From: Bacilli bacterium
Lineage (GTDB): Bacteria; Bacillota_I; Bacilli_A; RF39; UBA660
DNA length: 64,000 bases
Assembly: GCA_017416535.1 (NCBI GenBank)
Contig: JAFQCG010000005.1
Location: forward strand, 51,132-115,131
Direction: 5' to 3'
The translations under genes were made by a program, and so were the position numbers. Numbering within the stretch: the stretch's first letter is position 1; each line of letters opens with the position of its first letter. A model generated the notes under the pieces. The model made no database searches. It saw nothing but the letters and a program-made list of their open reading frames with translations, and was not told the origin of the DNA. Positions 1 to 64,000 of the stretch are shown here, in pieces.

Positions 1-1706
1 TTCTTTTTCTTTTGATCTTTTACAAATTCTTTAATATCAAATGTTTTAACTTCTCTCTTACGGCGTAATGGATATTTTGCATCTGGATAGTTTGCTCCCC
101 AATTTAATTTAAAGTTTGGAGTTAATTTTGTCTTAAATGGTTGTTTTCTTTGTCTAAGTATTACAGTTTCATATAGTTTCATACGTTGTAGGTCTGATAC
201 TGTAACAAGTGGTGTAGAAGCTGTTTTATCATCTTTTTTAGATTTAACTTCTCCACACATTTTAGAAATTTCTTCTAATGCTTTTAATTCTGTTGTAATT
301 AAGTAAATTGTATTACCACAGTTACCTCTAATTGTCTCTGCATCATCTTTTCCATAAACTGAATCAAGTTGAGCAAAGTTTTGAATAATCATTGTAAATC
401 TAATTCTACGAGAACGCGCCGCTGTTATCATTGTTGTCACATCTTTTAATGGTGGCATGTTGGCAAACTCATCTAGAATGAAGTTTGTTCTTACTGGTAA
501 TTTCCCACCATGTTTTTGTGCTGTAGAAATAAGTGTTTCGTAAATTTGTTTTAAAAGAATTGTTACTAATGAATGGTATGTCTTTTTTTCATCTTGAATT
601 ACGATGAATACTGCAGTTGGCTTTTCACCAATGCTTTCTAGATCTACATCACTATATGATAACATTTCACTTAAATTTTCACGGGAAGCGAATAATTTAA
701 CTTTTTGTTTAAATACTGAAAGAATACTTCCTTTTGTTTCAGTTGGTGCCATGATAGTACTTGATGCATTAATTGCTGCTGCACTTGCTTGGTCTTTTGC
801 TGCGAAATATTCTTTGATGTATGTTGAACCACCAAATTTTTCTTCTCCAACTGTTGTTGCTAAGGAAATACTATTAATATTAATTTCTTCTGGTTTAGCA
901 TCTTCAAATAATCCAAGTGCTACTCCTGAGAAGTAGTCAGCTGAAGTTTTTTCCCAGAATGGGTCAGCGTTTTTATTTGAATCATCATATAAGATGTTAA
1001 GTGCTAAGTCATCTAATAACTCGATTGCTTTATCTTGATTACCTGTTTTATACATTTTATATGGTAATGCTAATGGATTCCATGCATTACCGTTTTGAGG
1101 ATCACGAAAGTTTAGTAGTAATATTTGATATCCTCTCTTACGTAACATTAAAGATGTCTTTTCATAGATTTCACCTTTAGGGTCTGTAATAATCATTGAC
1201 TCTCTTGCTTTTGCAAGACTGTGTACTTGTGGGAATACGAAACCTTGTGTTTTACCTGAACCAGTAGCTCCGATAATTAGTGAGTGGTATTCTCCATCAT
1301 CTACCCACATTTCTTTTTCATTAACAATAATTGGAATTCCTGCGGCTTTTGAGTTTCTTTGTTGAATTTCTACTCTCTTTAATTCTTCTTTTATTTCTTT
1401 ATCTTTTGCCCATCTAGAATATCCTTTATCTTTTTTATCTGTAGTTATACCAAATCCTTTTTCTCTTTCAAAGAAGTAAGAACTAACACTAATAAATAGT
1501 CCTCCTAATGTTAAAAAGTAGAACACAAGTGTTGTTGTTATATGTTCTGCACTAAATGCTGGAAATGGATTAAATCCTGCTAATGTTCCATCTGATGCAA
1601 ATGATGATAAGTTAACTACTCCAATTGCAATAATATATAGTAATGCTACTGCAAATGCTAAAAATATTAACCAATCTTCTGGGTCTGCACGGAATTTAAA
1701 TTTCAT
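1..1706 (-). CDS. Type IV secretion coupling protein, VirD4/TraG family. The C-terminal end runs off the left window edge.
   Basis: Not in the ORF track because the frame is open to position 1. My translation from ATG at 1704-1706 (SD gaaaggaag upstream) gives MKFKFRADPEDWLIFLAFAV... with two N-terminal TM helices. It carries Walker A IIGATGSGKTQ, an ITDPKGE motif and Walker B-like ILDEFANMPP. Frame checked to nt 51-68 with no stop. Confidence 0.85.
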   Translation of the reverse strand, partial: MKFKFRADPEDWLIFLAFAVALLYIIAIGVVNLSSFASDGTLAGFNPFPAFSAEHITTTLVFYFLTLGGLFISVSSYFFEREKGFGITTDKKDKGYSRWAKDKEIKEELKRVEIQQRNSKAAGIPIIVNEKEMWVDDGEYHSLIIGATGSGKTQGFVFPQVHSLAKARESMIITDPKGEIYEKTSLMLRKRGYQILLLNFRDPQNGNAWNPLALPYKMYKTGNQDKAIELLDDLALNILYDDSNKNADPFWEKTSADYFSGVALGLFEDAKPEEININSISLATTVGEEKFGGSTYIKEYFAAKDQASAAAINASSTIMAPTETKGSILSVFKQKVKLFASRENLSEMLSYSDVDLESIGEKPTAVFIVIQDEKKTYHSLVTILLKQIYETLISTAQKHGGKLPVRTNFILDEFANMPPLKDVTTMITAARSRRIRFTMIIQNFAQLDSVYGKDDAETIRGNCGNTIYLITTELKALEEISKMCGEVKSKKDDKTASTPLVTVSDLQRMKLYETVILRQRKQPFKTKLTPNFKLNWGANYPDAKYPLRRKREVKTFDIKEFVKDQKKK

Positions 1707-1767
1707 ATTACTACTTCCTTTCTTTTTTCCTTACTATTATAACTTATGATCTTAAAACTGTCATTAA

Positions 1768-2550
1768 TTATTGATTAGAAATTATTATTTTAAACTCATT
1801 ATCTGTTAGTTTATATAACATATCTACTGGTTTATCTGTACTGTATTTTCCACAACTTACAACCATTTCATAAATATTGTCTTTATCAATGTCTAATACT
1901 GCACTTAAATATGGCTTACAACCATTATTTGTCATATTAGGTGCAATGTCTGTATACATTGGATATATCTTACTATTTTTTACCATAAATACAAATGAAA
2001 ATATTTTACTTGGATTATAATCTAATGAAAATGCATTACTTATAAAATAGAATGTTTCATTTTGACCATCATTGTCTATATCTATACTTGTTTCTGATGC
2101 TACTGTATATTTTGATGATGTACTTAAATTATTTTTTTCTAACATTTTTTCTACATGATAATAATTTCTTATATTTTTTGTAGAAAAGTTTTTTACTTTA
2201 ACATCATAATTTGCATCATATGCTAGAATATTTCCATCTGTTGTTACAGCTTTTTTATTTTTATCAAATACATACCATTTATTATCATTTTTCCATAAAT
2301 AATATTTTCCAAATGCTTTATTATCTAGATAAACTTTATATTGTTTCCAATTAAGAGATGCGATAGTTGAACTATTTGTTACATTTGTCCAATTATCGTT
2401 TTCTAATGTCCAAATTGTTTCATCTCCAACAATAAGTGTTAATTTATCTTTACTTGGAATAAGTAAATCTTTTCCTAATACTAAAAGCATTATTACTACA
2501 TAAACACCAAGTGCTGCTAATATCACAATATATCTTTTTTTCTTTTTCAT
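1768..2550 (-). CDS. Membrane-anchored hypothetical protein. It occupies the position of a VirB8/TcpC-like accessory protein, but this is not demonstrable here.
   Basis: N-terminal KKKKR plus TM helix. Extracellular part has two DxDxDG-like motifs (DIDNDGQ, DIDKDN). Sits 5 nt from the upstream hydrolase gene. Confidence 0.5.
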   Translation of the reverse strand: MKKKKRYIVILAALGVYVVIMLLVLGKDLLIPSKDKLTLIVGDETIWTLENDNWTNVTNSSTIASLNWKQYKVYLDNKAFGKYYLWKNDNKWYVFDKNKKAVTTDGNILAYDANYDVKVKNFSTKNIRNYYHVEKMLEKNNLSTSSKYTVASETSIDIDNDGQNETFYFISNAFSLDYNPSKIFSFVFMVKNSKIYPMYTDIAPNMTNNGCKPYLSAVLDIDKDNIYEMVVSCGKYSTDKPVDMLYKLTDNEFKIIISNQ

Positions 2551-2554
2551 CTAA

Positions 2555-4873
2555 TTACCCCGCTTTGAAATATGCAAAAGTACTTGTATTTCTCCAGTTA
2601 TATTGAGCCCACATATCTGTACTACTACTTCCTGGGTCCATCATTACAATTGTCTCTCCGGCTATTGCATCTACTGCAACCCAGTGTTGTCCTGTGTTAC
2701 CTTTAACTTCAGCAACTACGTAGTATCCTTTACTCATTAATTCTGATAAAACTTTTAATTTTTGATTTTTTGAATATCCAGAGACATATGCTCTATCAAC
2801 AAACTGGAATGATGGAGCAACTTTTGCAACTGATGCCCATACAAAGTTTCCTCCAGCTACAAAACCACCATGTGAATTTAAGTATTCAACAAATGTTCCT
2901 GGATTGAATTCATTTAAAACTGTTGGTACACCACTCTTTGCTACAAGCATTGAGATTGATGTAACTAAACATCCAATTTGTCTAATATTTTTTCCGCTGT
3001 TACCCATTGGGATATTTGTCCATGGTCCTTCATATTGTTTCCAACTTGCATATGGACCTGTTGATGTAACTCCACAACTTGTAGAACCTGATGTGTTACA
3101 TGCCATTTTTTGAATATCTGATGCATGATAATTTCTATCACCAGAGTTATATACTTGTAATAAAATTTGTTTATAATTCATTCCTTGACTTGCTAAGTTT
3201 GAGAATTGTTTTTGTTCTGTCGATAAGTATCCTGCTGATACTATATATCCTTGATCATTTACTAGTACTTCTCCTGCTGTTGCTGCCATTGCTGTTCTAA
3301 TTTGGTGCTCCATAGCAAGAGCATCTCTTGTACGTATTGCACCTGGTACTTTTCCACTGCGGCAGATTCCTCCTTGGCCATCTCCGCCTCCCATGTATGA
3401 ACATCCTTCATTTATGTTACAAAATACTTGGTCTGCCACACATGATGTAATTTGTAGAACCCATTGTCCATTTTCTTCTTCTAGTTTTTTACCTAGAGAG
3501 TCTCCCATGGCCGTTGGTCTTGCTAAAGCATAACTTCTTGCAGCTACCATTTGAGCTTTTATTGCTTCAATGTGTGCTGATGGACCAATTTCGGCATAGG
3601 CAACTCCTGCAACGTATTCCTCAAATGCAACCATATCTTGATCAATTGGTTTACCATAAGTTCCATTTCCATATGGACTTCCACATTCCATTAATCTAAC
3701 CATTAAGTTAGAAATCTTCATCGGTTTTGAAACGTTTCCTGCACTTGGTAAATAGAATCCTTTTATATCATAATTACAAGAACCAGCTGAGGCACATGCA
3801 AAGCCATCGCTACCTATAAAACTATAATATCTTTCAATATAATCAAATACATCTTCGGCGTACTTTTCTCTTCTACTTAATGAATCTTCTGGAAAGTATT
3901 GGTAGAAAATGTCATTTGCAAGATTATATTTAAATGTATCTTCATCATAGACATTACCATTAAACATTGCGTTTGCAATATCATAAATTCTAGGTGTTGT
4001 CATATAATCATAATCATATTCGTTATTGTTAACATTTAATACATGGTATACAGCTGCGATTTTTAAAGCATCTACACTTTTTCCGCTCATTTGCATTGAT
4101 AATTTTACTGTATTTATTCTATTATAAAAATCTTTTGCTTCTGGATCTGATACAGTAAATACTATGTTTCCAGTATCACCACCTGATGCATCACTTGCAC
4201 CTAAGGCATCATTAAAATCTCCTACTCCTCCACCTACTGCACCAAATATTGCTAGGAACAATAGGATGATTCCTGCTAAAGGAGCTACGAAGATCATGAC
4301 AGCAGTCATTTCTTTTTTTCCAGTGAATTGGAACATTGTATCCATTGGGTCTCCCTCTTCACCAGAATCTTCTCCCTCATCTAAAAAACTTGGAGGTTTA
4401 CTGCCTCCAAATCCACCAAGTCCGCCACCTTTTGACGGTGATGATGAATTTGAAGTCGAAGATGCATTATCTACTTTATCTGCTGCTGATGCAGCATCTC
4501 CTGCTTTTGAAGCAGCATCTGCGCCTCCAGATCCACCATTACTCATTCCGTTTTTTATGGCTGCTGCTTGTCCTACTTTATCACTTGCTCCACTCTCACT
4601 CATTTTATTAAGTGAATCTTGGATTTTGTCTCCCCCTGGTGTTTGTTTATTTGCTTGATTGATTGCTTTTCCAAGCATTTGTGTACTTTTTCCACCAGTT
4701 AGTTTGTCTGCTGCTTTTACTGCAGCTCCTGCAGCCATTGCATAGGGGTTACCGGAAGCCATGGCTACTTCAGCTGCATTTTTTACGTTGTTAGCATTAT
4801 TTTGTATATTACGTTCGTCTTGCGACATTTGATTTTCTCGTTGGTCGCCTTCGCGTTTAGCTTCGTATGCCAT
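2555..4873 (-). CDS. T4SS-associated peptidoglycan hydrolase (VirB1 analogue). Layout: disordered G/A/S-rich N-terminus, TM helix, SpoIID-like domain, C-terminal papain-fold (CHAP/C39/NlpC-like) cysteine peptidase.
   Basis: SpoIID-type motif IKAQMVAARSYALARP. C-terminal Cys/His/Asp candidates IGCLVTSISM, GQHWVAVDA, MMDPG. TM helix MTAVMIFVAPLAGIILLFLAIFGAV. Located between VirB4 and VirD4, as in Gram-positive conjugation loci. Confidence 0.7.
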   Translation of the reverse strand: MAYEAKREGDQRENQMSQDERNIQNNANNVKNAAEVAMASGNPYAMAAGAAVKAADKLTGGKSTQMLGKAINQANKQTPGGDKIQDSLNKMSESGASDKVGQAAAIKNGMSNGGSGGADAASKAGDAASAADKVDNASSTSNSSSPSKGGGLGGFGGSKPPSFLDEGEDSGEEGDPMDTMFQFTGKKEMTAVMIFVAPLAGIILLFLAIFGAVGGGVGDFNDALGASDASGGDTGNIVFTVSDPEAKDFYNRINTVKLSMQMSGKSVDALKIAAVYHVLNVNNNEYDYDYMTTPRIYDIANAMFNGNVYDEDTFKYNLANDIFYQYFPEDSLSRREKYAEDVFDYIERYYSFIGSDGFACASAGSCNYDIKGFYLPSAGNVSKPMKISNLMVRLMECGSPYGNGTYGKPIDQDMVAFEEYVAGVAYAEIGPSAHIEAIKAQMVAARSYALARPTAMGDSLGKKLEEENGQWVLQITSCVADQVFCNINEGCSYMGGGDGQGGICRSGKVPGAIRTRDALAMEHQIRTAMAATAGEVLVNDQGYIVSAGYLSTEQKQFSNLASQGMNYKQILLQVYNSGDRNYHASDIQKMACNTSGSTSCGVTSTGPYASWKQYEGPWTNIPMGNSGKNIRQIGCLVTSISMLVAKSGVPTVLNEFNPGTFVEYLNSHGGFVAGGNFVWASVAKVAPSFQFVDRAYVSGYSKNQKLKVLSELMSKGYYVVAEVKGNTGQHWVAVDAIAGETIVMMDPGSSSTDMWAQYNWRNTSTFAYFKAG

Positions 4874-4905
4874 GCTTCCACCACCTTACTACTTATATTT
4901 TAGTT

Positions 4906-6696
4906 TTAGAATCCTCCGCCTGTACCGAATGAATCTAATTCTTCTTTTGTTACTACTACGTTAATTCTCATTCTTCTGCTTCCACATACGAATAATGCTT
5001 CACCTTGAGAATAACGTTTAATACTTTCTTTTTCATTTTCATTTAAATCGATTAATCGAGATAAATCTTCAACAGCTTGTTTCTTTAATCCCATTACTAA
5101 ATAGTAAGAAGCATTATCGAATATAGCTTTACCATCAGTAATTACTGCTTCATCAGCAAAATCACTTGGTTGTTGTGTAATGATAATTGTTCCTGTGTTA
5201 TATTTACGAGCACGTCTTTGTACTTGAGCTAAGAATTCTGAACCTTGTTGGTTTCTACTACTCATTAATACATGGGCTTCATCTACTAACATTACTGTAT
5301 CTACACTTGGATCTAAGCACATTCCCCAAGCATATTTTAATACGTTGAATAATAAGGCATTTCTGATGTTTGCATCACTATTCATTAATTCTTTTATGTT
5401 AAATACCATAAAGTCACTATTTCTTCTTAACGTTGTATGTCCATCGAAATAGAATCTTAATTCTTTAACTATTGGTCTAATTTCTAATTCTAGTCTTTCC
5501 ATGATATCTCTTTCTTTAGTTTGATCAGTCATAGAAAGTAATCTTCCTTTTATTGTTGCATAAACATCTGAGAAGATTGGAAAATCTTTTGATGTGAAGT
5601 TTGAGAAATCTGTTTCAAAATCAATTCCAAAGCGCTTATATGTATCTTGAACTACGTCACTAAACATGGCTAAAACATCTTGAGCAATTGAAGGATTATA
5701 GTATTTCATAAATCCTTTTAGGAAATTCAATGTTCTATTTAATACTGTATAGCCCATTCCTTGTTTAATTTCTTCTTCATCTGCATCAAAGATAACTTCA
5801 AGTGGATTTATAAGACCAAATTCTCCACCTTTTCCAATATCTATTGTATCTCCACCAAAAGCTTTAGTTATTTCTCTAAATTCATCTTCTGGGTCGATTA
5901 TAACTATTTGACATCCATTTCTGATATGTGTTCTTAATAATAATTTTGCTGCTGTTGATTTTCCTGAACCAGAAGTTCCTAGGATAATCATATTAGCATT
6001 ATTTCTATTATGTTCTTTTCTTATTTTATATAAGAATTGGTTAAATAGAATAACTCCTCCAGAAAAATCAACTCCAAGTAATGTTGATAGTCCTGGGTCT
6101 TTAATACTATCAAAGATAAATGGATACATTGCAGCTACTGTTACTGATGGAATTGGTGTTCCAATTCTTTGTTCAATATCTTGAGCAGGGAAAATTGGTA
6201 ACATTGATTTCAATACTTTTTCTTGTTCAAAACGTAGTGAAATTGCTTTTAATTCCATAGCATCTAAGTAGTTTTTAACGTTCATTTTCTTTAATTCTAA
6301 TTCTTCTTTTGTATTTGCTGCAATCATGATATGCATTTGAAAGTCGAAGTTTCTTGCTTGGCTTCCTGCAATCATTGATGTAAAGTATTCCAAACTTTCC
6401 GCATCTTGTCTTAATCTTTCACGAATAGTTTGGTCTCTTTCATTACGATATTTTTCTTTTAAATCTGCAACTTCTTTATTTAACATCTTAACCATATCTT
6501 GATATGGTACTGGGATGTGTTTTACAACGATTTTTATTCCAGCCATATTTGTTAATGATGATAAATAACCAGGTGTAATATATTTTGGAAATGACACAAC
6601 TGTAAGAATTGTTGCATATTTATCACTTATGAAAAACTCACTTGGTGAGAAATGTAGCCCTTTTGGAGCTAATTGACTTCTTAATCCTGTACTCAT
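4906..6696 (-). CDS. VirB4-family T4SS ATPase, ATPase portion
   Basis: Walker A MIILGTSGSGKST, Walker B VMLVDEAHVLM, and a TIIITQQPSDF motif. ATG overlaps the stop of the upstream ORF in an ATGA arrangement. Confidence 0.85.
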   Translation of the reverse strand: MSTGLRSQLAPKGLHFSPSEFFISDKYATILTVVSFPKYITPGYLSSLTNMAGIKIVVKHIPVPYQDMVKMLNKEVADLKEKYRNERDQTIRERLRQDAESLEYFTSMIAGSQARNFDFQMHIMIAANTKEELELKKMNVKNYLDAMELKAISLRFEQEKVLKSMLPIFPAQDIEQRIGTPIPSVTVAAMYPFIFDSIKDPGLSTLLGVDFSGGVILFNQFLYKIRKEHNRNNANMIILGTSGSGKSTAAKLLLRTHIRNGCQIVIIDPEDEFREITKAFGGDTIDIGKGGEFGLINPLEVIFDADEEEIKQGMGYTVLNRTLNFLKGFMKYYNPSIAQDVLAMFSDVVQDTYKRFGIDFETDFSNFTSKDFPIFSDVYATIKGRLLSMTDQTKERDIMERLELEIRPIVKELRFYFDGHTTLRRNSDFMVFNIKELMNSDANIRNALLFNVLKYAWGMCLDPSVDTVMLVDEAHVLMSSRNQQGSEFLAQVQRRARKYNTGTIIITQQPSDFADEAVITDGKAIFDNASYYLVMGLKKQAVEDLSRLIDLNENEKESIKRYSQGEALFVCGSRRMRINVVVTKEELDSFGTGGGF

Positions 6697-7253
6697 ACTG
6701 GCATCACCACCCCAAACTCTGTTGTACTTCCACCATTTAAGAAATTATCAAGTACTATTCTTAAATCTGAGTTGCTTGCTTGTGCTGCTACCATTCCACA
6801 TGATGCAAGTCCATTAATTATCATTCTTACTCTTTTTGCTAAAACATCTGGATCTTTTGATTTAAATAAGAAATAGTATTCTGTATCTACGATATTGTTG
6901 TTAATGAATGTTTGCCCCTTATCAATATCTTGCATAATTAACTTTCTAATTGCTGGTGTATGTGCTTCATTATAAAGTAATTGCATTTGTGATAAGTAAA
7001 CTGAAATATCTACTGGTCTATCTGCAACTACTAACCAGAATTCAAAATCAATTGTATTATAAAAATTTTTTAAACTTATTAACATATTATCTTGAGCTAT
7101 TGGATCTAAGATAAATATATTTTTAGGAGATATTTTTACTCCTGTTACTTTGTAATTGTCACGAGTAATAATCATATTATTTTGAATACCACGAACTGGT
7201 AACCAATCTTCTGTATAACCACTACTTACGTTTTTGGATGACTTTGTCGCCAC
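6693..7253 (-). CDS. Separate ORF resembling the N-terminal domain of Gram-positive VirB4 proteins (Tn916 Orf16 / TcpF type)
   Basis: WLPVRGIQNNMIITRDNYKVTGVKISPKNIFIL resembles the N-terminal signature of long monoderm VirB4s. 186 aa plus 596 aa equals about the length of a full VirB4. Translationally coupled by an ATGA overlap at 6693-6696. Confidence 0.55.
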   Translation of the reverse strand: MATKSSKNVSSGYTEDWLPVRGIQNNMIITRDNYKVTGVKISPKNIFILDPIAQDNMLISLKNFYNTIDFEFWLVVADRPVDISVYLSQMQLLYNEAHTPAIRKLIMQDIDKGQTFINNNIVDTEYYFLFKSKDPDVLAKRVRMIINGLASCGMVAAQASNSDLRIVLDNFLNGGSTTEFGVVMPV

Positions 7254-7548
7254 TTCTAAAACACCAACCTTTCCATCTATATGTCTGCCTATTTGTTAAA
7301 AACTCATACATTTCAATTAGGATATTTAGTATGTTGTGATAATAAGGCACAGGTAATACTAAGAAACCAGTAACAAGCGCTGGGCTCAACACAAGTATTG
7401 TTACAAATGTTGAGCTTAGCGGCATAAATGCTAAAAATGTAAATGTAATTAATATACCTGTTCCAAATAACACTAAATCAAAAGGCTTAAACATTCCTAA
7501 TATTAATTTCCCTCTTTTCGTATTTGCAGGAATTAAATAGTTACGCAC
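7222..7548 (-). CDS. VirB3/PrgI-like small membrane protein
   Basis: 108 aa with two TM helices after a basic N-terminus (RGKLILGMFKPFDLVLFGTGILITFTFLAF). Sits immediately upstream of VirB4. GTG start. 32-nt overlap with the next ORF. Confidence 0.5.
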   Translation of the reverse strand: MRNYLIPANTKRGKLILGMFKPFDLVLFGTGILITFTFLAFMPLSSTFVTILVLSPALVTGFLVLPVPYYHNILNILIEMYEFLTNRQTYRWKGWCFRSGDKVIQKRK

Positions 7549-7571
7549 TATGTATCACACTCCTTTTAATC

Positions 7572-9644
7572 TTATGGTCTAGGACCTCCAGGTCCTCCAC
7601 CAGCACCATGACCAGAACTTCCAATTGTTGAATCGTCTGTTGTACCAGAGAAATCTTTAAGATCTCTTTTGTGACCAGATACTTCATCCAAGATATCTTG
7701 ATCTCTATTTCCGGTTGCCTTTGTAATATTACCAGCATCGCTATCTGGTAAATGAGCATAATCAATTCCACCAATTGGAGAATTTTTAGAATCTTCATTT
7801 GTTGTAATAGGCGAACGATATGTTCCTTCTCTTATTACATAGTCATTATCATCATAATCTTCACCATTAAGTCTATATGCAAGTGTATTTTGATGTCTAC
7901 GTTTATCACTTACACGTGGACCAACTCCGAAGTTACCACGGTCTTTATCCATTTCGTCATATTTCTTCTTAGCCTTTGCAGCAGCAATTTGATAAGCATC
8001 GTATTGTCTGTATGCTTTTTCGTATCTTTCTCTTGCAGCAGTTCTCTCCGCGGCTGTTGCTGTTGGAGATAAATTGTTGTATTCCATTGTTGCTGCATCT
8101 AGTTCTCGTTTTGCAGTGGCAGCTTGTGCTTCTCTGACGTCACTAATGTATTTTGCATCTGCGATAGCTTCTCTTCCAATACCTAACATATTTGCACGAC
8201 GTTCACGTGTATCAAAATTAAGTCTATCTTGCATTGCACCAAATACTCCACCTTTGGCATCCTTATCACCTGTTCTAATTTTAGCCATAAGGTCACTGTT
8301 TTGACTCCATACAGAACCAAGTGGAACTGCTTTTCCTTGATTGTACCCTTGAGTAGCGGCTTCTGTTCCTTGCATTGCTCCAAGAGCAAATCCTTTCATA
8401 CCTCCACCACCAACGGCCATTGCTGTACCACCAAGTAGTCCAGCAAGTCCAACATTTGATGATGCTCCTTTAATTCCAAGAATGTCTTTAATAAATTTAG
8501 GAGCTTGTTTAACGAAGAAGAATAATCCAATCCAAATAAAGATTGCTGAAATTACTCCAATTATACCTGTTCCTGTATTTATAACTAACCCATTAACAAT
8601 CATGTCTTGGATTAAGAATATTACGAAATATATTACTGCTAAGTGCATAAACAACTCTAAGTATGTAGAAGTTAAGGATTTTACCCATGCACTAAATGCT
8701 CCATCTTTTTCTGATTTAGGATCAATATAACTAATAATTGGTATTGGTGCTAAAAGTCTTAATACCGCTAGTTTTATTGAACGAATTGCGATAGTAATTA
8801 TTTCTCCTAGTAAGATGTAAATAAATACTGCCCCTACTATTGTTGAAATAATTGGTATATATGCAAATACATATCTATCTCCACTAAATAATCTTTTGAA
8901 GAATCCTGCCATTTTTTCAAAGAATCCTTCATTTTGTCCTTCACAACTTGCATTTACTAATGAAAGAATTTGATTAGGACTTGCTTCTAAAGATGAATAA
9001 GCATCTAAAACATCTTGATCAATATAACTACATACACGGTCTTCTGGTTTTGTTTCATCAGTTCCTGTATCTTTTAAGTTAATTCGAACAAATCCCTTTA
9101 AGATGGTTGATGTAAACATATTTGCTGATTTTTTCAATTTTTCTTGTTGTGTTGTTGCCGTATTACCGGATGATGTTCCATCGTTAGTTCCCAGAATCAA
9201 TCTACCTAATGTGTTATTTTCTAAAATTCTATCTTGTAACTCATATAATGTTCCAAATAACAAACCGTTATTATTAAGATTAATTTCATAATCTGTTCTT
9301 GCTCCTGGAATATTAATTGGTGTTAATACTGTTAACATAATTAAAGCAAAAACTATTCTTCCTATTATGCTAGAAAAACCTGATTTCTTATCTGTAAAAG
9401 TATCAGGGTTTATAATTCCTTGAATAATTGATACTGCAAGTTTAAATATCATGAATACACCAATGATCATTTGTACACGACCATAGAACTTTTGAACAGT
9501 TTCATTAGCAAAAATATCTGCACTTGCTACGTTAAACAAGATTTCATACATGATTCCAAGTAACCAATATGTTGCTCTATCTAATAATGCAAACAGACTT
9601 CGGAATATGTCGTTTATCGTGTTGGCTGTCATATAATCTGTCAT
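7572..9644 (-). CDS. VirB6/TrbL-like polytopic T4SS membrane protein with a long cytoplasmic C-terminal tail
   Basis: Multiple TM helices in the first ~400 aa. Then a ~290-aa charged, coiled-coil-like tail ending GSSGHGAGGGPGGPRP. Position between the pilin-like genes and VirB3/VirB4. Confidence 0.6.
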   Translation of the reverse strand: MTDYMTANTINDIFRSLFALLDRATYWLLGIMYEILFNVASADIFANETVQKFYGRVQMIIGVFMIFKLAVSIIQGIINPDTFTDKKSGFSSIIGRIVFALIMLTVLTPINIPGARTDYEINLNNNGLLFGTLYELQDRILENNTLGRLILGTNDGTSSGNTATTQQEKLKKSANMFTSTILKGFVRINLKDTGTDETKPEDRVCSYIDQDVLDAYSSLEASPNQILSLVNASCEGQNEGFFEKMAGFFKRLFSGDRYVFAYIPIISTIVGAVFIYILLGEIITIAIRSIKLAVLRLLAPIPIISYIDPKSEKDGAFSAWVKSLTSTYLELFMHLAVIYFVIFLIQDMIVNGLVINTGTGIIGVISAIFIWIGLFFFVKQAPKFIKDILGIKGASSNVGLAGLLGGTAMAVGGGGMKGFALGAMQGTEAATQGYNQGKAVPLGSVWSQNSDLMAKIRTGDKDAKGGVFGAMQDRLNFDTRERRANMLGIGREAIADAKYISDVREAQAATAKRELDAATMEYNNLSPTATAAERTAARERYEKAYRQYDAYQIAAAKAKKKYDEMDKDRGNFGVGPRVSDKRRHQNTLAYRLNGEDYDDNDYVIREGTYRSPITTNEDSKNSPIGGIDYAHLPDSDAGNITKATGNRDQDILDEVSGHKRDLKDFSGTTDDSTIGSSGHGAGGGPGGPRP

Positions 9645-9671
9645 TTATAATCACCTCTTTTTTTGCTCTAA

Positions 9672-10751
9672 TTATTGTAATCCACAAATTCCACTTGAAG
9701 TTATATTAAATAACTCTAGGAATGCTGAAACTATATCTGGTAATATGAACAAACTTGCTGCAAGGATAAGTCTTATAATTAACTTATTTTGCGCTTTTTT
9801 CATTCCATCGTCATCTCCCATGACAACTACTTTGGCAAATTCAATACCACTCATAACTACTACTATAAATGGTCCAATTAATTTTACCCAGTTAAATATA
9901 ATTTGTAAGAAGTAAGCTACTGACTCTGGGTCATCATAACTTCCTAATATACTATTATCACCAGTACAATCTTGGTTTTGGTTATAGTCTTCTAACCATT
10001 CATCCATTTCTGGTTCACCAAGTGCTTTATGATATGAATTTGATGCTATTTCTTGTCCATCTATTAAATCATATCCTTTTACTTTTTTAGTTGATAATAA
10101 GTATTTATATTGATTTTCATCTACTTTAACATTTCTATATATTGTTACATCATTTACTTTATTATTAGCATATATCTTGTTAATTAGCTTACTATCTAAT
10201 TTAATTTCAATATTATTTATTTGGATTGATTCATTTGTTTCTACAAAATCTTTTCCATTAATAGACCATTCTTTTGTTCCATCATTTAATAATCTAAACA
10301 TTGGAATGAAATATTTATTTTCATTATATATTCCAACACTACCAATAGCAGTAGTATCTACTGCTTTTTTTACACTTATATTTTCCTTTGATGAATAGTT
10401 TTTTGTACTTACTTTTGTACATTTTCCATTACAATCTTCATCATTTTTCGCATTAACAAATATTGTTGTAAATAATGATGATTCTTCAATTGTAATTGTA
10501 GGACATACATAATTTATACTATTTGTCTTTGCTGATCTTAAATAATCTTCCTTAAAATTATCTGCATGATAAAAATTATTTTCTCCATCTGTAAAAGGTA
10601 CGTCAACTTTACTATTTATTGTGTAAACTAATTCTTTGTCTTGGTACATATATTTACACATTACTTTTTCTTCTTTTGCGTTGATATTATTTGGTATAAA
10701 CAAGATTGATATTATCATCAAAATCATACCAAAAAGTTGCATTTTTTTCAT
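9672..10751 (-). CDS. Secreted protein with a C-terminal VirB2/TrbC-like two-TM hairpin
   Basis: Signal peptide MKKMQLFGMILMIISILFIPNNINA. ~230-aa extracellular part. The C-terminal hairpin GPFIVVVMSGIEFAKVVVMGDDDGMKKAQNKLIIRLILAASLFILPDIV is paralogous to the 106-aa protein downstream of it. Confidence 0.5.
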   Translation of the reverse strand: MKKMQLFGMILMIISILFIPNNINAKEEKVMCKYMYQDKELVYTINSKVDVPFTDGENNFYHADNFKEDYLRSAKTNSINYVCPTITIEESSLFTTIFVNAKNDEDCNGKCTKVSTKNYSSKENISVKKAVDTTAIGSVGIYNENKYFIPMFRLLNDGTKEWSINGKDFVETNESIQINNIEIKLDSKLINKIYANNKVNDVTIYRNVKVDENQYKYLLSTKKVKGYDLIDGQEIASNSYHKALGEPEMDEWLEDYNQNQDCTGDNSILGSYDDPESVAYFLQIIFNWVKLIGPFIVVVMSGIEFAKVVVMGDDDGMKKAQNKLIIRLILAASLFILPDIVSAFLELFNITSSGICGLQ

Positions 10752-10795
10752 AAGATCACTCCAAATACATTATAACATATTAAGTATATCAGAAG

Positions 10796-10824
10796 AAAAA
10801 AAAAATAGCAATTTATTTACTATT
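10796..10824 (-). terminator. Weak intrinsic terminator or attenuator after the 106-aa pilin-like gene
   Basis: RNA sense aauagua-aauaaau-ugcuauu followed by a run of about 9-10 U, 20 nt after the stop at 10844. The stem is AU-rich, so it is weak. Confidence 0.3.
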
Positions 10825-10843
10825 TTTTATTTTGCTGTCAATA

Positions 10844-11164
10844 TTATACTGATTCCCAGCAAGACCACCAATCTCCTGTATTTCCAGTTCCACCTTTAGC
10901 AACAACATCCATTATTGCTTTAACTAGGAATACTACGAAGAAAATTAGTGCTGCATAAATTGCACGTTTAATTAATCTACTTTGTGCTGCTTTAACTTCT
11001 TTTTCGTCACTTGCTATTACAGCTTTACCAAAATCGATAACTGCATAAATAAGTAATGCAATTGGAATAACAATATATACTATTGGGAATAACCCGTTTT
11101 TAACTAAACTTACTAGTGGGTCTAATCCTCCACAAGCTGAAGCTAATTGAACTAATTCTAACAT
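10844..11164 (-). CDS. VirB2/TrbC-like pilin-type hairpin protein
   Basis: 106 aa with two hydrophobic helices separated by the basic loop SDEKEVKAAQSRLIKR. Cys before helix 1 (ASACGG) and after helix 2 (WSCWES). First gene of the T4SS block. Confidence 0.5.
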   Translation of the reverse strand: MLELVQLASACGGLDPLVSLVKNGLFPIVYIVIPIALLIYAVIDFGKAVIASDEKEVKAAQSRLIKRAIYAALIFFVVFLVKAIMDVVAKGGTGNTGDWWSCWESV

Positions 11165-11186
11165 ACAAACCTCTCCTTCAATGTAT

Positions 11187-11215
11187 ATAATACATTATAT
11201 CATTTTTTTTGTCAA
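11187..11215 (-). promoter_or_regulatory. Candidate sigma-A promoter in front of the T4SS block
   Basis: Minus-strand TTGACA (11210-11215), 17-nt spacer, TATTAT (11187-11192). Lies in the 55-nt gap between the TadZ-like gene and the pilin-like gene. Confidence 0.4.
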
Positions 11216-11219
11216 ATAT

Positions 11220-12284
11220 TTAACGTCTAAATAGACCAAATATTTTTCCAGAATTTCCACCTTGCGAAATTTGTAATAATCCAACTTTTGCAAGTAATTC
11301 TGTTATTATTTCATTTTTCTTTCTATCATTAACTGGTGGTAAATTAAAGAATGATTTAATTCCTGCTTCATACTCTAATTCACTTACATCTTTACTAGTT
11401 AATAGACTTTGATTAAATATAATCTTTTTATCTTTTATTTTACCAAAAATGTGCTTGTTTTTTCTGATTAATTTATTTAATTTCAATGTGCTTGGTTCTA
11501 ATAAATATAAAACATCATCACATATTGTATTATCTTCATAATCATTTAAGTCAACTAATATAACTGAGACACCACTATATCTTTCAATAACACTTTTTAC
11601 ATCATTAGTATTTGTTGATACCATGTTTTTATCATTATAGAATTGAAAATCGTTTTTATTAATTTCTATTCCTACTACATTATTTTCACCAAATACTGAT
11701 ACAAGTTCTTTTTTGAACATATATATTAAACTTGTTGCTCCTGCGTGGTCTGTAACATTTCTAACACCAATTTTAATTGTTCGAGCCATATTTCCTTGTT
11801 GGACAACTGCGTGAGCTGCTGGAGAAACAAATCCTCCACCTTGCTCCGGTTGGGCTTGTTCAACTGGTGCTGGTTGTTGAAGTTCTTGAATAACTCCGCC
11901 TCCACCCATTTGTTGAATTTGAGCAACATCATTATAAGTATTTGATTGTTTTAATAAATATTTTACTCCATCTATATTAGTTGTAAAGTTGTAGATTCCT
12001 AATGTTACTAATTTTGCTAGAAAATTAGGAGTACATAAACTGCTTCCTTCTGGAATGAAGAATATTATTTTTTCCGCATCTAATCCATCTGCTAATGCCT
12101 TATACATTAGAATGTTGTTATAATCCTTAATCGCAGTTACATCTAATACCATTTTACTATAGAAGAAATTTTTAAACATTTCAACTAGTTCATTTGCACT
12201 ATATGAACCTGTAATACTTTTAATTATATCAACATCAAGATTAGCCATTTTTCCTTGTTGTTCATTTGAAACTATAACATTCAT
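11220..12284 (-). CDS. TadZ/CpaE-like protein with a degenerate P-loop
   Basis: Receiver-like N-terminal ~115 aa and a Q/P/G-rich linker. The C-terminal ParA/MinD-like part has IKIGVRNVTDHAGATS where KGGxGKT/S is expected, then ILVDL. Located in a Tad gene context. Confidence 0.45.
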   Translation of the reverse strand: MNVIVSNEQQGKMANLDVDIIKSITGSYSANELVEMFKNFFYSKMVLDVTAIKDYNNILMYKALADGLDAEKIIFFIPEGSSLCTPNFLAKLVTLGIYNFTTNIDGVKYLLKQSNTYNDVAQIQQMGGGGVIQELQQPAPVEQAQPEQGGGFVSPAAHAVVQQGNMARTIKIGVRNVTDHAGATSLIYMFKKELVSVFGENNVVGIEINKNDFQFYNDKNMVSTNTNDVKSVIERYSGVSVILVDLNDYEDNTICDDVLYLLEPSTLKLNKLIRKNKHIFGKIKDKKIIFNQSLLTSKDVSELEYEAGIKSFFNLPPVNDRKKNEIITELLAKVGLLQISQGGNSGKIFGLFRR

Positions 12285-12302
12285 TCTGTATCACTCACCC
12301 TT

Positions 12303-12800
12303 TTAACTACCACGTTTAATAACTATAGGTTTTGTATCACCACGAACTTCAAATATTTTAGGCAATATTCGATTTACTATTGGTATATCTATATTTATTT
12401 GTGTTACCACTTTAAAGTATGACCTTTTCTTTGTGTCGTCTGCATTTCCTACCGAAATATCATTAATTGGTACTTCTTTAATACAATATCCAGCACCATT
12501 TCCACAATCCCATTCATTTTGATTTTCTGCTGCATCTGCATTTTTTCCAGTATCATTTTTTATATCTAAGTAAGGCGCATTATATCCTAAACTGTTCATA
12601 TAATCCTGAATTTTTAAATGACATGCATTAGTTGATTCGATTTTACAATCTCCTTCATATTCTTCAATTGTAGAAATAATTTTATTTTTAACTCTGAATG
12701 CTTTTGTATAATTAACATTAAGAGCTAAATATCCTGAAACTAAAGTAAGAAATACAATTATAATAGCTAAGTTAGCTATTCCACCAAAAGCATCACGCAT
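12303..12800 (-). CDS. TadE-like pseudopilin (minor pilin)
   Basis: N-terminus MRDAFGG-IANLAIIIVFLTLVSGYL has the same M[KR]DAxG leader plus hydrophobic helix as the adjacent small pilin. Remainder is extracellular with Cys residues. Confidence 0.5.
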   Translation of the reverse strand: MRDAFGGIANLAIIIVFLTLVSGYLALNVNYTKAFRVKNKIISTIEEYEGDCKIESTNACHLKIQDYMNSLGYNAPYLDIKNDTGKNADAAENQNEWDCGNGAGYCIKEVPINDISVGNADDTKKRSYFKVVTQINIDIPIVNRILPKIFEVRGDTKPIVIKRGS

Positions 12801-12818
12801 TTAAATACACCCTCTTTA

Positions 12819-12986
12819 TTACTTTTCTACTACAACCATTCCTGCTGGAGTACCACTAATATTATTCCATTGCGCATTTAACGAGTTTTGGATATTTGGC
12901 CACATAACCCAGAAGAATCCGATAACTGCAGCAATTGCTACTAAAGTAATTACTGTTAAGTTTAATTCACCTGTCGCATCTTTCAT
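12819..12986 (-). CDS. Flp-like (type IVc / class III signal) prepilin, 55 aa, absent from the ORF track
   Basis: My translation: MKDATGELNLTVITLVAIAAVIGFFWVMWPNIQNSLNAQWNNISGTPAGMVVVEK. SD aaaggatg lies 8 nt upstream. Sits between tadC and the TadE-like gene. The track does not list ORFs this short. Confidence 0.6.
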   Translation of the reverse strand: MKDATGELNLTVITLVAIAAVIGFFWVMWPNIQNSLNAQWNNISGTPAGMVVVEK

Positions 12987-13018
12987 TTACTTACACATCC
13001 TTTCATTATCATAATTTT

Positions 13019-13047
13019 ATTATAACAAATTAATATTTGTCATACAA
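13019..13047 (-). promoter_or_regulatory. Candidate promoter dedicated to the pilin gene
   Basis: Minus-strand TTGTAT (13042-13047), 17 nt, TATAAT (13019-13024), in the 77-nt gap after tadC. The AT-rich background makes this weak evidence. Confidence 0.3.
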
Positions 13048-13063
13048 CTTTTTTTAAATCGGT

Positions 13064-13870
13064 TTACATACTGAACATCATCATCATAGAGATTAAGATT
13101 ATTAACATTACACCAACTCCAGTAACGACTAACATTACCATTGTTTGAGATTCCATGAATCCTAAACGTTCTTTATATTTTGTTTCACGAGCTTTATTTT
13201 GTAAAGCTGATACTGTTTTTGAAAACATCATCAAACGTTCTTGTTTTTTCTCTTGTGAACCAAGACCTAAACGATATAATAAACGCATCATACGCATTGA
13301 GTCACGTACTGGATAAGTGTTTGCAAATTCCATATACGGATCAATTGTTGAATCACCAGCATTAATTCTATCGATTAGTTTTCTAAGTCCAGGTTTAAAT
13401 ATTTCAGGAGCATCTTCAATAGATTTTCCTAATGCTACTGGTACAGTATAATGTTGTATTAAAATTTCCAAACTTTTTAAATAGTATGGCAACATAATAT
13501 CAATTTCATGTAAATGTTTTTTATAATAACTTTTTAACTGAGAATATGATGATTTAAATACTACAAAAGCAACTACTGCAGATAGTGCTAAATATAAGAA
13601 GAACTCTGAACCTAATTGGTCTTGCTCTCCTCCACTAACTGCAAATGCTAGTACCATGAAGAATGTAAATATTCCATATGTTACTCTTTTCATATATAGC
13701 TGTTTAATATCAACACTTTCTCCATATCTTGCATATACTAAAAATTCATAATCTTTTTCTTTTAAAGCTTCTAAATATTTTTCATTATCGGCAAAGAATT
13801 TATTTTTATCGATGGTATTGTTATATATTAGTACGAATAATATGATTGCTCCTATAATTAATATTTCCAT
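13064..13870 (-). CDS. tadC: TadC-like platform protein (T2SS F family)
   Basis: 268 aa. TM helices flank a cytoplasmic GspF-type domain (LPYYLKSLEILIQHYTVPVALGKSIEDAP...). Second of two paralogous F-family genes after the CpaF ATPase. Confidence 0.75.
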   Translation of the reverse strand: MEILIIGAIILFVLIYNNTIDKNKFFADNEKYLEALKEKDYEFLVYARYGESVDIKQLYMKRVTYGIFTFFMVLAFAVSGGEQDQLGSEFFLYLALSAVVAFVVFKSSYSQLKSYYKKHLHEIDIMLPYYLKSLEILIQHYTVPVALGKSIEDAPEIFKPGLRKLIDRINAGDSTIDPYMEFANTYPVRDSMRMMRLLYRLGLGSQEKKQERLMMFSKTVSALQNKARETKYKERLGFMESQTMVMLVVTGVGVMLIILISMMMMFSM

Positions 13871-14772
13871 TATTCAGCACCTACATTCTCATTATAGTAT
13901 TTTTCTCCTTTTAAAAGGAAATATGTATTAACTACGATTACTGCATGTAGTAAAACTTGAATATACCATCTTTCTAATAAGATAATGTAACTTTCATTCC
14001 CTAATAAAAGCTGCACTAACATAACTAATAAATATAACGTTACACCGAATGTTAAGAAGTTTTTGTGGAAAGAAGCTCTTTCAATTCTGTCTCGATATAC
14101 ACTTTCAATTAACATGTCTATGTCTAATTGCATGTTATCTAGTGAGTCTGCTGAGTTTCTTGCACCTTCTTTTGTAATTTGTAAGAATAATTGATGCATA
14201 TTTTTAACTATATAATATGGATATAATTCACTCATATAATCTAATGCTTCATCAATTGTACCGTTATCATATGATAGTTCAATCATGTGGTTAACATCAC
14301 TTAGTACTGGGTCTTCAAGAATTCCTGAATTTCTAACTCCTTCTAGTGATTTAACAAATGATTGTGTTGTGGCAAATTCCATAATTACATTTGATGTATA
14401 TACTTGAATTTGCTCAAATATAAATTCACTATAAACTCTCTTACATCTTAAATAAGCTAAGTAAGGAACAAATGTTACGGCAATTGCTGCATACATTAAA
14501 CTTATTACGATGTTATAAAAATATAAGTATGATATTCCACCTGCTCCTCCTGCAAATAAACATATTTGCATAACATATTGTTTTGTTGAATATTCTTGAC
14601 CAAGTTCTTTTGCTTTTTCTCTAACAACTTTAAAGGAGAATGGTGCGTATTTATCATAAATTGTTTGTACTTGTTCAGTAATAAATTTACCAACGTTTTG
14701 TCCTTTATAATTTCTATATAGAAATACGCCAACAATTATTACTATTATAATTAATAATTCTTCTAAATACAT
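13870..14772 (-). CDS. tadB: TadB-like platform protein (T2SS F family)
   Basis: 300 aa with GspF-type architecture. Directly follows the CpaF-like ATPase and abuts tadC, with stop and start sharing nt 13870. Confidence 0.75.
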   Translation of the reverse strand: MYLEELLIIIVIIVGVFLYRNYKGQNVGKFITEQVQTIYDKYAPFSFKVVREKAKELGQEYSTKQYVMQICLFAGGAGGISYLYFYNIVISLMYAAIAVTFVPYLAYLRCKRVYSEFIFEQIQVYTSNVIMEFATTQSFVKSLEGVRNSGILEDPVLSDVNHMIELSYDNGTIDEALDYMSELYPYYIVKNMHQLFLQITKEGARNSADSLDNMQLDIDMLIESVYRDRIERASFHKNFLTFGVTLYLLVMLVQLLLGNESYIILLERWYIQVLLHAVIVVNTYFLLKGEKYYNENVGAE

Positions 14773-14784
14773 ACTTACTCCTTT

Positions 14785-16113
14785 CTATTCTGATAAACTA
14801 TCTAATTTAACTACAGCTGGTGCTGTAGGTTGAACTTGTGGTTGTTGTGGAGCTGATGCTGCAACTGGTGTTATTTGAGGACTTGGTGTTTGTGGTTGAA
14901 TTAATGTTGGTTCCTCTAGTTTTGCTTCTACTGTTGGTGTTGCTTTTTTCTCCTCTGTAACTGTCGCTGCAGGTTTTTCTTCACTTGCCACAGGTTCTTT
15001 TTTATCTTCAATTTTTTCTAGTTCAATATCATTTTGTTCTTTAAATGGCATTTCATCAGGTAGTTTATCAACAATTGCACTTACGTCGATATTTTGGTTT
15101 TCTAAGAATTGTAATAAGTGGGCGCTTGGCTTACGCATTACTGGTTTCTTACCAAATATCTTTTGGTAAATAATTCTTGATTGTGGAACATTGTTATCAT
15201 CTACGTAGAATTCACATACTTCATCTAATTCACGATGGAACTTTCCTCTTTCCTTACTATAATAAGCTTTAATGTGAACTCCTAATTGAATATAACGATA
15301 TATTGTTGTTAGGAATTGATTAACATCTAAGTCTGTTTCCATTAGGGAATATAGACGATATGGAATTGCTGAAGCTTTATCAGCATGGATTGTAGATAAA
15401 ATGTTGTGTCCTGATGAAATTGAGTTACGTACTGCTGAAACTGCTTCAGCACTACGTACTTCTGATAATAGAATCCATTTTGGATTCTGACGCATACAAG
15501 TAACTAAAACATCTGAGTAACTTGCAACGTTATTGGTCTTCATTGAAACAATATCTCTTTGTGGAAAAATTTTGTCTAAGTGAAGTTCCAATGTATCTTC
15601 TATTGTAATAATTTTTTCACTTGTTTTTGTATGACTTGCTAGATACTTAACAAACTCAGTTTTACCTGAACCTGTTTCTCCAGCTACCATGACGTTACAG
15701 TGCCCTTGAACACAATTAATTAGTAAGTCATGTACATCTTGAGTGAAATAATCGTCTTTTATCAACTTTTCTTTTTCCAAACGGATCTTTGCAGGAGTTT
15801 TACGAATAACTAATGCAATTCCGTTTGTTGCAATTGATTGGTGAACGAAGTTCATACGCAACTCAGCAGATTCAGCGTCCAAGAATGGTTTCGCATTATT
15901 GAATGTTGTTCCCATTACATTTGAACATTGGAATGCTAATTTTTCTACAAATTCTGGAGTTGCTCCATCTATTTCTACTCTTAAGGATCCTTGAGTTAGT
16001 GAACGAATCCATATTTGTCCTCCGTTACTATATGAAATATCGGTAATATCATCGTTGTCTAATAATGGACGAAATGCACCGAAGTCTAACTTGTCGAAAA
16101 TATTTTCATTCAT
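14785..16113 (-). CDS. tadA: TadA/CpaF-family pilus assembly ATPase with a P/Q/T/E-rich C-terminal tail
   Basis: Walker A VAGETGSGKTEF, Walker B region WILLSEVR, His box LSTIHA. ~75-aa low-complexity tail (...PQTPSPQITPVAASAPQQPQVQPTAPAVV...). Confidence 0.9.
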   Translation of the reverse strand: MNENIFDKLDFGAFRPLLDNDDITDISYSNGGQIWIRSLTQGSLRVEIDGATPEFVEKLAFQCSNVMGTTFNNAKPFLDAESAELRMNFVHQSIATNGIALVIRKTPAKIRLEKEKLIKDDYFTQDVHDLLINCVQGHCNVMVAGETGSGKTEFVKYLASHTKTSEKIITIEDTLELHLDKIFPQRDIVSMKTNNVASYSDVLVTCMRQNPKWILLSEVRSAEAVSAVRNSISSGHNILSTIHADKASAIPYRLYSLMETDLDVNQFLTTIYRYIQLGVHIKAYYSKERGKFHRELDEVCEFYVDDNNVPQSRIIYQKIFGKKPVMRKPSAHLLQFLENQNIDVSAIVDKLPDEMPFKEQNDIELEKIEDKKEPVASEEKPAATVTEEKKATPTVEAKLEEPTLIQPQTPSPQITPVAASAPQQPQVQPTAPAVVKLDSLSE

Positions 16114-16155
16114 CTAACTCACATCCCTTTAATTCTTCTTTTTTTATTCTTTATT

Positions 16156-16962
16156 TTATGTTTCATTCCAAACTGTAACTTTATTAATCCAGTCTTTTAG
16201 TGATTCACTACTAATTTCTAATTCTCCTGGTTCATCTTTTAAACTTTCGTTTGTTGGAACTGGAATTAGAGTTGAATCATATGTTCTTAAATATTCTGCT
16301 TTCTTTAATAAAATGTAATATTCCTCAGGTAAAGCAAATACGATCATTGCAGGTGTTCTTTTTTCATCTAGATTAGAGAATACTGCTTGTCCAGATGAAT
16401 CTTTAACTGCTAGAACTTTTACATTAGACATTAATTTACCTAACATGATTTTATTAGCATCGTCTGTCATTTCTTTTTCATCAGTAATTTTATTTACTGC
16501 TTTTAAATAAATATCGATATAGTTACCTGGATATACAGAGTTACCATATGTAGATTGTGTATTAACTGACATATTATATAATACATATCCTTTTGGATAA
16601 GTAAGAATAATATTAGCAGGTAATTGTTCTTTTTCTACAACTGTTCTGTCATAGAATAAACTACCTTCTGGAATTACTGTATCGGCACTTGCATATTTAT
16701 CAATTACTGCACTTTGTGAGGTGATTACACTACCTTCAAGCATTGATGGTGGAACTGCTCTTGTACCAACCATATCAGCAGTTATTTGTGTTCCTGGTGA
16801 TATTTGTTCTCTTGCATATGGTACATTGATTGGGTTAATTGCAGATTGTACACGCATATTATATGCTACATATAAAATTATAATTGCTGCAACTACACCT
16901 AGAACAGTTACTGTGTTTTTGTTTTGTAAAAACTTTTTAATTCCTGTACCTAAATTTCCCAT
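16156..16962 (-). CDS. cpaB: CpaB/RcpC-like Flp pilus assembly protein (SAF domain)
   Basis: N-terminal TM helix, then EQISPGTQITADMVGTRAVPPSMLEGSVI...IPEGSLFYDRTV, which is typical of CpaB. Confidence 0.8.
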   Translation of the reverse strand: MGNLGTGIKKFLQNKNTVTVLGVVAAIIILYVAYNMRVQSAINPINVPYAREQISPGTQITADMVGTRAVPPSMLEGSVITSQSAVIDKYASADTVIPEGSLFYDRTVVEKEQLPANIILTYPKGYVLYNMSVNTQSTYGNSVYPGNYIDIYLKAVNKITDEKEMTDDANKIMLGKLMSNVKVLAVKDSSGQAVFSNLDEKRTPAMIVFALPEEYYILLKKAEYLRTYDSTLIPVPTNESLKDEPGELEISSESLKDWINKVTVWNET

Positions 16963-16982
16963 TTTATTCCTCTCCTTTACTA

Positions 16983-17465
16983 TTATTTAATATTTTTTTC
17001 TCTATCTTCAATTGACATTCCTGTTGAGTCAGTATGATCTTGAAGCGCGTTTTCTGTAAAAGGATCTTCTGTATAATCTGTTTCTAAAATCGCATCTAAT
17101 GCTGTAGAAATATTTGCTGCTTGACCAGAGAAACTTAATACAGTATTTGAATCAACTTTTACACTTACCTTTGGTGGTACTTCGTTGATATCATAAAAAC
17201 TTAGTGTATATGAACGTGTAGCATCAACGCTATCCGCGAATCGACGAAGGAAACTCTCAACGAATTTCTCTTTGTCGATTCTTAATTGCGAATTAAGTCG
17301 GTAATATTCAATATCCACTGCGTCTTCCATAGCGGCTTCTGTTGTTTCTTTTACAAGGTAGTAATCTAATTCTCCACCTGTAGAATAGTTACTAATTACG
17401 TTAATTAGTAATAATGAAATTAAGCTTAGTAAGATGATTCCTACTGTTAACATACTCTTATTCAT
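16983..17465 (-). CDS. Membrane-anchored hypothetical protein, possibly a minor pilin-like component
   Basis: N-terminal helix MLTVGIILLSLISLLLINVI followed by a small extracellular domain. No M[KR]DAxG leader. Confidence 0.45.
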   Translation of the reverse strand: MNKSMLTVGIILLSLISLLLINVISNYSTGGELDYYLVKETTEAAMEDAVDIEYYRLNSQLRIDKEKFVESFLRRFADSVDATRSYTLSFYDINEVPPKVSVKVDSNTVLSFSGQAANISTALDAILETDYTEDPFTENALQDHTDSTGMSIEDREKNIK

Positions 17466-17468
17466 ATA

Positions 17469-20375
17469 TTATTCAGCCCCCCTTGGTTGACTACCTTGGT
17501 TATTTTCACCAAGTTCTCCTAATTTTATTATTGAGTCACCTGATAATATTCTTGTTCCACTTGTATCGCGGAATAAATTACTTTGATATACGTATACTCC
17601 ATTTACTGGGTTTTTGTTTATTTTTCCATTTGTCCACTTACCATAGGAATGTTCTTTGTTATCTTTTCTAATTGAAGCTAAATCCTCAGGTGTTAAATGG
17701 AATCTATAATCTAAATTATCAGACTCTTTATCACTATCATATAATGATGCTGAGTTACTTTGAATATGTTCAATTAATGCTGTAGGATTAATTTCATATT
17801 CTGGATTTTTACTTGTTTTTGCTTTATCTGTCCAGTTAAATCCAATTTCACGTTTTGTTGGATCTACTACTCCTGGTTCTAGAGCATTAGGGAACATATT
17901 TCCTTTATCAATTGTTCTGAATGTATAATTCATAACACCGTTATTTTCTTTTTTACTTGTTCCGCAACATCCGTTTTCTTTAACATTACATATTTCATTT
18001 CTTAATGCATAGAAGCATTTAATATCAAAGTTCCATTTAAATTTACCAAAGTCACGTGTACGAGCAACAATGTTATAGCCATTTGATGTTCCTGGTGAAC
18101 CTGCTAATTCTTCTTCTATTTGAGCAGGTGTATAACAATTATTTCCTAACTTATACCATTCCCACCATTTTGCATTTACGCTTTCAGCATCTAGTGGCAT
18201 ACAGAATTTTTGATCATCGTAATACCATCCATCTCCTGATTTTTCAGCAAATGATATTTCACCAGTCTTATTATGAATATATGTTCCTGGGAAACTCCAT
18301 TCTGTCATGTATTTATTTGCGGCATTTTTATCTTTATAACATCCATCTTTATCTAATATAATTGACTCGTTTGTTCCTGATGCTTCACCAGGTTTTAGTC
18401 CAGCCATTGTTTTTGCTTCATTGTCTTCAGCTTTTCCTTTTCCAATTGAATCGGCATCTGAAGTGAATGGGAAGTCAATTCTTGTAATTGTTGTTTTGTC
18501 TTCATCATTACCTTTGTCGTAATTAATTGAGATACTGAATGTTGCTTGATGTGTTTCGCATGTTGTACTTGCAATACAAGCTGACATTGCTTTGTTATAT
18601 TCAGCTCTGTTTCTTTCTTCATCTTTGGCAATTGTACCTGGGTTAAGGTATTTATCTTCTGCACATGAAGATGTTTGCCATTCACAATTATCTGTACATA
18701 AACTTCCACTATAGTTTGCACGATAGAATCCATTTCCATCGGCTACATATGAGCCACAGTATCCTGATGTACATGTATTTTTTATTCCAGAAATATCATA
18801 TCCACCAGCATAGTAGTTATTATTTATCGCTGCTCTATCAAGGTACCATCTACCTAAAGAGTTTTTATTGTTATATAGGATTGTTGGATTGTTTACATCA
18901 ATCTTTCCTTCTGAATTAGTATAGTTATCTAAAGCATACCAATCAATTTTGGAATCTCCTCGACCATAACATCCATAATATCCTTTATTTTCTTCTAAAC
19001 ATTGTTTTATTGTATATGAATTAGAATCAGCTAATCTTTCAACTTGTACATTTGAATAATCAACTGCTAGTTTCTTATTTGTTTTTCCATATGCTTTTTC
19101 ATAACATTTTAAACTACATTTTTCTGTATATTTTCCACCATCGCATTTTTCAACACATGAATCAAATTCTTCATTTGGTCCAGCTTGTGGTTTATTTCTT
19201 TCTGTACCTGATAATGATTCGCATCGTGGTGCTGGTGTACATGCTCCTGTTGGAACTGTAGGCTCTGGAGCTACGAATTTAGCATCACATTTTACATAAC
19301 TTGTTACTTTAACTTTATATTCAAAACATAGTCCTGCTTTTGAAGCAACTGGTGGACCATATTCTAATTTTACTGCTTCTTCACAAGTTCTTTCACATGC
19401 ATTATGTGTTTTTGTTACTGTTTGTCCTACTGCATAATTGTATGTGTATTGTAATGTATCTGTTTTTGTTTCTGATTTTGTATAGTAATAATCTTTATTT
19501 AAATAATATTCTGCAGATTGAATACTATCTCCATATTTATTTGTATATGTTTTTACTTCTTTATTTCCTGTATTTACAAATTTGTAATTACAATTTAAGC
19601 AGATTGTTTCATCTGATGGATTTTTAATTTTATTTCCAGCATCTTTAGCCTTTTTAGCAATTGTTGCAAAATCTGCCGGTTCTGGAGTTCTATTACTATA
19701 GATTTCCCATAAATCCTTTGTATTTTTGATATTTGATTTTAATGTTTCTTCAGCTGGATTTGAAGCTACATTTTGTTTCCAGCAATCTGGAATTGCTTTT
19801 TTAAAGAAATTATATTTTTCTGAGTTTACTGCACCAGCGGCAGTTCTATAATCTTTACAATGTGTATTGTAATATTTATTTGCTACTGTTTTTACTGAAC
19901 TACTTCCTGCAGGTTCTCTTGTTTCTGAAAATTTAACGTCGATATGTTGATATTCAAGATCTTTTGCTGCTGGATCAGTATTTTTTAATTTTACTGTTAA
20001 GTAATATTCGTTGCTATTACCTTTTCGTATTAATTCTGCTTTTATTGTTACTTCTTTATTACTCTTGCTGATTTTAGACCCAACTGCATCATTTTTACCA
20101 CCGTTAACACTTATTATTTCGTATTCAGCGGAATCGTGACTTTCGTTTGGTGTGCTACATGTTGGAACATCTTTTATTAAAGTATATTCTCCAGAAGTAC
20201 TGGTTGATTTGATATATATACCAAATTCATCAGCTAACTCTTTACAAGATAAATCTCTTGTTGTTTCTTCTGTTTCTGTTGCATAAATTTTTGGAATTGC
20301 AACTACACTTAGCATTAATAGTAATATTGATACAACCCCGATTATTCTTACTTTATGCTTGCGCATTGTCATCAT
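17469..20375 (-). CDS. Large secreted cysteine-rich protein (candidate adhesin or tip protein)
   Basis: Signal peptide (VVSILLLMLSVVAIPKIYA). 968 aa with roughly 30 Cys by hand count, many in close pairs (CLNC, CERTC, CVEKC, CSLKC, CTSGYC, CTDNC). No LPXTG and no TM anchor at the C-terminus. Confidence 0.7.
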   Translation of the reverse strand: MMTMRKHKVRIIGVVSILLLMLSVVAIPKIYATETEETTRDLSCKELADEFGIYIKSTSTSGEYTLIKDVPTCSTPNESHDSAEYEIISVNGGKNDAVGSKISKSNKEVTIKAELIRKGNSNEYYLTVKLKNTDPAAKDLEYQHIDVKFSETREPAGSSSVKTVANKYYNTHCKDYRTAAGAVNSEKYNFFKKAIPDCWKQNVASNPAEETLKSNIKNTKDLWEIYSNRTPEPADFATIAKKAKDAGNKIKNPSDETICLNCNYKFVNTGNKEVKTYTNKYGDSIQSAEYYLNKDYYYTKSETKTDTLQYTYNYAVGQTVTKTHNACERTCEEAVKLEYGPPVASKAGLCFEYKVKVTSYVKCDAKFVAPEPTVPTGACTPAPRCESLSGTERNKPQAGPNEEFDSCVEKCDGGKYTEKCSLKCYEKAYGKTNKKLAVDYSNVQVERLADSNSYTIKQCLEENKGYYGCYGRGDSKIDWYALDNYTNSEGKIDVNNPTILYNNKNSLGRWYLDRAAINNNYYAGGYDISGIKNTCTSGYCGSYVADGNGFYRANYSGSLCTDNCEWQTSSCAEDKYLNPGTIAKDEERNRAEYNKAMSACIASTTCETHQATFSISINYDKGNDEDKTTITRIDFPFTSDADSIGKGKAEDNEAKTMAGLKPGEASGTNESIILDKDGCYKDKNAANKYMTEWSFPGTYIHNKTGEISFAEKSGDGWYYDDQKFCMPLDAESVNAKWWEWYKLGNNCYTPAQIEEELAGSPGTSNGYNIVARTRDFGKFKWNFDIKCFYALRNEICNVKENGCCGTSKKENNGVMNYTFRTIDKGNMFPNALEPGVVDPTKREIGFNWTDKAKTSKNPEYEINPTALIEHIQSNSASLYDSDKESDNLDYRFHLTPEDLASIRKDNKEHSYGKWTNGKINKNPVNGVYVYQSNLFRDTSGTRILSGDSIIKLGELGENNQGSQPRGAE

Positions 20376-21204
20376 CTCCTTCCATCAATTTCTTTATTTC
20401 TTTGTATTTATCATTTGCTGTTACTTTGTAATTGTCCATTTTTTCATTTTCTCTTAATAATCTTCCTACAACAACAAATTGTTTTTGATTATTTTTACCA
20501 AATATTCTTGTACATGTTGTTAATGTAATAAGACTATCATTTTCATCTACCTCTACATCAAAATCGTAGATACTTGATTCATTGATTTGTTTGATGTAAT
20601 CTTTTGTTTCTTCTTTTGTATAGTTTTCTTTGTGATTTAAATCTAATTTATAATCTTTTTCAAAGAATACTCCAAATATTTTATATACATGATCTTCTTC
20701 ATTAACTGTATATTGAATATATTTATTATCATTAATAAAGTCTTCATATACAAAAGCCATTAAATCATCAAATCTTGAAAAATATTTTTCTCCAATCTTT
20801 GGTGTGTTTGATAGATTCATTATGTTATGTCCTGATATAACTACTTGATTGAATAATTTTTCTTTATTATTGTTATTCCATAGATAGTCATCTTTTTCAA
20901 CATGAGCTAAATCTGTTACATATTCATATCCAATGATTGGTGCATCTATTTTTGTTCCTTGAACTTTTAACCAACCAATTGTTTCATAACCAGTATTATC
21001 CTTTTCGTTTTTTTGTTCTTTTGCTATATTCCTTACTCTGCTATCCACTTTATATATTGATGTTCCAAATATATTTAGAGCAAATATTAATGTGAATACA
21101 ATACAGCAACAAATCAGAAGACCTGTTGTTAAGACTAATGTCTTGATCCTCTGACTTTGTTTCTTTGTTAATTTTATTTTCTTCTTTTTCATTGCTACAC
21201 CCAC
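20353..21204 (-). CDS. srtB: Class B sortase
   Basis: N-terminal TM helix. TIGWLKVQGTKIDAPIIGY resembles S. aureus SrtB DIVGWIKLSGTSLNYPVLQG (compared from memory). His in VISGHN, catalytic LITLTTCT, Arg in FVVVGRL. Confidence 0.8.
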   Translation of the reverse strand: MGVAMKKKKIKLTKKQSQRIKTLVLTTGLLICCCIVFTLIFALNIFGTSIYKVDSRVRNIAKEQKNEKDNTGYETIGWLKVQGTKIDAPIIGYEYVTDLAHVEKDDYLWNNNNKEKLFNQVVISGHNIMNLSNTPKIGEKYFSRFDDLMAFVYEDFINDNKYIQYTVNEEDHVYKIFGVFFEKDYKLDLNHKENYTKEETKDYIKQINESSIYDFDVEVDENDSLITLTTCTRIFGKNNQKQFVVVGRLLRENEKMDNYKVTANDKYKEIKKLMEGDDDNAQA

Positions 21205-23016
21205 TTACTTAGTAATGTTATATGGACTATCTTTAGTACCTTTTCCTTTTTTGATTGAAACTGATTTTTTCAAATTAGCTACTACCCTTATTCCATATTC
21301 ATCAAAATCTCCAACATTTTCTGTTATAACTACACCTGCATCTGTGACAAGAGCTTTATAATATGGTTCTTCAGATGAATTTAGTAACCAATATGAACGT
21401 GTTCTTGATGCTGATTTAGCACTTGCACTGAACATTTCATACATGTTTGGAGCAGATAATTTAACTTTATATTTTTCAGTTGTTTTTTGTTTTCCATATT
21501 GAATTTCTTTTTTGTATACTGGTACTTTAATTTCTTTATTAACAAAGTAAGATGTATCTATATATTCACTTACTTTATTATTAATGTAATAACCAACATT
21601 ATTCTTTTGAGTTGGGTTGTAAATCTTTTTATCAGATTTTACTTTCTTGTAGTTTGTTTTGATGTTTACTCCATCTTTCTTAATATTTTCTATAGAAACT
21701 ACTTTTGTTGTACCGTCTTCATTTACTTCAATAATTCTCCATAACATACCACCGTAGGAAATATATTCTCCAGAATAACGAGTATTAATTAGTTCATCTG
21801 TTTTTCCTGTTTTTGTTTCTCCAAATGTATAAGGAGATGTTGATGTTCCATTTCCAGATTTAATAAGTGTATTTCCTTTTATTGTTAAAACTGGTCTTAC
21901 ACCATAATTTTGTGTTTTTAAATCCGCATAGAAATCTGAACCAGCTTCATTTCCAAAAAATACATTTCTTGTTGTGTAAGCTGTTTTATCACTATTTTCA
22001 TTTGCTAACCACGATAATGTTTCTGGTTTCATAAAACTTTCTGATTTATCGTCTTTTGTAAGATTTACATCTATAACTGAAGGAATGTGTGCGTATTTAC
22101 TATCAGTAAATGATGTACATTCTGCTGCATTCAATGTTTCCTTAGTTACTTTCATATTACAGTATTTATTTTTTACTAGTAACTTCTTAGCATTATCATT
22201 TATATGCTTCATGAAATAATCTTCCAACCAAGGAGATACTCCACTATAGTTAACATTGGCAATATCTTCATCTGCGACTATTCTTACATTATTTCCATCA
22301 ATACCAATAATTCTAAATAGCATTCCAGAAAGTCTTACGTAGTTTGCTGGAGCCGAACCTTGGTAATAATCTTTTTTGTCATTTGCTATCTTTACTGCAT
22401 TTTTAATTTTTGATACTACTTCAACAGTTCTTTCTACAGTTGTTTTATTTTTTAATCCATCTGTTGCTGTATATGTTACTTTATATGTTCCAATTTTTTC
22501 TGTATCTACTTTTTTAGAATCGATGGTAACATCTTTTACATTCATCTTTCCATCTGTATTATCAACAACACTTTTTACTCCTGGTTCTTTATATTTAGAA
22601 CCTAAGTCAATTGTCATTGTTTCAGAACCATTAAGTTTTATTTCTGGTCCTTTGTTATCTACTGTTGATTTTATAGCTCCACATTGTAGATATGTGTAAT
22701 ACTTATACTCTCCATCTACTTTTCTTACCTTAACCCATGATTCTTTTAAGTCGCATGGTTTATCAGTATAAGGAATGTAGAAATCTTCTTTTAAGTATGA
22801 TTTGTGATATAGAGTTTGCATTGTTACTGTTGCAACTCTTTTTCCTGTTGGAAGTTCTGTTGGATTCAATTGATAATATCTAACTGCAGCTTCTTCCAAA
22901 GTCTTTTCATATTTACTGAAGTTGTATGATGGTTTAATAAAGATGAACCATACAAATAAGGCTACAATTACTACTACAACTAAAAGTTTTAAAACGCTTA
23001 ATGTTTTTTTATTCAT
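21205..23016 (-). CDS. Membrane-anchored surface protein with an Ig-like domain and two repeated WRI..EDG...G[VI]R[PV]V modules
   Basis: N-terminal TM helix LLVVVVIVALFVWFIF. Ig-like segment GPEIKLNGSETMTIDLGSKYKEPGVKSVVDNTDG...YKVTYTATDG. Two modules start MLFRIIGIDGNNVRIV and MLWRIIEVNEDGTTKV, and end YGVRPVLTIKGN...GNGTSTSPY and YGIRVVANLKK...GKGTKDSPY. Confidence 0.65.
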   Translation of the reverse strand: MNKKTLSVLKLLVVVVIVALFVWFIFIKPSYNFSKYEKTLEEAAVRYYQLNPTELPTGKRVATVTMQTLYHKSYLKEDFYIPYTDKPCDLKESWVKVRKVDGEYKYYTYLQCGAIKSTVDNKGPEIKLNGSETMTIDLGSKYKEPGVKSVVDNTDGKMNVKDVTIDSKKVDTEKIGTYKVTYTATDGLKNKTTVERTVEVVSKIKNAVKIANDKKDYYQGSAPANYVRLSGMLFRIIGIDGNNVRIVADEDIANVNYSGVSPWLEDYFMKHINDNAKKLLVKNKYCNMKVTKETLNAAECTSFTDSKYAHIPSVIDVNLTKDDKSESFMKPETLSWLANENSDKTAYTTRNVFFGNEAGSDFYADLKTQNYGVRPVLTIKGNTLIKSGNGTSTSPYTFGETKTGKTDELINTRYSGEYISYGGMLWRIIEVNEDGTTKVVSIENIKKDGVNIKTNYKKVKSDKKIYNPTQKNNVGYYINNKVSEYIDTSYFVNKEIKVPVYKKEIQYGKQKTTEKYKVKLSAPNMYEMFSASAKSASRTRSYWLLNSSEEPYYKALVTDAGVVITENVGDFDEYGIRVVANLKKSVSIKKGKGTKDSPYNITK

Positions 23017-23028
23017 AATTCCTCCTTA

Positions 23029-24582
23029 TTATCTTAATTTGTATATGTATCGATTATTTCTAATTGTGTATTCCAATTCTATTGAAGATGAGTTTGAAAC
23101 CTCTGTTGGAATCTTTATATATAAGTACTTACCATAGTATGTTTTGTTGAATGGATTTTTTATCTTGAGTACACTACGCTTATTCTTATTATTTATATAA
23201 TTTATTGTACCATATTTGCTTGAAAAGTCAATCATATCTTTGCCCTCAAAGTTGTTTGAAGAGAATGGTATTTTTAGGATTTTATATCCTTTTTCAGCTG
23301 TGTATTTTCCTGTTTTTGTTGAACACTCTGAACTATAACAAATACGATATGAATATTCTGTTGTATCTAACAATTCATAATCATCTAAAGTTACTATTTC
23401 TTCTTTATTTTCAAGAACAAATTTCATTTCTTTTCCAAGGGTAATTGTATCGTGTTTCTTTATTTCTGATACATCATTTAATTTTAATTTAATTTTTCTT
23501 AGATGTGGTTTATCTCCATCGAATTCTTGATAATACAATACGAAACGTTTTTTTGATAATTCTTTACTTACTTTAAATATCATTATCATATCTACGCTTT
23601 CGTCTTTTTTTAGTTCTACACTTTCGTATGCTTCTCCATAATCTTGGAATTCTTCCTCATATGTTTTAGCTGTTGTGATATAGTCATTTACTCCGTTCAT
23701 AATATGAAATTTTTGTAAATCAACTTCTCTTTGCTGGTAGTTATTTTTTATTGTTAAGCTAACTACTACAAAGGCGCTTTTATCACTAATTACTCTTCCT
23801 GCGTAGTCCTTATCAGAATAATAGCTATCGTGAATTGTTATTGTGTAACTATTTGCATTTAAGGAGTCACCTTGTCTGTAAGATTTATTTGTTATAAATA
23901 TAAATTTATACCCGGTATATAATATAGCAATTGAAAGGACAATAATAATTGTGTTAACTATTAATTTATGTTCTGTATATACGTAACTTGCATTTCTAAT
24001 AAATTTCTTTATTGTCCTTTTTAAACTATCTTTATCAAAGTCGATACTTATTTCTAATTCTTCTCTATCTTCACTATTTAACGCAAGATATTCTTCGTCC
24101 ATTTTAAAGTTGAATTTTTTTAAATCCATACCAACTGTACGAATTAAGAATATTAACATTGCTGGATATTGTAATACTGATGATATAAATAAGAAGTCTC
24201 GAATAGCTCTTATTCCTGCTTGATCTATAATTCCGTTATATGAATCAAAAAAACTTTTTGTTGAGAAAAAGACAATCATCATAAAAATATATTCTAACGC
24301 AGGTAGAATGTATAATTTCCATGGTTTCTTTTTGTGTCGTAATAAAAGAATTAACATTATACTTCCAACACTAATTAGTAGCATAGCAATAATTACAAAT
24401 CCTGTTACAAATTGTGTTATTGGTTCATTATAAGAGTCATATGTACCTAAACTCATAAACTCTGTTACAAATGAACTTAATTGCATGTTTTTATAATATA
24501 CAAAAGCACTTAAAACTAGTAAAATTAAATGTATTTTTCTAAAATGTTTAATCAAAAAGGCATATGGTTTTCTAATGATCAT
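23029..24582 (-). CDS. Polytopic membrane protein with a C-terminal extracellular beta-rich region. First gene of the locus.
   Basis: About five to six TM helices in the first ~230 aa, then a soluble region. No recognisable catalytic motif. Confidence 0.55.
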   Translation of the reverse strand: MIIRKPYAFLIKHFRKIHLILLVLSAFVYYKNMQLSSFVTEFMSLGTYDSYNEPITQFVTGFVIIAMLLISVGSIMLILLLRHKKKPWKLYILPALEYIFMMIVFFSTKSFFDSYNGIIDQAGIRAIRDFLFISSVLQYPAMLIFLIRTVGMDLKKFNFKMDEEYLALNSEDREELEISIDFDKDSLKRTIKKFIRNASYVYTEHKLIVNTIIIVLSIAILYTGYKFIFITNKSYRQGDSLNANSYTITIHDSYYSDKDYAGRVISDKSAFVVVSLTIKNNYQQREVDLQKFHIMNGVNDYITTAKTYEEEFQDYGEAYESVELKKDESVDMIMIFKVSKELSKKRFVLYYQEFDGDKPHLRKIKLKLNDVSEIKKHDTITLGKEMKFVLENKEEIVTLDDYELLDTTEYSYRICYSSECSTKTGKYTAEKGYKILKIPFSSNNFEGKDMIDFSSKYGTINYINNKNKRSVLKIKNPFNKTYYGKYLYIKIPTEVSNSSSIELEYTIRNNRYIYKLR

Positions 24583-24654
24583 TATATCTACACTCCCTTA
24601 CCCTATTCTTTTTAAGTATATCGTATTTTAAGTTAAAATAAAAGATAATTATGC

Positions 24655-24681
24655 ACAAAAAAACTTCATTAATATGAAGTT
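24655..24681 (-). terminator. Intrinsic terminator separating the greA unit from the secretion locus
   Basis: RNA sense aacuucau-auua-augaaguu followed by 6-7 U. Overlaps the stop of the small ORF at 24669. Confidence 0.6.
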
Positions 24682-24845
24682 TTATAGTCCACTTTATAGA
24701 TTAGTGAAATTTCTTGATTTTTTCTTTTTCTTATAATGTTACATTTTGAAATAATGAATGTTGTTACAGCACATCCTAACACTAATATAGTCATTCCTAC
24801 TGCAATTACTTTTTTTAGTGTTAATAATAATTCTACATCACTCAT
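24669..24845 (-). CDS. Possible 58-aa single-TM membrane peptide
   Basis: My translation: MSDVELLLTLKKVIAVGMTILVLGCAVTTFIISKCNIIRKRKNQEISLIYKVDYKTSY. Not in the ORF track. No strong SD seen. Confidence 0.3.
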   Translation of the reverse strand: MSDVELLLTLKKVIAVGMTILVLGCAVTTFIISKCNIIRKRKNQEISLIYKVDYKTSY

Positions 24846-24923
24846 CTTATCACCTGTTTAATTATAACAAATATATTTTTATGAGGCAACAAAAAAAATA
24901 GTCAATAAGACTATCTTTTTTAT

Positions 24924-25394
24924 TTATTTTATTTCAATGATTTCTACATCATATGAACCATTTGGGCTTTCAACTGTTACGATGTCTCCAACTTTGTGGT
25001 CAAATAATGCTTTTGCGATTGGTGATTCATTAGAAATTTTACTTTCAAATGGATCTGCTTCTTGTGACCCAACTATTTTATATTCATCTTCTTCATCATC
25101 ATCTACATATTTGATTGAAACTGTATTTCCAATTCCAACTGTATCATTAGATACTTCTGTAATAATAGAAACATTTTCTAACATTTTTTCTAATTGTTGG
25201 ATTCTAGCTTCAATTTGTGCTTGTTCATTACGAGCAGCATCATATTCAGCATTTTCAGATAAATCTCCTAATGCTCTTGCTTCTTTAATAGCGATGATGT
25301 TTTCTGGACGTCTAACATTAATTAAGTTATCTAACTCATTTTTTAATTCTACTAATCCCTCTTCTGTTAAATATACAGTATTTTTATTTCCCAT
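24924..25394 (-). CDS. greA: Transcription elongation factor GreA
   Basis: MGNKNTVYLTEEGLVELKNELDNL...LGDLSENAEYDAARNEQ. I prefer the ATG at 25394 (SD gaggtg upstream) over the GTG at 25403 given in the track. Confidence 0.9.
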   Translation of the reverse strand: MGNKNTVYLTEEGLVELKNELDNLINVRRPENIIAIKEARALGDLSENAEYDAARNEQAQIEARIQQLEKMLENVSIITEVSNDTVGIGNTVSIKYVDDDEEDEYKIVGSQEADPFESKISNESPIAKALFDHKVGDIVTVESPNGSYDVEIIEIK

Positions 25395-25504
25395 TTCTAT
25401 CACCTCATTGTAAATGTTTATCTATTTAATTAGACAGTTGAACTTTAGACTCAACTTGCGATAGTATAACATATTTTTATTATATTTACAATATATTATT
25501 ATAT

Positions 25505-26197
25505 TTATTTTTTTGCTGATGCTTGTCTTTTTGGAGCATATACGAATTGGTATTGTTTTTCAGTATCCATGTTTTCCATAATTAGCTCTAAATCACTTTG
25601 TGAATATGAATCAATTTCTGTTATACAGAATGGATCATTTCCTTCTTTTGACATTGCTTCAAACCAATTTCTTTTTCTTGCAGAAAGACCTACTAAGGCA
25701 TTCTCATATAGTGGATATGCTCTTAAGTCTTCTCTATGTTCATCACGGTATTTAATTTTATTTAATTCTTTAACTTTTGCACCGTTTTTAAATAATGAAT
25801 ATAAACTTGGAATTGCTGCTGCTAAAGTTATAATTCCTGTTCCAATTGCAAATGCAACTGGGTTTGCAGATGCTCCAGCCATAGCTGCTGCTGCAACACC
25901 GATAACTGGCCCACCAATAATAGATGCTCCTGTCATAACTCCTGCTTTAGTTTTTCTTTTTTCGAAAACACTAATGTTACCAATACCAGCTTTTGCTTGT
26001 CTTTCTTGTTGTGCAATTATTTTCGCAATATTTTCTTCATCATAATTTACGTTTTTAAATACTCTACCATCTGCAAATTTTACAGATAAAGTTTCTTGTA
26101 CTTTTTTTCCATCTTCTGTTCTTGTAGTATCCTTGCTTGTTGTTACATCAAGAATATATTTTGGATCTGCTTTACGATCTAATCTAAAATCTTTCAT
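25505..26197 (-). CDS. Hypothetical membrane protein with Gly/Ala-rich TM segments
   Basis: The track ORF extends to 26284. The ATG at 26195-26197 (MKDFRLDRK..., preceded by aaaggaatga) seems a more likely start. Confidence 0.5.
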   Translation of the reverse strand: MKDFRLDRKADPKYILDVTTSKDTTRTEDGKKVQETLSVKFADGRVFKNVNYDEENIAKIIAQQERQAKAGIGNISVFEKRKTKAGVMTGASIIGGPVIGVAAAAMAGASANPVAFAIGTGIITLAAAIPSLYSLFKNGAKVKELNKIKYRDEHREDLRAYPLYENALVGLSARKRNWFEAMSKEGNDPFCITEIDSYSQSDLELIMENMDTEKQYQFVYAPKRQASAKK

Positions 26198-26291
26198 TTT
26201 ATCATTCCTTTTATAAAAAAATTTACCCGCTTTTCCTTTATCAGAAAGCGAGCTAATTATAACATATTTTAAAAAAAAATGCAAGTATTTA

Positions 26292-27425
26292 TTATTTTTT
26301 ATGATTATGATTAACTAATTCAGATATAAATAAATCGTCTGTCATTCCAGCGATAAAATCTATTACTTGACGTTTTTTAGATGTATTTTCTAAGTATTCG
26401 TTACTTTGATCATTTAAGAACATTGTAAAAATCACACTACTTTTATTATTTGTTTCTATCGCATTTAAATAGTCATTAAATAGTATATTCATACCTTGAC
26501 GATAATATTCTTTATCTTCTTTACTCATACTTTTGGTATAGATATTTTCTGAATTAAATTTCTTTAATGCGAATAATGCTTTATATACATCTTCACTCAT
26601 TTTAATGTATGGTTTATTAATACTTTCTTTTATAATATCTAAAATAATTGTATTTATTATATCTTTATTTGTTGTTCCTAAGACATCACTTATTTCTTTT
26701 GGTAATTCTTCTCTTTTTATTTTTCCTAACTCTATAGCATCTTCTATATCTCTACCAATGTATCCTATAATATCACTTATTCTAACTACACATCCTTCTA
26801 GAGTCATGGGACTACATTTTTTTGTTTCTGAATAGTTAGTATATGAGTTATTAAATTCTCTTAAGAATTCTTCTTTATCTTTTTCCATTGGAACATATTT
26901 GTTGGATAACATTTCACCATTGTGGCACATAATTCCATCTAGTACTTGAATTGATAAATTTAATCCTTTACCTTTATTTTCTACATACATACAGTGTCTT
27001 ACACTTTGAGTATTATGAGCAAATTTTTCTCCTAATTCTCTTTGTGATATTTCATCTAAAATATATTCTCCTTCATGTCCTAATGGAGTGTGACCAATAT
27101 CATGGCCTAAAGCAATTGCTTCTATTAAATCTTCATTTAAGTTTAGAGCCCTACCTATTGTTCTTGCTACTTTACTTACTAATTGAACGTGAATCATTCT
27201 TTTTGATATATGGTCATTTTCTTTGTATGGGAAAACTTGTGTTTTATCAGAATATCTTGTGTAACTTAATGAGTGAATTATTTTATCAATGTCTCTAAAG
27301 AAATTTGGTCTAATATCAGGTGTCATTTCTTTTAGACGAATTGCATCGCAACTTTTTGTTGCATATTCACTTAAGTTATCTTCTTTTGCTAAGAAATTAA
27401 TTTTAGCTTGTTCTAGATAGTTCAT
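26292..27425 (-). CDS. HD-domain dNTP triphosphohydrolase-like protein (dGTPase family)
   Basis: HVQLVSKVARTIG...AIALGHDIGHTPLGHEGE motif block. Confidence 0.8.
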   Translation of the reverse strand: MNYLEQAKINFLAKEDNLSEYATKSCDAIRLKEMTPDIRPNFFRDIDKIIHSLSYTRYSDKTQVFPYKENDHISKRMIHVQLVSKVARTIGRALNLNEDLIEAIALGHDIGHTPLGHEGEYILDEISQRELGEKFAHNTQSVRHCMYVENKGKGLNLSIQVLDGIMCHNGEMLSNKYVPMEKDKEEFLREFNNSYTNYSETKKCSPMTLEGCVVRISDIIGYIGRDIEDAIELGKIKREELPKEISDVLGTTNKDIINTIILDIIKESINKPYIKMSEDVYKALFALKKFNSENIYTKSMSKEDKEYYRQGMNILFNDYLNAIETNNKSSVIFTMFLNDQSNEYLENTSKKRQVIDFIAGMTDDLFISELVNHNHKK

Positions 27426-27437
27426 ATGCTCACTCCT

Positions 27438-27869
27438 TTATTTTTTTGTTCCTTTATAAGTTTTTACTTTTTGTCTAACTGTTGGTTCTTTTTGAATTGA
27501 AGGTTCTGTTCTTGATTTGATATCTTCATATATTTCTTTAAATCTTATGTCGTCAATGTCATATTCATCTACATAATCTTCTATCATTTCTGGCGTAACT
27601 AAGTGTTCTTTATTAAGGTCACTTCTAAAAATTACCAAATGATAACCAGTTTCTTCTGCTGTTTTTTTATCGTGATATGCTTCATCAATCACACCAAACT
27701 GATTTATTTTGGCACTGTCTGGCAGTACATCAATTTTATACTCGGTTAATAATTCACTCACTTTGTTAAATCTTTTTTCCACAATTATGTCGGAAACATA
27801 AATTGCTTGACCCCTAAAACCATCTTTATATCTTACTTCATATAAATCTACGCAATAGTACTTTGGCAT
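27438..27869 (-). CDS. Hypothetical protein
   Basis: 143-aa ORF tightly spaced between the U32 and HD genes. No motif recognised. Confidence 0.45.
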   Translation of the reverse strand: MPKYYCVDLYEVRYKDGFRGQAIYVSDIIVEKRFNKVSELLTEYKIDVLPDSAKINQFGVIDEAYHDKKTAEETGYHLVIFRSDLNKEHLVTPEMIEDYVDEYDIDDIRFKEIYEDIKSRTEPSIQKEPTVRQKVKTYKGTKK

Positions 27870-27870
27870 A

Positions 27871-29064
27871 TTATTCAGCTCTTTTCTTAATTAATCTAAT
27901 CATTGAATATTCTGGTATTTCAACATCTGAATCTAAATATAAATAATAAATATTATCTGGGTGTCTAGCAACATCAATTTCATTTTTATCTTCATCATAT
28001 AATTTTTCTAGATTAAAGTTAATTACATCTCCATTTGGTGTAAATACTTCTATTTCATCACCTAGTTCAAAATAATTTCTTTCATAGATTTTTATTAGGT
28101 TACTTTCTTTATCATAGTTAATTACTTGTCCTAGATAATCTTGATTTGATATTTCTTGTCTTCCTGTATAGTATTGGTCTGTTTCATCTGCTTCTTTCAT
28201 AAAGTAATGAGTTGATACTTCTCTATTTGCAACTCTACTTAGGCGATATTCTAATTCATTGAATTTTTCTTCTGTTAGTTTGTCTTCATAAATCAAATCA
28301 ATTAATTCACGATAAGTACCAATTACTGTTGCAAGATAGTATAAAGAACGCATACGTCCTTCTACCTTTAGGGATTTAACTCCTATTTCAATTAAATCTT
28401 TAATATGAGTTGCCATGTTTAAGTCTTTTGTTGCCATTGTAAATTTCTTTTCTTCATCTGTTTCGAAGGCAAATCTACATACTTGTGAACATCCTCCACG
28501 ATTGGCATCTCTATTTGTAACATAGTTTGATAAAGCACATCTTCCTGAGAAACATGTACACATAGCACCATGAATAAACACTTCAATATCTACTTTTGTT
28601 TTATCAATTATCTCTTTAATTTCATTTTTTGATAATTCTCTAGCAAGTACGACTCTATCTATACCTTCTTCTTTAAAGTATTCTACAGCAGTATAGTTAC
28701 TTGTTGAGTTTTGTGTTGATAAATGAACTTCTACATTTGGATAATTTGTCTTTATATGTGAAATAATAAATGGATCACTTACTATAAATGCGTCGATGCC
28801 AGCATCTACTACTTCTTTAATATATTCTTCTACCCCATCCATATCTTCATTATGAAAAACAATATTTAAAGTTAAGTAAACTTTTTTATTTAATTTATGC
28901 GCAAAGTCACAACCTTCTTTAATTTCTTCAATTGAAAAGTTTGTAGCATTTGCTCTTAAACTATATTTTTGTCCTCCAATATATACAGCATCTGCTCCAT
29001 ATAATAAAGTTACTTTTAAACGTTCTAAGTCACCTGCAGGTGATAATAATTCTATTTTATCCAT
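27871..29064 (-). CDS. Peptidase U32 family protein (YrrO/TrhP-type, tRNA ho5U pathway in B. subtilis)
   Basis: MDKIELLSPAGDLERLKVTLLYGADAVYIGG..., Cys cluster GAMCTCFSGRCALSNY. Synteny with a second U32 gene and the trmR-like methyltransferase. Confidence 0.85.
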   Translation of the reverse strand: MDKIELLSPAGDLERLKVTLLYGADAVYIGGQKYSLRANATNFSIEEIKEGCDFAHKLNKKVYLTLNIVFHNEDMDGVEEYIKEVVDAGIDAFIVSDPFIISHIKTNYPNVEVHLSTQNSTSNYTAVEYFKEEGIDRVVLARELSKNEIKEIIDKTKVDIEVFIHGAMCTCFSGRCALSNYVTNRDANRGGCSQVCRFAFETDEEKKFTMATKDLNMATHIKDLIEIGVKSLKVEGRMRSLYYLATVIGTYRELIDLIYEDKLTEEKFNELEYRLSRVANREVSTHYFMKEADETDQYYTGRQEISNQDYLGQVINYDKESNLIKIYERNYFELGDEIEVFTPNGDVINFNLEKLYDEDKNEIDVARHPDNIYYLYLDSDVEIPEYSMIRLIKKRAE

Positions 29065-29920
29065 TTTTCTTCACCTGATATATAGTCTTTTTAAAGAAGA
29101 AATTTGTATTTGTACTTAAATCTTTATATTTTTCAATATAAGAATCATTTGTACAATTTGAATTAATATATTCTTTTGTATCAGTTATTAACTCATTAAA
29201 TAAATTATCTTCAACACCATATCCTCTCATAATTATATATTGTAAATTATTATTATAAAGTTCTTGAATAATTCCTGTTCCATTTACTAAATCTTTTAAG
29301 AAGAAACTTGTTCCATTTTCATCTTCTGTTAATTCATAAATAGAGTTTGTTACTTTTTCTGTAACATCTAATATTTCTTTTGATTCTTTATTTAAATCTT
29401 TGTAGTAATTAGTAATTAGCTTTCTTTTAGAAAATGCTACTGATGGATATCCAAATACTTCTACCATCGGAGTAATTGTTGTATTTTTTATTATTTCTAT
29501 AATTTCTTCTAGTGTTATTTCTTTTCCTAAAAGAGCATATTTAACTCCTTTTGAATGGTAATAGTTACATGTTTTATAATTATTTACCATATGTGTTTGA
29601 CTCCACACTAAGTCTGTTTTTAAATTTAAATCTTTCTTTAATTTTAACAAAGCTAAATCATAGAAAAATATACCTGTTAAATTTAGTCTATCTAATTCTA
29701 ATAACACTTCTTTTATTGATTCTATATCATTATTTAAAATGTTTTTATTTATATTTACAAATATTTCTTTATTGGGATTATTCTCTTTAATAGATTTTAT
29801 TTCTTCTATAGTGAAATATTTAGAACTTTGTACTGCATAATCTTTTAAAGATAAAATCATACCATCATTATTTGTATTATTTAGTTGTTTTTTATTACCT
29901 GGTTCTATTAAAAGTTTCAT
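29057..29920 (-). CDS. Peptidase U32 family protein, YrrN-like partner
   Basis: Size, 8-nt overlap with the YrrO-like gene, and B. subtilis yrrN-yrrO synteny. Sequence motifs are weaker. Confidence 0.6.
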   Translation of the reverse strand: MKLLIEPGNKKQLNNTNNDGMILSLKDYAVQSSKYFTIEEIKSIKENNPNKEIFVNINKNILNNDIESIKEVLLELDRLNLTGIFFYDLALLKLKKDLNLKTDLVWSQTHMVNNYKTCNYYHSKGVKYALLGKEITLEEIIEIIKNTTITPMVEVFGYPSVAFSKRKLITNYYKDLNKESKEILDVTEKVTNSIYELTEDENGTSFFLKDLVNGTGIIQELYNNNLQYIIMRGYGVEDNLFNELITDTKEYINSNCTNDSYIEKYKDLSTNTNFFFKKTIYQVKKNG

Positions 29921-30006
29921 AAGTCACCTCGTTCATATTATATAATAAAGTCTTTAAAAAATAAAGGTTGGAAGGCAAAGAAAAATATCTAATTTAATTA
30001 GATATT

Positions 30007-30789
30007 TTATTTACTTGATAAAGGAATATTTTCTTGATTATTTTGATTAATTGGGGCATCTGCTATTTCAAATTCAAAACTTGTATCATTGAAATATTCT
30101 TCTTCTCCAAATATTGAATGTGCAATAAATGATTTAAATGCAATTAGTTTTCCTTCTCTTACATAGTAAGATACATGGTCTAAATATCTATCAACACTTC
30201 TCCATTTTAAGAAACATTCATAACTACATTCATTTGATGTATAGTATTTTTCTTTTACTATATCTTTATAATAATTTTGGAATTTTCTTTTAATTTTATA
30301 TTCTACATTTGATTTAGTTACTCCAAAAAATTGTAGCAAGGCATCATCTGCAATGACTTCTTCTGTTTCTAGATTAATGTTATAAGTTCTGAAGTATGGT
30401 TCTGGGGCATATGTTGTTGCATTATTTATTACTTTCACAACTACTGATAAAATTATTCCATTTACATCATATTCATATGTTATAACACTTTTTTCTTGAT
30501 CCATATATTTATCACAGAATAGTAATATGTCTTTATTTACTGCTTTAAAAACCTCTGCTTTTAAATTTACATATGGAACTTCTTTTGTATATTTTGTACT
30601 TGTGTCTGAATACTTTGTATATACTAAGTATGCACCTTTATCTTGTTTAATATTATTGTAGTTTACATTAGTTGAGTTATAATAAAAAGTAAATATTATA
30701 AATGCTATTGCGACTATTGCACCTACATAAGCATATATTTTTTGTGTATCAGGATTTATTCTTTTTTTTACGTTTTTCTTACTAGCCAT
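30007..30789 (-). CDS. Membrane-anchored hypothetical protein
   Basis: Basic N-terminus plus TM helix (YAYVGAIVAIAFIIFTFYY), then an extracellular domain. Co-inserted with the NlpC/P60 gene. Confidence 0.55.
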   Translation of the reverse strand: MASKKNVKKRINPDTQKIYAYVGAIVAIAFIIFTFYYNSTNVNYNNIKQDKGAYLVYTKYSDTSTKYTKEVPYVNLKAEVFKAVNKDILLFCDKYMDQEKSVITYEYDVNGIILSVVVKVINNATTYAPEPYFRTYNINLETEEVIADDALLQFFGVTKSNVEYKIKRKFQNYYKDIVKEKYYTSNECSYECFLKWRSVDRYLDHVSYYVREGKLIAFKSFIAHSIFGEEEYFNDTSFEFEIADAPINQNNQENIPLSSK

Positions 30790-30798
30790 ATTCCCCTC

Positions 30799-31656
30799 CT
30801 ATACACCATTTATTCTCATTATTCCAAGTATTGCCTTACTTGAACATGTTCTATAATCTTTATCTATTACAACTCCCCATTTAGATCCTTTGGCATGAAT
30901 CACTTCTGTACCAATTCCTGTTAGAATTCCTACGTGACCATCATACATAATTAAATCTCCAGCTCTAATATCTGTTGGACTAACTAATTTATAGGTTGAT
31001 TTAGCAGCCCATTGAGTTGATGTTGTTCTATTAAGATTAATTCCAAAATGTCTAAATACACCTTGAACGAAACCACTACAGTCTGTTGGAGTATATGGTA
31101 GTTCACCATTCCATTGTCCACCATAGACATATCTTTGTCCAACAAACTTTTTAGCATAAACAACTATTTGAGAACCTTTTAATGTTGATAATCCATTTCC
31201 TGTTTGATTAGCGTCTGTTGGTGGTGTTCCTGTTTCATATGCTTCTGGGTCTATTAAGAAAGAATTCTTTGGTCTATCTTTATTAGGGTCAATATATTTT
31301 GCTTCATGGGCACGCGAAACTTCACTTGCTATTTTTGCATGTTCCCAGCAATCAGCTATTTTAAATGTTGCTGTTTGACTAATCATTCCCATAACTACAT
31401 CAACAATTACTGGAATAAAGAAACAAACTACTGCAGCAATAAGCCTATTTATAACTTTCTTTCCTCCGCCTTTTTCATCTGGATTCATCACTAGTTTTAT
31501 AAACTGAATTGTTAAACCTACGATTAGAAGTATTGGTACTATTAATTGAAATATATTAAAAAACTTACGAACTATATCTAATACGGTTGCTAGAGCATAG
31601 TCTGTACAGCATGTACCTAATGCTTCATTACAAGTTAATATTTGAAAATATTGCAT
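30799..31656 (-). CDS. NlpC/P60 peptidoglycan endopeptidase anchored by a VirB2-like two-TM hairpin
   Basis: The C-terminal part carries the NlpC/P60 catalytic block: GQRYVYGGQW...TPTDCSGFVQGVFRHFG...GDLIMYDGHVGILTG...VIHA. The N-terminal 95 aa are paralogous to the hairpins at 10844-11164 and 9672-10751. Confidence 0.8.
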   Translation of the reverse strand: MQYFQILTCNEALGTCCTDYALATVLDIVRKFFNIFQLIVPILLIVGLTIQFIKLVMNPDEKGGGKKVINRLIAAVVCFFIPVIVDVVMGMISQTATFKIADCWEHAKIASEVSRAHEAKYIDPNKDRPKNSFLIDPEAYETGTPPTDANQTGNGLSTLKGSQIVVYAKKFVGQRYVYGGQWNGELPYTPTDCSGFVQGVFRHFGINLNRTTSTQWAAKSTYKLVSPTDIRAGDLIMYDGHVGILTGIGTEVIHAKGSKWGVVIDKDYRTCSSKAILGIMRINGV

Positions 31657-31770
31657 TGTATCACTCCTAAATACTTGTTAATTATATTTTAACATTATTA
31701 TTTGTTTTTTTGTATTATTTTATTTTATCTTTACATCTTAAGTAATAAAAAAAGATGCATTATACATCTT

Positions 31771-32364
31771 TTATCTTGGTATTGATATTGCAATACCGTC
31801 TCCAATATCTAAAAACTCTGTTTCATAGTTTTTATTTTCTTTTAAGAAAACGGCATAGTCTTTTAATTTTCTAATTAAAGCACGTAAGTTACGACTTTTT
31901 ATTTCATCTAATTCTTTATCTACTAATCCATGAAAATTCATATTGTCTGTAATAATTGTTCCTTTTGGATTTAGATTTTTAGAAAACATTTCAAAGAATT
32001 TTATATTTTGAGCTTTTGCGGCATCTATAAATAATAAATCATATGTATCATCTAATTTAACATCAAATGCATCTTTATATATTAAATTAATTCGATTTTC
32101 TAATTTGAATTTTTTAATATTTTTTACTGCTTCTAAATATCTTTTTTCATCTCTTTCAATTGTAGTTATTTCTATTTCATTATCTACTAAGGCCATCATT
32201 ATTGCAGAATATCCTATTGCTGCACCTATTTCTAATATTTTCTTTATATTATGTTTTCTTATGTAGTTTGTTAGAAATTTTATTCCATCTTCTGTCATTA
32301 TAGGAACATTATTTTCTTCTGCATACTCTCTTATTTCTTCGAGTGCAGCATTATTATCTACCAT
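31771..32364 (-). CDS. trmR: SAM-dependent O-methyltransferase, YrrM/TrmR-like
   Basis: ILEIGAAIGYSAIMMA SAM-binding motif, FIDAAK motif, and synteny next to mltG. Confidence 0.8.
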   Translation of the reverse strand: MVDNNAALEEIREYAEENNVPIMTEDGIKFLTNYIRKHNIKKILEIGAAIGYSAIMMALVDNEIEITTIERDEKRYLEAVKNIKKFKLENRINLIYKDAFDVKLDDTYDLLFIDAAKAQNIKFFEMFSKNLNPKGTIITDNMNFHGLVDKELDEIKSRNLRALIRKLKDYAVFLKENKNYETEFLDIGDGIAISIPR

Positions 32365-33434
32365 ATCCAGTCACCTTTATCTTTTATTTCTTTTACTTTG
32401 GCATTGTGTTCAGCCAATGTGTTTGTAAAATATATTTTACCATATTTATCGGCAACAAAGTATAAATAATTTGATTTTGTTGGATTTACTGCTGCTTCGA
32501 TACTTGATGATGATGGATTACAAATTGGTCCAATAGGCATTTTACCCATCATTGTTGTTGAACGTGTATTATATGGATTTGCTGTTGCAAATTGTTTGGA
32601 AGTTAAATCTTTATCCATTGGGTGTTGTAATGCATAATATGTTGTTACGTCACTACCTAGGTTCATACCTCTTGCAAGCCTATTTTCAAATACACTTACG
32701 ATTTGTTTTCTATTATCTGTATTTGTTCCCTCTAGTTCTGCCATTGATGCCATAGTAACGTAATAGTGAACTGGCTTTTTCATTTTATCTTTGTGTTTAG
32801 TTAAAATTTTATCTGTTTGTTTTAACATTGTTTCAATAATACTTTCTACTGAAACATCTTTATTAGCAAACTCATATGTATTTGGTGCAAGATATCCTTC
32901 TAATGGATAATAGATACTTGCATTTAATATTTCATTTGTTAAAAACCAGTATTTTGGAATTAAAGTTTGTATGTAAGTTCTATTTTTCATTAATGCTATT
33001 GCATCACTATATGTATTGTTTGTTTTTTTAGAGATTGTTTTACAAAAATCGGTAATTCTTTCTCCTTCTTTGAAAGTAATTGTAATTACATCTGGGTTAT
33101 AACTATTTCCACTTTCAAGAGCTTCAATTATTTCTTCTAGTGCCATACTTTTTGTTAGTGTATAAGTAGATGCTTTCATTGAATTAACTCTATTAACTTT
33201 TGTGTAAACATTAAAGAAAAACTCGCTTTTAATTAATTCTTTTTGTTTTAAAATAACTCCTATTTGTCTTGTTGTTGTTCCATTAGGGATTACTACCTCT
33301 ATCTTTTTATCGCTATTTTTATCTACTGGTTGTGACATAATTAACCAATATACCCCAACACATAAAGCCATTACTACTAAAACTATTAAAATAAATAACA
33401 ATGGTTTTGCTCTTAACTTTATTTTTACTGCCAT
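32358..33434 (-). CDS. mltG: Endolytic murein transglycosylase MltG (YceG-like)
   Basis: N-terminal TM helix. YceG motifs LASMAELEG..., NPYNTR, PIGPICNPS. Confidence 0.9.
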   Translation of the reverse strand: MAVKIKLRAKPLLFILIVLVVMALCVGVYWLIMSQPVDKNSDKKIEVVIPNGTTTRQIGVILKQKELIKSEFFFNVYTKVNRVNSMKASTYTLTKSMALEEIIEALESGNSYNPDVITITFKEGERITDFCKTISKKTNNTYSDAIALMKNRTYIQTLIPKYWFLTNEILNASIYYPLEGYLAPNTYEFANKDVSVESIIETMLKQTDKILTKHKDKMKKPVHYYVTMASMAELEGTNTDNRKQIVSVFENRLARGMNLGSDVTTYYALQHPMDKDLTSKQFATANPYNTRSTTMMGKMPIGPICNPSSSSIEAAVNPTKSNYLYFVADKYGKIYFTNTLAEHNAKVKEIKDKGDWIW

Positions 33435-33463
33435 TTATGCCTCCTAGAAAAAATAAAGAGCTT

Positions 33464-33751
33464 TTATTGCTCGTTATTTTGTGCTTTCTTTTTAATTTCT
33501 TCTTGTAATGTTTCAAGAATAGTTTCAATTACTTTCCATTCTTTTTCTGTTTCAATTGCTTCTAATCTTCCGTTATTATCTTCTGGATGATAGATTGATG
33601 CATATACTTCAATATTTCCTAATTCATCTTTAGTATTGTCTGTATATACGATATAATTTTTTCCTGTTTCATCGCTTTCAAATGTAAATAGTACATCATA
33701 TACTACTTCATTTCCGTTTTCATCTAACATTGAGAATGTATTTGGTTTCAT
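33464..33751 (-). CDS. DUF1292/YrzB-family protein
   Basis: DENGNEVVYDVLFTFESDETGKNYIVYTD pattern. Synteny after ruvX. Confidence 0.75.
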   Translation of the reverse strand: MKPNTFSMLDENGNEVVYDVLFTFESDETGKNYIVYTDNTKDELGNIEVYASIYHPEDNNGRLEAIETEKEWKVIETILETLQEEIKKKAQNNEQ

Positions 33752-33753
33752 AA

Positions 33754-34170
33754 TTAATTCCTCTTTCTATCTAAATATGTTTGTAATATTATAGTGGCTG
33801 CTACACTGTCGACAACTTTTTTTCTATCTTTACGAGAAACATTTCCCATAATAAGCATGTCTGTAGCACTTTTCGTAGTTAGTCTTTCATCTTGAAGATG
33901 AATTGGTACTGTTACTAGTTTTTCTAATTTTTCTTTAAATTCGAGACTAAGTTCACCTTTTGGACCAATTGTATTATTCATATTTTTAGGAAAACCTAAG
34001 ACAACTTCATCTATTTTTAATTCTTCGATAAGTTGTTTTACTTCATCAAGAAGTCTATCGTATTCCTCATTATGTCTGATTGTTTTATATGTTGACGCAA
34101 TAAGTCCTGTTGCATCAGATGTTGCAATTCCTAAGGTTCTACTTCCTAAGTCTAATCCTAGATATTTCAT
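33754..34170 (-). CDS. ruvX: Holliday junction resolvase-like nuclease RuvX (YqgF)
   Basis: MKYLGLDLGSRTLGIATSD..., DERLTT motif. Confidence 0.9.
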   Translation of the reverse strand: MKYLGLDLGSRTLGIATSDATGLIASTYKTIRHNEEYDRLLDEVKQLIEELKIDEVVLGFPKNMNNTIGPKGELSLEFKEKLEKLVTVPIHLQDERLTTKSATDMLIMGNVSRKDRKKVVDSVAATIILQTYLDRKRN

Positions 34171-34424
34171 TATTTGTTTTTCTTTTGGAATTCAACTAGT
34201 AATATTTCTACGATTTTTGCACGTTCAATTTCTTGGATTTTATTTCTAGCATCTTTATAACTAGAGATATACCCAGGATCTCCACTTATTAAATATCCAA
34301 CAATTTGATTAATAGGATTATATCCTCTTTCTTCTAAAGCAGCATATACTTCTTTTAAAGTTACACGTGTTCTTTCTGCATCAATTTCTTGAACATTAAA
34401 TAAAGTTGTTTTTTCTTGTGACAT
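34170..34424 (-). CDS. ireB: IreB/YrzL family (UPF0297) regulatory protein
   Basis: VYAALEERGYNPINQIVGYLISGDPGYISS signature. Confidence 0.85.
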   Translation of the reverse strand: MSQEKTTLFNVQEIDAERTRVTLKEVYAALEERGYNPINQIVGYLISGDPGYISSYKDARNKIQEIERAKIVEILLVEFQKKNK

Positions 34425-34496
34425 AAAATCACCTCACTATAATATTTATAATTTTATTTTATCATTTTTTATTATCAATTACAATAATTCTATTTA

Positions 34497-35654
34497 TTAT
34501 AGGCCATAAAAGAAAGCCATATAAATTGTGAATGCCATGAATAATATAGTTATAATACAACCATTAACTTCTTCAAACCATGAACTCTTATTTTTTACTC
34601 CTAAGGCCATAGTAATCATAGCTCCACCTACTAGTCCACCAATATGTGCAGCATTATCTACACCGGTTGTTAAAAATCCTATTAATAAATTAATAACAAC
34701 TAATGGTAATATTTGGCTTTTGATTACATTTCCCAAATATACTCGATAATGATATCCAAAATATAGTAATGCTCCCATTAATCCAAATACAGCACCACTT
34801 GCTCCAATTGAAGCTGTATCACCATTAAATGTCATTGAGAATAAACTACCGAATATTGCACTAACCAAATATATAACTATATATTTTGCTTTTCCCAGGA
34901 AACTTTCCAATTGACTTCCTAGTACATATAAGGCATAACAGTTAAATGCTAAATGCATAATGCCTGTGTGTAAAAATGTACCTGTAAGTAAACGATAGTA
35001 TTGTCCATATCTAATACTTGGACCATGTACACAGAAATCTAAAATAACATTGTTTGATTCACTAAAGAATGCTGGTACTAAGAAACAAATAATATTAATA
35101 GCAATTAACATATATGTAACCATTGGGAATTTGCTTCTAAATACTTTTTCTACTTTTCTTGCATCTTCTTGATTATGTTTATTAATATCTCCAGTTATTT
35201 TCATAAATAATTCAGTCCCCTTTTCAGTAAATTTTAATTTTTTCTTTAGGTCTGGAAAGGCTTTTTTAGCAACTTCATTTTTATTTAAATCGGTATCTTC
35301 CTTTAGACGAATACAAATACTATTTTTTGTATTAGCATCTTTTAAATCTACATTATCACTTAAGTTTAAGAAGAATGATGCAACATTCATTTTAAATATA
35401 GACAAAGTTTTTCTTTTAATCTTATTCATTATTCTTTTTGTTTTAAATTTATCAAAATCAAATTGTTCATTATTGTGGATATATCCTGAAACAATTCTAA
35501 CAACTTGATAATCTTCTTGTAAGTTTTCTAACCATATTTCATCTTCAACACCTTGAAGAATAATAGGATTATAGTTTTTTTCGGTAATAAAATAATGCAA
35601 TAATTTCATTGCCATTATGTTCTTATCATCAAAAAGCACATCATCACGTTTCAT
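34497..35654 (-). CDS. Rhomboid-family intramembrane serine protease
   Basis: HLAFNCYAL, catalytic GASGAVFGLMGA, AHIGGLVGG. Cytoplasmic N-terminal extension. Confidence 0.85.
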   Translation of the reverse strand: MKRDDVLFDDKNIMAMKLLHYFITEKNYNPIILQGVEDEIWLENLQEDYQVVRIVSGYIHNNEQFDFDKFKTKRIMNKIKRKTLSIFKMNVASFFLNLSDNVDLKDANTKNSICIRLKEDTDLNKNEVAKKAFPDLKKKLKFTEKGTELFMKITGDINKHNQEDARKVEKVFRSKFPMVTYMLIAINIICFLVPAFFSESNNVILDFCVHGPSIRYGQYYRLLTGTFLHTGIMHLAFNCYALYVLGSQLESFLGKAKYIVIYLVSAIFGSLFSMTFNGDTASIGASGAVFGLMGALLYFGYHYRVYLGNVIKSQILPLVVINLLIGFLTTGVDNAAHIGGLVGGAMITMALGVKNKSSWFEEVNGCIITILFMAFTIYMAFFYGL

Positions 35655-35711
35655 GTTTACCTCCTAAAATACTAATAATATTATAATATAAAACATAAAA
35701 TAAAAAAAGAG

Positions 35712-36179
35712 GTGATTATTTTGTTAAGAAAGTTTTTTATTTTTATTTTGTGTCTTACTCCATGGTTTTTATCTTCTTTAGTACCTGTTGATTATGGATA
35801 CTATAACGAAATAGTATTACCATGGTTTGCTCCACCTACTATATTTTATAGTATTGCTTGGACAATTGTTTACATTTTAGTTGCTTGCACAATTACAGAA
35901 ATTGTTTATTCTTATAAGTTTAAGGAGATTCCTCTTTCTTATAAAATAACATTACTTATTAATTATTTATTTAATCAAAGTTATCAACTTGTTTTCTTTG
36001 GACTAAAAAATAACTTTTTAGGGTTTGTAAGTTGCCTAGGCACTTTAATTAGCTGTTTATTTTTAGTTAATGAGACATATAGCTTAAAAGAAAATAGTAG
36101 AAAATTTTTTATACCCTATATTTTACTTTCTACTTTTGCAGTTATACTTTCATTTACTATTTATATTATGAATTTATAA
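35712..36179 (+). CDS. tspO: TspO/MBR tryptophan-rich sensory protein
   Basis: LPWFAPPTIFYSIAWTIVYILVA and five TM helices. The TTG at 35721 (SD aagagg 8 nt upstream) is a plausible true start. Confidence 0.8.
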   Translation: MIILLRKFFIFILCLTPWFLSSLVPVDYGYYNEIVLPWFAPPTIFYSIAWTIVYILVACTITEIVYSYKFKEIPLSYKITLLINYLFNQSYQLVFFGLKNNFLGFVSCLGTLISCLFLVNETYSLKENSRKFFIPYILLSTFAVILSFTIYIMNL

Positions 36180-36181
36180 AA

Positions 36182-36205
36182 AAACTTCAGTGTTATCTGA
36201 AGTTT
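36182..36205. terminator. Bidirectional hairpin between the convergent tspO and kinase genes
   Basis: aaacttcag-tgttat-ctgaagttt, a 9-bp perfect stem flanked by A and T runs. Confidence 0.6.
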
Positions 36206-38559
36206 TACATTTTATTATATGTCTTTGCAATAGCAAGCGCTTTATTATATTCGGCTTCTAAGTCATTAAAATGTTCTAGTATAAAGTTTATGTCATTTTC
36301 CTTACTCTTTAATTCATGTTGATACGAGATATCTGCTAAAGACATAAATCCTAAATATTTAGCATCACTTTTTAAAGAGTGAACTTCTATTGCATAGTTT
36401 TCCATATCAGAATTATTTTTATAAGTAACTATATTATTCCATTTATCTTCTACTTCAGATAAAAAATCATTAAGTGTCATATTATACATTTCTATATCAC
36501 CAAGTAATTCTAATGATTTATCTAAGTCAACTCCATTTTCTTTTAAGTATGTTTCTTTTGTTTGTACTGGTGGTTCATCTTCACCAATAATTTCTAATTC
36601 TTCTATTTCTTCAACCATTTCTATAGGTTTTATTTCTTCAATTGTTTGAACATCAATTACTTGTTCAGTTTTTTCAATTATTGGAACTTCTGCTATTTCC
36701 TCCTCTTCAGGGGGTTCTGGTTGATTACTTTGATATTTTTGGAATATTGTATTACATACTCTGATAAGTTCATCTTTTTCTATTGGTTTTGCAAGATAAT
36801 CTTCAAAACCTTCTTTTAAATATTTTTCTTTCATTCCTGTAATAGCATTAGCAGTTAGTATTACTACTGGTTGATTGAAACCTTCAATTTCTTTTAGTTT
36901 ATGGAAAGTTTCTACTCCACTCATTTTTGGCATCATATCATCCATTAAAATAATATCAAATACTGCTCCCGATTGAATTAAATTAATACAATCAAAACCA
37001 TTATCTAATGAAGTGATATTATTAGCATTAAATCTTTCTAGTATTTTATTAGCAACTTTAATATTTAATGAATTATCATCTACTAATAATATTTTTTTAT
37101 TTTTTAAATCTAGTGTTGTTTTTATTTCTACTTTTTCTTCTACAATTTCAGTTTTTTCAATGTGTTGATTTAGGATAACTGTGAATTTAGAACCTTCTCC
37201 ATATACTGTATGAACTAATATTTTTCCACCCATTAGTTCAATTAATTGTTTTGTAATTGCAAGTCCTAAACCAGTTCCTTCAATTGTAGTATTTTTATCT
37301 TCATCTAGTCGTTGGAACTTTGTGAATAGACTATCTATTTTATCTGGTTTAATACCACGACCAGTATCTTCTACTGTAATAATTAATTTAGTTATATTGT
37401 TATTATTGATACAGTTTACTTCATAACGAACAGAACCTTTTTCAGTGTATTTATATGCATTACTTAATAAATTTGTAATAATCTTTTTTAGATTTGCATG
37501 ATCACCAAATAATGTATCTGGTAAATCTGGTGCGATATAATATGTAAAATCTAAACCCTTTTCTTTCATCTTTGGAGTTATTAATTTAGCAAGCGCTTCA
37601 AAGGTTTGTCTAGCATTGTATTTTGAGTTAACTATTTCTAGTTTACCTGCTTCTATTTTTGAAATATCTAAAATACCATTAACTATTTCAAGTAATGTAT
37701 TCGATGCATTTACAATGTCTTTGGCATTTTCTTTTGCTTCGTCTAATGAATCAGCTGACATAATATAATCACTAAAACCTACAATTGCGTTTAATGGAGT
37801 TCTTATTTCGTGAGACATACTTGATAAGAAATCTGTCTTTGCACGGTTTGCTTTATCAGCTTGGTCTTTAGCAACTTCTAATTGTCTTTTCATTTTAATA
37901 TCAGGATTTTCTATTGTGTTATACATAATAAGATTTACATAAGCAATTACAGCAGTAATTATTACTAATCCGGGATTAACATTTTTTATAGCTAAAACAA
38001 GCAATTCCAAAATAACGAATATGTATACTGGAACATATTTTTTTCTTAAAATTTTTCTAAAATTTCTAATTAATGTAACTATTATTAATAATATATATAT
38101 AACTGCAAATACATAGAGAGCATCACATGATGGTCCATAACTATACATAATATTATTTTCATTATATAGTTTTACAGGTAATATAAGCATTACCATGTAG
38201 CCAATAATATTTAGAATTGTAGATATTATTGTGATTTTATTAAAGTGTTTGTACACGCGTTTATTATCATTATAAGAAATGTGCATTACATATAAAAAGA
38301 ACAACCATATCCATATTAAAAATTGTAAATAATCAATTTTGTTTAGTATTTTTAATAAATTGATACATTGTGGCATTACATATGCAATATAAATAATTAA
38401 AATCATTAATATGCTGTCGATAAAACTTGTGATAAGCATACCAGAAAAAATTGTTGTTTCAACGTTTTTAATTCGTTCTTTCATAAAAAAGCATACAATT
38501 AAAAACAAAGCTATAAAAAAACCACAAATTGGAATATATAAATTGGTCATATTAGTCAT
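36205..38559 (-). CDS. Hybrid sensor histidine kinase (polytopic sensor, HisKA, HATPase, receiver, Hpt)
   Basis: H-box SHEIRTPLNAI, G-boxes EDTGRGI and GTGLGLAI, receiver ILLVDDN...ILMDDMMPKMSG...K, C-terminal Hpt EVHSLKSDAKYLG. Confidence 0.85.
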   Translation of the reverse strand: MTNMTNLYIPICGFFIALFLIVCFFMKERIKNVETTIFSGMLITSFIDSILMILIIYIAYVMPQCINLLKILNKIDYLQFLIWIWLFFLYVMHISYNDNKRVYKHFNKITIISTILNIIGYMVMLILPVKLYNENNIMYSYGPSCDALYVFAVIYILLIIVTLIRNFRKILRKKYVPVYIFVILELLVLAIKNVNPGLVIITAVIAYVNLIMYNTIENPDIKMKRQLEVAKDQADKANRAKTDFLSSMSHEIRTPLNAIVGFSDYIMSADSLDEAKENAKDIVNASNTLLEIVNGILDISKIEAGKLEIVNSKYNARQTFEALAKLITPKMKEKGLDFTYYIAPDLPDTLFGDHANLKKIITNLLSNAYKYTEKGSVRYEVNCINNNNITKLIITVEDTGRGIKPDKIDSLFTKFQRLDEDKNTTIEGTGLGLAITKQLIELMGGKILVHTVYGEGSKFTVILNQHIEKTEIVEEKVEIKTTLDLKNKKILLVDDNSLNIKVANKILERFNANNITSLDNGFDCINLIQSGAVFDIILMDDMMPKMSGVETFHKLKEIEGFNQPVVILTANAITGMKEKYLKEGFEDYLAKPIEKDELIRVCNTIFQKYQSNQPEPPEEEEIAEVPIIEKTEQVIDVQTIEEIKPIEMVEEIEELEIIGEDEPPVQTKETYLKENGVDLDKSLELLGDIEMYNMTLNDFLSEVEDKWNNIVTYKNNSDMENYAIEVHSLKSDAKYLGFMSLADISYQHELKSKENDINFILEHFNDLEAEYNKALAIAKTYNKM

Positions 38560-38626
38560 TTGCTATTCACCCTCTATTCTTATTCAAACTATAACACAAA
38601 ACCAATAATAAGTAAATTATAATAAA

Positions 38627-38652
38627 ACAAGATAGATTATTTTCTATCTTGT
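38627..38652 (-). terminator. Intrinsic terminator after the acyltransferase gene
   Basis: acaagatag-8 nt-ctatcttgt, then a U-rich stretch in RNA sense. The stem overlaps the stop codon. Confidence 0.5.
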
Positions 38653-39534
38653 CCCACTATTTCTTTTGTTGAATAAAAATGCATTATTTCTATTTGGTAT
38701 TAACTTTTTTGTATGTGCAAAAACGCTTTCTGGACTTTCATATGGTCTATAAACGAAAGATTGTTCAAAATCATAATCATAATTTGGATATTCTTCTATA
38801 ACATGGAAAATTTTTTTTCTTTCTTCTTCGATATCTATAGTTTCTCGTAAAACAGTTCCTGTCTTTTCCATATACTCAAATCTCATTGATGCCATTACAT
38901 CTCTCAAATCATCTATTTCTTGTTTTAAATTTGCATCTTTTGGTACTTGCCTTGGTTCTCCAAATGATACATGACATTTCATTGTTTGGTTATCATAATG
39001 TAATATCGTAGGAATAATTTGTGCATCCGTATTTTGTGCAGTTTTGATAATTCCCCATTTCATAGGTAACATTAATAATTCATCACTCATATTCCATGTC
39101 CCTTCTGGAAATACTATCATTATTTTATCTTTTAGCAAATATTCTTCCATTGCTTTTTGAGCCATGGCCATATCTTCCTTACTAGTTCTGTCTAAAAATA
39201 AAGAACCATAAAAGTAAAAGAAAATATTATCTAAAAAACCTAGTTTTTGTTTTCCAGAAAATACATAACCTCGTTTTTTTAATTCATCTCTTATAGCGGT
39301 ACATATTACTGGTGTATCTTGAAACCTTGTATGATTTACTGCAAAAATAATTGGTTTTTCTGGAATTAAATTAATTTTGTTATCTCTTACAACTTTGTGT
39401 TTTACTTTTGTTTTAGAAAGTTGTAAAAGTGTTGGATAGACAATATCTTTCATTTTAATTGATGCTTTACTATCTATTATTGGTTTTCCTCTTTTACTTT
39501 TTTCTAATGGAGTTTCTTGAAACATTATACTCAC
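38644..39534 (-). CDS. Lysophospholipid (1-acyl-glycerol-3-phosphate) acyltransferase family protein
   Basis: HX4D motif NHTRFQD and a FPEGTWN block. Confidence 0.75.
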   Translation of the reverse strand: MSIMFQETPLEKSKRGKPIIDSKASIKMKDIVYPTLLQLSKTKVKHKVVRDNKINLIPEKPIIFAVNHTRFQDTPVICTAIRDELKKRGYVFSGKQKLGFLDNIFFYFYGSLFLDRTSKEDMAMAQKAMEEYLLKDKIMIVFPEGTWNMSDELLMLPMKWGIIKTAQNTDAQIIPTILHYDNQTMKCHVSFGEPRQVPKDANLKQEIDDLRDVMASMRFEYMEKTGTVLRETIDIEEERKKIFHVIEEYPNYDYDFEQSFVYRPYESPESVFAHTKKLIPNRNNAFLFNKRNSGTR

Positions 39535-39608
39535 CTCACATTTAGTTTACATTTTTACTATTATCTTCGCAACAAACTTTACTTATTTAGACACTAAAAA
39601 AGAACAGA

Positions 39609-40496
39609 TTATTCTTCTGTTCTTAATTCTTCTAGTTTTTCAACAAATTCTTTTGGTGGTTCTACTTCAAAGTATATTTCTTTTCCTGTTCTTGGATGTT
39701 TGAATTTAATAGACTTTGAATGTAACATTTGTCCAAATGATGTGGCTTTTCCTTTTCCGTATGCTGGGTCATTTAATACTGGATGATTAATGTATGCAAG
39801 ATGTACTCTAATTTGATGGGTTCTTCCTGTTTCTAATATACATTCAATAAGTGTATTTTCTTTAAATTGTTCTAATACTTTGAAGTGTGTAATTGCATCT
39901 TTTGCATTTTGATCTGTAACAGCCATTTTTTGTCTATCAGATGCATCTCTTCCAATTGGGGCATCTATTGTACCTGTATCGTGTTTAATTAAACCTGATA
40001 CTATTGCAAGATAATGACGTGACACTTCTTTTTTAGAAATCATTTCCGATAATTTTTCATGTGTCCATTCATTCTTTGCAACTAACATTAAGCCAGATGT
40101 ATCTTTATCTAAACGATGAACTATTCCAGGTCTATGTTGTTCTCCACCTGTAATATTAAATCTATATAATAATGCATTTACTAGAGTACCTGTATAATGT
40201 CCTGGAGCTGGATGAACAACCATTCCGCTTTCTTTATTAATTACTAATAAATCATCATCTTCATACACTACATCTATATTAATATTTTCTGGTTCTACAT
40301 TTATTTCATAATTTAAGTCGTCGTTTACTTCTATTTCATCATTTAATTTCACTTGATAACTTCCGTTTACATTTTTACCATTTACTGTAACTAAGTTTTC
40401 TTTAATAAGTTTTTGTACTTTACTACGAGATAATTCTAATTTTTCTGATAAATAAGAATCTAATCTTGAATTAACTTCTGTTTCTACTTTTATCAT
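39609..40496 (-). CDS. rluD: RluA-family 23S rRNA pseudouridine synthase (RluD-like) with an S4 domain
   Basis: S4 N-terminus (RLDSYLSE...SRSKVQKLI). Catalytic HRLDKDTSGLMLVAKN. Confidence 0.9.
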   Translation of the reverse strand: MIKVETEVNSRLDSYLSEKLELSRSKVQKLIKENLVTVNGKNVNGSYQVKLNDEIEVNDDLNYEINVEPENINIDVVYEDDDLLVINKESGMVVHPAPGHYTGTLVNALLYRFNITGGEQHRPGIVHRLDKDTSGLMLVAKNEWTHEKLSEMISKKEVSRHYLAIVSGLIKHDTGTIDAPIGRDASDRQKMAVTDQNAKDAITHFKVLEQFKENTLIECILETGRTHQIRVHLAYINHPVLNDPAYGKGKATSFGQMLHSKSIKFKHPRTGKEIYFEVEPPKEFVEKLEELRTEE

Positions 40497-40578
40497 AGAG
40501 TCCCCTCCTTCATTTCGTTTTGTATTATAACATATTTATTTATATTTTACCATAAAAAAAGTATTGACTATGCAATAC

Positions 40579-40806
40579 TTAAATTATATTTTCTATTTTT
40601 TTATAAAACATTGGTAGTAATGTATTTATTAATTCAGGATCTTCTACTTCTGTTAGTTTATCATTATTTTCATATAAGAATTTAACATTAGATATTTCAT
40701 TAATATCTATTAAGTAATAATAAATTCTATATTCATAATCTACTTTACTAACCACTTGATATTCATTATGGTCACTTAATGTGACTATATCTTTTATTTC
40801 AATCAT
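40579..40806 (-). CDS. Hypothetical small protein
   Basis: 75-aa ORF with a 4-nt overlap with the upstream ORF. No secure motif. Confidence 0.4.
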   Translation of the reverse strand: MIEIKDIVTLSDHNEYQVVSKVDYEYRIYYYLIDINEISNVKFLYENNDKLTEVEDPELINTLLPMFYKKIENII

Positions 40807-41057
40807 TTTGTTTTTCCTTGTATTTGTTCTTTTGCAGCAGATTTAATTTTAAGATTTTCTCTTAGTGCTCTAATACTAGCACCTGAAATTCCTACTCCGC
40901 CGAATGCAAGTAATGTACTTAATCCTAAACCAAATGATACTCCTGCTAATGCAAATCCTGCTACTGCAAAGATTGTATTTAATGCAATATTTCCATTAGT
41001 TCTTTTAATTACGTCTTCTGGCTTTTCTATTTTTTCAATTGTATAGTCTTTTGACAT
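40803..41057 (-). CDS. Hypothetical small membrane protein
   Basis: Two Gly-rich TM helices (AVAGFALAGVSFGLGLSTLLAFGGVGISGA). Confidence 0.45.
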   Translation of the reverse strand: MSKDYTIEKIEKPEDVIKRTNGNIALNTIFAVAGFALAGVSFGLGLSTLLAFGGVGISGASIRALRENLKIKSAAKEQIQGKTK

Positions 41058-41094
41058 AAGTTATCACCTCTATTATTTTCATTATAACACACTA

Positions 41095-41451
41095 TCACTT
41101 TTTATCAATTGGTGTCTTTTGATAGATTTTTGGTTTATCTGAAGATAAATCATCCATTTTTAAATCATATTCAATTTCTCTAATTCTTTGTTTTAGTGCT
41201 TCTCTTTCACAAATTCTTTTTACAGCGCTAATTCCATTTACAATGACACTCGCTCCTGATAAAACGCCTATAAAATTATCTAGTGTTTCATATGGAGTTA
41301 ATTCTCCTCCTATTGCAAATATTGCGATAGACATTCCTAGTCCACAAAATGCAAAAACACCATTTCTATTAATTTTATAATATAAGTCTGATACAGAATT
41401 TTGATAATCTTCTTTTAAACTTTCTGCATATTCTCTTTGTTGTTCATTCAT
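41095..41451 (-). CDS. Hypothetical membrane protein
   Basis: 118 aa with two TM helices. Architecture resembles the downstream 84-aa ORF. Confidence 0.45.
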   Translation of the reverse strand: MNEQQREYAESLKEDYQNSVSDLYYKINRNGVFAFCGLGMSIAIFAIGGELTPYETLDNFIGVLSGASVIVNGISAVKRICEREALKQRIREIEYDLKMDDLSSDKPKIYQKTPIDKK

Positions 41452-41462
41452 GATGAACCTCC

Positions 41463-41960
41463 CTAAATGTTGGGTTTTTTCTTTTCTTTTTCTTCAATTA
41501 TTAAATCAATAATTAGAAGTATTGCTCCAACTGTTATACCTATATCGGCTAAATTAAATACTGGGAAATTATAATTAAAAATATTAAATGATAAGTAATC
41601 AATTACTGATTTATAAAGAATTCTATCAAATAAATTACCAATTATTCCTCCAGTCATAATTCCAAGAGATATTATAGTTAATGTATTTACTCTTTTCAAT
41701 TTTTTTATAGCATTTTTTATAATAATTAAACAAAATATGCTAACAAGGATTAAAATAATCGTTTTATTTCCTAGTATAGAAAATGCTGCTCCTGTATTTT
41801 TTAGGTAATATAAAGAGAAGAAATTTGGAATAAGTTTTATTTCTTGATGAAGTGTCATATTGCTCATAACAATATATTTAATTATTTGATCTAGTAAGAC
41901 TGTTATTAGCGATATGGTATATATCAGTTTCTTATTCTTCATTTTCTTCCTCCTTTTCAT
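41463..41960 (-). CDS. lspA: Lipoprotein signal peptidase II
   Basis: NTGAAFSIL, FNLADIGITVGAILLI motifs. Confidence 0.85.
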   Translation of the reverse strand: MKRRKKMKNKKLIYTISLITVLLDQIIKYIVMSNMTLHQEIKLIPNFFSLYYLKNTGAAFSILGNKTIILILVSIFCLIIIKNAIKKLKRVNTLTIISLGIMTGGIIGNLFDRILYKSVIDYLSFNIFNYNFPVFNLADIGITVGAILLIIDLIIEEKEKKKPNI

Positions 41961-44892
41961 TTAATTTTTTTATCTTCTCAACAATAATTTGAATTTGATC
42001 TAGTCGTCTTTCAACATTTCCTCTTATTTTTAATAGTTCTCCTCTTTCTATTGGGAAATACAAATTATATATTTTAGGGAATAAAGTATATTCCATTGTA
42101 GATGTTTCATCACTACCTGTTATGAAGGCCATTTTATCTCCTTTTTTTGTACTTATTGTTTTTATTTTATCCACAAGTATAAGGGTATCAATTTGTTTAC
42201 CAAAGTTTTTATCCACAAAATTTAGTGGAATACAGTATGGATTGTCTTTTTTGTACATTGTTGTTGGATGTGATGATAAGTAGAATCCAAATACTTCTTT
42301 TTCTTTTTCTAATAAATATGAACTTTCATACTCTTTTTGATATTCAATATCTGGTTTCATTACTAATGATGGATCTATATCTTTAGTTAATTCTGCATAG
42401 TTAAATAAACTATCTAAATTATAAATTAATGTTGCTCTATTAAATTCAAATTCTTTAAATACATCGGCCATAATTAAAGTTTCAAAATTCTTTTTTCCTA
42501 CTCCTTCAATATATAATCTACTGAATGTATCATAAATATCAGTAAATGGTCCTTTTGATTTAGCTCTTTTAATTGTTTCTGAAATAACTGTTCCAATTGA
42601 TTTGATATTAGAAATTGGATAAATAATTTTATTATCTTCAACTATATATCTAGAGTCACTCTTATTAATAGTTGGTTTTTCAACTTCAATTTTATTAGCT
42701 TTTGCTTCCATTATATATTCGTGTGTTTTTGCTTCACTTCCTATTACATTTGTTAGTAAGTTTGCAAAGAATATTGTTTTATAATGTGTTTTTAAGTATG
42801 CCATTTTATAGGCAATTATGGCATAAGCTACTGAGTGTGATTTATTAAATCCGAAACCTGCAAAGTTTAGAACTAGTTCGTATACTTTTTTAGCATCTTC
42901 TTTTGTATGTCCTTTATTCATACTTTTTTCAATAAATTTTTCTTCTTCCGCTTTTAATAAATCAAGTTTCTTTTTACTCATCGCACGGCGAAGGATATCA
43001 GCTTCACCTAAAGTATAATCAGCATAGATACTTGCAAGTTGCATAATTTGTTCTTGATAGATTAATAAACCATATGTATTTTTAGAAATTGACTCTAAGT
43101 TTTTATCAATATATTCTATCTTTTCTTCACCATGTCGTCTTTTTATATAGTTATCAATATTAGATGCTGCTCCTGGTCTAAAGATAGCGATTGCATCACA
43201 TATGTCATCAAATGTAGTTGGTCGAAGACGACGTAAGAAATTACGCATACCTGTTGATTCAAATTGAAATATTCCACTAGTATTAGCAGTTTCAAATACT
43301 TTAAATGTTTCTTTATCATCTAGTGGAATTTTGTTAAAGTCTATTACTTCTCCAGTTTGTTCTTTTATATCTGAAATAATGTTATCAATTGTTGACAAAT
43401 TTTTTAATCCAAGGAAGTCCATTTTTAGAAGACCCAAATCTTCTAAGTATTCCATAGTGTAACTTGTTAGATACATTCCATCTCCAGTAGTTAGTGGTAT
43501 AACTTCATCTAAGTCAACTTGGCTCATTACAATACCAGCTGCATGGGATGATGTATGTCTTGGATATCCTTCTAATTTACAAGCAATTTCATACAAATTA
43601 GTTAGTGTTGTATCACTATCGATTCTTGCTTTAAAAGCTTGATTTTTATTATAAAAATCATTTAATTTATCTTTTGTTATTCCTGGAATAAATTTACATA
43701 GACTATCTACTTTATATGTCGGAATATTTAAAACCCTAGCAACGTCTCTTAACACTTGTTTAGCACTCATTGTACCAAATGTTACAATTCCACAAACACG
43801 TTTTTTTCCATATTTTTCGATAACATAATCTATTACTTCTCCTCGTCTATTATCTGGGAAGTCTGTATCAATATCAGGCATTGTTTTACGAGCAGGATTT
43901 AAGAATCTTTCAAATAACAAATCATATTCTAATGGATCAATATCGGTTATTCCTAATGAGTATGCAACTAATGATCCTGCTGCTGAACCTCTTCCTGGTC
44001 CAACTAGTATTTTATTCTTTTTAGCAAATTTTATAAAATCATAGACTACTAAGAAATAGTTTGGAAATCCCATTTCATTTATAATTTTTAGTTCATAGCT
44101 TAATCTTTGTTTATATTTATCTGGGATTGTTCCATTTAATCTCTTGGTTAAACCTACTTTGCATAATTCAAATAAATACATTCCTGGTTCTTCACAATCA
44201 TATATTGGTAATAATAATTTTGATGGTGGAAAATCTAAGTTACAATTTTCTGCAACATTTAATGTATTTAACAAACCATTGTTGTCTGTTAAATCTAATA
44301 GGTTCTTTATTTTTAATTCATGATTTGCTGTTTCATAAATAATATCATCACTAATAGTTTTTCCATCTCTTATACGATATAAATATGGAAGTGTTTCTTC
44401 ATCATTTTTTGTTAAATATAAATTTTCTCTGAAAAATATAATATCCCTAGTTTGAAGAAGAACTTCTGCTTGCTCTTTTTTATTTGTATATCCTAAATAT
44501 AAATCGCTATATATTTCTTTTAATTCTTTATAACTTTCTTTTGATTCGTAAGGGAGAACTGCTATTACATTTTTGTTATAAGTAGATAGTTCTGCTTTTG
44601 TTACTTGTCTTTCATTTTGAATACTTGATAATTTTATCAATGACTTGTATCCTTCATAATCTTTTGCATATATAACTACATTAAATTCTTCTAGTAAAAT
44701 ATGTAGACCTATTATTGGCTTTAGATTTGCGTTGTTACATTTCTTGATAAATTCCATAGTTCCATACATATTTGTATCTGAAATTGCAATTGATGAGATA
44801 TTACTATCTTTAGCAAAAGAAATAATATCATCTATTTTTAATAAACTAGATAATAATGAATAATTACTTTTATTAAATAATGGAATATACAT
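41932..44892 (-). CDS. dnaE: DNA polymerase III alpha subunit (DnaE type)
   Basis: PHP N-terminus, GRGSAAGSLVAYSLGITDIDP, MPDIDTDF, FNKSHSVAYA motifs. Confidence 0.92.
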   Translation of the reverse strand: MYIPLFNKSNYSLLSSLLKIDDIISFAKDSNISSIAISDTNMYGTMEFIKKCNNANLKPIIGLHILLEEFNVVIYAKDYEGYKSLIKLSSIQNERQVTKAELSTYNKNVIAVLPYESKESYKELKEIYSDLYLGYTNKKEQAEVLLQTRDIIFFRENLYLTKNDEETLPYLYRIRDGKTISDDIIYETANHELKIKNLLDLTDNNGLLNTLNVAENCNLDFPPSKLLLPIYDCEEPGMYLFELCKVGLTKRLNGTIPDKYKQRLSYELKIINEMGFPNYFLVVYDFIKFAKKNKILVGPGRGSAAGSLVAYSLGITDIDPLEYDLLFERFLNPARKTMPDIDTDFPDNRRGEVIDYVIEKYGKKRVCGIVTFGTMSAKQVLRDVARVLNIPTYKVDSLCKFIPGITKDKLNDFYNKNQAFKARIDSDTTLTNLYEIACKLEGYPRHTSSHAAGIVMSQVDLDEVIPLTTGDGMYLTSYTMEYLEDLGLLKMDFLGLKNLSTIDNIISDIKEQTGEVIDFNKIPLDDKETFKVFETANTSGIFQFESTGMRNFLRRLRPTTFDDICDAIAIFRPGAASNIDNYIKRRHGEEKIEYIDKNLESISKNTYGLLIYQEQIMQLASIYADYTLGEADILRRAMSKKKLDLLKAEEEKFIEKSMNKGHTKEDAKKVYELVLNFAGFGFNKSHSVAYAIIAYKMAYLKTHYKTIFFANLLTNVIGSEAKTHEYIMEAKANKIEVEKPTINKSDSRYIVEDNKIIYPISNIKSIGTVISETIKRAKSKGPFTDIYDTFSRLYIEGVGKKNFETLIMADVFKEFEFNRATLIYNLDSLFNYAELTKDIDPSLVMKPDIEYQKEYESSYLLEKEKEVFGFYLSSHPTTMYKKDNPYCIPLNFVDKNFGKQIDTLILVDKIKTISTKKGDKMAFITGSDETSTMEYTLFPKIYNLYFPIERGELLKIRGNVERRLDQIQIIVEKIKKLNEKEEENEE

Positions 44893-44956
44893 AGTAATAC
44901 CTCCTTTTCATTTATATTCTACCACAAAAGAGTTATATAAAAAAGAAAAAGAACTT

Positions 44957-45850
44957 TTAGTTCTTTAAGTTAAATTCATGATTTAAGAAGACTGGCATTT
45001 CTTTAGTATTATCTACAATATTATATTGTTTTATATTTTGTGAATTACATAGTTCTTCATACTTATCATCCCAAGATAATCGATATGAGTCGTTTAAGTC
45101 AAATCCTAATAAATTTAAATAATATAAAATTACTGTTTTAGGGTCTTTTTCTATACTTTTATTTTCTACTTCAATTGCTATCATAAATGGATAAATATCT
45201 ACTACAACTTCTATATCTTCATTAGAGAAAACATGACGTTTTCTTTCATAACTTTCTACTAAATTCATATGAATTACATTTTCTAATAAGTATATTAAAT
45301 TATCTACTTCATTATAGTTAATTGATACTTCTACTTCTTCTTCAGTATTTATTTCTTCATTTAAGAAGTTTTCATTTCTTCTTTTATATGTAATCATACA
45401 TTTTTTTATTTCATTATTTACTGTAGTTCTTACTCTAAACCTAGCATCTACTTCTTTTTTGTAATAGTCATATTCTTTCATTGGATGATTATATTGAATT
45501 GTCTTTTCTTTAAAACATCCTTTATATGTTAGTTGAGGATATGCTTTTAAATATTTTAATATTTTATCTTCTTCTGATAATGAATATAAAAATCTTACTT
45601 CTGTTTCAATGTTTTCTTTTTTTATTTCTTTAGTTTCTTCTCCTGTTAATAGTTCATACACTGACGTATTTAATATATCTGCTAGAGTTACTAGAATTGT
45701 AAGGTCTGGCATATAATTTCCATTTTCCCAACGAGATATCGTTTTATCTGTAACAAATAGTTTTTCTGCTAAATCTTTTTGTTTTAATCCAAGTTCTTTT
45801 CTTTTTTTAGCAATGAATTCACCAATTTTATAATTATTCATAGGTTTCAC
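44957..45850 (-). CDS. XRE-family HTH regulator fused to a CYTH-like domain
   Basis: HTH: LGLKQKDLAEKLFVTDKTISRWENG. C-terminal alternating acidic/basic beta-strand pattern: ETEVRF, RFRVRT, ITYKRR, EEEVEVSI, IEVVVDIY, IAIEVE. Confidence 0.6.
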   Translation of the reverse strand: MKPMNNYKIGEFIAKKRKELGLKQKDLAEKLFVTDKTISRWENGNYMPDLTILVTLADILNTSVYELLTGEETKEIKKENIETEVRFLYSLSEEDKILKYLKAYPQLTYKGCFKEKTIQYNHPMKEYDYYKKEVDARFRVRTTVNNEIKKCMITYKRRNENFLNEEINTEEEVEVSINYNEVDNLIYLLENVIHMNLVESYERKRHVFSNEDIEVVVDIYPFMIAIEVENKSIEKDPKTVILYYLNLLGFDLNDSYRLSWDDKYEELCNSQNIKQYNIVDNTKEMPVFLNHEFNLKN

Positions 45851-45962
45851 CTACTTTCTTTGTTTGGTCATATTATACTAAATGTTATTTTTTATTTAAA
45901 CCCCATAAATAGCGAATTTTGTTGTTATATACTGATATATCAAGTAATTTAGGCATTTTTGT

Positions 45963-45991
45963 TTGACTTTCTAGTTTTTTTATGTTAAAGT
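45963..45991 (+). promoter_or_regulatory. Candidate promoter of rpmB
   Basis: TTGACT (45963-45968), 17 nt, TAAAGT (45986-45991), with TG at the extended -10 position. Confidence 0.4.
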
Positions 45992-46029
45992 TATTAAGCA
46001 GAACGAAATGACCAAAGGAGGGAACAAAA

Positions 46030-46209
46030 ATGGCAGTTAATGTAACAACAAGAAAAGGTAATGTTAAAAATACAAGATCTCATGCTTTAAACGCAACTAA
46101 AAAGAGACAAAATTTAAACTTACAAGTTTATAGACTTGAAGACGGAACTAAAGTTAGAATTTCAGCTAAAGAAAAAAGAACTTTATTAAAGAATGATAAA
46201 GCTGCATAA
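46030..46209 (+). CDS. rpmB: 50S ribosomal protein L28
   Basis: My translation: MAVNVTTRKGNVKNTRSHALNATKKRQNLNLQVYRLEDGTKVRISAKEKRTLLKNDKAA (59 aa, not listed in the ORF track). SD aaaggaggg upstream. Confidence 0.85.
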   Translation: MAVNVTTRKGNVKNTRSHALNATKKRQNLNLQVYRLEDGTKVRISAKEKRTLLKNDKAA

Positions 46210-46241
46210 TTGAGTGCAGTTTTTATTTTGCTTTTTTTCAT

Positions 46242-46272
46242 AAAAAAAATAGTAGATTATCTACTATTTTTT
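46242..46272. terminator. Bidirectional terminator between rpmB and the convergent 227-aa gene
   Basis: A-run, atagtag-attat-ctactat, T-run. Confidence 0.55.
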
Positions 46273-46954
46273 ATTTACAAATATAATTTTTTGCTGTATA
46301 TTTTTGAACTATTGCAGTTTTGTTATCATTTAAGTTATCAGTAACTTTTGAAAATTGTGTTCCATTATGGATTGCAGTTAGTTGAGTTTTATTTAATTTA
46401 GTTAGGTCTACTGAAATTATTGTTCTCATTCCTGTTTCTGTATAAATTGTTGCTGCTGTATATCCATTTAGTGGTACTGCATCAACTTTTTTATAATGGT
46501 TATAATAATTATCTACAGCTGTAATTCCATTAGCATTTCCTGGTTGTGGATCAAATGTTAATGTCATTGTATATCTTTGTAGTTGGTCATTTTCATCAAA
46601 GATGAAATTGTATTCTGCTACTCCTGCTGTTCCATTTGAATTATGTGGGCTTGAAAATGTACACGTAGTTGAGTTTAATTTTACTTGTTGTAGTATATTA
46701 TCAGTCTTAATAATCTCTGGTGCTTCTTCTACAGTTGATGGTAGTGCATCAATTGCTGTCATTATATTTGGATAAGAAAATCCCAAAGCAATTGCTAATA
46801 CTCCAGCAAATGCGAATAATGCCGCAGGACGTTTACTTGTCTTTCTTTCAAACTTTGCGATTTCTTGTACATCTGTTAAGTTTAATACTTGAGTTTTTGC
46901 TAATTCTTCTTGTGAAACTTGAGCACTTTGTTGTGTTTGGTTTGTTTGATTCAT
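46271..46954 (-). CDS. Membrane-anchored hypothetical protein
   Basis: Q/T-rich N-terminus, one TM helix (AALFAFAGVLAIALGF), then an extracellular domain. Confidence 0.5.
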   Translation of the reverse strand: MNQTNQTQQSAQVSQEELAKTQVLNLTDVQEIAKFERKTSKRPAALFAFAGVLAIALGFSYPNIMTAIDALPSTVEEAPEIIKTDNILQQVKLNSTTCTFSSPHNSNGTAGVAEYNFIFDENDQLQRYTMTLTFDPQPGNANGITAVDNYYNHYKKVDAVPLNGYTAATIYTETGMRTIISVDLTKLNKTQLTAIHNGTQFSKVTDNLNDNKTAIVQKYTAKNYICK

Positions 46955-47036
46955 AATTCCACCTCTATCCTATATCTATCTTATATATAACATTATAGCA
47001 AAGATTTAGAATTAATCAAAGAAAAAATAACTATTT

Positions 47037-48854
47037 CTAGTTATTTTTCATTCTTGCATCAAATTTCTTACGTTCTTCTGTATTTAAAATACGTTTTCTT
47101 ATTCTAATAAAGTTAGGTGTAACCTCTACTAATTCGTCTGAATTAATGTAGTCTAATGCATATTCTAATGAAATAGGACGAGGTCTTTTTAATACTACTG
47201 TATGATCTGATCCTGCTGCACGTGTGTTAGTTAATTGTTTTCCTTTTACTACGTTTACTGCTAAATCATTATCTCTATTACATTCACCTACTACCATACC
47301 TTCATATACTTCTGTTCCCGGTTCAATAAACATAATTCCTCGGTCTTCTAAGTTTCCAATTGAATATGCTGTTGATTGTCCATTTTCCATTGAAACTAAA
47401 ACACCTAGTTTTCTTTCACCAATTACACCACTTTCATATGGCATATATTCTTTAAATGTATGGTTCATAATTCCATAACCTTTTGTTAATGTCATAAAAT
47501 CAGTTGAGAATCCAATTAATCCACGAGATGGTATTGTATAAAGTAATCTTACTTGATTTTCAAAGTTAGTCATACTTACCATTTTTCCACCACGTACACC
47601 TAATTGCTCAATTACTGTTCCTACTGAGTCTTCTGGAACTTCAATTTGTAATTCTTCATATGGTTCATATTTTTGTCCATCAATTTCTTTAATAATTACA
47701 CTTGGTTTTGATACTTCAAGTTCAAATCCTTCACGACGCATGTTTTCAATTAAGATACTTAAGTGAAGTTCTCCACGTCCTGAAACTAAGAATGATTCAT
47801 TTGTTGCTGGTTCTACTCTTAAACTTACGTCTTTTTGAGTTTCACGCATTAATCTTTCTTCAATTTTTCTTGCTGTAACGATTTTTCCATCTTTTCCAAC
47901 AAATGGTGATGAGTTTGTTCCAAATGTCATTTGTAATGTTGGTTCATCAATATGAAGTTGAGGTAATGGAAGAATATCAGTTGTGTTACAGATTGTTTCT
48001 CCTACTGAAATATCAGCAAGCCCTGCTATAGCAACTAAATCTCCAGCTTCTGCTTCTTCAATTTCTATTCTTTTATATCCATAGTATCCAAATAATTTTT
48101 GAACTCTAAATTGTTTTGTAGTTCCATCTAATCTACAGCAAGTAACCATTTCTCCTGTTTTTAGTTTACCATTATGAATACGTCCAATTCCAATTCTTCC
48201 TACGAATTCATTATAGTCTAATAATGCTGGTTGGAATTGTAATGGTTCTTCAGAAGAACCTGTTGGTGCTGGTATTTCTTCTAATATTGTATCTAATACT
48301 TCTTGGAATCCTTCTGTTTGTGTAGATAAATCTTCACTATATGAGCATGTTCCATTTAACCCTGATGCATATAATACTTTAAAGTCTAATTGACTATCAT
48401 CTGCACCTAATTCAATAAATAAATCTAATACTTCATCAACTACTTGACTACATCTAGCTGCTGGTTTATCTACCTTATTAATTACTACTATTGGTTTTAC
48501 CCCTGCTTCAAATGCTTTTTTTAGAACGAATCTTGTTTGTGGCATAGCTCCTTCATAAGCATCAACAACTAATAAAACACCATCAACCATATTCATGATA
48601 CGCTCAACTTCTCCACCAAAGTCTGCATGTCCTGGAGTATCTAAAATATTAATTCTTACTCCTTTATAATCAATAGCTGTTGTTTTTGCTAAGATTGTGA
48701 TTCCTCTTTCTCTTTCTAAGTCATTTGAATCCATTGATACGTTTGATACATCTTCATTATCTCTAAACATTCCTGAATGTTTAATAATTCCGTCTACTAA
48801 AGTTGTTTTACCATGATCGACATGGGCAATAATTGCGATATTTCTTTTTTCCAT
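47037..48854 (-). CDS. typA: Translational GTPase TypA/BipA
   Basis: [32 protein letters not shown] motifs. Size 605 aa. Confidence 0.93.
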
Positions 48855-48930
48855 ATTTATACACCTCTTCTTACGACGTTCTTCATTATATCACAAAGTA
48901 AAAAAAAATACTAGATATTTCTAATATTTT

Positions 48931-49623
48931 TTAGTTTGACATAATATATTCAATATAGTCAGCTAAAGTTTTATACACAGGTAAATTGAATTTATCTAAC
49001 ATTGGATTATGTTTTTCCACAATTGCTGCATTAAACTTTTTTAACATTTCATAGTCATTAACATCATCACCTATTACATAAAAATCTTTTGGATTTAGGT
49101 TTGCTACCTCTGCTAGTCTTATAAGTGCTTGTTCTTTATCATTTTTAATATTATTAATATTGATATGTTTTCTACTAGCATAGGCATAGACGTTTAATTC
49201 TTCTGCAATTTGTTTTGATATTTTAATTGCTGCCTCTTTATCTGTTGCGTATAAAGATGCCACTTTTATACAATCACTAGTATTTGTTGTAATATTATAT
49301 CCATCTTCTAAGTATGGTTCATAACCATTTACTTTTAATATATTAAATGCTTTTTCCACTATTTCTTTTTCTAAATTAATTTTTAATAAACAGTAGTCTG
49401 TGCTATCTAATATCATAGCACCATCTGCACACACTAAATATGTATATGGAACATTAAGTCTAGTTAAATCTGTTTTTATTTCCATATATGATCTGCCTGT
49501 AATAATACAAAAAATATTACCTTGAGCAATGAAGTTTCTTATACATTCAATATTCTTTGTAGTTTTCAGTATATCATCTTTAAAATATAATGTATTATCA
49601 AAATCACTACATAATATCTTCAT
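48931..49623 (-). CDS. HAD-IIB (Cof-type) phosphatase
   Basis: CSDFDNTLY motif I, ITGR, GDDVNDYEML motif. Confidence 0.8.
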   Translation of the reverse strand: MKILCSDFDNTLYFKDDILKTTKNIECIRNFIAQGNIFCIITGRSYMEIKTDLTRLNVPYTYLVCADGAMILDSTDYCLLKINLEKEIVEKAFNILKVNGYEPYLEDGYNITTNTSDCIKVASLYATDKEAAIKISKQIAEELNVYAYASRKHININNIKNDKEQALIRLAEVANLNPKDFYVIGDDVNDYEMLKKFNAAIVEKHNPMLDKFNLPVYKTLADYIEYIMSN

Positions 49624-49712
49624 ATTATCACCTCTTTATTAGTATATAACACTTTAAAACAGTTGAAAAGATTGATATTTTAAGATTTTTTCAATTTTTT
49701 TCAAAAAAAGTG

Positions 49713-49740
49713 TTGACTTTTTTTCTCAGTCTGATATAAT
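49713..49740 (+). promoter_or_regulatory. Promoter of tRNA-Gly
   Basis: TTGACT (49713-49718), 16-nt spacer, extended -10 TGATATAAT (49732-49740). Confidence 0.55.
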
Positions 49741-49806
49741 TTAACTTGTCTACTTGATTTAGTCGACTCAGTCAAACGGAAATGGCTGAGGGGCTAATTA
49801 CAATGT

Positions 49807-49880
49807 GCGGATGTAGTTTAATGGTAGAACCTCAGCCTTCCAAGCTGACTACGTGGGTTCGATTCCCATCATCCGCTCCA
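49807..49880 (+). tRNA. tRNA-Gly (anticodon UCC), CCA encoded
   Basis: Acceptor GCGGATG/CATCCGC. Anticodon stem TCAGC/GCTGA with loop CTTCCAA. T-arm GGGTTCGATTCCC. 74 nt. Confidence 0.9.
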
Positions 49881-49889
49881 TTAGATATT

Positions 49890-49914
49890 AACTCAGAGAA
49901 ATCTGAGTTTTTTT
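49890..49914 (+). terminator. Intrinsic terminator after tRNA-Gly
   Basis: aactcaga-gaaa-tctgagtt followed by a T-run. Confidence 0.6.
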
Positions 49915-49930
49915 GTGTCTAAATAAAAAA

Positions 49931-49960
49931 AAGATAATAACTTAGTTTTGTTATTATCTT
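49931..49960. terminator. Hairpin terminator after the 801-aa gene, potentially bidirectional
   Basis: aagataataac-ttagtttt-gttattatctt, flanked by an A-run and a T-run. Confidence 0.55.
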
Positions 49961-49967
49961 TTTTATT

Positions 49968-52373
49968 TTAATTTGTTTTTACTACATAAGGATTAGTGGC
50001 TGTACCATTACCACCAGTTATTACTACATCTGATTTAATGTTGATTACAGGTCTTACATCTCCGGAAGTTGTTTTAGACCAATCACCATATAAATAACCA
50101 GTAGATGCAACATACCAATGTCCAGATGTATATCTTTCATATGGTTCATAACTAGAGAAGTCTGAATAATCATTTGGGGTCATAGTCCAATACCAAGTTC
50201 CATTATTTAAGTAGAAATCTTCATTATCTGGTTTTTCTCCAGATGTTGGCCATCCAACCCCTCCTGCATAAGATACTTCATCTATTGTAATAAGTCCAAT
50301 TGGATAAGTTAAAGATTTATTTCCAGTTACATTGTTTACTGTAAATAAGTCATTTTTTTGTGGACATGCAAACTGTGGTTTATAAGTGTACATTTTTTCC
50401 CATGCTTTATAATTTGTACTATTTGTTCCATAGCCTAATTTTGTATTACCTGGGCCAGCAGCAGTTATACTTCTGTCATTACAGAATCCAGCATCAGCAA
50501 TATATTTTGAATAATTGTTTAAATTCTTTTCATACCATTTATCTAATACTTTCTTAATTGTACTATCATTTGTATTTTTATGTGTTTCTTCATATGTTGT
50601 TGATCCGGTTTTTCCGAACATGTATCCAACATGAGCATTATCATTACTTATTTCGTTAAATGCACTTTCTCCAATAGTTGCTTCTCCTCTTCCAATTGTT
50701 GGATAGTTTCCTTGATAGATTAATCTTGTACTTCCATCTTCATTGATTCTTACTATTTTCCAGTAAACATCTACTCTATCATATGTTGCTTTTTCATTTA
50801 TTACTGTTCCACCAAACATACCACATACAACTTGATTTCCACCAAGTGCTTGAGCCATTTGTTCATCTCCGATTACATATCTGTAATCATCTCCATATGT
50901 ATCTTTAATGAAATTTCCAACATCGCATATTGCTGTTGTTGATAAACATTTTTCTTCTGATGGATGAATATCAAGTGAAGGTACTCCATCTTCAATTCCA
51001 TTTAGGTAAATAACTTCATTTCCTTTATAACTACATGTCTTTTCTGTTCCAAATTTAACATAGTTATTATCTACTGCACCTCTAAAGTAATATGTTGTTT
51101 TATTATCTTGTGTATTTTTATTTGTATAATATAATCCTTTACCATTTGTATCACTACTGATTTTACTGAAGTTGATTCCTTCATCACTCTTTGCTCCTAC
51201 TTTAACAACATCTGTCAATTTAGTTGCATACATATGTGTTTTATCTGTTACTTTTGATAAGTCTAAATCTTTTTCGTTTATTTCTAATTTATCGCATCCA
51301 TTAAACATATATGATGCATTTGTTACGTTTGCTGTATTAATTTCTTTTACATCTAAAGTTTTTAATTTTGAGTTCCCAAAAAATAACCCTGTCATATTTG
51401 TTGTATTATCAAATTCAACAAATTCTAATCCTTTGATTGTTTCTACATTTGGGAACGAGAACAATCCTGTTGCATTAGCTGGTGCATACATTACACCACG
51501 TGATACTATATATAAATCATAGGGAACTTTAGAATCTTTATTTTCTACTAAATATCCCATAATACGTTTACTATTATTTGTAGTTAAATCAAATTCTTCT
51601 TTAAATTTTTCTGGGGTTGATTTATTATCTGAAATAATAATATTTTTTACTTGTTCTGCATATTTCCATACATCAGATGAAGTTGTGTAATCTGCACTAT
51701 AATCTTTTACTGTTGTTCCAGATTCTTGCATTAAGTTTTGTGATGTATATGTTACTTTACCTTTTAATTCATAATAATCAGAATCATTTGCAGATACTAC
51801 TATAGTTCCGCATAATAAACAAATCATTAGTATTGCTGTATTTTTCTTTTTATCAACATTTTTAGACATCATTGAGAAAGCAATTAGCATAACTATTCCT
51901 AAGATGATATATACTATCCAATTAGTATTTGTTGCTGGATTAATTATCTTATCACCTAATAAGAATTTTAAACTAATTTCATCATTTACATTTCTTCCTG
52001 CATGAGTAATATCTAATGTTTTAGCAATTACTTCAACTTCTTTAGTTTTACCTGGTTCAAGCTTTGCATTAAGTGATTTTTCACTTAATGAGAAGTCTAT
52101 AAACTCTTCAGATAAATCTTCTGTTACTACATTATTAACATACAGAATTTCATCTGTATTATTTTTTAATTTTACTTTATATGTTGCTTTTTGATTTAGA
52201 TCATTAAAACTTAAATCTATAGAATCGGTTGCATTTAATACAACTTCTTCGTTATCTGTTTTACCTGTTATTTGTTCTAAAGAAACAAGTTCTTTAGAGA
52301 ATACAGGTATTGCTATAACCGTTAATAAAACTATAAAAATATATTTTGTTATTTTCTTAAACATAACTACCAC
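49968..52373 (-). CDS. Large surface protein. Layout: signal peptide, beta-sandwich-like domain, internal NPATN/TM/basic segment, second signal-like helix, BspA-type LRRs, C-terminal ..DVRPVINIK.. module.
   Basis: LRR-like FVEFDNTTNMTGLFFGNSKLKTLDV...NVTNASYMFNGCDKLEI. VDVYWKIVRINEDGSTRLIY ... GDVRPVINIKSD...GNGTATNPY parallels the modules in the 603-aa locus protein. Confidence 0.7.
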   Translation of the reverse strand: MVVMFKKITKYIFIVLLTVIAIPVFSKELVSLEQITGKTDNEEVVLNATDSIDLSFNDLNQKATYKVKLKNNTDEILYVNNVVTEDLSEEFIDFSLSEKSLNAKLEPGKTKEVEVIAKTLDITHAGRNVNDEISLKFLLGDKIINPATNTNWIVYIILGIVMLIAFSMMSKNVDKKKNTAILMICLLCGTIVVSANDSDYYELKGKVTYTSQNLMQESGTTVKDYSADYTTSSDVWKYAEQVKNIIISDNKSTPEKFKEEFDLTTNNSKRIMGYLVENKDSKVPYDLYIVSRGVMYAPANATGLFSFPNVETIKGLEFVEFDNTTNMTGLFFGNSKLKTLDVKEINTANVTNASYMFNGCDKLEINEKDLDLSKVTDKTHMYATKLTDVVKVGAKSDEGINFSKISSDTNGKGLYYTNKNTQDNKTTYYFRGAVDNNYVKFGTEKTCSYKGNEVIYLNGIEDGVPSLDIHPSEEKCLSTTAICDVGNFIKDTYGDDYRYVIGDEQMAQALGGNQVVCGMFGGTVINEKATYDRVDVYWKIVRINEDGSTRLIYQGNYPTIGRGEATIGESAFNEISNDNAHVGYMFGKTGSTTYEETHKNTNDSTIKKVLDKWYEKNLNNYSKYIADAGFCNDRSITAAGPGNTKLGYGTNSTNYKAWEKMYTYKPQFACPQKNDLFTVNNVTGNKSLTYPIGLITIDEVSYAGGVGWPTSGEKPDNEDFYLNNGTWYWTMTPNDYSDFSSYEPYERYTSGHWYVASTGYLYGDWSKTTSGDVRPVINIKSDVVITGGNGTATNPYVVKTN

Positions 52374-52455
52374 TTCCTACTATCTCTATTCTAGTATGAT
52401 TGTATCACTTTCACTTACTTTTATCAACACATAAAAAAGACTATAAAATAGTCTT

Positions 52456-52875
52456 TTATTTTTTACTTGAACCTTTTTGATCATAAGTTACCGGTCTTAC
52501 GATATGTTCATTTTCCTCTTTAAAGTTAGGTGTCATTCCTAATGTTAAAATCATTTCTCCTTCGTAACTAAACACTTTATTTGGTTCTATTGTAATTATA
52601 TCTCCAGGTTGTACTTCTACTTCTTTGTCATCAACAATAAACTTACCTGTTCCATCTAACACATGATACACATGTGTACTTTCTGTATTATATGAATAAT
52701 TATCGTGACCTTGAATTGAATTAATTAGGAAATCTCCGTGTTCTTCTGTATTATCAGATGGAATAATCAATTGAAAACTACCTCTATCAACTAAGAACAT
52801 TCCTTCTCCAACATTTTCTGCTGTAATAGGCATTTTAACTTTACACATATTAATTAATCTTTCAAACTTTTCCAT
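52456..52875 (-). CDS. Cupin-domain protein
   Basis: HVYHVLDGTGKFIVDDKEVEVQPGDIITIEPN pattern. Confidence 0.6.
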   Translation of the reverse strand: MEKFERLINMCKVKMPITAENVGEGMFLVDRGSFQLIIPSDNTEEHGDFLINSIQGHDNYSYNTESTHVYHVLDGTGKFIVDDKEVEVQPGDIITIEPNKVFSYEGEMILTLGMTPNFKEENEHIVRPVTYDQKGSSKK

Positions 52876-52887
52876 ATTTTTCTCCTT

Positions 52888-53688
52888 CTATATTTCAATC
52901 ACTTGACTTACACCAACTTCTTTAATCGGTGTTGATGCAGCTATTTTTATTTTTGCTTCTAATGACACGCAATGACATGGATATAAATCTTTAATATTAT
53001 TTTCTTTTAAGTAAGCAATTGTTTTATCTAATTTTTCATTATTTTCGAGTAAATGAAATCCTCCAATTACTCCATAGATTCTATTATCATTACATACATT
53101 TTTAGCATATTCAATAATACTACAAATACCACTGTGTGAACATCCAGTAATTATAAATAATCCTTTATCTGATTTATATACAATTGCGGAATCTTCCATT
53201 ACTTTATCTTCTATAATTTGATTATCTTTATGATAATTGCCAATAACTTTTCTTTCTTCAAAATCAAATATTGTAGGTACTTCTCCTAAAAATATTAAAT
53301 TTTTACTTATTTCAGTAGGTTCTTTTATTAAATTTAAATTACATACATTTTGTAATTCTTCTTTTGTCATTGACGAACCAATATACATATTATCTTTTTC
53401 TTTATAATTAAAACAGTCGGGATGAGCAATCAATTCAACATCTTTTTTTTCTGTAAATAAATACTTAAGTCCTCCAGCATGATCATCATGGCCATGTGAA
53501 ATAATTAGTTTGTTTATTTTTGATAAATCAATATTCATCTTTCTTGCATTTTCAATAAACACATTGGAATAACCTGTATCAAATAAAATTTTGTCATTGT
53601 TATTTTCAATGTAGTAACATACTCCGGGTTCACCAACATAACATTGATCAATTAAAGTGTTATTATCTACTAAAACAGTTAACTTCAT
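52888..53688 (-). CDS. MBL-fold metallo-hydrolase
   Basis: ISHGHDDHAGG (HxHxDH) and a downstream His/Cys (GCSHSG). Confidence 0.8.
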   Translation of the reverse strand: MKLTVLVDNNTLIDQCYVGEPGVCYYIENNNDKILFDTGYSNVFIENARKMNIDLSKINKLIISHGHDDHAGGLKYLFTEKKDVELIAHPDCFNYKEKDNMYIGSSMTKEELQNVCNLNLIKEPTEISKNLIFLGEVPTIFDFEERKVIGNYHKDNQIIEDKVMEDSAIVYKSDKGLFIITGCSHSGICSIIEYAKNVCNDNRIYGVIGGFHLLENNEKLDKTIAYLKENNIKDLYPCHCVSLEAKIKIAASTPIKEVGVSQVIEI

Positions 53689-53698
53689 ATGACTCTCC

Positions 53699-54322
53699 TT
53701 ATTTTACTAATTCATAAATATCTTCTGGTGAATAAAATTTATAATCATAGTCAGATATTTCATTTTTATTTTCCCATGCAGCAAAACCAAATTTTACATT
53801 TGCATTATTGGCTGCTTTTTGGTCACTTGGACTATCTCCAATATAAATTGTTTCTTCTTTATTTAAATTATATTTATCAATAATTATATTTATTGATTCT
53901 GGAGATGGTTTTGGTTCGTTTATTAAATCTGAGGTGATTACTACGTCAAACAAATTTATATATTTAATTAGTTCATCTAATTCTTCTAATTCTTCTTTGG
54001 TTCTTGAAGTTGCAATTCCTAAAAAATATCCCTGTTCTTTTAATTTTTGAATTAATTCTTTTATACCCAGAAAAAGTTTTGGCATCTTTTCTTTTAGTAA
54101 TCTCCCCCAATGATAATTTATTTGTTTCATTGTGTCTGAATTTTTATCAATACCAAGTTTTCTAAAAAATTCATCTGTTGTTAGGACAGTTAACTTATTC
54201 ATAATTTCATTATTATATTTTTCTTTTGTTACAATGCTTAGTGCTTCTTTTAATGTTTCTATTTCTGGTATATAGCTATCTACTAATGTTCTATCTACAT
54301 CAAATATAAAATTTTTAATCAT
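53699..54322 (-). CDS. HAD-IA family phosphatase
   Basis: FIFDVDRTLVDS motif I, GIATSR, YIGDSPSDQKAA. I prefer the ATG at 54322 (SD aaaggaga 7 nt upstream) to the track start at 54352. Confidence 0.8.
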   Translation of the reverse strand: MIKNFIFDVDRTLVDSYIPEIETLKEALSIVTKEKYNNEIMNKLTVLTTDEFFRKLGIDKNSDTMKQINYHWGRLLKEKMPKLFLGIKELIQKLKEQGYFLGIATSRTKEELEELDELIKYINLFDVVITSDLINEPKPSPESINIIIDKYNLNKEETIYIGDSPSDQKAANNANVKFGFAAWENKNEISDYDYKFYSPEDIYELVK

Positions 54323-54335
54323 AGCTGTCTCCTTT

Positions 54336-55994
54336 TTATTTAAGTATATCATATTTAGTATTATCTTTTAATCTATTAATTTCTTCATCAATTCTAGACT
54401 TATCATATCTTTCATATAGTGGTTTTACTTCACTACTTATTTTTATTTCTTTGATTGATTTATAATTCCAATTATCAATATTTTCATTTAAGTATTTTTC
54501 TACTTGTTCTGATGAGTTTGGTAAATATGGTTTTAGAAGTGTATTTACATTTAAGATTATATTTACACAGTTTAATAATACTTTATTGCATTCTTCTATA
54601 TTTTCTTTAGCAAGTTTCCAAGGTTCTTTTTCATCAAAATATTTATTTGCATAACTTATAAAATCAAATATTTTAATTAACCCTTCTTTTACATTTCCAT
54701 TATCAATATCTTCTCCTACTGTTTCAAATAATCTTTTTAATTTATATTCTACTTCAGAATCAATTTCTGATTCAGTTAGTTTTCCATTGAATGATTTATT
54801 TATAAATACTAAAGTTCTATTTATAAAGTTACCCCATTTACCTAATAATTCTCCATTAATTGAATTTATAAAATCATTCCATGTAAAGTTAAAATCTCTT
54901 TTTGATGGATCATTATATAGAAAATAATATCTTACTGCATCAGTTGGATATCTTTCTAAAATATTTTTTACAGAGATATAGTTTCCTTTACTCTTTGATA
55001 GTTTTTCTCCTTCAATAGTTATGTATTCATCTGATACTATTTTATCTGGTAATTTATAATTATCTTTTGTTGCGAGTAAAAGTGACGGGAATATTACTGT
55101 ATGAAATGGAATGTTGTCTTTTGCATGTACTAAGTATATTTTATTATCTTTATCATTTTTCCAATAATCTTCCCAATTTAAATTATGTTCTTCACAATAT
55201 TTTTTTGATGCTGTTACATATCCCCAAACATTTTCAAACCAACCATAGATTTTTTTATCCTCATAACCTTTTACTGGAATATCTATTCCCCAATTTAGAC
55301 TACGAGATGCACATCTATCAGGTATACCTTCCTTAATATAACGCTCAGTAAATTGGATGGCATTTTCTCGCCAAGATAGACTATTTTTTGAAACTAGGTC
55401 TTTTATATTATCTTGGAACCTTGAAAGGGAGAAATATAGATTTTTTGTTTCTTTGATACTTGTTTTATTTCCACATATTGCACACTTTGTTTCTTTTACA
55501 TCTTTTATTTCTAAGAGACTTCCACATTTTTCACATTCATCTCCTTTAATGTCATTTCCACATTTTGGACATACTCCTACTATGTATCTGTCAGCTAAAA
55601 ATAAATTACATTTATCACAGAATAGTTGTTGTTCTGTTTGTTCATATAAATATCCATAATCATAATATTTTTTAAATTGTTCTTTGACAAAGTTTTTATG
55701 ATATTCATCATCAGTTCTGTTGTATAGATCAAAACTTACTCCTAAATTTTCCCAATCTCTTTTAAAGTTTTCATGACAAAGATCAACTATTTCTTTGGCA
55801 CTTTTTTTCTCTTGTAATGCTTTAACGTCTATTGGAGTGCCATGGCAATCACTCCCTGATACTAAGATTACATTATTTCCTTTTAGTCTATGATATCTTG
55901 CGATAACATCTCCCGGTAAACTACTTGCTGCATGACCTACATGCAAATCTCCATTTGCAAAAGGCCAAGAAATTCCTATTAATATATTCTTCAT
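54336..55994 (-). CDS. metG: Methionine--tRNA ligase
   Basis: PFANGDLHVGH (HIGH region), zinc knuckles CPKCG...CEKCG...CAICG, KLSKSKGN (KMSKS). I prefer the ATG at 55994 (SD aaggaaggg). The track start at 56063 is a GTG inside the T-box. Confidence 0.92.
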   Translation of the reverse strand: MKNILIGISWPFANGDLHVGHAASSLPGDVIARYHRLKGNNVILVSGSDCHGTPIDVKALQEKKSAKEIVDLCHENFKRDWENLGVSFDLYNRTDDEYHKNFVKEQFKKYYDYGYLYEQTEQQLFCDKCNLFLADRYIVGVCPKCGNDIKGDECEKCGSLLEIKDVKETKCAICGNKTSIKETKNLYFSLSRFQDNIKDLVSKNSLSWRENAIQFTERYIKEGIPDRCASRSLNWGIDIPVKGYEDKKIYGWFENVWGYVTASKKYCEEHNLNWEDYWKNDKDNKIYLVHAKDNIPFHTVIFPSLLLATKDNYKLPDKIVSDEYITIEGEKLSKSKGNYISVKNILERYPTDAVRYYFLYNDPSKRDFNFTWNDFINSINGELLGKWGNFINRTLVFINKSFNGKLTESEIDSEVEYKLKRLFETVGEDIDNGNVKEGLIKIFDFISYANKYFDEKEPWKLAKENIEECNKVLLNCVNIILNVNTLLKPYLPNSSEQVEKYLNENIDNWNYKSIKEIKISSEVKPLYERYDKSRIDEEINRLKDNTKYDILK

Positions 55995-56018
55995 TTTTAT
56001 CCCTTCCTTTCTTATAAA

Positions 56019-56297
56019 CAAAAAACCTCTTAGGAATATACCTAAGAGGTGAATATATATCACGCTACCACTCTTATTTAATAGTGCATTACTGTACTAA
56101 ACTCGCTAACCTACTTATGTCTTATGCATAGTTATAGGCTTGTGCTGTAACAGGCACACCTGTAATGACTTACTTAGTTTCAGCCATTCACCCTTGAGGG
56201 CCATGTTCGAAAAATCATTACATCCTCTTTTTCACCTGACAGAGTTCTCTAAAATGCTTTTACTTTTCTACTTCTTCCTCGCACTGGTTTTGTGATG
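56019..56297 (-). promoter_or_regulatory. T-box leader (Met specifier) with terminator, upstream of metG
   Basis: RNA sense contains AGAGA, a distal-loop GGUGAAA, AUG codons in the specifier region (gaggAUGuaAUGAuu) and the T-box sequence AGAGUGGUAGCGUG. The terminator is ccucuuagg-uauauu-ccuaagagg plus a U6 run. Confidence 0.8.
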
Positions 56298-56303
56298 GTT
56301 CTA

Positions 56304-56332
56304 ATTATATAATAGTTTGTTTATTTTGTCAA
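56304..56332 (-). promoter_or_regulatory. Promoter of the metG T-box leader, overlapping the pyrH stop codon
   Basis: Minus-strand TTGACA (56327-56332; the TGA within it is the pyrH stop), 17 nt, TATAAT (56304-56309). Confidence 0.5.
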
Positions 56333-57030
56333 TTTTGGACAATAGTTCCTATTTTTTTACCATCTACTACTTTCTTTAAATTACCTTTAGTATTTATATC
56401 AAAAACTATTATTGGAATATTATTATCCATACATAATGATGTGGCGGTTGTGTCCATTACATTTAATTTTTTATTTAGAACTTCCATGTAAGTTATTTCA
56501 TCTATTTTTTCAGCATCTTCATATTTTTTAGGATCTCTTGTATAAATTCCATCTACGTTTGTTGCTTTTAGTAATGCATCTGCATTTATTTCAGCTGCTC
56601 GTAGGGCTGCAGCTGTATCTGTTGAAAAGAATGGTGATCCTGTTCCACAACCAAATACTACTACTCTATTATTTGTCAGATGTTTTATTGCTCTATCTTT
56701 AATATAATATTCTGCCACTTGTCGCATTTCTACACCCGTTTGAACTCTTACAGGTTGATTTAGTTGTTTAAAGGCATCTCCTATAGCAAGTGCATTCATT
56801 GTAGTTCCAAGCATACCAATATAGTCAGATGTACATCTATCCATTTGCTGATTACTTCTTCCTCTCCAGAAATTTCCTCCGCCTACTACAATTGCAACTT
56901 CAATTCCTTTTTGTGCTACTTCAGTTATTTCTCTACATATATCTAATACTTTATCAAAATCTATTCCTGTTCCTTTTGTTCCAGCAAGAGACTCTCCACT
57001 TAGTTTTAATAATATTCTTTTATATTTCAT
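56329..57030 (-). CDS. pyrH: UMP kinase
   Basis: KRILLKLSGESLAG..., VVGGGNFWRG, DGIYTRDPKK motifs. Confidence 0.93.
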   Translation of the reverse strand: MKYKRILLKLSGESLAGTKGTGIDFDKVLDICREITEVAQKGIEVAIVVGGGNFWRGRSNQQMDRCTSDYIGMLGTTMNALAIGDAFKQLNQPVRVQTGVEMRQVAEYYIKDRAIKHLTNNRVVVFGCGTGSPFFSTDTAAALRAAEINADALLKATNVDGIYTRDPKKYEDAEKIDEITYMEVLNKKLNVMDTTATSLCMDNNIPIIVFDINTKGNLKKVVDGKKIGTIVQN

Positions 57031-57042
57031 ATACCCTCCTAT

Positions 57043-57078
57043 AAAAAAAGACTTATTACCCTAATAGATAATAAGTCT
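57043..57078 (-). terminator. Strong intrinsic terminator (candidate attenuator) 12 nt upstream of the pyrH start codon
   Basis: RNA sense agacuuauua-ucuauuaggg-uaauaagucu plus a U6 run, immediately followed by the pyrH SD aggaggg. Confidence 0.65.
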
Positions 57079-57124
57079 AGAAAACAAAAGAGATAGATTG
57101 AATTAACGTATTCGTTTTTTTCAT
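57077..57124 (-). CDS. Candidate 15-aa leader peptide MKKTNTLIQSISFVF
   Basis: SD aaggagga 7 nt upstream of the ATG. The UAG stop overlaps the first two bases of the terminator 5' arm. Confidence 0.35.
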   Translation of the reverse strand: MKKTNTLIQSISFVF

Positions 57125-57145
57125 ACTATCTCCTCCTTGTATATA

Positions 57146-57174
57146 ATCATACAATAATTTTTATATTTATTCAA
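57146..57174 (-). promoter_or_regulatory. Candidate promoter for the pyrH leader
   Basis: TTGAAT (57169-57174, overlapping the tyrS stop), 17 nt, TATGAT (57146-57151). Confidence 0.35.
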
Positions 57175-58405
57175 ATATAACTTTTAGAAAAACCTTTTTT
57201 CCTTTTTGAATAATTATAAAGTTTTCAGTTAAATTGTCTTTTGTTATTTTTTCATTAGCATTTAATTCTTTTTCACCATTGACACTTATACCATTTTGTT
57301 CTATTAATCTTCTGGCTTCCGATTTAGATGTTACTAGATTTGTTTCTACTAATAAGTCTACTATATTAATATCTAGTTTATCTTTTGATAAAGTTATACT
57401 TGGCATGTTATCAGAAATCCCTTTATTACTAAATAGTTCTTCCGATGTCTTTCTTGCTTTAATCGCTTCTTCTTCCCCATGAACTAGTTTTGTTACTTCA
57501 AATGCTAGAAGTTTTTTTGCTTCCCTAATATCTTTTTTACATAGTTCTTTTATTTCGGGTATTTCTAATCTTGTAAAGAATGATAAACTTCTTTCGACAT
57601 CTTCATCAAAAGAGTTCATCCATGCTTGAAAAAATTCAAATGTAGATGTTTTGTCCCTTGATACCCATAATGTACCCGATGCAGTTTTTCCCATCTTCTC
57701 TCCATCTGCTTTTATTAGTAATGGACATACTAAACCAAATAACGGATCAATCTTTTTACCTTCACTAAAACCTATTTTTCTAGAAAGGTCTACTCCAGCA
57801 ATAATATTTCCCCATTGGTCAGAACCACCTATTTGTAATTTACATCCAAACTCTTTATTTAAATGGACAAAGTCAAATGCTTGCATTAACATGTATCCCA
57901 TTTCTAGGAATGTCAATCCACCTGAGGATAATCTTTTTTTGTAGCAATCTGCTTGTAGCATATTATTAACATTAAAGTGTACTCCAATATCTCTCATAAA
58001 ATCTATATAGTTCTTGTCAGATATCCAGTCTGCATTATCTACGATAATTGCTGGGTTATCTCCATCTGTTTTTACAAAACGTTTTACTAATTCTTTAACT
58101 TCTTTTTTATTATGAGCAACCTCTTCTTTTGATAACATTTTTCTCATATCACTTTTACCAGTAGGATCTCCTATAAGCGCTGTTGCTCCACCTACTAATA
58201 TAATACCTTTGTGTCCAAAATCTTGTAGCCATCTAAACATAGTTAAAGCAAAGAAATGCCCAATATGTAGACTATCTGCAGTTGGGTCTATTCCTAAGTA
58301 AAATGTAAATGGTTCTCCATTAATTAAATCAATAATTTCTTGTTCATGTGTTAAATCTTTTATGTATCCTCTTTCTTTAAGGATATCAAATAATTTCTTT
58401 TCCAT
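57167..58405 (-). CDS. tyrS: Tyrosine--tRNA ligase
   Basis: DPTADSLHIGHF (HIGH), KMGKT (KMSKS), C-terminal S4-like domain. Confidence 0.93.
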   Translation of the reverse strand: MEKKLFDILKERGYIKDLTHEQEIIDLINGEPFTFYLGIDPTADSLHIGHFFALTMFRWLQDFGHKGIILVGGATALIGDPTGKSDMRKMLSKEEVAHNKKEVKELVKRFVKTDGDNPAIIVDNADWISDKNYIDFMRDIGVHFNVNNMLQADCYKKRLSSGGLTFLEMGYMLMQAFDFVHLNKEFGCKLQIGGSDQWGNIIAGVDLSRKIGFSEGKKIDPLFGLVCPLLIKADGEKMGKTASGTLWVSRDKTSTFEFFQAWMNSFDEDVERSLSFFTRLEIPEIKELCKKDIREAKKLLAFEVTKLVHGEEEAIKARKTSEELFSNKGISDNMPSITLSKDKLDINIVDLLVETNLVTSKSEARRLIEQNGISVNGEKELNANEKITKDNLTENFIIIQKGKKVFLKVIFE

Positions 58406-58481
58406 TTTTATTTCCTCCTAAATAATTTGTATAGTTAATTAAATTACATTCATTAAAGTAATAGTAATAGTCACTATCCAT
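58386..58481 (-). CDS. Candidate 31-codon uORF with a YYYY run, overlapping the tyrS SD and start codon
   Basis: My translation: MDSDYYYYFNECNLINYTNYLGGNKNGKEII. SD aaaggagg 8 nt upstream. In the +1 frame relative to tyrS. Ends at a UGA 17 nt inside tyrS. Confidence 0.4.
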   Translation of the reverse strand: MDSDYYYYFNECNLINYTNYLGGNKNGKEII

Positions 58482-58498
58482 ACAAATCACCTCCTTTG

Positions 58499-58715
58499 AA
58501 AATAAAAAGAGCACTTCATCCAAAAGGACGAAATGCTCGTGGTACCACCTTTATTTGTAATAATAGTTTATTACCTTATTTTGATAACGGAATTATCCGA
58601 TTAAAATCATCACTTGTAATTCATTATTTTATTTTTGTTTGTTTCCACCTAACCACAAACTCTCTAAAAAAAATTATAAAATAATTACTTCGAATGAATC
58701 GTCTTTTAATTAACT
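58499..58715 (-). promoter_or_regulatory. T-box leader (Tyr specifier UAC) with terminator, upstream of tyrS
   Basis: RNA sense contains AGAGA, GGUGGAAAC, the specifier context gaaUUACAag and the T-box sequence AAAGGUGGUACCACGAG. The terminator has a 13-bp stem, gagcauuucgucc-uuuu-ggaugaagugcuc, followed by a U-run. Confidence 0.8.
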
Positions 58716-58721
58716 GGCTAC

Positions 58722-58750
58722 ATTATAACATATAATTATTATTTTGGCAA
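58722..58750 (-). promoter_or_regulatory. Promoter of the tyrS leader
   Basis: TTGCCA (58745-58750), 17 nt, TATAAT (58722-58727), with an upstream TGT (extended -10). Confidence 0.55.
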
Positions 58751-58761
58751 ATTCTAGTATT

Positions 58762-59556
58762 TTATCTATTATATGTAGTTTGTTTTTTTATAATCTTTCC
58801 TGTTTTTCTGTACCATGTTCTTGGAGATACTTCTTCTCCTACTCTAGTTATAATTGATTCTAAATTTTCGTCTAAGATATTACCATAGTTATATAAAGTC
58901 CTTTGATGTTCTATTGAGGCATCACATTCAGTTACCATACCATCAACATTAATTGTTACTAAAGGTCCAACTTCCATTACATCTTGACTTTTTAAATATG
59001 TATAAATTATTGGCCATGGACGAATTGGAACTGTTATTTCTTTTGGAAGTTCTTCAGCCCTACCTTCTCTAAATAATTTTTTATCTATTTCTCTGTAATT
59101 TAAAAAATGGGGACTCTCTATGTACCTTTCTAGATTCTTTATATATTCATCTAATTTTCCTTTTTCCTTTATATCTTTTAAGTGAAACGGATCTTTTGAA
59201 ATACCAAATAAAGCATTTACGTTGCTTTTTCTTTTAGGTATATATTCATCAATATAGTCTAATAATCTTAATAATTCGTCACTGTAATTTGTTCCGTTTA
59301 TAGTCATAGTTAAATTATCAAGTCCAATATGATTATCCACAATAAATGTTAATGCTTTTTCTAATGTCGGAAGTGCTAGAGTTGGTTCTCCTCCGCAAAT
59401 AGTTAAATTACCTATTGAGTCTATTTGATTTAGTTGTTCTATCACTTCTTCTTTCATATTTTTTGATGTAGCAACTCCACGCATACAATGCATGCACTTA
59501 AGATTACATTGTTCAGTAATAATTAATCCTAAGTTTTGTATATATAATTTACTCAT
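58762..59556 (-). CDS. Radical SAM protein (small, with a partial SPASM/twitch-like C-terminus)
   Basis: CxxxCxxC: ITEQCNLKCMHCM. GGEPTL motif. C-terminal INVDGMVTECDAS. Confidence 0.8.
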   Translation of the reverse strand: MSKLYIQNLGLIITEQCNLKCMHCMRGVATSKNMKEEVIEQLNQIDSIGNLTICGGEPTLALPTLEKALTFIVDNHIGLDNLTMTINGTNYSDELLRLLDYIDEYIPKRKSNVNALFGISKDPFHLKDIKEKGKLDEYIKNLERYIESPHFLNYREIDKKLFREGRAEELPKEITVPIRPWPIIYTYLKSQDVMEVGPLVTINVDGMVTECDASIEHQRTLYNYGNILDENLESIITRVGEEVSPRTWYRKTGKIIKKQTTYNR

Positions 59557-59616
59557 ATGAATCCCCCAATTTCGTCTATATTATAACATAAAAAAAGAGA
59601 ATATGTTAATTCTCTT

Positions 59617-61929
59617 TTACCATGAGCCTCCGCCGCCTCCGCCGGAACCTCCTCCAGATGATCCTCCTCCAGAAGAACCACCGCCTCCACCACCTCCGCT
59701 GCTTGATGGTGATGAAGACATTGAAGATTTAGCAGATGTCATTGTTTGATCCATGAACTTACCAAAACTCTTTGGACTAAAGTGATCTGTTCCATCATAC
59801 CAGTCTGGTTCTGTTAAACCAATTTCTTCAAATTGTTTAATCCATTTATCTGAGATACCTAATACATAAGTATAAGGAAGAATATCATAGAAGTAATTAG
59901 GATTTTGCATAACCATTGCTTCTAATCTTTCTTTTTCTGCAGTTTCTAGGAATGTTTTAAATCCTTTTAATTTTCCTAACATTTCATTACCATATGGAGT
60001 TCTTTTTGGCATATATGTATATGTAACTATCATACCAACTACGCAAGCAATTCCATATACTGTTGATAATAAATACATAGGTTCTTCAAATACTGCTTGT
60101 GTTATTGGTAAAGCTATCATAAACATACTAGAGTGGAATATTAAAAATCCCATTACAAATATCTTTGCAACAATTTGCATTTTTGCTGTTCCTAATGCGA
60201 CATAAAATGGTATGTAGAATCCAATTATAAATACTGAAGCTATTATCATTTCTACTCCACCAAAGTCATATGTTGGAATTGATATTGTTGTAAATAATGA
60301 AATTATTAATAAAATTATTATAAATACTTTCTTGTTTAAAGATCCTTTTTCATATATCTCATGAAGATTACTTTTTTCATTTGTCTTATCAATAATTTTA
60401 TTCATTGTACGATAAAAGCTATTATATAAATCACTTGATGTTACAGTTTCTTTATATTCTTCTAATTCTGGTTTACCTAATGCTTTTCTATAAGAATATC
60501 TTTTTTTCTTAAATAATCCTTCATAGAACAATTTTTCATTTTCATCTGTTCCATCATATTCTTTTAATTTAGTAATTTTAAATCCTTTATCACCAAATTT
60601 ATTTTTTCTATTTGTTTCTTCTATTTTTAAGTAACCTTTGTTTGCTAAATAAATTAATAATGATACAACATCTTCACTTTCAGCTTTTCCTTTGAATAAA
60701 AATCCTGCGCGTAAACTATTTATTCCTTGTGGTGGGTAAAATTCAATGGTTTCTACTATATCATCATCATTTCCAAATTTTGCCCAAATAATTATTGTTA
60801 TTAATAAACATACTAATGGTATTAAGAATAGTGCTATATATCCAGGTTCATTATTGAATCCTGCTCCGACGAAATAACCTTCTTCTAATTCTACTCTTAC
60901 AGTTAGAGCTTCACCGGCATCTAATGCACCATTATATTTACCAGATATTTTATTGTCATTTACTTCATATAAAATATTATCATTTGCTAGAGATCCTTTT
61001 GTACCTGATGAGAATCCTAATTTAGCTGCATCGAATTCTTTAGGCATTTCAATAGTAAATGTAACATTACCTATAATTGTGTCCCATTCTGGACCAATTA
61101 GATTAAAATAAAACTCGTCATAGTCTTCCATTGGATCTTTACCAATATTATATGTGTATGAAATTGTATATTCTTGACTTCCTCTTAATGTCAAATCAGG
61201 TGAACCTATTTTTACTTCATATGTATCAGAACTTCTAGATGTTGTATATTCATGAGATACTTTTAAGTTACTAACTTTTGCTCTATTTTTTGTAGTAGTA
61301 CCATCTAATCTTTCAACTTCATTTCTTACTGGTATTTTTCTGAAAATACCATGTTTACTAATATAAAAATATGCTACTATTTTTTCTTCAATATCAAATG
61401 TATTATTTTCATTAACCTTTATTTTTATATCATATGAATCAATTATATATTCTCTATATGAGTTTAATGGATCATCACTTGGTTTTTCATATGAAATAAT
61501 TGGTGCAGGTCTTTGCTTTGTCGAAATTTTTATTTCATAATACAAAATGTCAGAAGCTTTATATTCTTCTGGTAGATAACTTGTATTTGACATTTGTAAG
61601 TATGTAGATGTTTCTTTTGGTTTTAGAGTTCTCGAAATCATATTTGATGATATCTCATTATTATTTAAATCATAGTATGTAACCCATATACTTACACTTT
61701 GTTGGTAATCTGTACGATTTGTTATAGTTCCAGATAAACCATATGCTAATGTGGAAGTGTTTTCGTAATTATTAAACTTTATATTTGTAATACTTACATC
61801 ATCCATTATCACTTCTTGCAATTCATTTATATTGTGTTTTATTGTTGTTTTTTCTTCTGCATATGTAGTAAACGGAAAGATAAATAATCCTACTAATATC
61901 ACTAGAAGAAATGTTAAATTTTTTTTCAT
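59617..61929 (-). CDS. DUF2207-type membrane protein with a Gly/Ser-rich C-terminal tail
   Basis: Signal peptide, large extracellular N-domain, several TM helices, tail SSSPSSSGGGGGGGSSGGGSSGGGSGGGGGGSW. Paired with LemA, as is typical for this family. Confidence 0.7.
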   Translation of the reverse strand: MKKNLTFLLVILVGLFIFPFTTYAEEKTTIKHNINELQEVIMDDVSITNIKFNNYENTSTLAYGLSGTITNRTDYQQSVSIWVTYYDLNNNEISSNMISRTLKPKETSTYLQMSNTSYLPEEYKASDILYYEIKISTKQRPAPIISYEKPSDDPLNSYREYIIDSYDIKIKVNENNTFDIEEKIVAYFYISKHGIFRKIPVRNEVERLDGTTTKNRAKVSNLKVSHEYTTSRSSDTYEVKIGSPDLTLRGSQEYTISYTYNIGKDPMEDYDEFYFNLIGPEWDTIIGNVTFTIEMPKEFDAAKLGFSSGTKGSLANDNILYEVNDNKISGKYNGALDAGEALTVRVELEEGYFVGAGFNNEPGYIALFLIPLVCLLITIIIWAKFGNDDDIVETIEFYPPQGINSLRAGFLFKGKAESEDVVSLLIYLANKGYLKIEETNRKNKFGDKGFKITKLKEYDGTDENEKLFYEGLFKKKRYSYRKALGKPELEEYKETVTSSDLYNSFYRTMNKIIDKTNEKSNLHEIYEKGSLNKKVFIIILLIISLFTTISIPTYDFGGVEMIIASVFIIGFYIPFYVALGTAKMQIVAKIFVMGFLIFHSSMFMIALPITQAVFEEPMYLLSTVYGIACVVGMIVTYTYMPKRTPYGNEMLGKLKGFKTFLETAEKERLEAMVMQNPNYFYDILPYTYVLGISDKWIKQFEEIGLTEPDWYDGTDHFSPKSFGKFMDQTMTSAKSSMSSSPSSSGGGGGGGSSGGGSSGGGSGGGGGGSW

Positions 61930-61939
61930 ATATAACCCC

Positions 61940-62488
61940 TTATAAATTAATTTCTACATCGTTTCTTTCTTCTGTTGTTGCTTCAAACATTTTTTCTTTT
62001 TTAAATCCAAAAATTAGGGCAACTATCATACTTGGGAAAGTTACAATTTTTACATTTATATTTCTAACTGTACCATTATAATATTTTCTGGCATTTGCAA
62101 TTTCTTCTTCGACTTTTGTAATTTCTTCACTTAAATTAATGAAATTTTCACTAGCCTTTAGTTCTGGATAATCTTCTGCTATAGCAATAATTCTAGATAA
62201 GTCTTCTGATAGTTTATTGCTTGTGTTTGCCTTTTCTTCAAAAGATAAACTTTCATAACTTGTTTTTCTTATTTTAGTTAGTTCTTTTAAAAGATCTCCT
62301 TCATGTTTCATATATCCTTTTACGATATCAACTAAATTTGGAATTAGGTCCCATCTTTTCTTTAAATAAACATCCATTGTTGAAAAACCTTCTTCTACTC
62401 TAATTTTTAGTTTGGCTAGTTTATTATAAGTTATCATTACATAGATACCTAATAATACAACTACCACTGCGATTATTATATATGTCAT
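61940..62488 (-). CDS. lemA: LemA family protein
   Basis: N-terminal TM helix, then YNKLAKLKIRVEEGFSTMDVYLKKRWDLIPNLV and YYNGTVRNINVKI. Confidence 0.85.
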   Translation of the reverse strand: MTYIIIAVVVVLLGIYVMITYNKLAKLKIRVEEGFSTMDVYLKKRWDLIPNLVDIVKGYMKHEGDLLKELTKIRKTSYESLSFEEKANTSNKLSEDLSRIIAIAEDYPELKASENFINLSEEITKVEEEIANARKYYNGTVRNINVKIVTFPSMIVALIFGFKKEKMFEATTEERNDVEINL

Positions 62489-62552
62489 AATATATACCTC
62501 CTATTATTTTGATTATATCATATATAATTATTTTTTTATAAAAAAACAGGAA

Positions 62553-63356
62553 TTATTTTCCTGCTTTTTTTGGTGTTTCTTCTGGTGGTGGTAGAAGTAT
62601 TCCGTCATCTTCTTGTGGAATATCATCTAGATAAGTATCATCTTGTATGGATGCTCCTATATGTTCTTCAAATTCTTCATCATCAAATAAATCTCCATAA
62701 TGGATATTATTCTTTCTATTATTTTTTCTATAAATTTTACTATATAAGTTTCTAAAGTTTAATCCTGTTGTTATTAAATGTTGTTCTTCTTCAGATAAAT
62801 TTTCATCAGACATATATTTTGATACTAGTCCATACATTTCACCTATTACATTTTCATCTATTGTGATAAATGGATCTGTTGTTGAAGAACTTCTTTTTGT
62901 AAAGTCACCTAGGATTGGATAAAATGTACCTACTTTTGTTACTCCTTGAAAGATATAATATTTAAACCATGTAGGATATGGATTTTCTTCACTTGATAAA
63001 AAGTCTAATAAATTATCTAGCGACTCCTTTTGTTTATTTTTTATACATCCTAGTACAAGAGCTTTGTCTTGTTCTGTTATTTCTTCTTTATCTGCTAATC
63101 CTAAGTCATGAAAAAATCCTTTACGATATTTAATATAACTTTCTGGTAGCTTTTTTATTAGATACTTGTCATAGTAAAAAGATCTTAAAAGTACTCTTTT
63201 GTTTTCGTCAGAAAGTGCTTCTTGTTGAGAATATTCTAATCTCTCTAGATATTCCATAATTCTTTGAGATGGATCACTTGTATCTGACTTAATTGTATCT
63301 TTCATATCTTTAAAAACTAAGTTTAAAAACTCTGCACCAGTATTTATATTTTTCAT
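62553..63356 (-). CDS. Hypothetical protein with an acidic C-terminus
   Basis: 267-aa ORF. No motif recognised. Confidence 0.45.
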   Translation of the reverse strand: MKNINTGAEFLNLVFKDMKDTIKSDTSDPSQRIMEYLERLEYSQQEALSDENKRVLLRSFYYDKYLIKKLPESYIKYRKGFFHDLGLADKEEITEQDKALVLGCIKNKQKESLDNLLDFLSSEENPYPTWFKYYIFQGVTKVGTFYPILGDFTKRSSSTTDPFITIDENVIGEMYGLVSKYMSDENLSEEEQHLITTGLNFRNLYSKIYRKNNRKNNIHYGDLFDDEEFEEHIGASIQDDTYLDDIPQEDDGILLPPPEETPKKAGK

Positions 63357-63385
63357 TTTATACCTCTTATCTTCTTTTATTTTTA

Positions 63386-64000
63386 TTATTTTTCTGATTT
63401 TGTTAGTACTTTTAATATTTCTGTTTGCATTTCTTCTGTAATTGGATTACTTGCTGCTTTTTCGTGGCCTTTTCCACCAAATAGTTCTGCTACAGGACGA
63501 ACATGAATTCCTTCTTTTACACTTCTATAAGCAACTACTCCTGGATCTAAAGCAATCATCATTGTGAAATCCATGTCAAAGTTATTTTCTCTAAAATATT
63601 CAGCTAATTCATTACGGTATTCATATGTAATAAAGACTATTCCTGCTTTCATCCCAAGAATTTCTTTATAATATATTTTGTCTGCATAATATTCACATTT
63701 ATCTTTGATTTGTTGTTTACGATTATTTATTAGTGTTTGTTCCATTGAATTAAAATTAAATTCCTTAGTTTCAGGATTTTTTAATTTTTCAGTCATTAAA
63801 GCAATATATCCATCATAACCTAGTGCATCAAATAAAATTGATAATTCACGAGATTTTTCATTGTTATAGATATTTTTCCATTCCCATGTATCGTGTTGTC
63901 TTGTAAGTTCTACAAATTCTTTTATTGCTTCATTTGTATGGTCTAGCAGACCTTCTTGTAGTAAGTGATTGTAGAATAAACTTGTTCCACAACATAGGCC
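63386..64000 (-). CDS. DHH/DHHA1-family phosphoesterase. The N-terminal part lies beyond the right window edge.
   Basis: The frame stays open from 63796 to 64000 (GLCCGTSLFYNHLLQEGLLDHTNEAIKEFVELTRQHDTWEWK...). DHHA1-type motif FGGKGHEKAAS near the C-terminus. The track lists only the part from an internal Met. Confidence 0.7.
   Translation of the reverse strand, partial: GLCCGTSLFYNHLLQEGLLDHTNEAIKEFVELTRQHDTWEWKNIYNNEKSRELSILFDALGYDGYIALMTEKLKNPETKEFNFNSMEQTLINNRKQQIKDKCEYYADKIYYKEILGMKAGIVFITYEYRNELAEYFRENNFDMDFTMMIALDPGVVAYRSVKEGIHVRPVAELFGGKGHEKAASNPITEEMQTEILKVLTKSEK

Follow-up and report, generated by a model that had tools for sequence, protein, structure and literature searches.

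A PF18895-type, pilin-like hairpin module with conserved flanking cysteines in a chromosomal VirB4/VirB6-type gene cluster of gut Bacilli

Three proteins encoded in the window, by which we mean the whole stretch of 64,000 nucleotides that was analysed, carry a similar two-helix hairpin: a standalone protein of 106 residues, the C-terminus of a 359-aa protein and the N-terminus of an NlpC/P60 protein (Table 1). All three ORFs were confirmed, and the peptide strings, the pattern P-x10-F-x-K-x-V, the six cysteine motifs and the coordinates listed in an earlier note on this DNA were all verified in the translations. The genes for the first two are followed immediately downstream by VirB6-, VirB3/4- and hydrolase-like genes and, just past the window edge, by a VirD4-like gene, whose 779-aa product matches the CD1115 family of coupling proteins (311.9 bits against a cut-off of 250). 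The NlpC/P60 gene is located 20 kb away from the cluster, amid housekeeping genes.

Table 1. Coordinates of the hairpin-encoding genes and of their neighbourhood in the window
Feature	Position	Strand	Remarks
260-aa protein	1768-2550	-	next after the SpoIID gene
SpoIID-domain protein, 772 aa	2555-4873	-	
VirB4-like ATPase, split	4906-7548	-	186-aa N-terminal part 6693-7253; 596-aa ATPase part 4906-6696
Small protein, 108 aa	7222-7548	-	precedes the VirB4-like parts; possibly VirB3-like
VirB6-like protein, 690 aa	7572-9644	-	pLS20_p028 family, E 8.5e-8
First TM hairpin of the VirB6-like protein, residues 48-112	9309-9503	-	candidate fourth, Cys-less module copy
359-aa protein	9672-10751	-	hhalign 98.1% to the 106-aa family; independent HMM E 2.7e-15; module residues 255-359 (9675-9989); Cys262 at 9966-9968, Cys356 at 9684-9686
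Standalone pilin-like protein, 106 aa	10844-11164	-	PF18895 16.9 bits; independent HMM E 2.7e-36; Cys11 at 11132-11134; Cys102 at 10859-10861, inside W-x-x-C-W
Promoter-like site TTGACA-17-TATTAT	11187-11215	-	11/12 matches; in the 55-bp gap ahead of the 106-aa gene
354-aa gene	11220-12284	-	between the Tad genes and the pilin gene
Tad/Flp-like pilus genes	12303-16962	-	directly upstream of the pilin side
Hairpin + NlpC/P60 protein, 285 aa	30799-31656	-	NLPC_P60 E 2.4e-15; PF18895 27.1 bits; independent HMM E 1.2e-29; module residues 1-115 (31312-31656); peptidoglycan endopeptidase domain NlpC/P60 residues 173-279; Cys103 at 31348-31350

The VirB4-like region, which also matches PF26593 (TraC-like), is split into a 186-aa part corresponding to positions 93-276 of the Mbov_0397-type VirB4 and a 596-aa part corresponding to its positions 295-891 (344.7 bits). 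The assignment of the preceding 108-aa protein as VirB3-like is possible but unproven, and the SpoIID-domain protein is likely the cluster's wall-remodelling (VirB1-like) component. On the pilin side, the Tad-like set consists of a TadE-like protein of 165 aa, an Flp-like protein of 55 aa, two TadB/C-like membrane proteins, a CpaF-like ATPase and an RcpC/CpaB-like protein; model matches were obtained for T2SSE (E 4e-28) and RcpC (E 3.8e-6), and the TadB/C, TadE and Flp labels come from reading the sequences, not from model matches. Synteny of the cluster extends over 80 species-level gut 'Bacilli/Tenericutes' MAGs, nearly all of which keep the order standalone pilin, ectodomain pilin, VirB6, and synteny with the Tad genes is found in 70-78 of the 80 loci. 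It is flanked by housekeeping genes (DnaE, MetRS, TyrRS, TrpRS, trigger factor). No relaxase, integrase or replication functions were recognised in the window or in the 10 kb past its left edge, and a 406-aa protein may hide an unrecognised relaxase. Judged by gene content, the cluster is chromosomal, rather than part of an ICE or a plasmid.

Sequence comparisons identify the three hairpins as homologous, paralogous copies of one module, bearing out what the earlier note had proposed. In BLASTP searches, the N-terminus of the NlpC/P60 protein matched both the 106-aa protein (E 5e-10, 31% across 81 aa, including the CWE motif) and the C-terminus of the 359-aa protein (E 3e-8). The 106-aa and 359-aa proteins themselves gave no direct BLASTP match, as would be expected if the likeness were a by-product of composition in three unrelated small membrane proteins, for example with holin-like or signal-anchor segments. 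The same reading could draw on weak, spurious matches that members of the family give to Pfam models of GPCRs and holins, and on a PDB sequence-profile search in which the module retrieved GPCR helices alone (E>0.06), an outcome that we attribute to composition noise. However, the family profiles of the 106-aa and 359-aa proteins align in hhalign with a probability of 98.1% (E 8e-14, 73 columns). Furthermore, an independent HMM, made from 60 standalone representatives only, with the window's own family left out, matched precisely three of the 438 six-frame stop-to-stop segments of the window, namely these ORFs (E-values in Table 1), skipping the window's other multi-TM proteins and producing no fourth match even at E<=10. 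The copies also have motifs in common beyond hydrophobicity, a D-x-x-K-x-V loop, K/R-R before helix 2 and C ... W-x-x-C-W flanks, and their synteny is conserved. A chance likeness by composition is thus barely credible, being effectively refuted by hhalign and the independent HMM, and a holin or signal-anchor identity was ruled out by HMM specificity and synteny.

Profile matches place the module within, or bordering on, PF18895 ('T4SS_pilin'), where it forms an outlying, divergent branch. At the curated gathering cut-off of 26.6 bits, the NlpC/P60 N-terminus scores above and the 106-aa protein below, and the 359-aa protein had no match to PF18895; hhalign and the HMM link all three, which lie at the edge of this model. 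Among relatives, PF18895 was matched by 42 of 69 standalone proteins (best E 1.4e-8) and by 19 of 42 proteins with an N-terminal module, at E<=0.01 or 0.001. The hairpin family of the window proteins is very large, with 10,029 clusters at 50% identity (E<=1e-3). That the 106-aa and 359-aa proteins fall under the Pfam cut-off counts against a pilin account. The earlier description of the hairpins as VirB2/TrbC-like stands in so far as they are T4SS pilin-like, given the PF18895 match and the VirB6/VirB4 context, and fails at the level of profiles: PF04956 (TrbC/VirB2) was matched neither by the window proteins at E<=0.1 nor by the 69 relatives at E<=0.01, and hhalign against a five-sequence TrwL/VirB2 alignment returned a probability of 0.7%. 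The suggested comparison with the pilin-like family of Mollicutes ICEs gave no match at the cut-off either, with scores against the NCBIfam Mbov_0395 model NF045849 of 14.8 bits (106-aa protein) and 18.3 bits (NlpC/P60 protein) against a cut-off of 40.

The 106-aa protein has 674 homologues, and a standalone version is present in every sampled genome. It has TM-like segments at residues ~25-43 and ~71-89 with a basic loop (residues 45-68) between them, and this loop, predicted to be cytoplasmic, is near-invariant in the family. Its AF2 model (pLDDT 81) contains helices at residues 15-51, 54-90 and 98-105. A Foldseek search of PDB with this model found no pilin structure (best E-value 5.8), which we do not hold against a pilin reading since a helical hairpin is too simple for that test. 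The protein has no signal peptide: the ORF is not extendable upstream, and its start, MLELVQLASACGG, shows no hydrophobic leader. The absence of a signal peptide, unlike in VirB2 or TraA, counts against the pilin account; a signal peptide does occur in some standalone relatives (P0206). No match to the protein was found by tblastn among 72,556 plasmids at this sensitivity.

Ahead of the 106-aa gene, the promoter-like site is followed by a GGAGAGG ribosome-binding site, and a T-run with a second -10-like sequence, TGTTATAAT, lies between the 106-aa and 359-aa genes. The regional total of promoter-like matches is not above that of shuffles, so that the promoter-like site is suggestive by its position and quality only. 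Metatranscriptome contigs from related strains span the cluster; since contig depth cannot rank expression, they were left out of the argument on the major pilin below.

In the 359-aa protein, residues 1-26 are a predicted Sec-type signal peptide; there follow an ectodomain rich in beta structure (~30-230) with four invariant cysteines, a linker and the C-terminal hairpin, whose helices span residues 278-311 and 314-347 in an AF2 model that has a pLDDT of ~90 in the ectodomain. Neither Foldseek against PDB and BFVD nor a PDB profile search with the family alignment yielded a match for its fold. In relatives, the module is joined to NlpC/P60, Amidase_5, M23, CHAP, GDSL lipase or PT-HINT domains, with the wall hydrolases among these (NlpC/P60, Amidase_5, M23, CHAP) positioned C-terminal of the module.

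Each module has two hydrophobic segments, modelled by AF2 as a helical hairpin for the 106-aa and 359-aa proteins. Net charges of +3, +2 and +3 in the loops and -1, -6 and -1 in the flanks of the three modules agree with the topology suggested earlier, in which the basic loop is inside and both cysteines are outside. The N-out/C-out orientation, with both ends outside and the short Lys/Arg-rich loop in the cytoplasm, is further supported, as a prediction, because the module of the 359-aa protein is preceded by a Sec signal peptide and an ectodomain and that of the NlpC/P60 protein is followed by a wall hydrolase. Two TM helices, a short charged cytoplasmic loop and termini predicted to lie outside are traits of VirB2-like pilins, as is being encoded alongside the VirB6 and VirB4 of a T4SS.

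The earlier note placed one cysteine shortly before helix 1 and one shortly after helix 2 of each copy. All copies have cysteines at both places, the N-flank of the NlpC/P60 protein carrying three (C9, C16, C17) instead of a single one. In the 359-aa family, C356 is invariant and C262 is found in 16 of 17 members, displaced by three residues in the remaining one. Among 149 representatives, each from a different 50%-identity cluster (the top ~150 of the 10,029) and chosen by a profile containing the cysteines, the N-flank column is Cys in 127 and the C-flank column in 139, with Trp next to it in 136; cysteines on both flanks are present in 143, and the majority of the other six seem to come from gene calls that were truncated. 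Since the profile behind this sample itself contained the cysteines, we recounted in loci retrieved by loop-only patterns, and in this Cys-independent sample both flanks carry a cysteine in 83 of 83 standalone proteins and 61 of 61 C-terminal modules (144/144 pilins). The predicted conservation of the flanking cysteines in homologues is thereby confirmed. The pair and the W-x-x-C-W motif fall outside the 71-position PF18895 model, and the flanks are probably not conserved across that whole family, since the Pfam and NCBIfam models span the hairpin only.

Of 64 standalone relatives, 61 have an even number of outside cysteines (43 with two, 16 with four and 2 with six), a parity that favours disulfides and does not distinguish between pairing partners. 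Other exported proteins of the cluster have paired cysteines as well, the TadE-like protein and the ectodomain with four each and the VirB6 loop with two; a thiol oxidoreductase was not found in the window. Pairing could be intermolecular, the N-flank cysteine of one subunit joining the C-flank cysteine of the next into a covalent filament or oligomer with no internal clamp. Both cysteines of a subunit would be outside, on surface-exposed tails, even parity is compatible with either choice of partner, and the variable length of the linker from helix 2 to W-x-x-C-W (gappy profile columns 96-105) might allow reach to a neighbour. We consider this arrangement unlikely: the cysteines lie ~15 residues before TM1 and ~14 after TM2, at a similar distance from the membrane on antiparallel helices, which favours intramolecular pairing; the pair is kept in fusion proteins that would be single-copy; and the extra cysteines of members with four or six are clustered within one flank, suggesting local pairs.

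The first TM hairpin of the VirB6-like protein resembles the module, matching the NlpC/P60 N-terminus in BLASTP (E 5e-8) and aligning with the module in register in hhalign (86.9%, E 4e-6; reversed control 0.3%). It had no match with the standalone-only HMM, and its status as a fourth, Cys-less copy is suggestive only. A VirB6 that itself starts with a similar hairpin, aligned in register, would also suit a docking or anchoring role, in which the hairpin packs on the VirB6 platform of the T4SS within the membrane and keeps ectodomains, wall hydrolases and small subunits by the channel, no extracellular filament is formed and the cysteine pair stabilises a short outside cap. The many enzyme types joined to the module are anchor-like, VirB1-like hydrolases of Gram-positive systems are membrane-anchored (PMC12102498), and no structural match to solved pili was obtained. 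We hold pure docking to be rather unlikely, because a standalone form with a promoter-like site and a near-invariant loop, present in every sampled genome, is hard to explain as a mere anchor; moreover, both the Pfam family and the relatives in the literature have been read as pilins, and labelling data on PrgF indicate that its loop becomes extracellularly accessible (bioRxiv 10.64898/2025.12.18.695078).

Our preferred explanation, which we regard as probable with considerable room for doubt, is that these are PF18895-type hairpins of VirB2-like architecture, serving a chromosomal, Gram-positive-type secretion machine with VirB4, VirB6 and a CD1115-type VirD4. Besides the points raised above, it is weakened by the distance of the NlpC/P60 gene from the cluster, by the negative search for a thiol oxidoreductase in the window and by the lack of profile similarity to classical VirB2/TrbC and PrgF. 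The 106-aa protein would be the major subunit, as proposed on account of its own promoter-like site, strong ribosome-binding site and near-invariant loop; subunits would be pulled out of the membrane to stack up on VirB6 as a platform, with their conserved loops lining a conduit that crosses the wall. The 359-aa protein may be a minor or tip subunit whose ectodomain rides the structure as an adhesin or receptor-binding head, and the hairpin of the NlpC/P60 protein may bring an enzyme that cuts the wall to the machine or onto it. A disulfide between the two outside cysteines would tie the tails of the hairpin to each other, achieving by other chemistry what cyclisation does in TrbC/VirB2. Polymerisation into a pilus is modelled by analogy with PrgF, which assembles on PrgH/VirB6 with its charged loop lining the lumen (bioRxiv 10.64898/2025.12.18.695078), with the pilin array of Southlakia, which is essential (PMC10633639), and with the hairpin likeness of VirB6.

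A broader scenario, improbable as a whole, has small-genome gut Bacilli (RF39-like 'Tenericutes' MAGs) using a conserved chromosomal machine, with no relaxase recognised, that combines a Tad pilus with a cooperating, pilus-forming T4SS. Pilins would be stapled from N- to C-terminus by disulfides in place of cyclisation, the pilin copy in VirB6 would template assembly, and the hairpin would be a general carrier by which the filament displays adhesin heads, lipases, wall hydrolases and toxins of the HINT type, making an organelle of cell-to-cell interaction, a counterpart of the T4SS that is essential in epibiotic Patescibacteria, and not a conjugation device.

To our knowledge, T4SSs of the Gram-positive type have not yet been seen to bear a pilus, which also counts against a pilus model. 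The question whether single-membrane bacteria build pili with their T4SSs has only recently become testable (Patescibacteria 2023-2025; PrgF preprint December 2025), and the present family supplies handles, an invariant outside cysteine pair and natural fusions that fix topology, with which both the formation of pili and the chemistry of the subunits can readily be probed. Pilin-like subunits were already known from single-membrane T4SSs (Patescibacteria 2023/2025, the PrgF preprint of 2025 and NCBIfam for Mycoplasma ICEs); the present module is a recognisable relative of these, with some new features. The first hairpin of VirB6 may share ancestry with the pilin module, a possible evolutionary link, and the findings hint that the abundant, uncultured gut Bacilli with small genomes may live in a way similar to Patescibacteria, possibly depending on a host.

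The earlier note left pilin-like subunits off the list of classical Gram-positive T4SS parts. This is outdated, as VirB2-like pilin arrays of the PF18895 type are described in Patescibacteria (PMC10633639; PMC12102498) and VirB2-like subunits in most conjugative plasmids of Gram-positive bacteria, pCF10 among them (bioRxiv 10.64898/2025.12.18.695078). The system analysed here resembles that of Patescibacteria in its two-helix hairpin with a short charged loop and the same Pfam model, in having several divergent paralogues per genome next to the VirB6 and VirB4 of a Gram-positive-type machine, and in its chromosomal location in a reduced genome, without a recognised relaxase and with a type IV-like pilus system also present. 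It differs in its host, a low-GC Bacilli lineage, in the cysteine pair and W-x-x-C-W beyond the positions of the Pfam model, in having two pilin genes in the cluster instead of arrays of up to 11, in the fusions to an ectodomain and a wall hydrolase, and in being contiguous with Tad genes; a VirD4-like coupling protein is encoded here, whereas VirD4 was reported as unrecognisable in Southlakia.

PrgF(B2) of pCF10 is likewise small, with two TM segments and a charged loop in the cytoplasm. Its gene, part of an MPF-FATA-type system, lies just upstream of one for a VirB6-like protein, and the proposed model has PrgF stacking on a pentamer of VirB6. Only architecture and gene position are common to the two, with no detectable sequence similarity (hhalign probability 0.2%); PrgF has 75 aa and no cysteine, is plasmid-borne with a relaxase, and has no described ectodomain or hydrolase fusions, unlike the module here. 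The pilin-like protein of Mycoplasma ICEs (NF045849) shares a weak hairpin match and a neighbouring VirB4 to whose Mbov_0397 family the VirB4 here is closest, but here there is no integrase or relaxase, the flanks are housekeeping genes and the scores are far under the cut-off. With classical VirB2/TrbC (PF04956; TrwL of R388, T-pilin, RP4 TrbC) the module shares its overall hairpin layout as well as a conserved Pro in helix 1. Those pilins are made with a long leader that is cleaved off, unlike the 106-aa protein, and belong to two-membrane envelopes with VirB5, 7, 9 and 10. The termini of TrbC/VirB2 are joined by head-to-tail cyclisation, whereas those of the present hairpins would be tied by a putative disulfide.

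Translation reproduced the three ORFs that the earlier note had read in the window, at the same positions and lengths, and its quoted peptides, the P-x10-F-x-K-x-V pattern and all six cysteine motifs were readable in the products. BLASTP links the N-terminus of the NlpC/P60 protein both to the 106-aa protein (E 5e-10, 31% across 81 residues that take in the C-terminal CWE) and to the C-terminus of the 359-aa protein (E 3e-8); the latter two have no direct BLASTP link, and are joined by hhalign of their family alignments (probability 98.1%, E 8e-14, 73 columns). An HMM built from 60 standalone relatives, the window's own family left out, was run against every stop-to-stop segment of 40 aa or more, 438 in all, in the six frames of this low-GC window (~28% G+C) from an uncultured Bacilli bacterium. 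It matched precisely the three module ORFs (E 2.7e-36, 1.2e-29 and 2.7e-15) and no other segment even at E<=10, leaving several further multi-pass membrane proteins unmatched and confirming, with the pairwise comparisons, that the three proteins share one module.

Features of the pilin-module region (all genes discussed in the window lie on the minus strand)
Feature	Place downstream of 106-aa gene	Coordinates	Strand	Remarks
106-aa ORF		10844-11164	minus	pilin-like module, standalone
N-terminal motif, 106-aa		11140-11164	minus
Promoter and RBS before 106-aa gene		11165-11219	minus
Segment between 106-aa and 359-aa genes		10752-10843	minus
359-aa ORF	1st	9672-10751	minus	module at C-terminus
Ectodomain, 359-aa		10043-10664	minus	residues ~30-230
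690-aa VirB6-like	2nd	7572-9644	minus	pLS20_p028 family, E 8.5e-8
First TM hairpin, VirB6-like		9309-9503	minus	residues 48-112
108-aa small protein	3rd
Split VirB4	4th	4906-7253	minus	186-aa N-terminal part, 596-aa ATPase part; Mbov_0397 type, 344.7 bits
772-aa SpoIID-domain protein	5th
260-aa protein	6th			no assigned family
779-aa VirD4-like coupling protein	7th			just past window edge; CD1115 family, NCBIfam 311.9 vs cut-off 250 bits
779-aa VirD4-like and 406-aa proteins		L081 (locus from another assembly) 10845-14422		just beyond window position 1; 406-aa without family match
T4SS genes		1768-11164	minus
Tad/Flp-type pilus genes		11220-16962	minus	directly adjoin T4SS genes, upstream side
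968-aa protein, sortase, surface proteins		17469-24582	minus	upstream of Tad genes
285-aa ORF		30799-31656	minus	module N-terminal, NlpC/P60
N-terminal motif, 285-aa		31633-31656	minus
801-aa protein		49968-52373	minus	DUF285 'Mycoplasma protein' repeat domain

The Pfam model PF18895 ('T4SS_pilin') scores the NlpC/P60 N-terminus at 27.1 bits, over its curated cut-off of 26.6, and the 106-aa protein at 16.9 bits, under it; the 359-aa protein is not matched. Among relatives, it matches 42/69 standalone proteins (best E 1.4e-8) and 19/42 proteins with an N-terminal module. PF04956 (TrbC/VirB2) matches none of the window proteins or of 69 relatives, and hhalign of the module family gave probabilities of 0.7% against a TrwL/VirB2 alignment of sequences from plasmid records and 0.2% against PrgF of pCF10. 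Scores against the NCBIfam model for the 'pilin-like conjugal transfer protein' of Mycoplasma ICEs were far under its cut-off. Foldseek with the 106-aa monomer model, a confident one (pLDDT 81; helices 15-51, 54-90 and 98-105), returned no solved pilin, a search that a bare helical hairpin makes uninformative. These profile comparisons place the module within the PF18895 pilin family or at its border, as a divergent offshoot that is VirB2-like in plan and without detectable VirB2 sequence similarity; the VirB2/TrbC likeness claimed in the earlier note holds for the hairpin plan and fails at the level of profiles. The family is large, with 10,029 clusters at 50% identity in an exhaustive profile search (E<=1e-3; 4,867 at E<=1e-10), the best 149 cluster representatives comprising 67 standalone, 39 C-terminal, 42 N-terminal and one internal module.

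Every module has two hydrophobic segments, with net charges in the 106-aa, 359-aa and NlpC/P60 proteins of +3, +2 and +3 for the connecting loop and -1, -6 and -1 for the flanks. Orientation can be fixed independently of charge from three features. In the 359-aa protein, a beta-rich domain modelled with confidence (pLDDT ~90) follows a Sec-type signal peptide and precedes the hairpin; a signal peptide is also present in some of the standalone relatives; and in N-module relatives the module is followed by wall hydrolases (NlpC/P60 in 14, as well as Amidase_5, M23 and CHAP), which must act outside the membrane. We infer an N-out/C-out orientation with the loop inside, in agreement with the cytoplasmic basic loop and external cysteines predicted earlier. 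Standalone and N-module pilins, in the window and in relatives, share a conserved M-x-x-[LFY]-[FVI]-Q-[IL] at the extreme N-terminus, and the 359 family (homologues of the 359-aa protein) has DY[ND]Q in the equivalent position ahead of the Cys; these motifs might act as a signal for processing or docking.

The flanking cysteines are conserved, as had been proposed. Within the 359 family, every member has C356, and C262 is present in 16/17, shifted by three residues in the remaining one. Among the 149 representatives, which were picked by a profile that includes the Cys, 127 have Cys in the N-flank column and 139 in the C-flank column (Trp next in 136), and 143 carry a Cys at either side; of the six that do not, most look truncated. 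Since that profile contained the Cys, we recounted in 80 loci retrieved via loop-only patterns, where both flanks carry Cys in 83/83 standalone and 61/61 C-terminal modules. Of 64 standalone relatives, 61 have outside Cys in even number (43 with two, 16 with four, 2 with six), and the remaining three resemble bad gene calls. Exported cluster proteins other than the pilins have paired Cys as well. Such a pattern is expected from disulfide bonding, whether the bond lies within a subunit or between neighbours. The Cys are about equally far from the outside ends of the antiparallel helices, ~15 residues before TM1 and ~14 after TM2, and the pair is retained in single-copy fusion proteins, which leads us to favour, with modest confidence, the intramolecular clamp of the earlier note over an inter-subunit bond. 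Because the Pfam and NCBIfam models span the hairpin only, the C ... W-x-x-C-W signature lies outside what they describe.

For the modelled ectodomain of the 359-aa protein, with four invariant Cys, Foldseek against PDB and BFVD and a sequence search of PDB all came back empty. In other genomes, the N-terminal module (P0185-P0325, relatives in alignment A5) is fused to Amidase_5, Peptidase_M23, CHAP, GDSL lipase or PT-HINT pretoxin domains, so the hairpin seems to carry extracellular enzymes or toxins of various kinds.

The two ORFs into which VirB4 is divided overlap; the 186-aa one matches positions 93-276 of the Mycoplasma-ICE-type model and the 596-aa one positions 295-891, and the split recurs in other assemblies (loci L081-L082). 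Housekeeping genes follow the VirD4-like and 406-aa genes and flank the cluster on both sides; no relaxase or integrase was recognised in the window or in the 10 kb beyond its left edge. The Tad/Flp set comprises a CpaF-like ATPase, RcpC/CpaB, two TadB/C-like proteins, a 55-aa Flp-like pilin and a TadE-like protein. Upstream of this set, a sortase is encoded together with a 968-aa protein that matches no family and two large surface proteins (Ig-like or DUF4352 domains), possibly cell-wall-anchored adhesins of the same surface apparatus. The 801-aa protein is another Mollicutes-like surface feature of this genome. Among the 155 relatives that a loop-pattern search retrieved with each species represented by one genome, the best 80 are all from MAGs of uncultured gut bacteria ('Bacilli / Tenericutes / Mycoplasma sp. 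/ Candidatus Faecimonas'). In 64-80 of these 80 loci there is synteny of the Tad genes, both pilin genes, VirB6, VirB4 and SpoIID, suggesting that the Tad and T4SS genes form one functional unit. The usual order is standalone pilin, pilin with N-terminal domain, VirB6, the domain of the second pilin differing widely in size among lineages (whole proteins 144-416 aa).

By analogy with PrgF/PrgH (bioRxiv 10.64898/2025.12.18.695078) and Patescibacteria pilin arrays (PMC10633639, PMC12102498), the 106-aa protein would be the major subunit, stacked on VirB6, a role proposed because its gene has a near-consensus promoter-like site (TTGACA-17-TATTAT, 11/12 match) and a strong ribosome-binding site, and its family's loop is nearly invariant. 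The 359-aa protein would be a minor or tip subunit displaying its ectodomain, and the NlpC/P60 protein a wall hydrolase anchored via its pilin module. Together with the promoter and ribosome-binding site, a T-run and an extended -10-like TGTTATAAT between the two pilin genes suggest that they are expressed separately and unequally. The chief rival reading makes the hairpin an anchor that docks at VirB6 and builds no filament. The VirB6-like protein bears on both readings: its first TM hairpin, which lacks flanking Cys, can be aligned in register with the pilin module (BLASTP E 5e-8; hhalign 86.9%, E 4e-6; reversed control 0.3%), and a pilin HMM matches the VirB6 ORF in 11/80 loci. VirB6 may start with a built-in pilin copy, a link that is suggestive only, since the standalone-only HMM does not reach this hairpin among the 438 window segments.

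The earlier statement that pilin-like subunits are not in the classical Gram-positive T4SS parts list is out of date. In a 2025 review, Patescibacteria still figure as the sole exception to pilin-less Gram-positive T4SSs (PMC12857230), and a December 2025 preprint finds VirB2-like candidates in 95% of the Gram-positive representative plasmids screened (bioRxiv 10.64898/2025.12.18.695078). New here are the host lineage (gut Bacilli with small genomes), the module's conserved Cys signature and natural fusions, the possible pilin-like start of VirB6, and a chromosomal T4SS, without recognised relaxase, joined to a Tad system.
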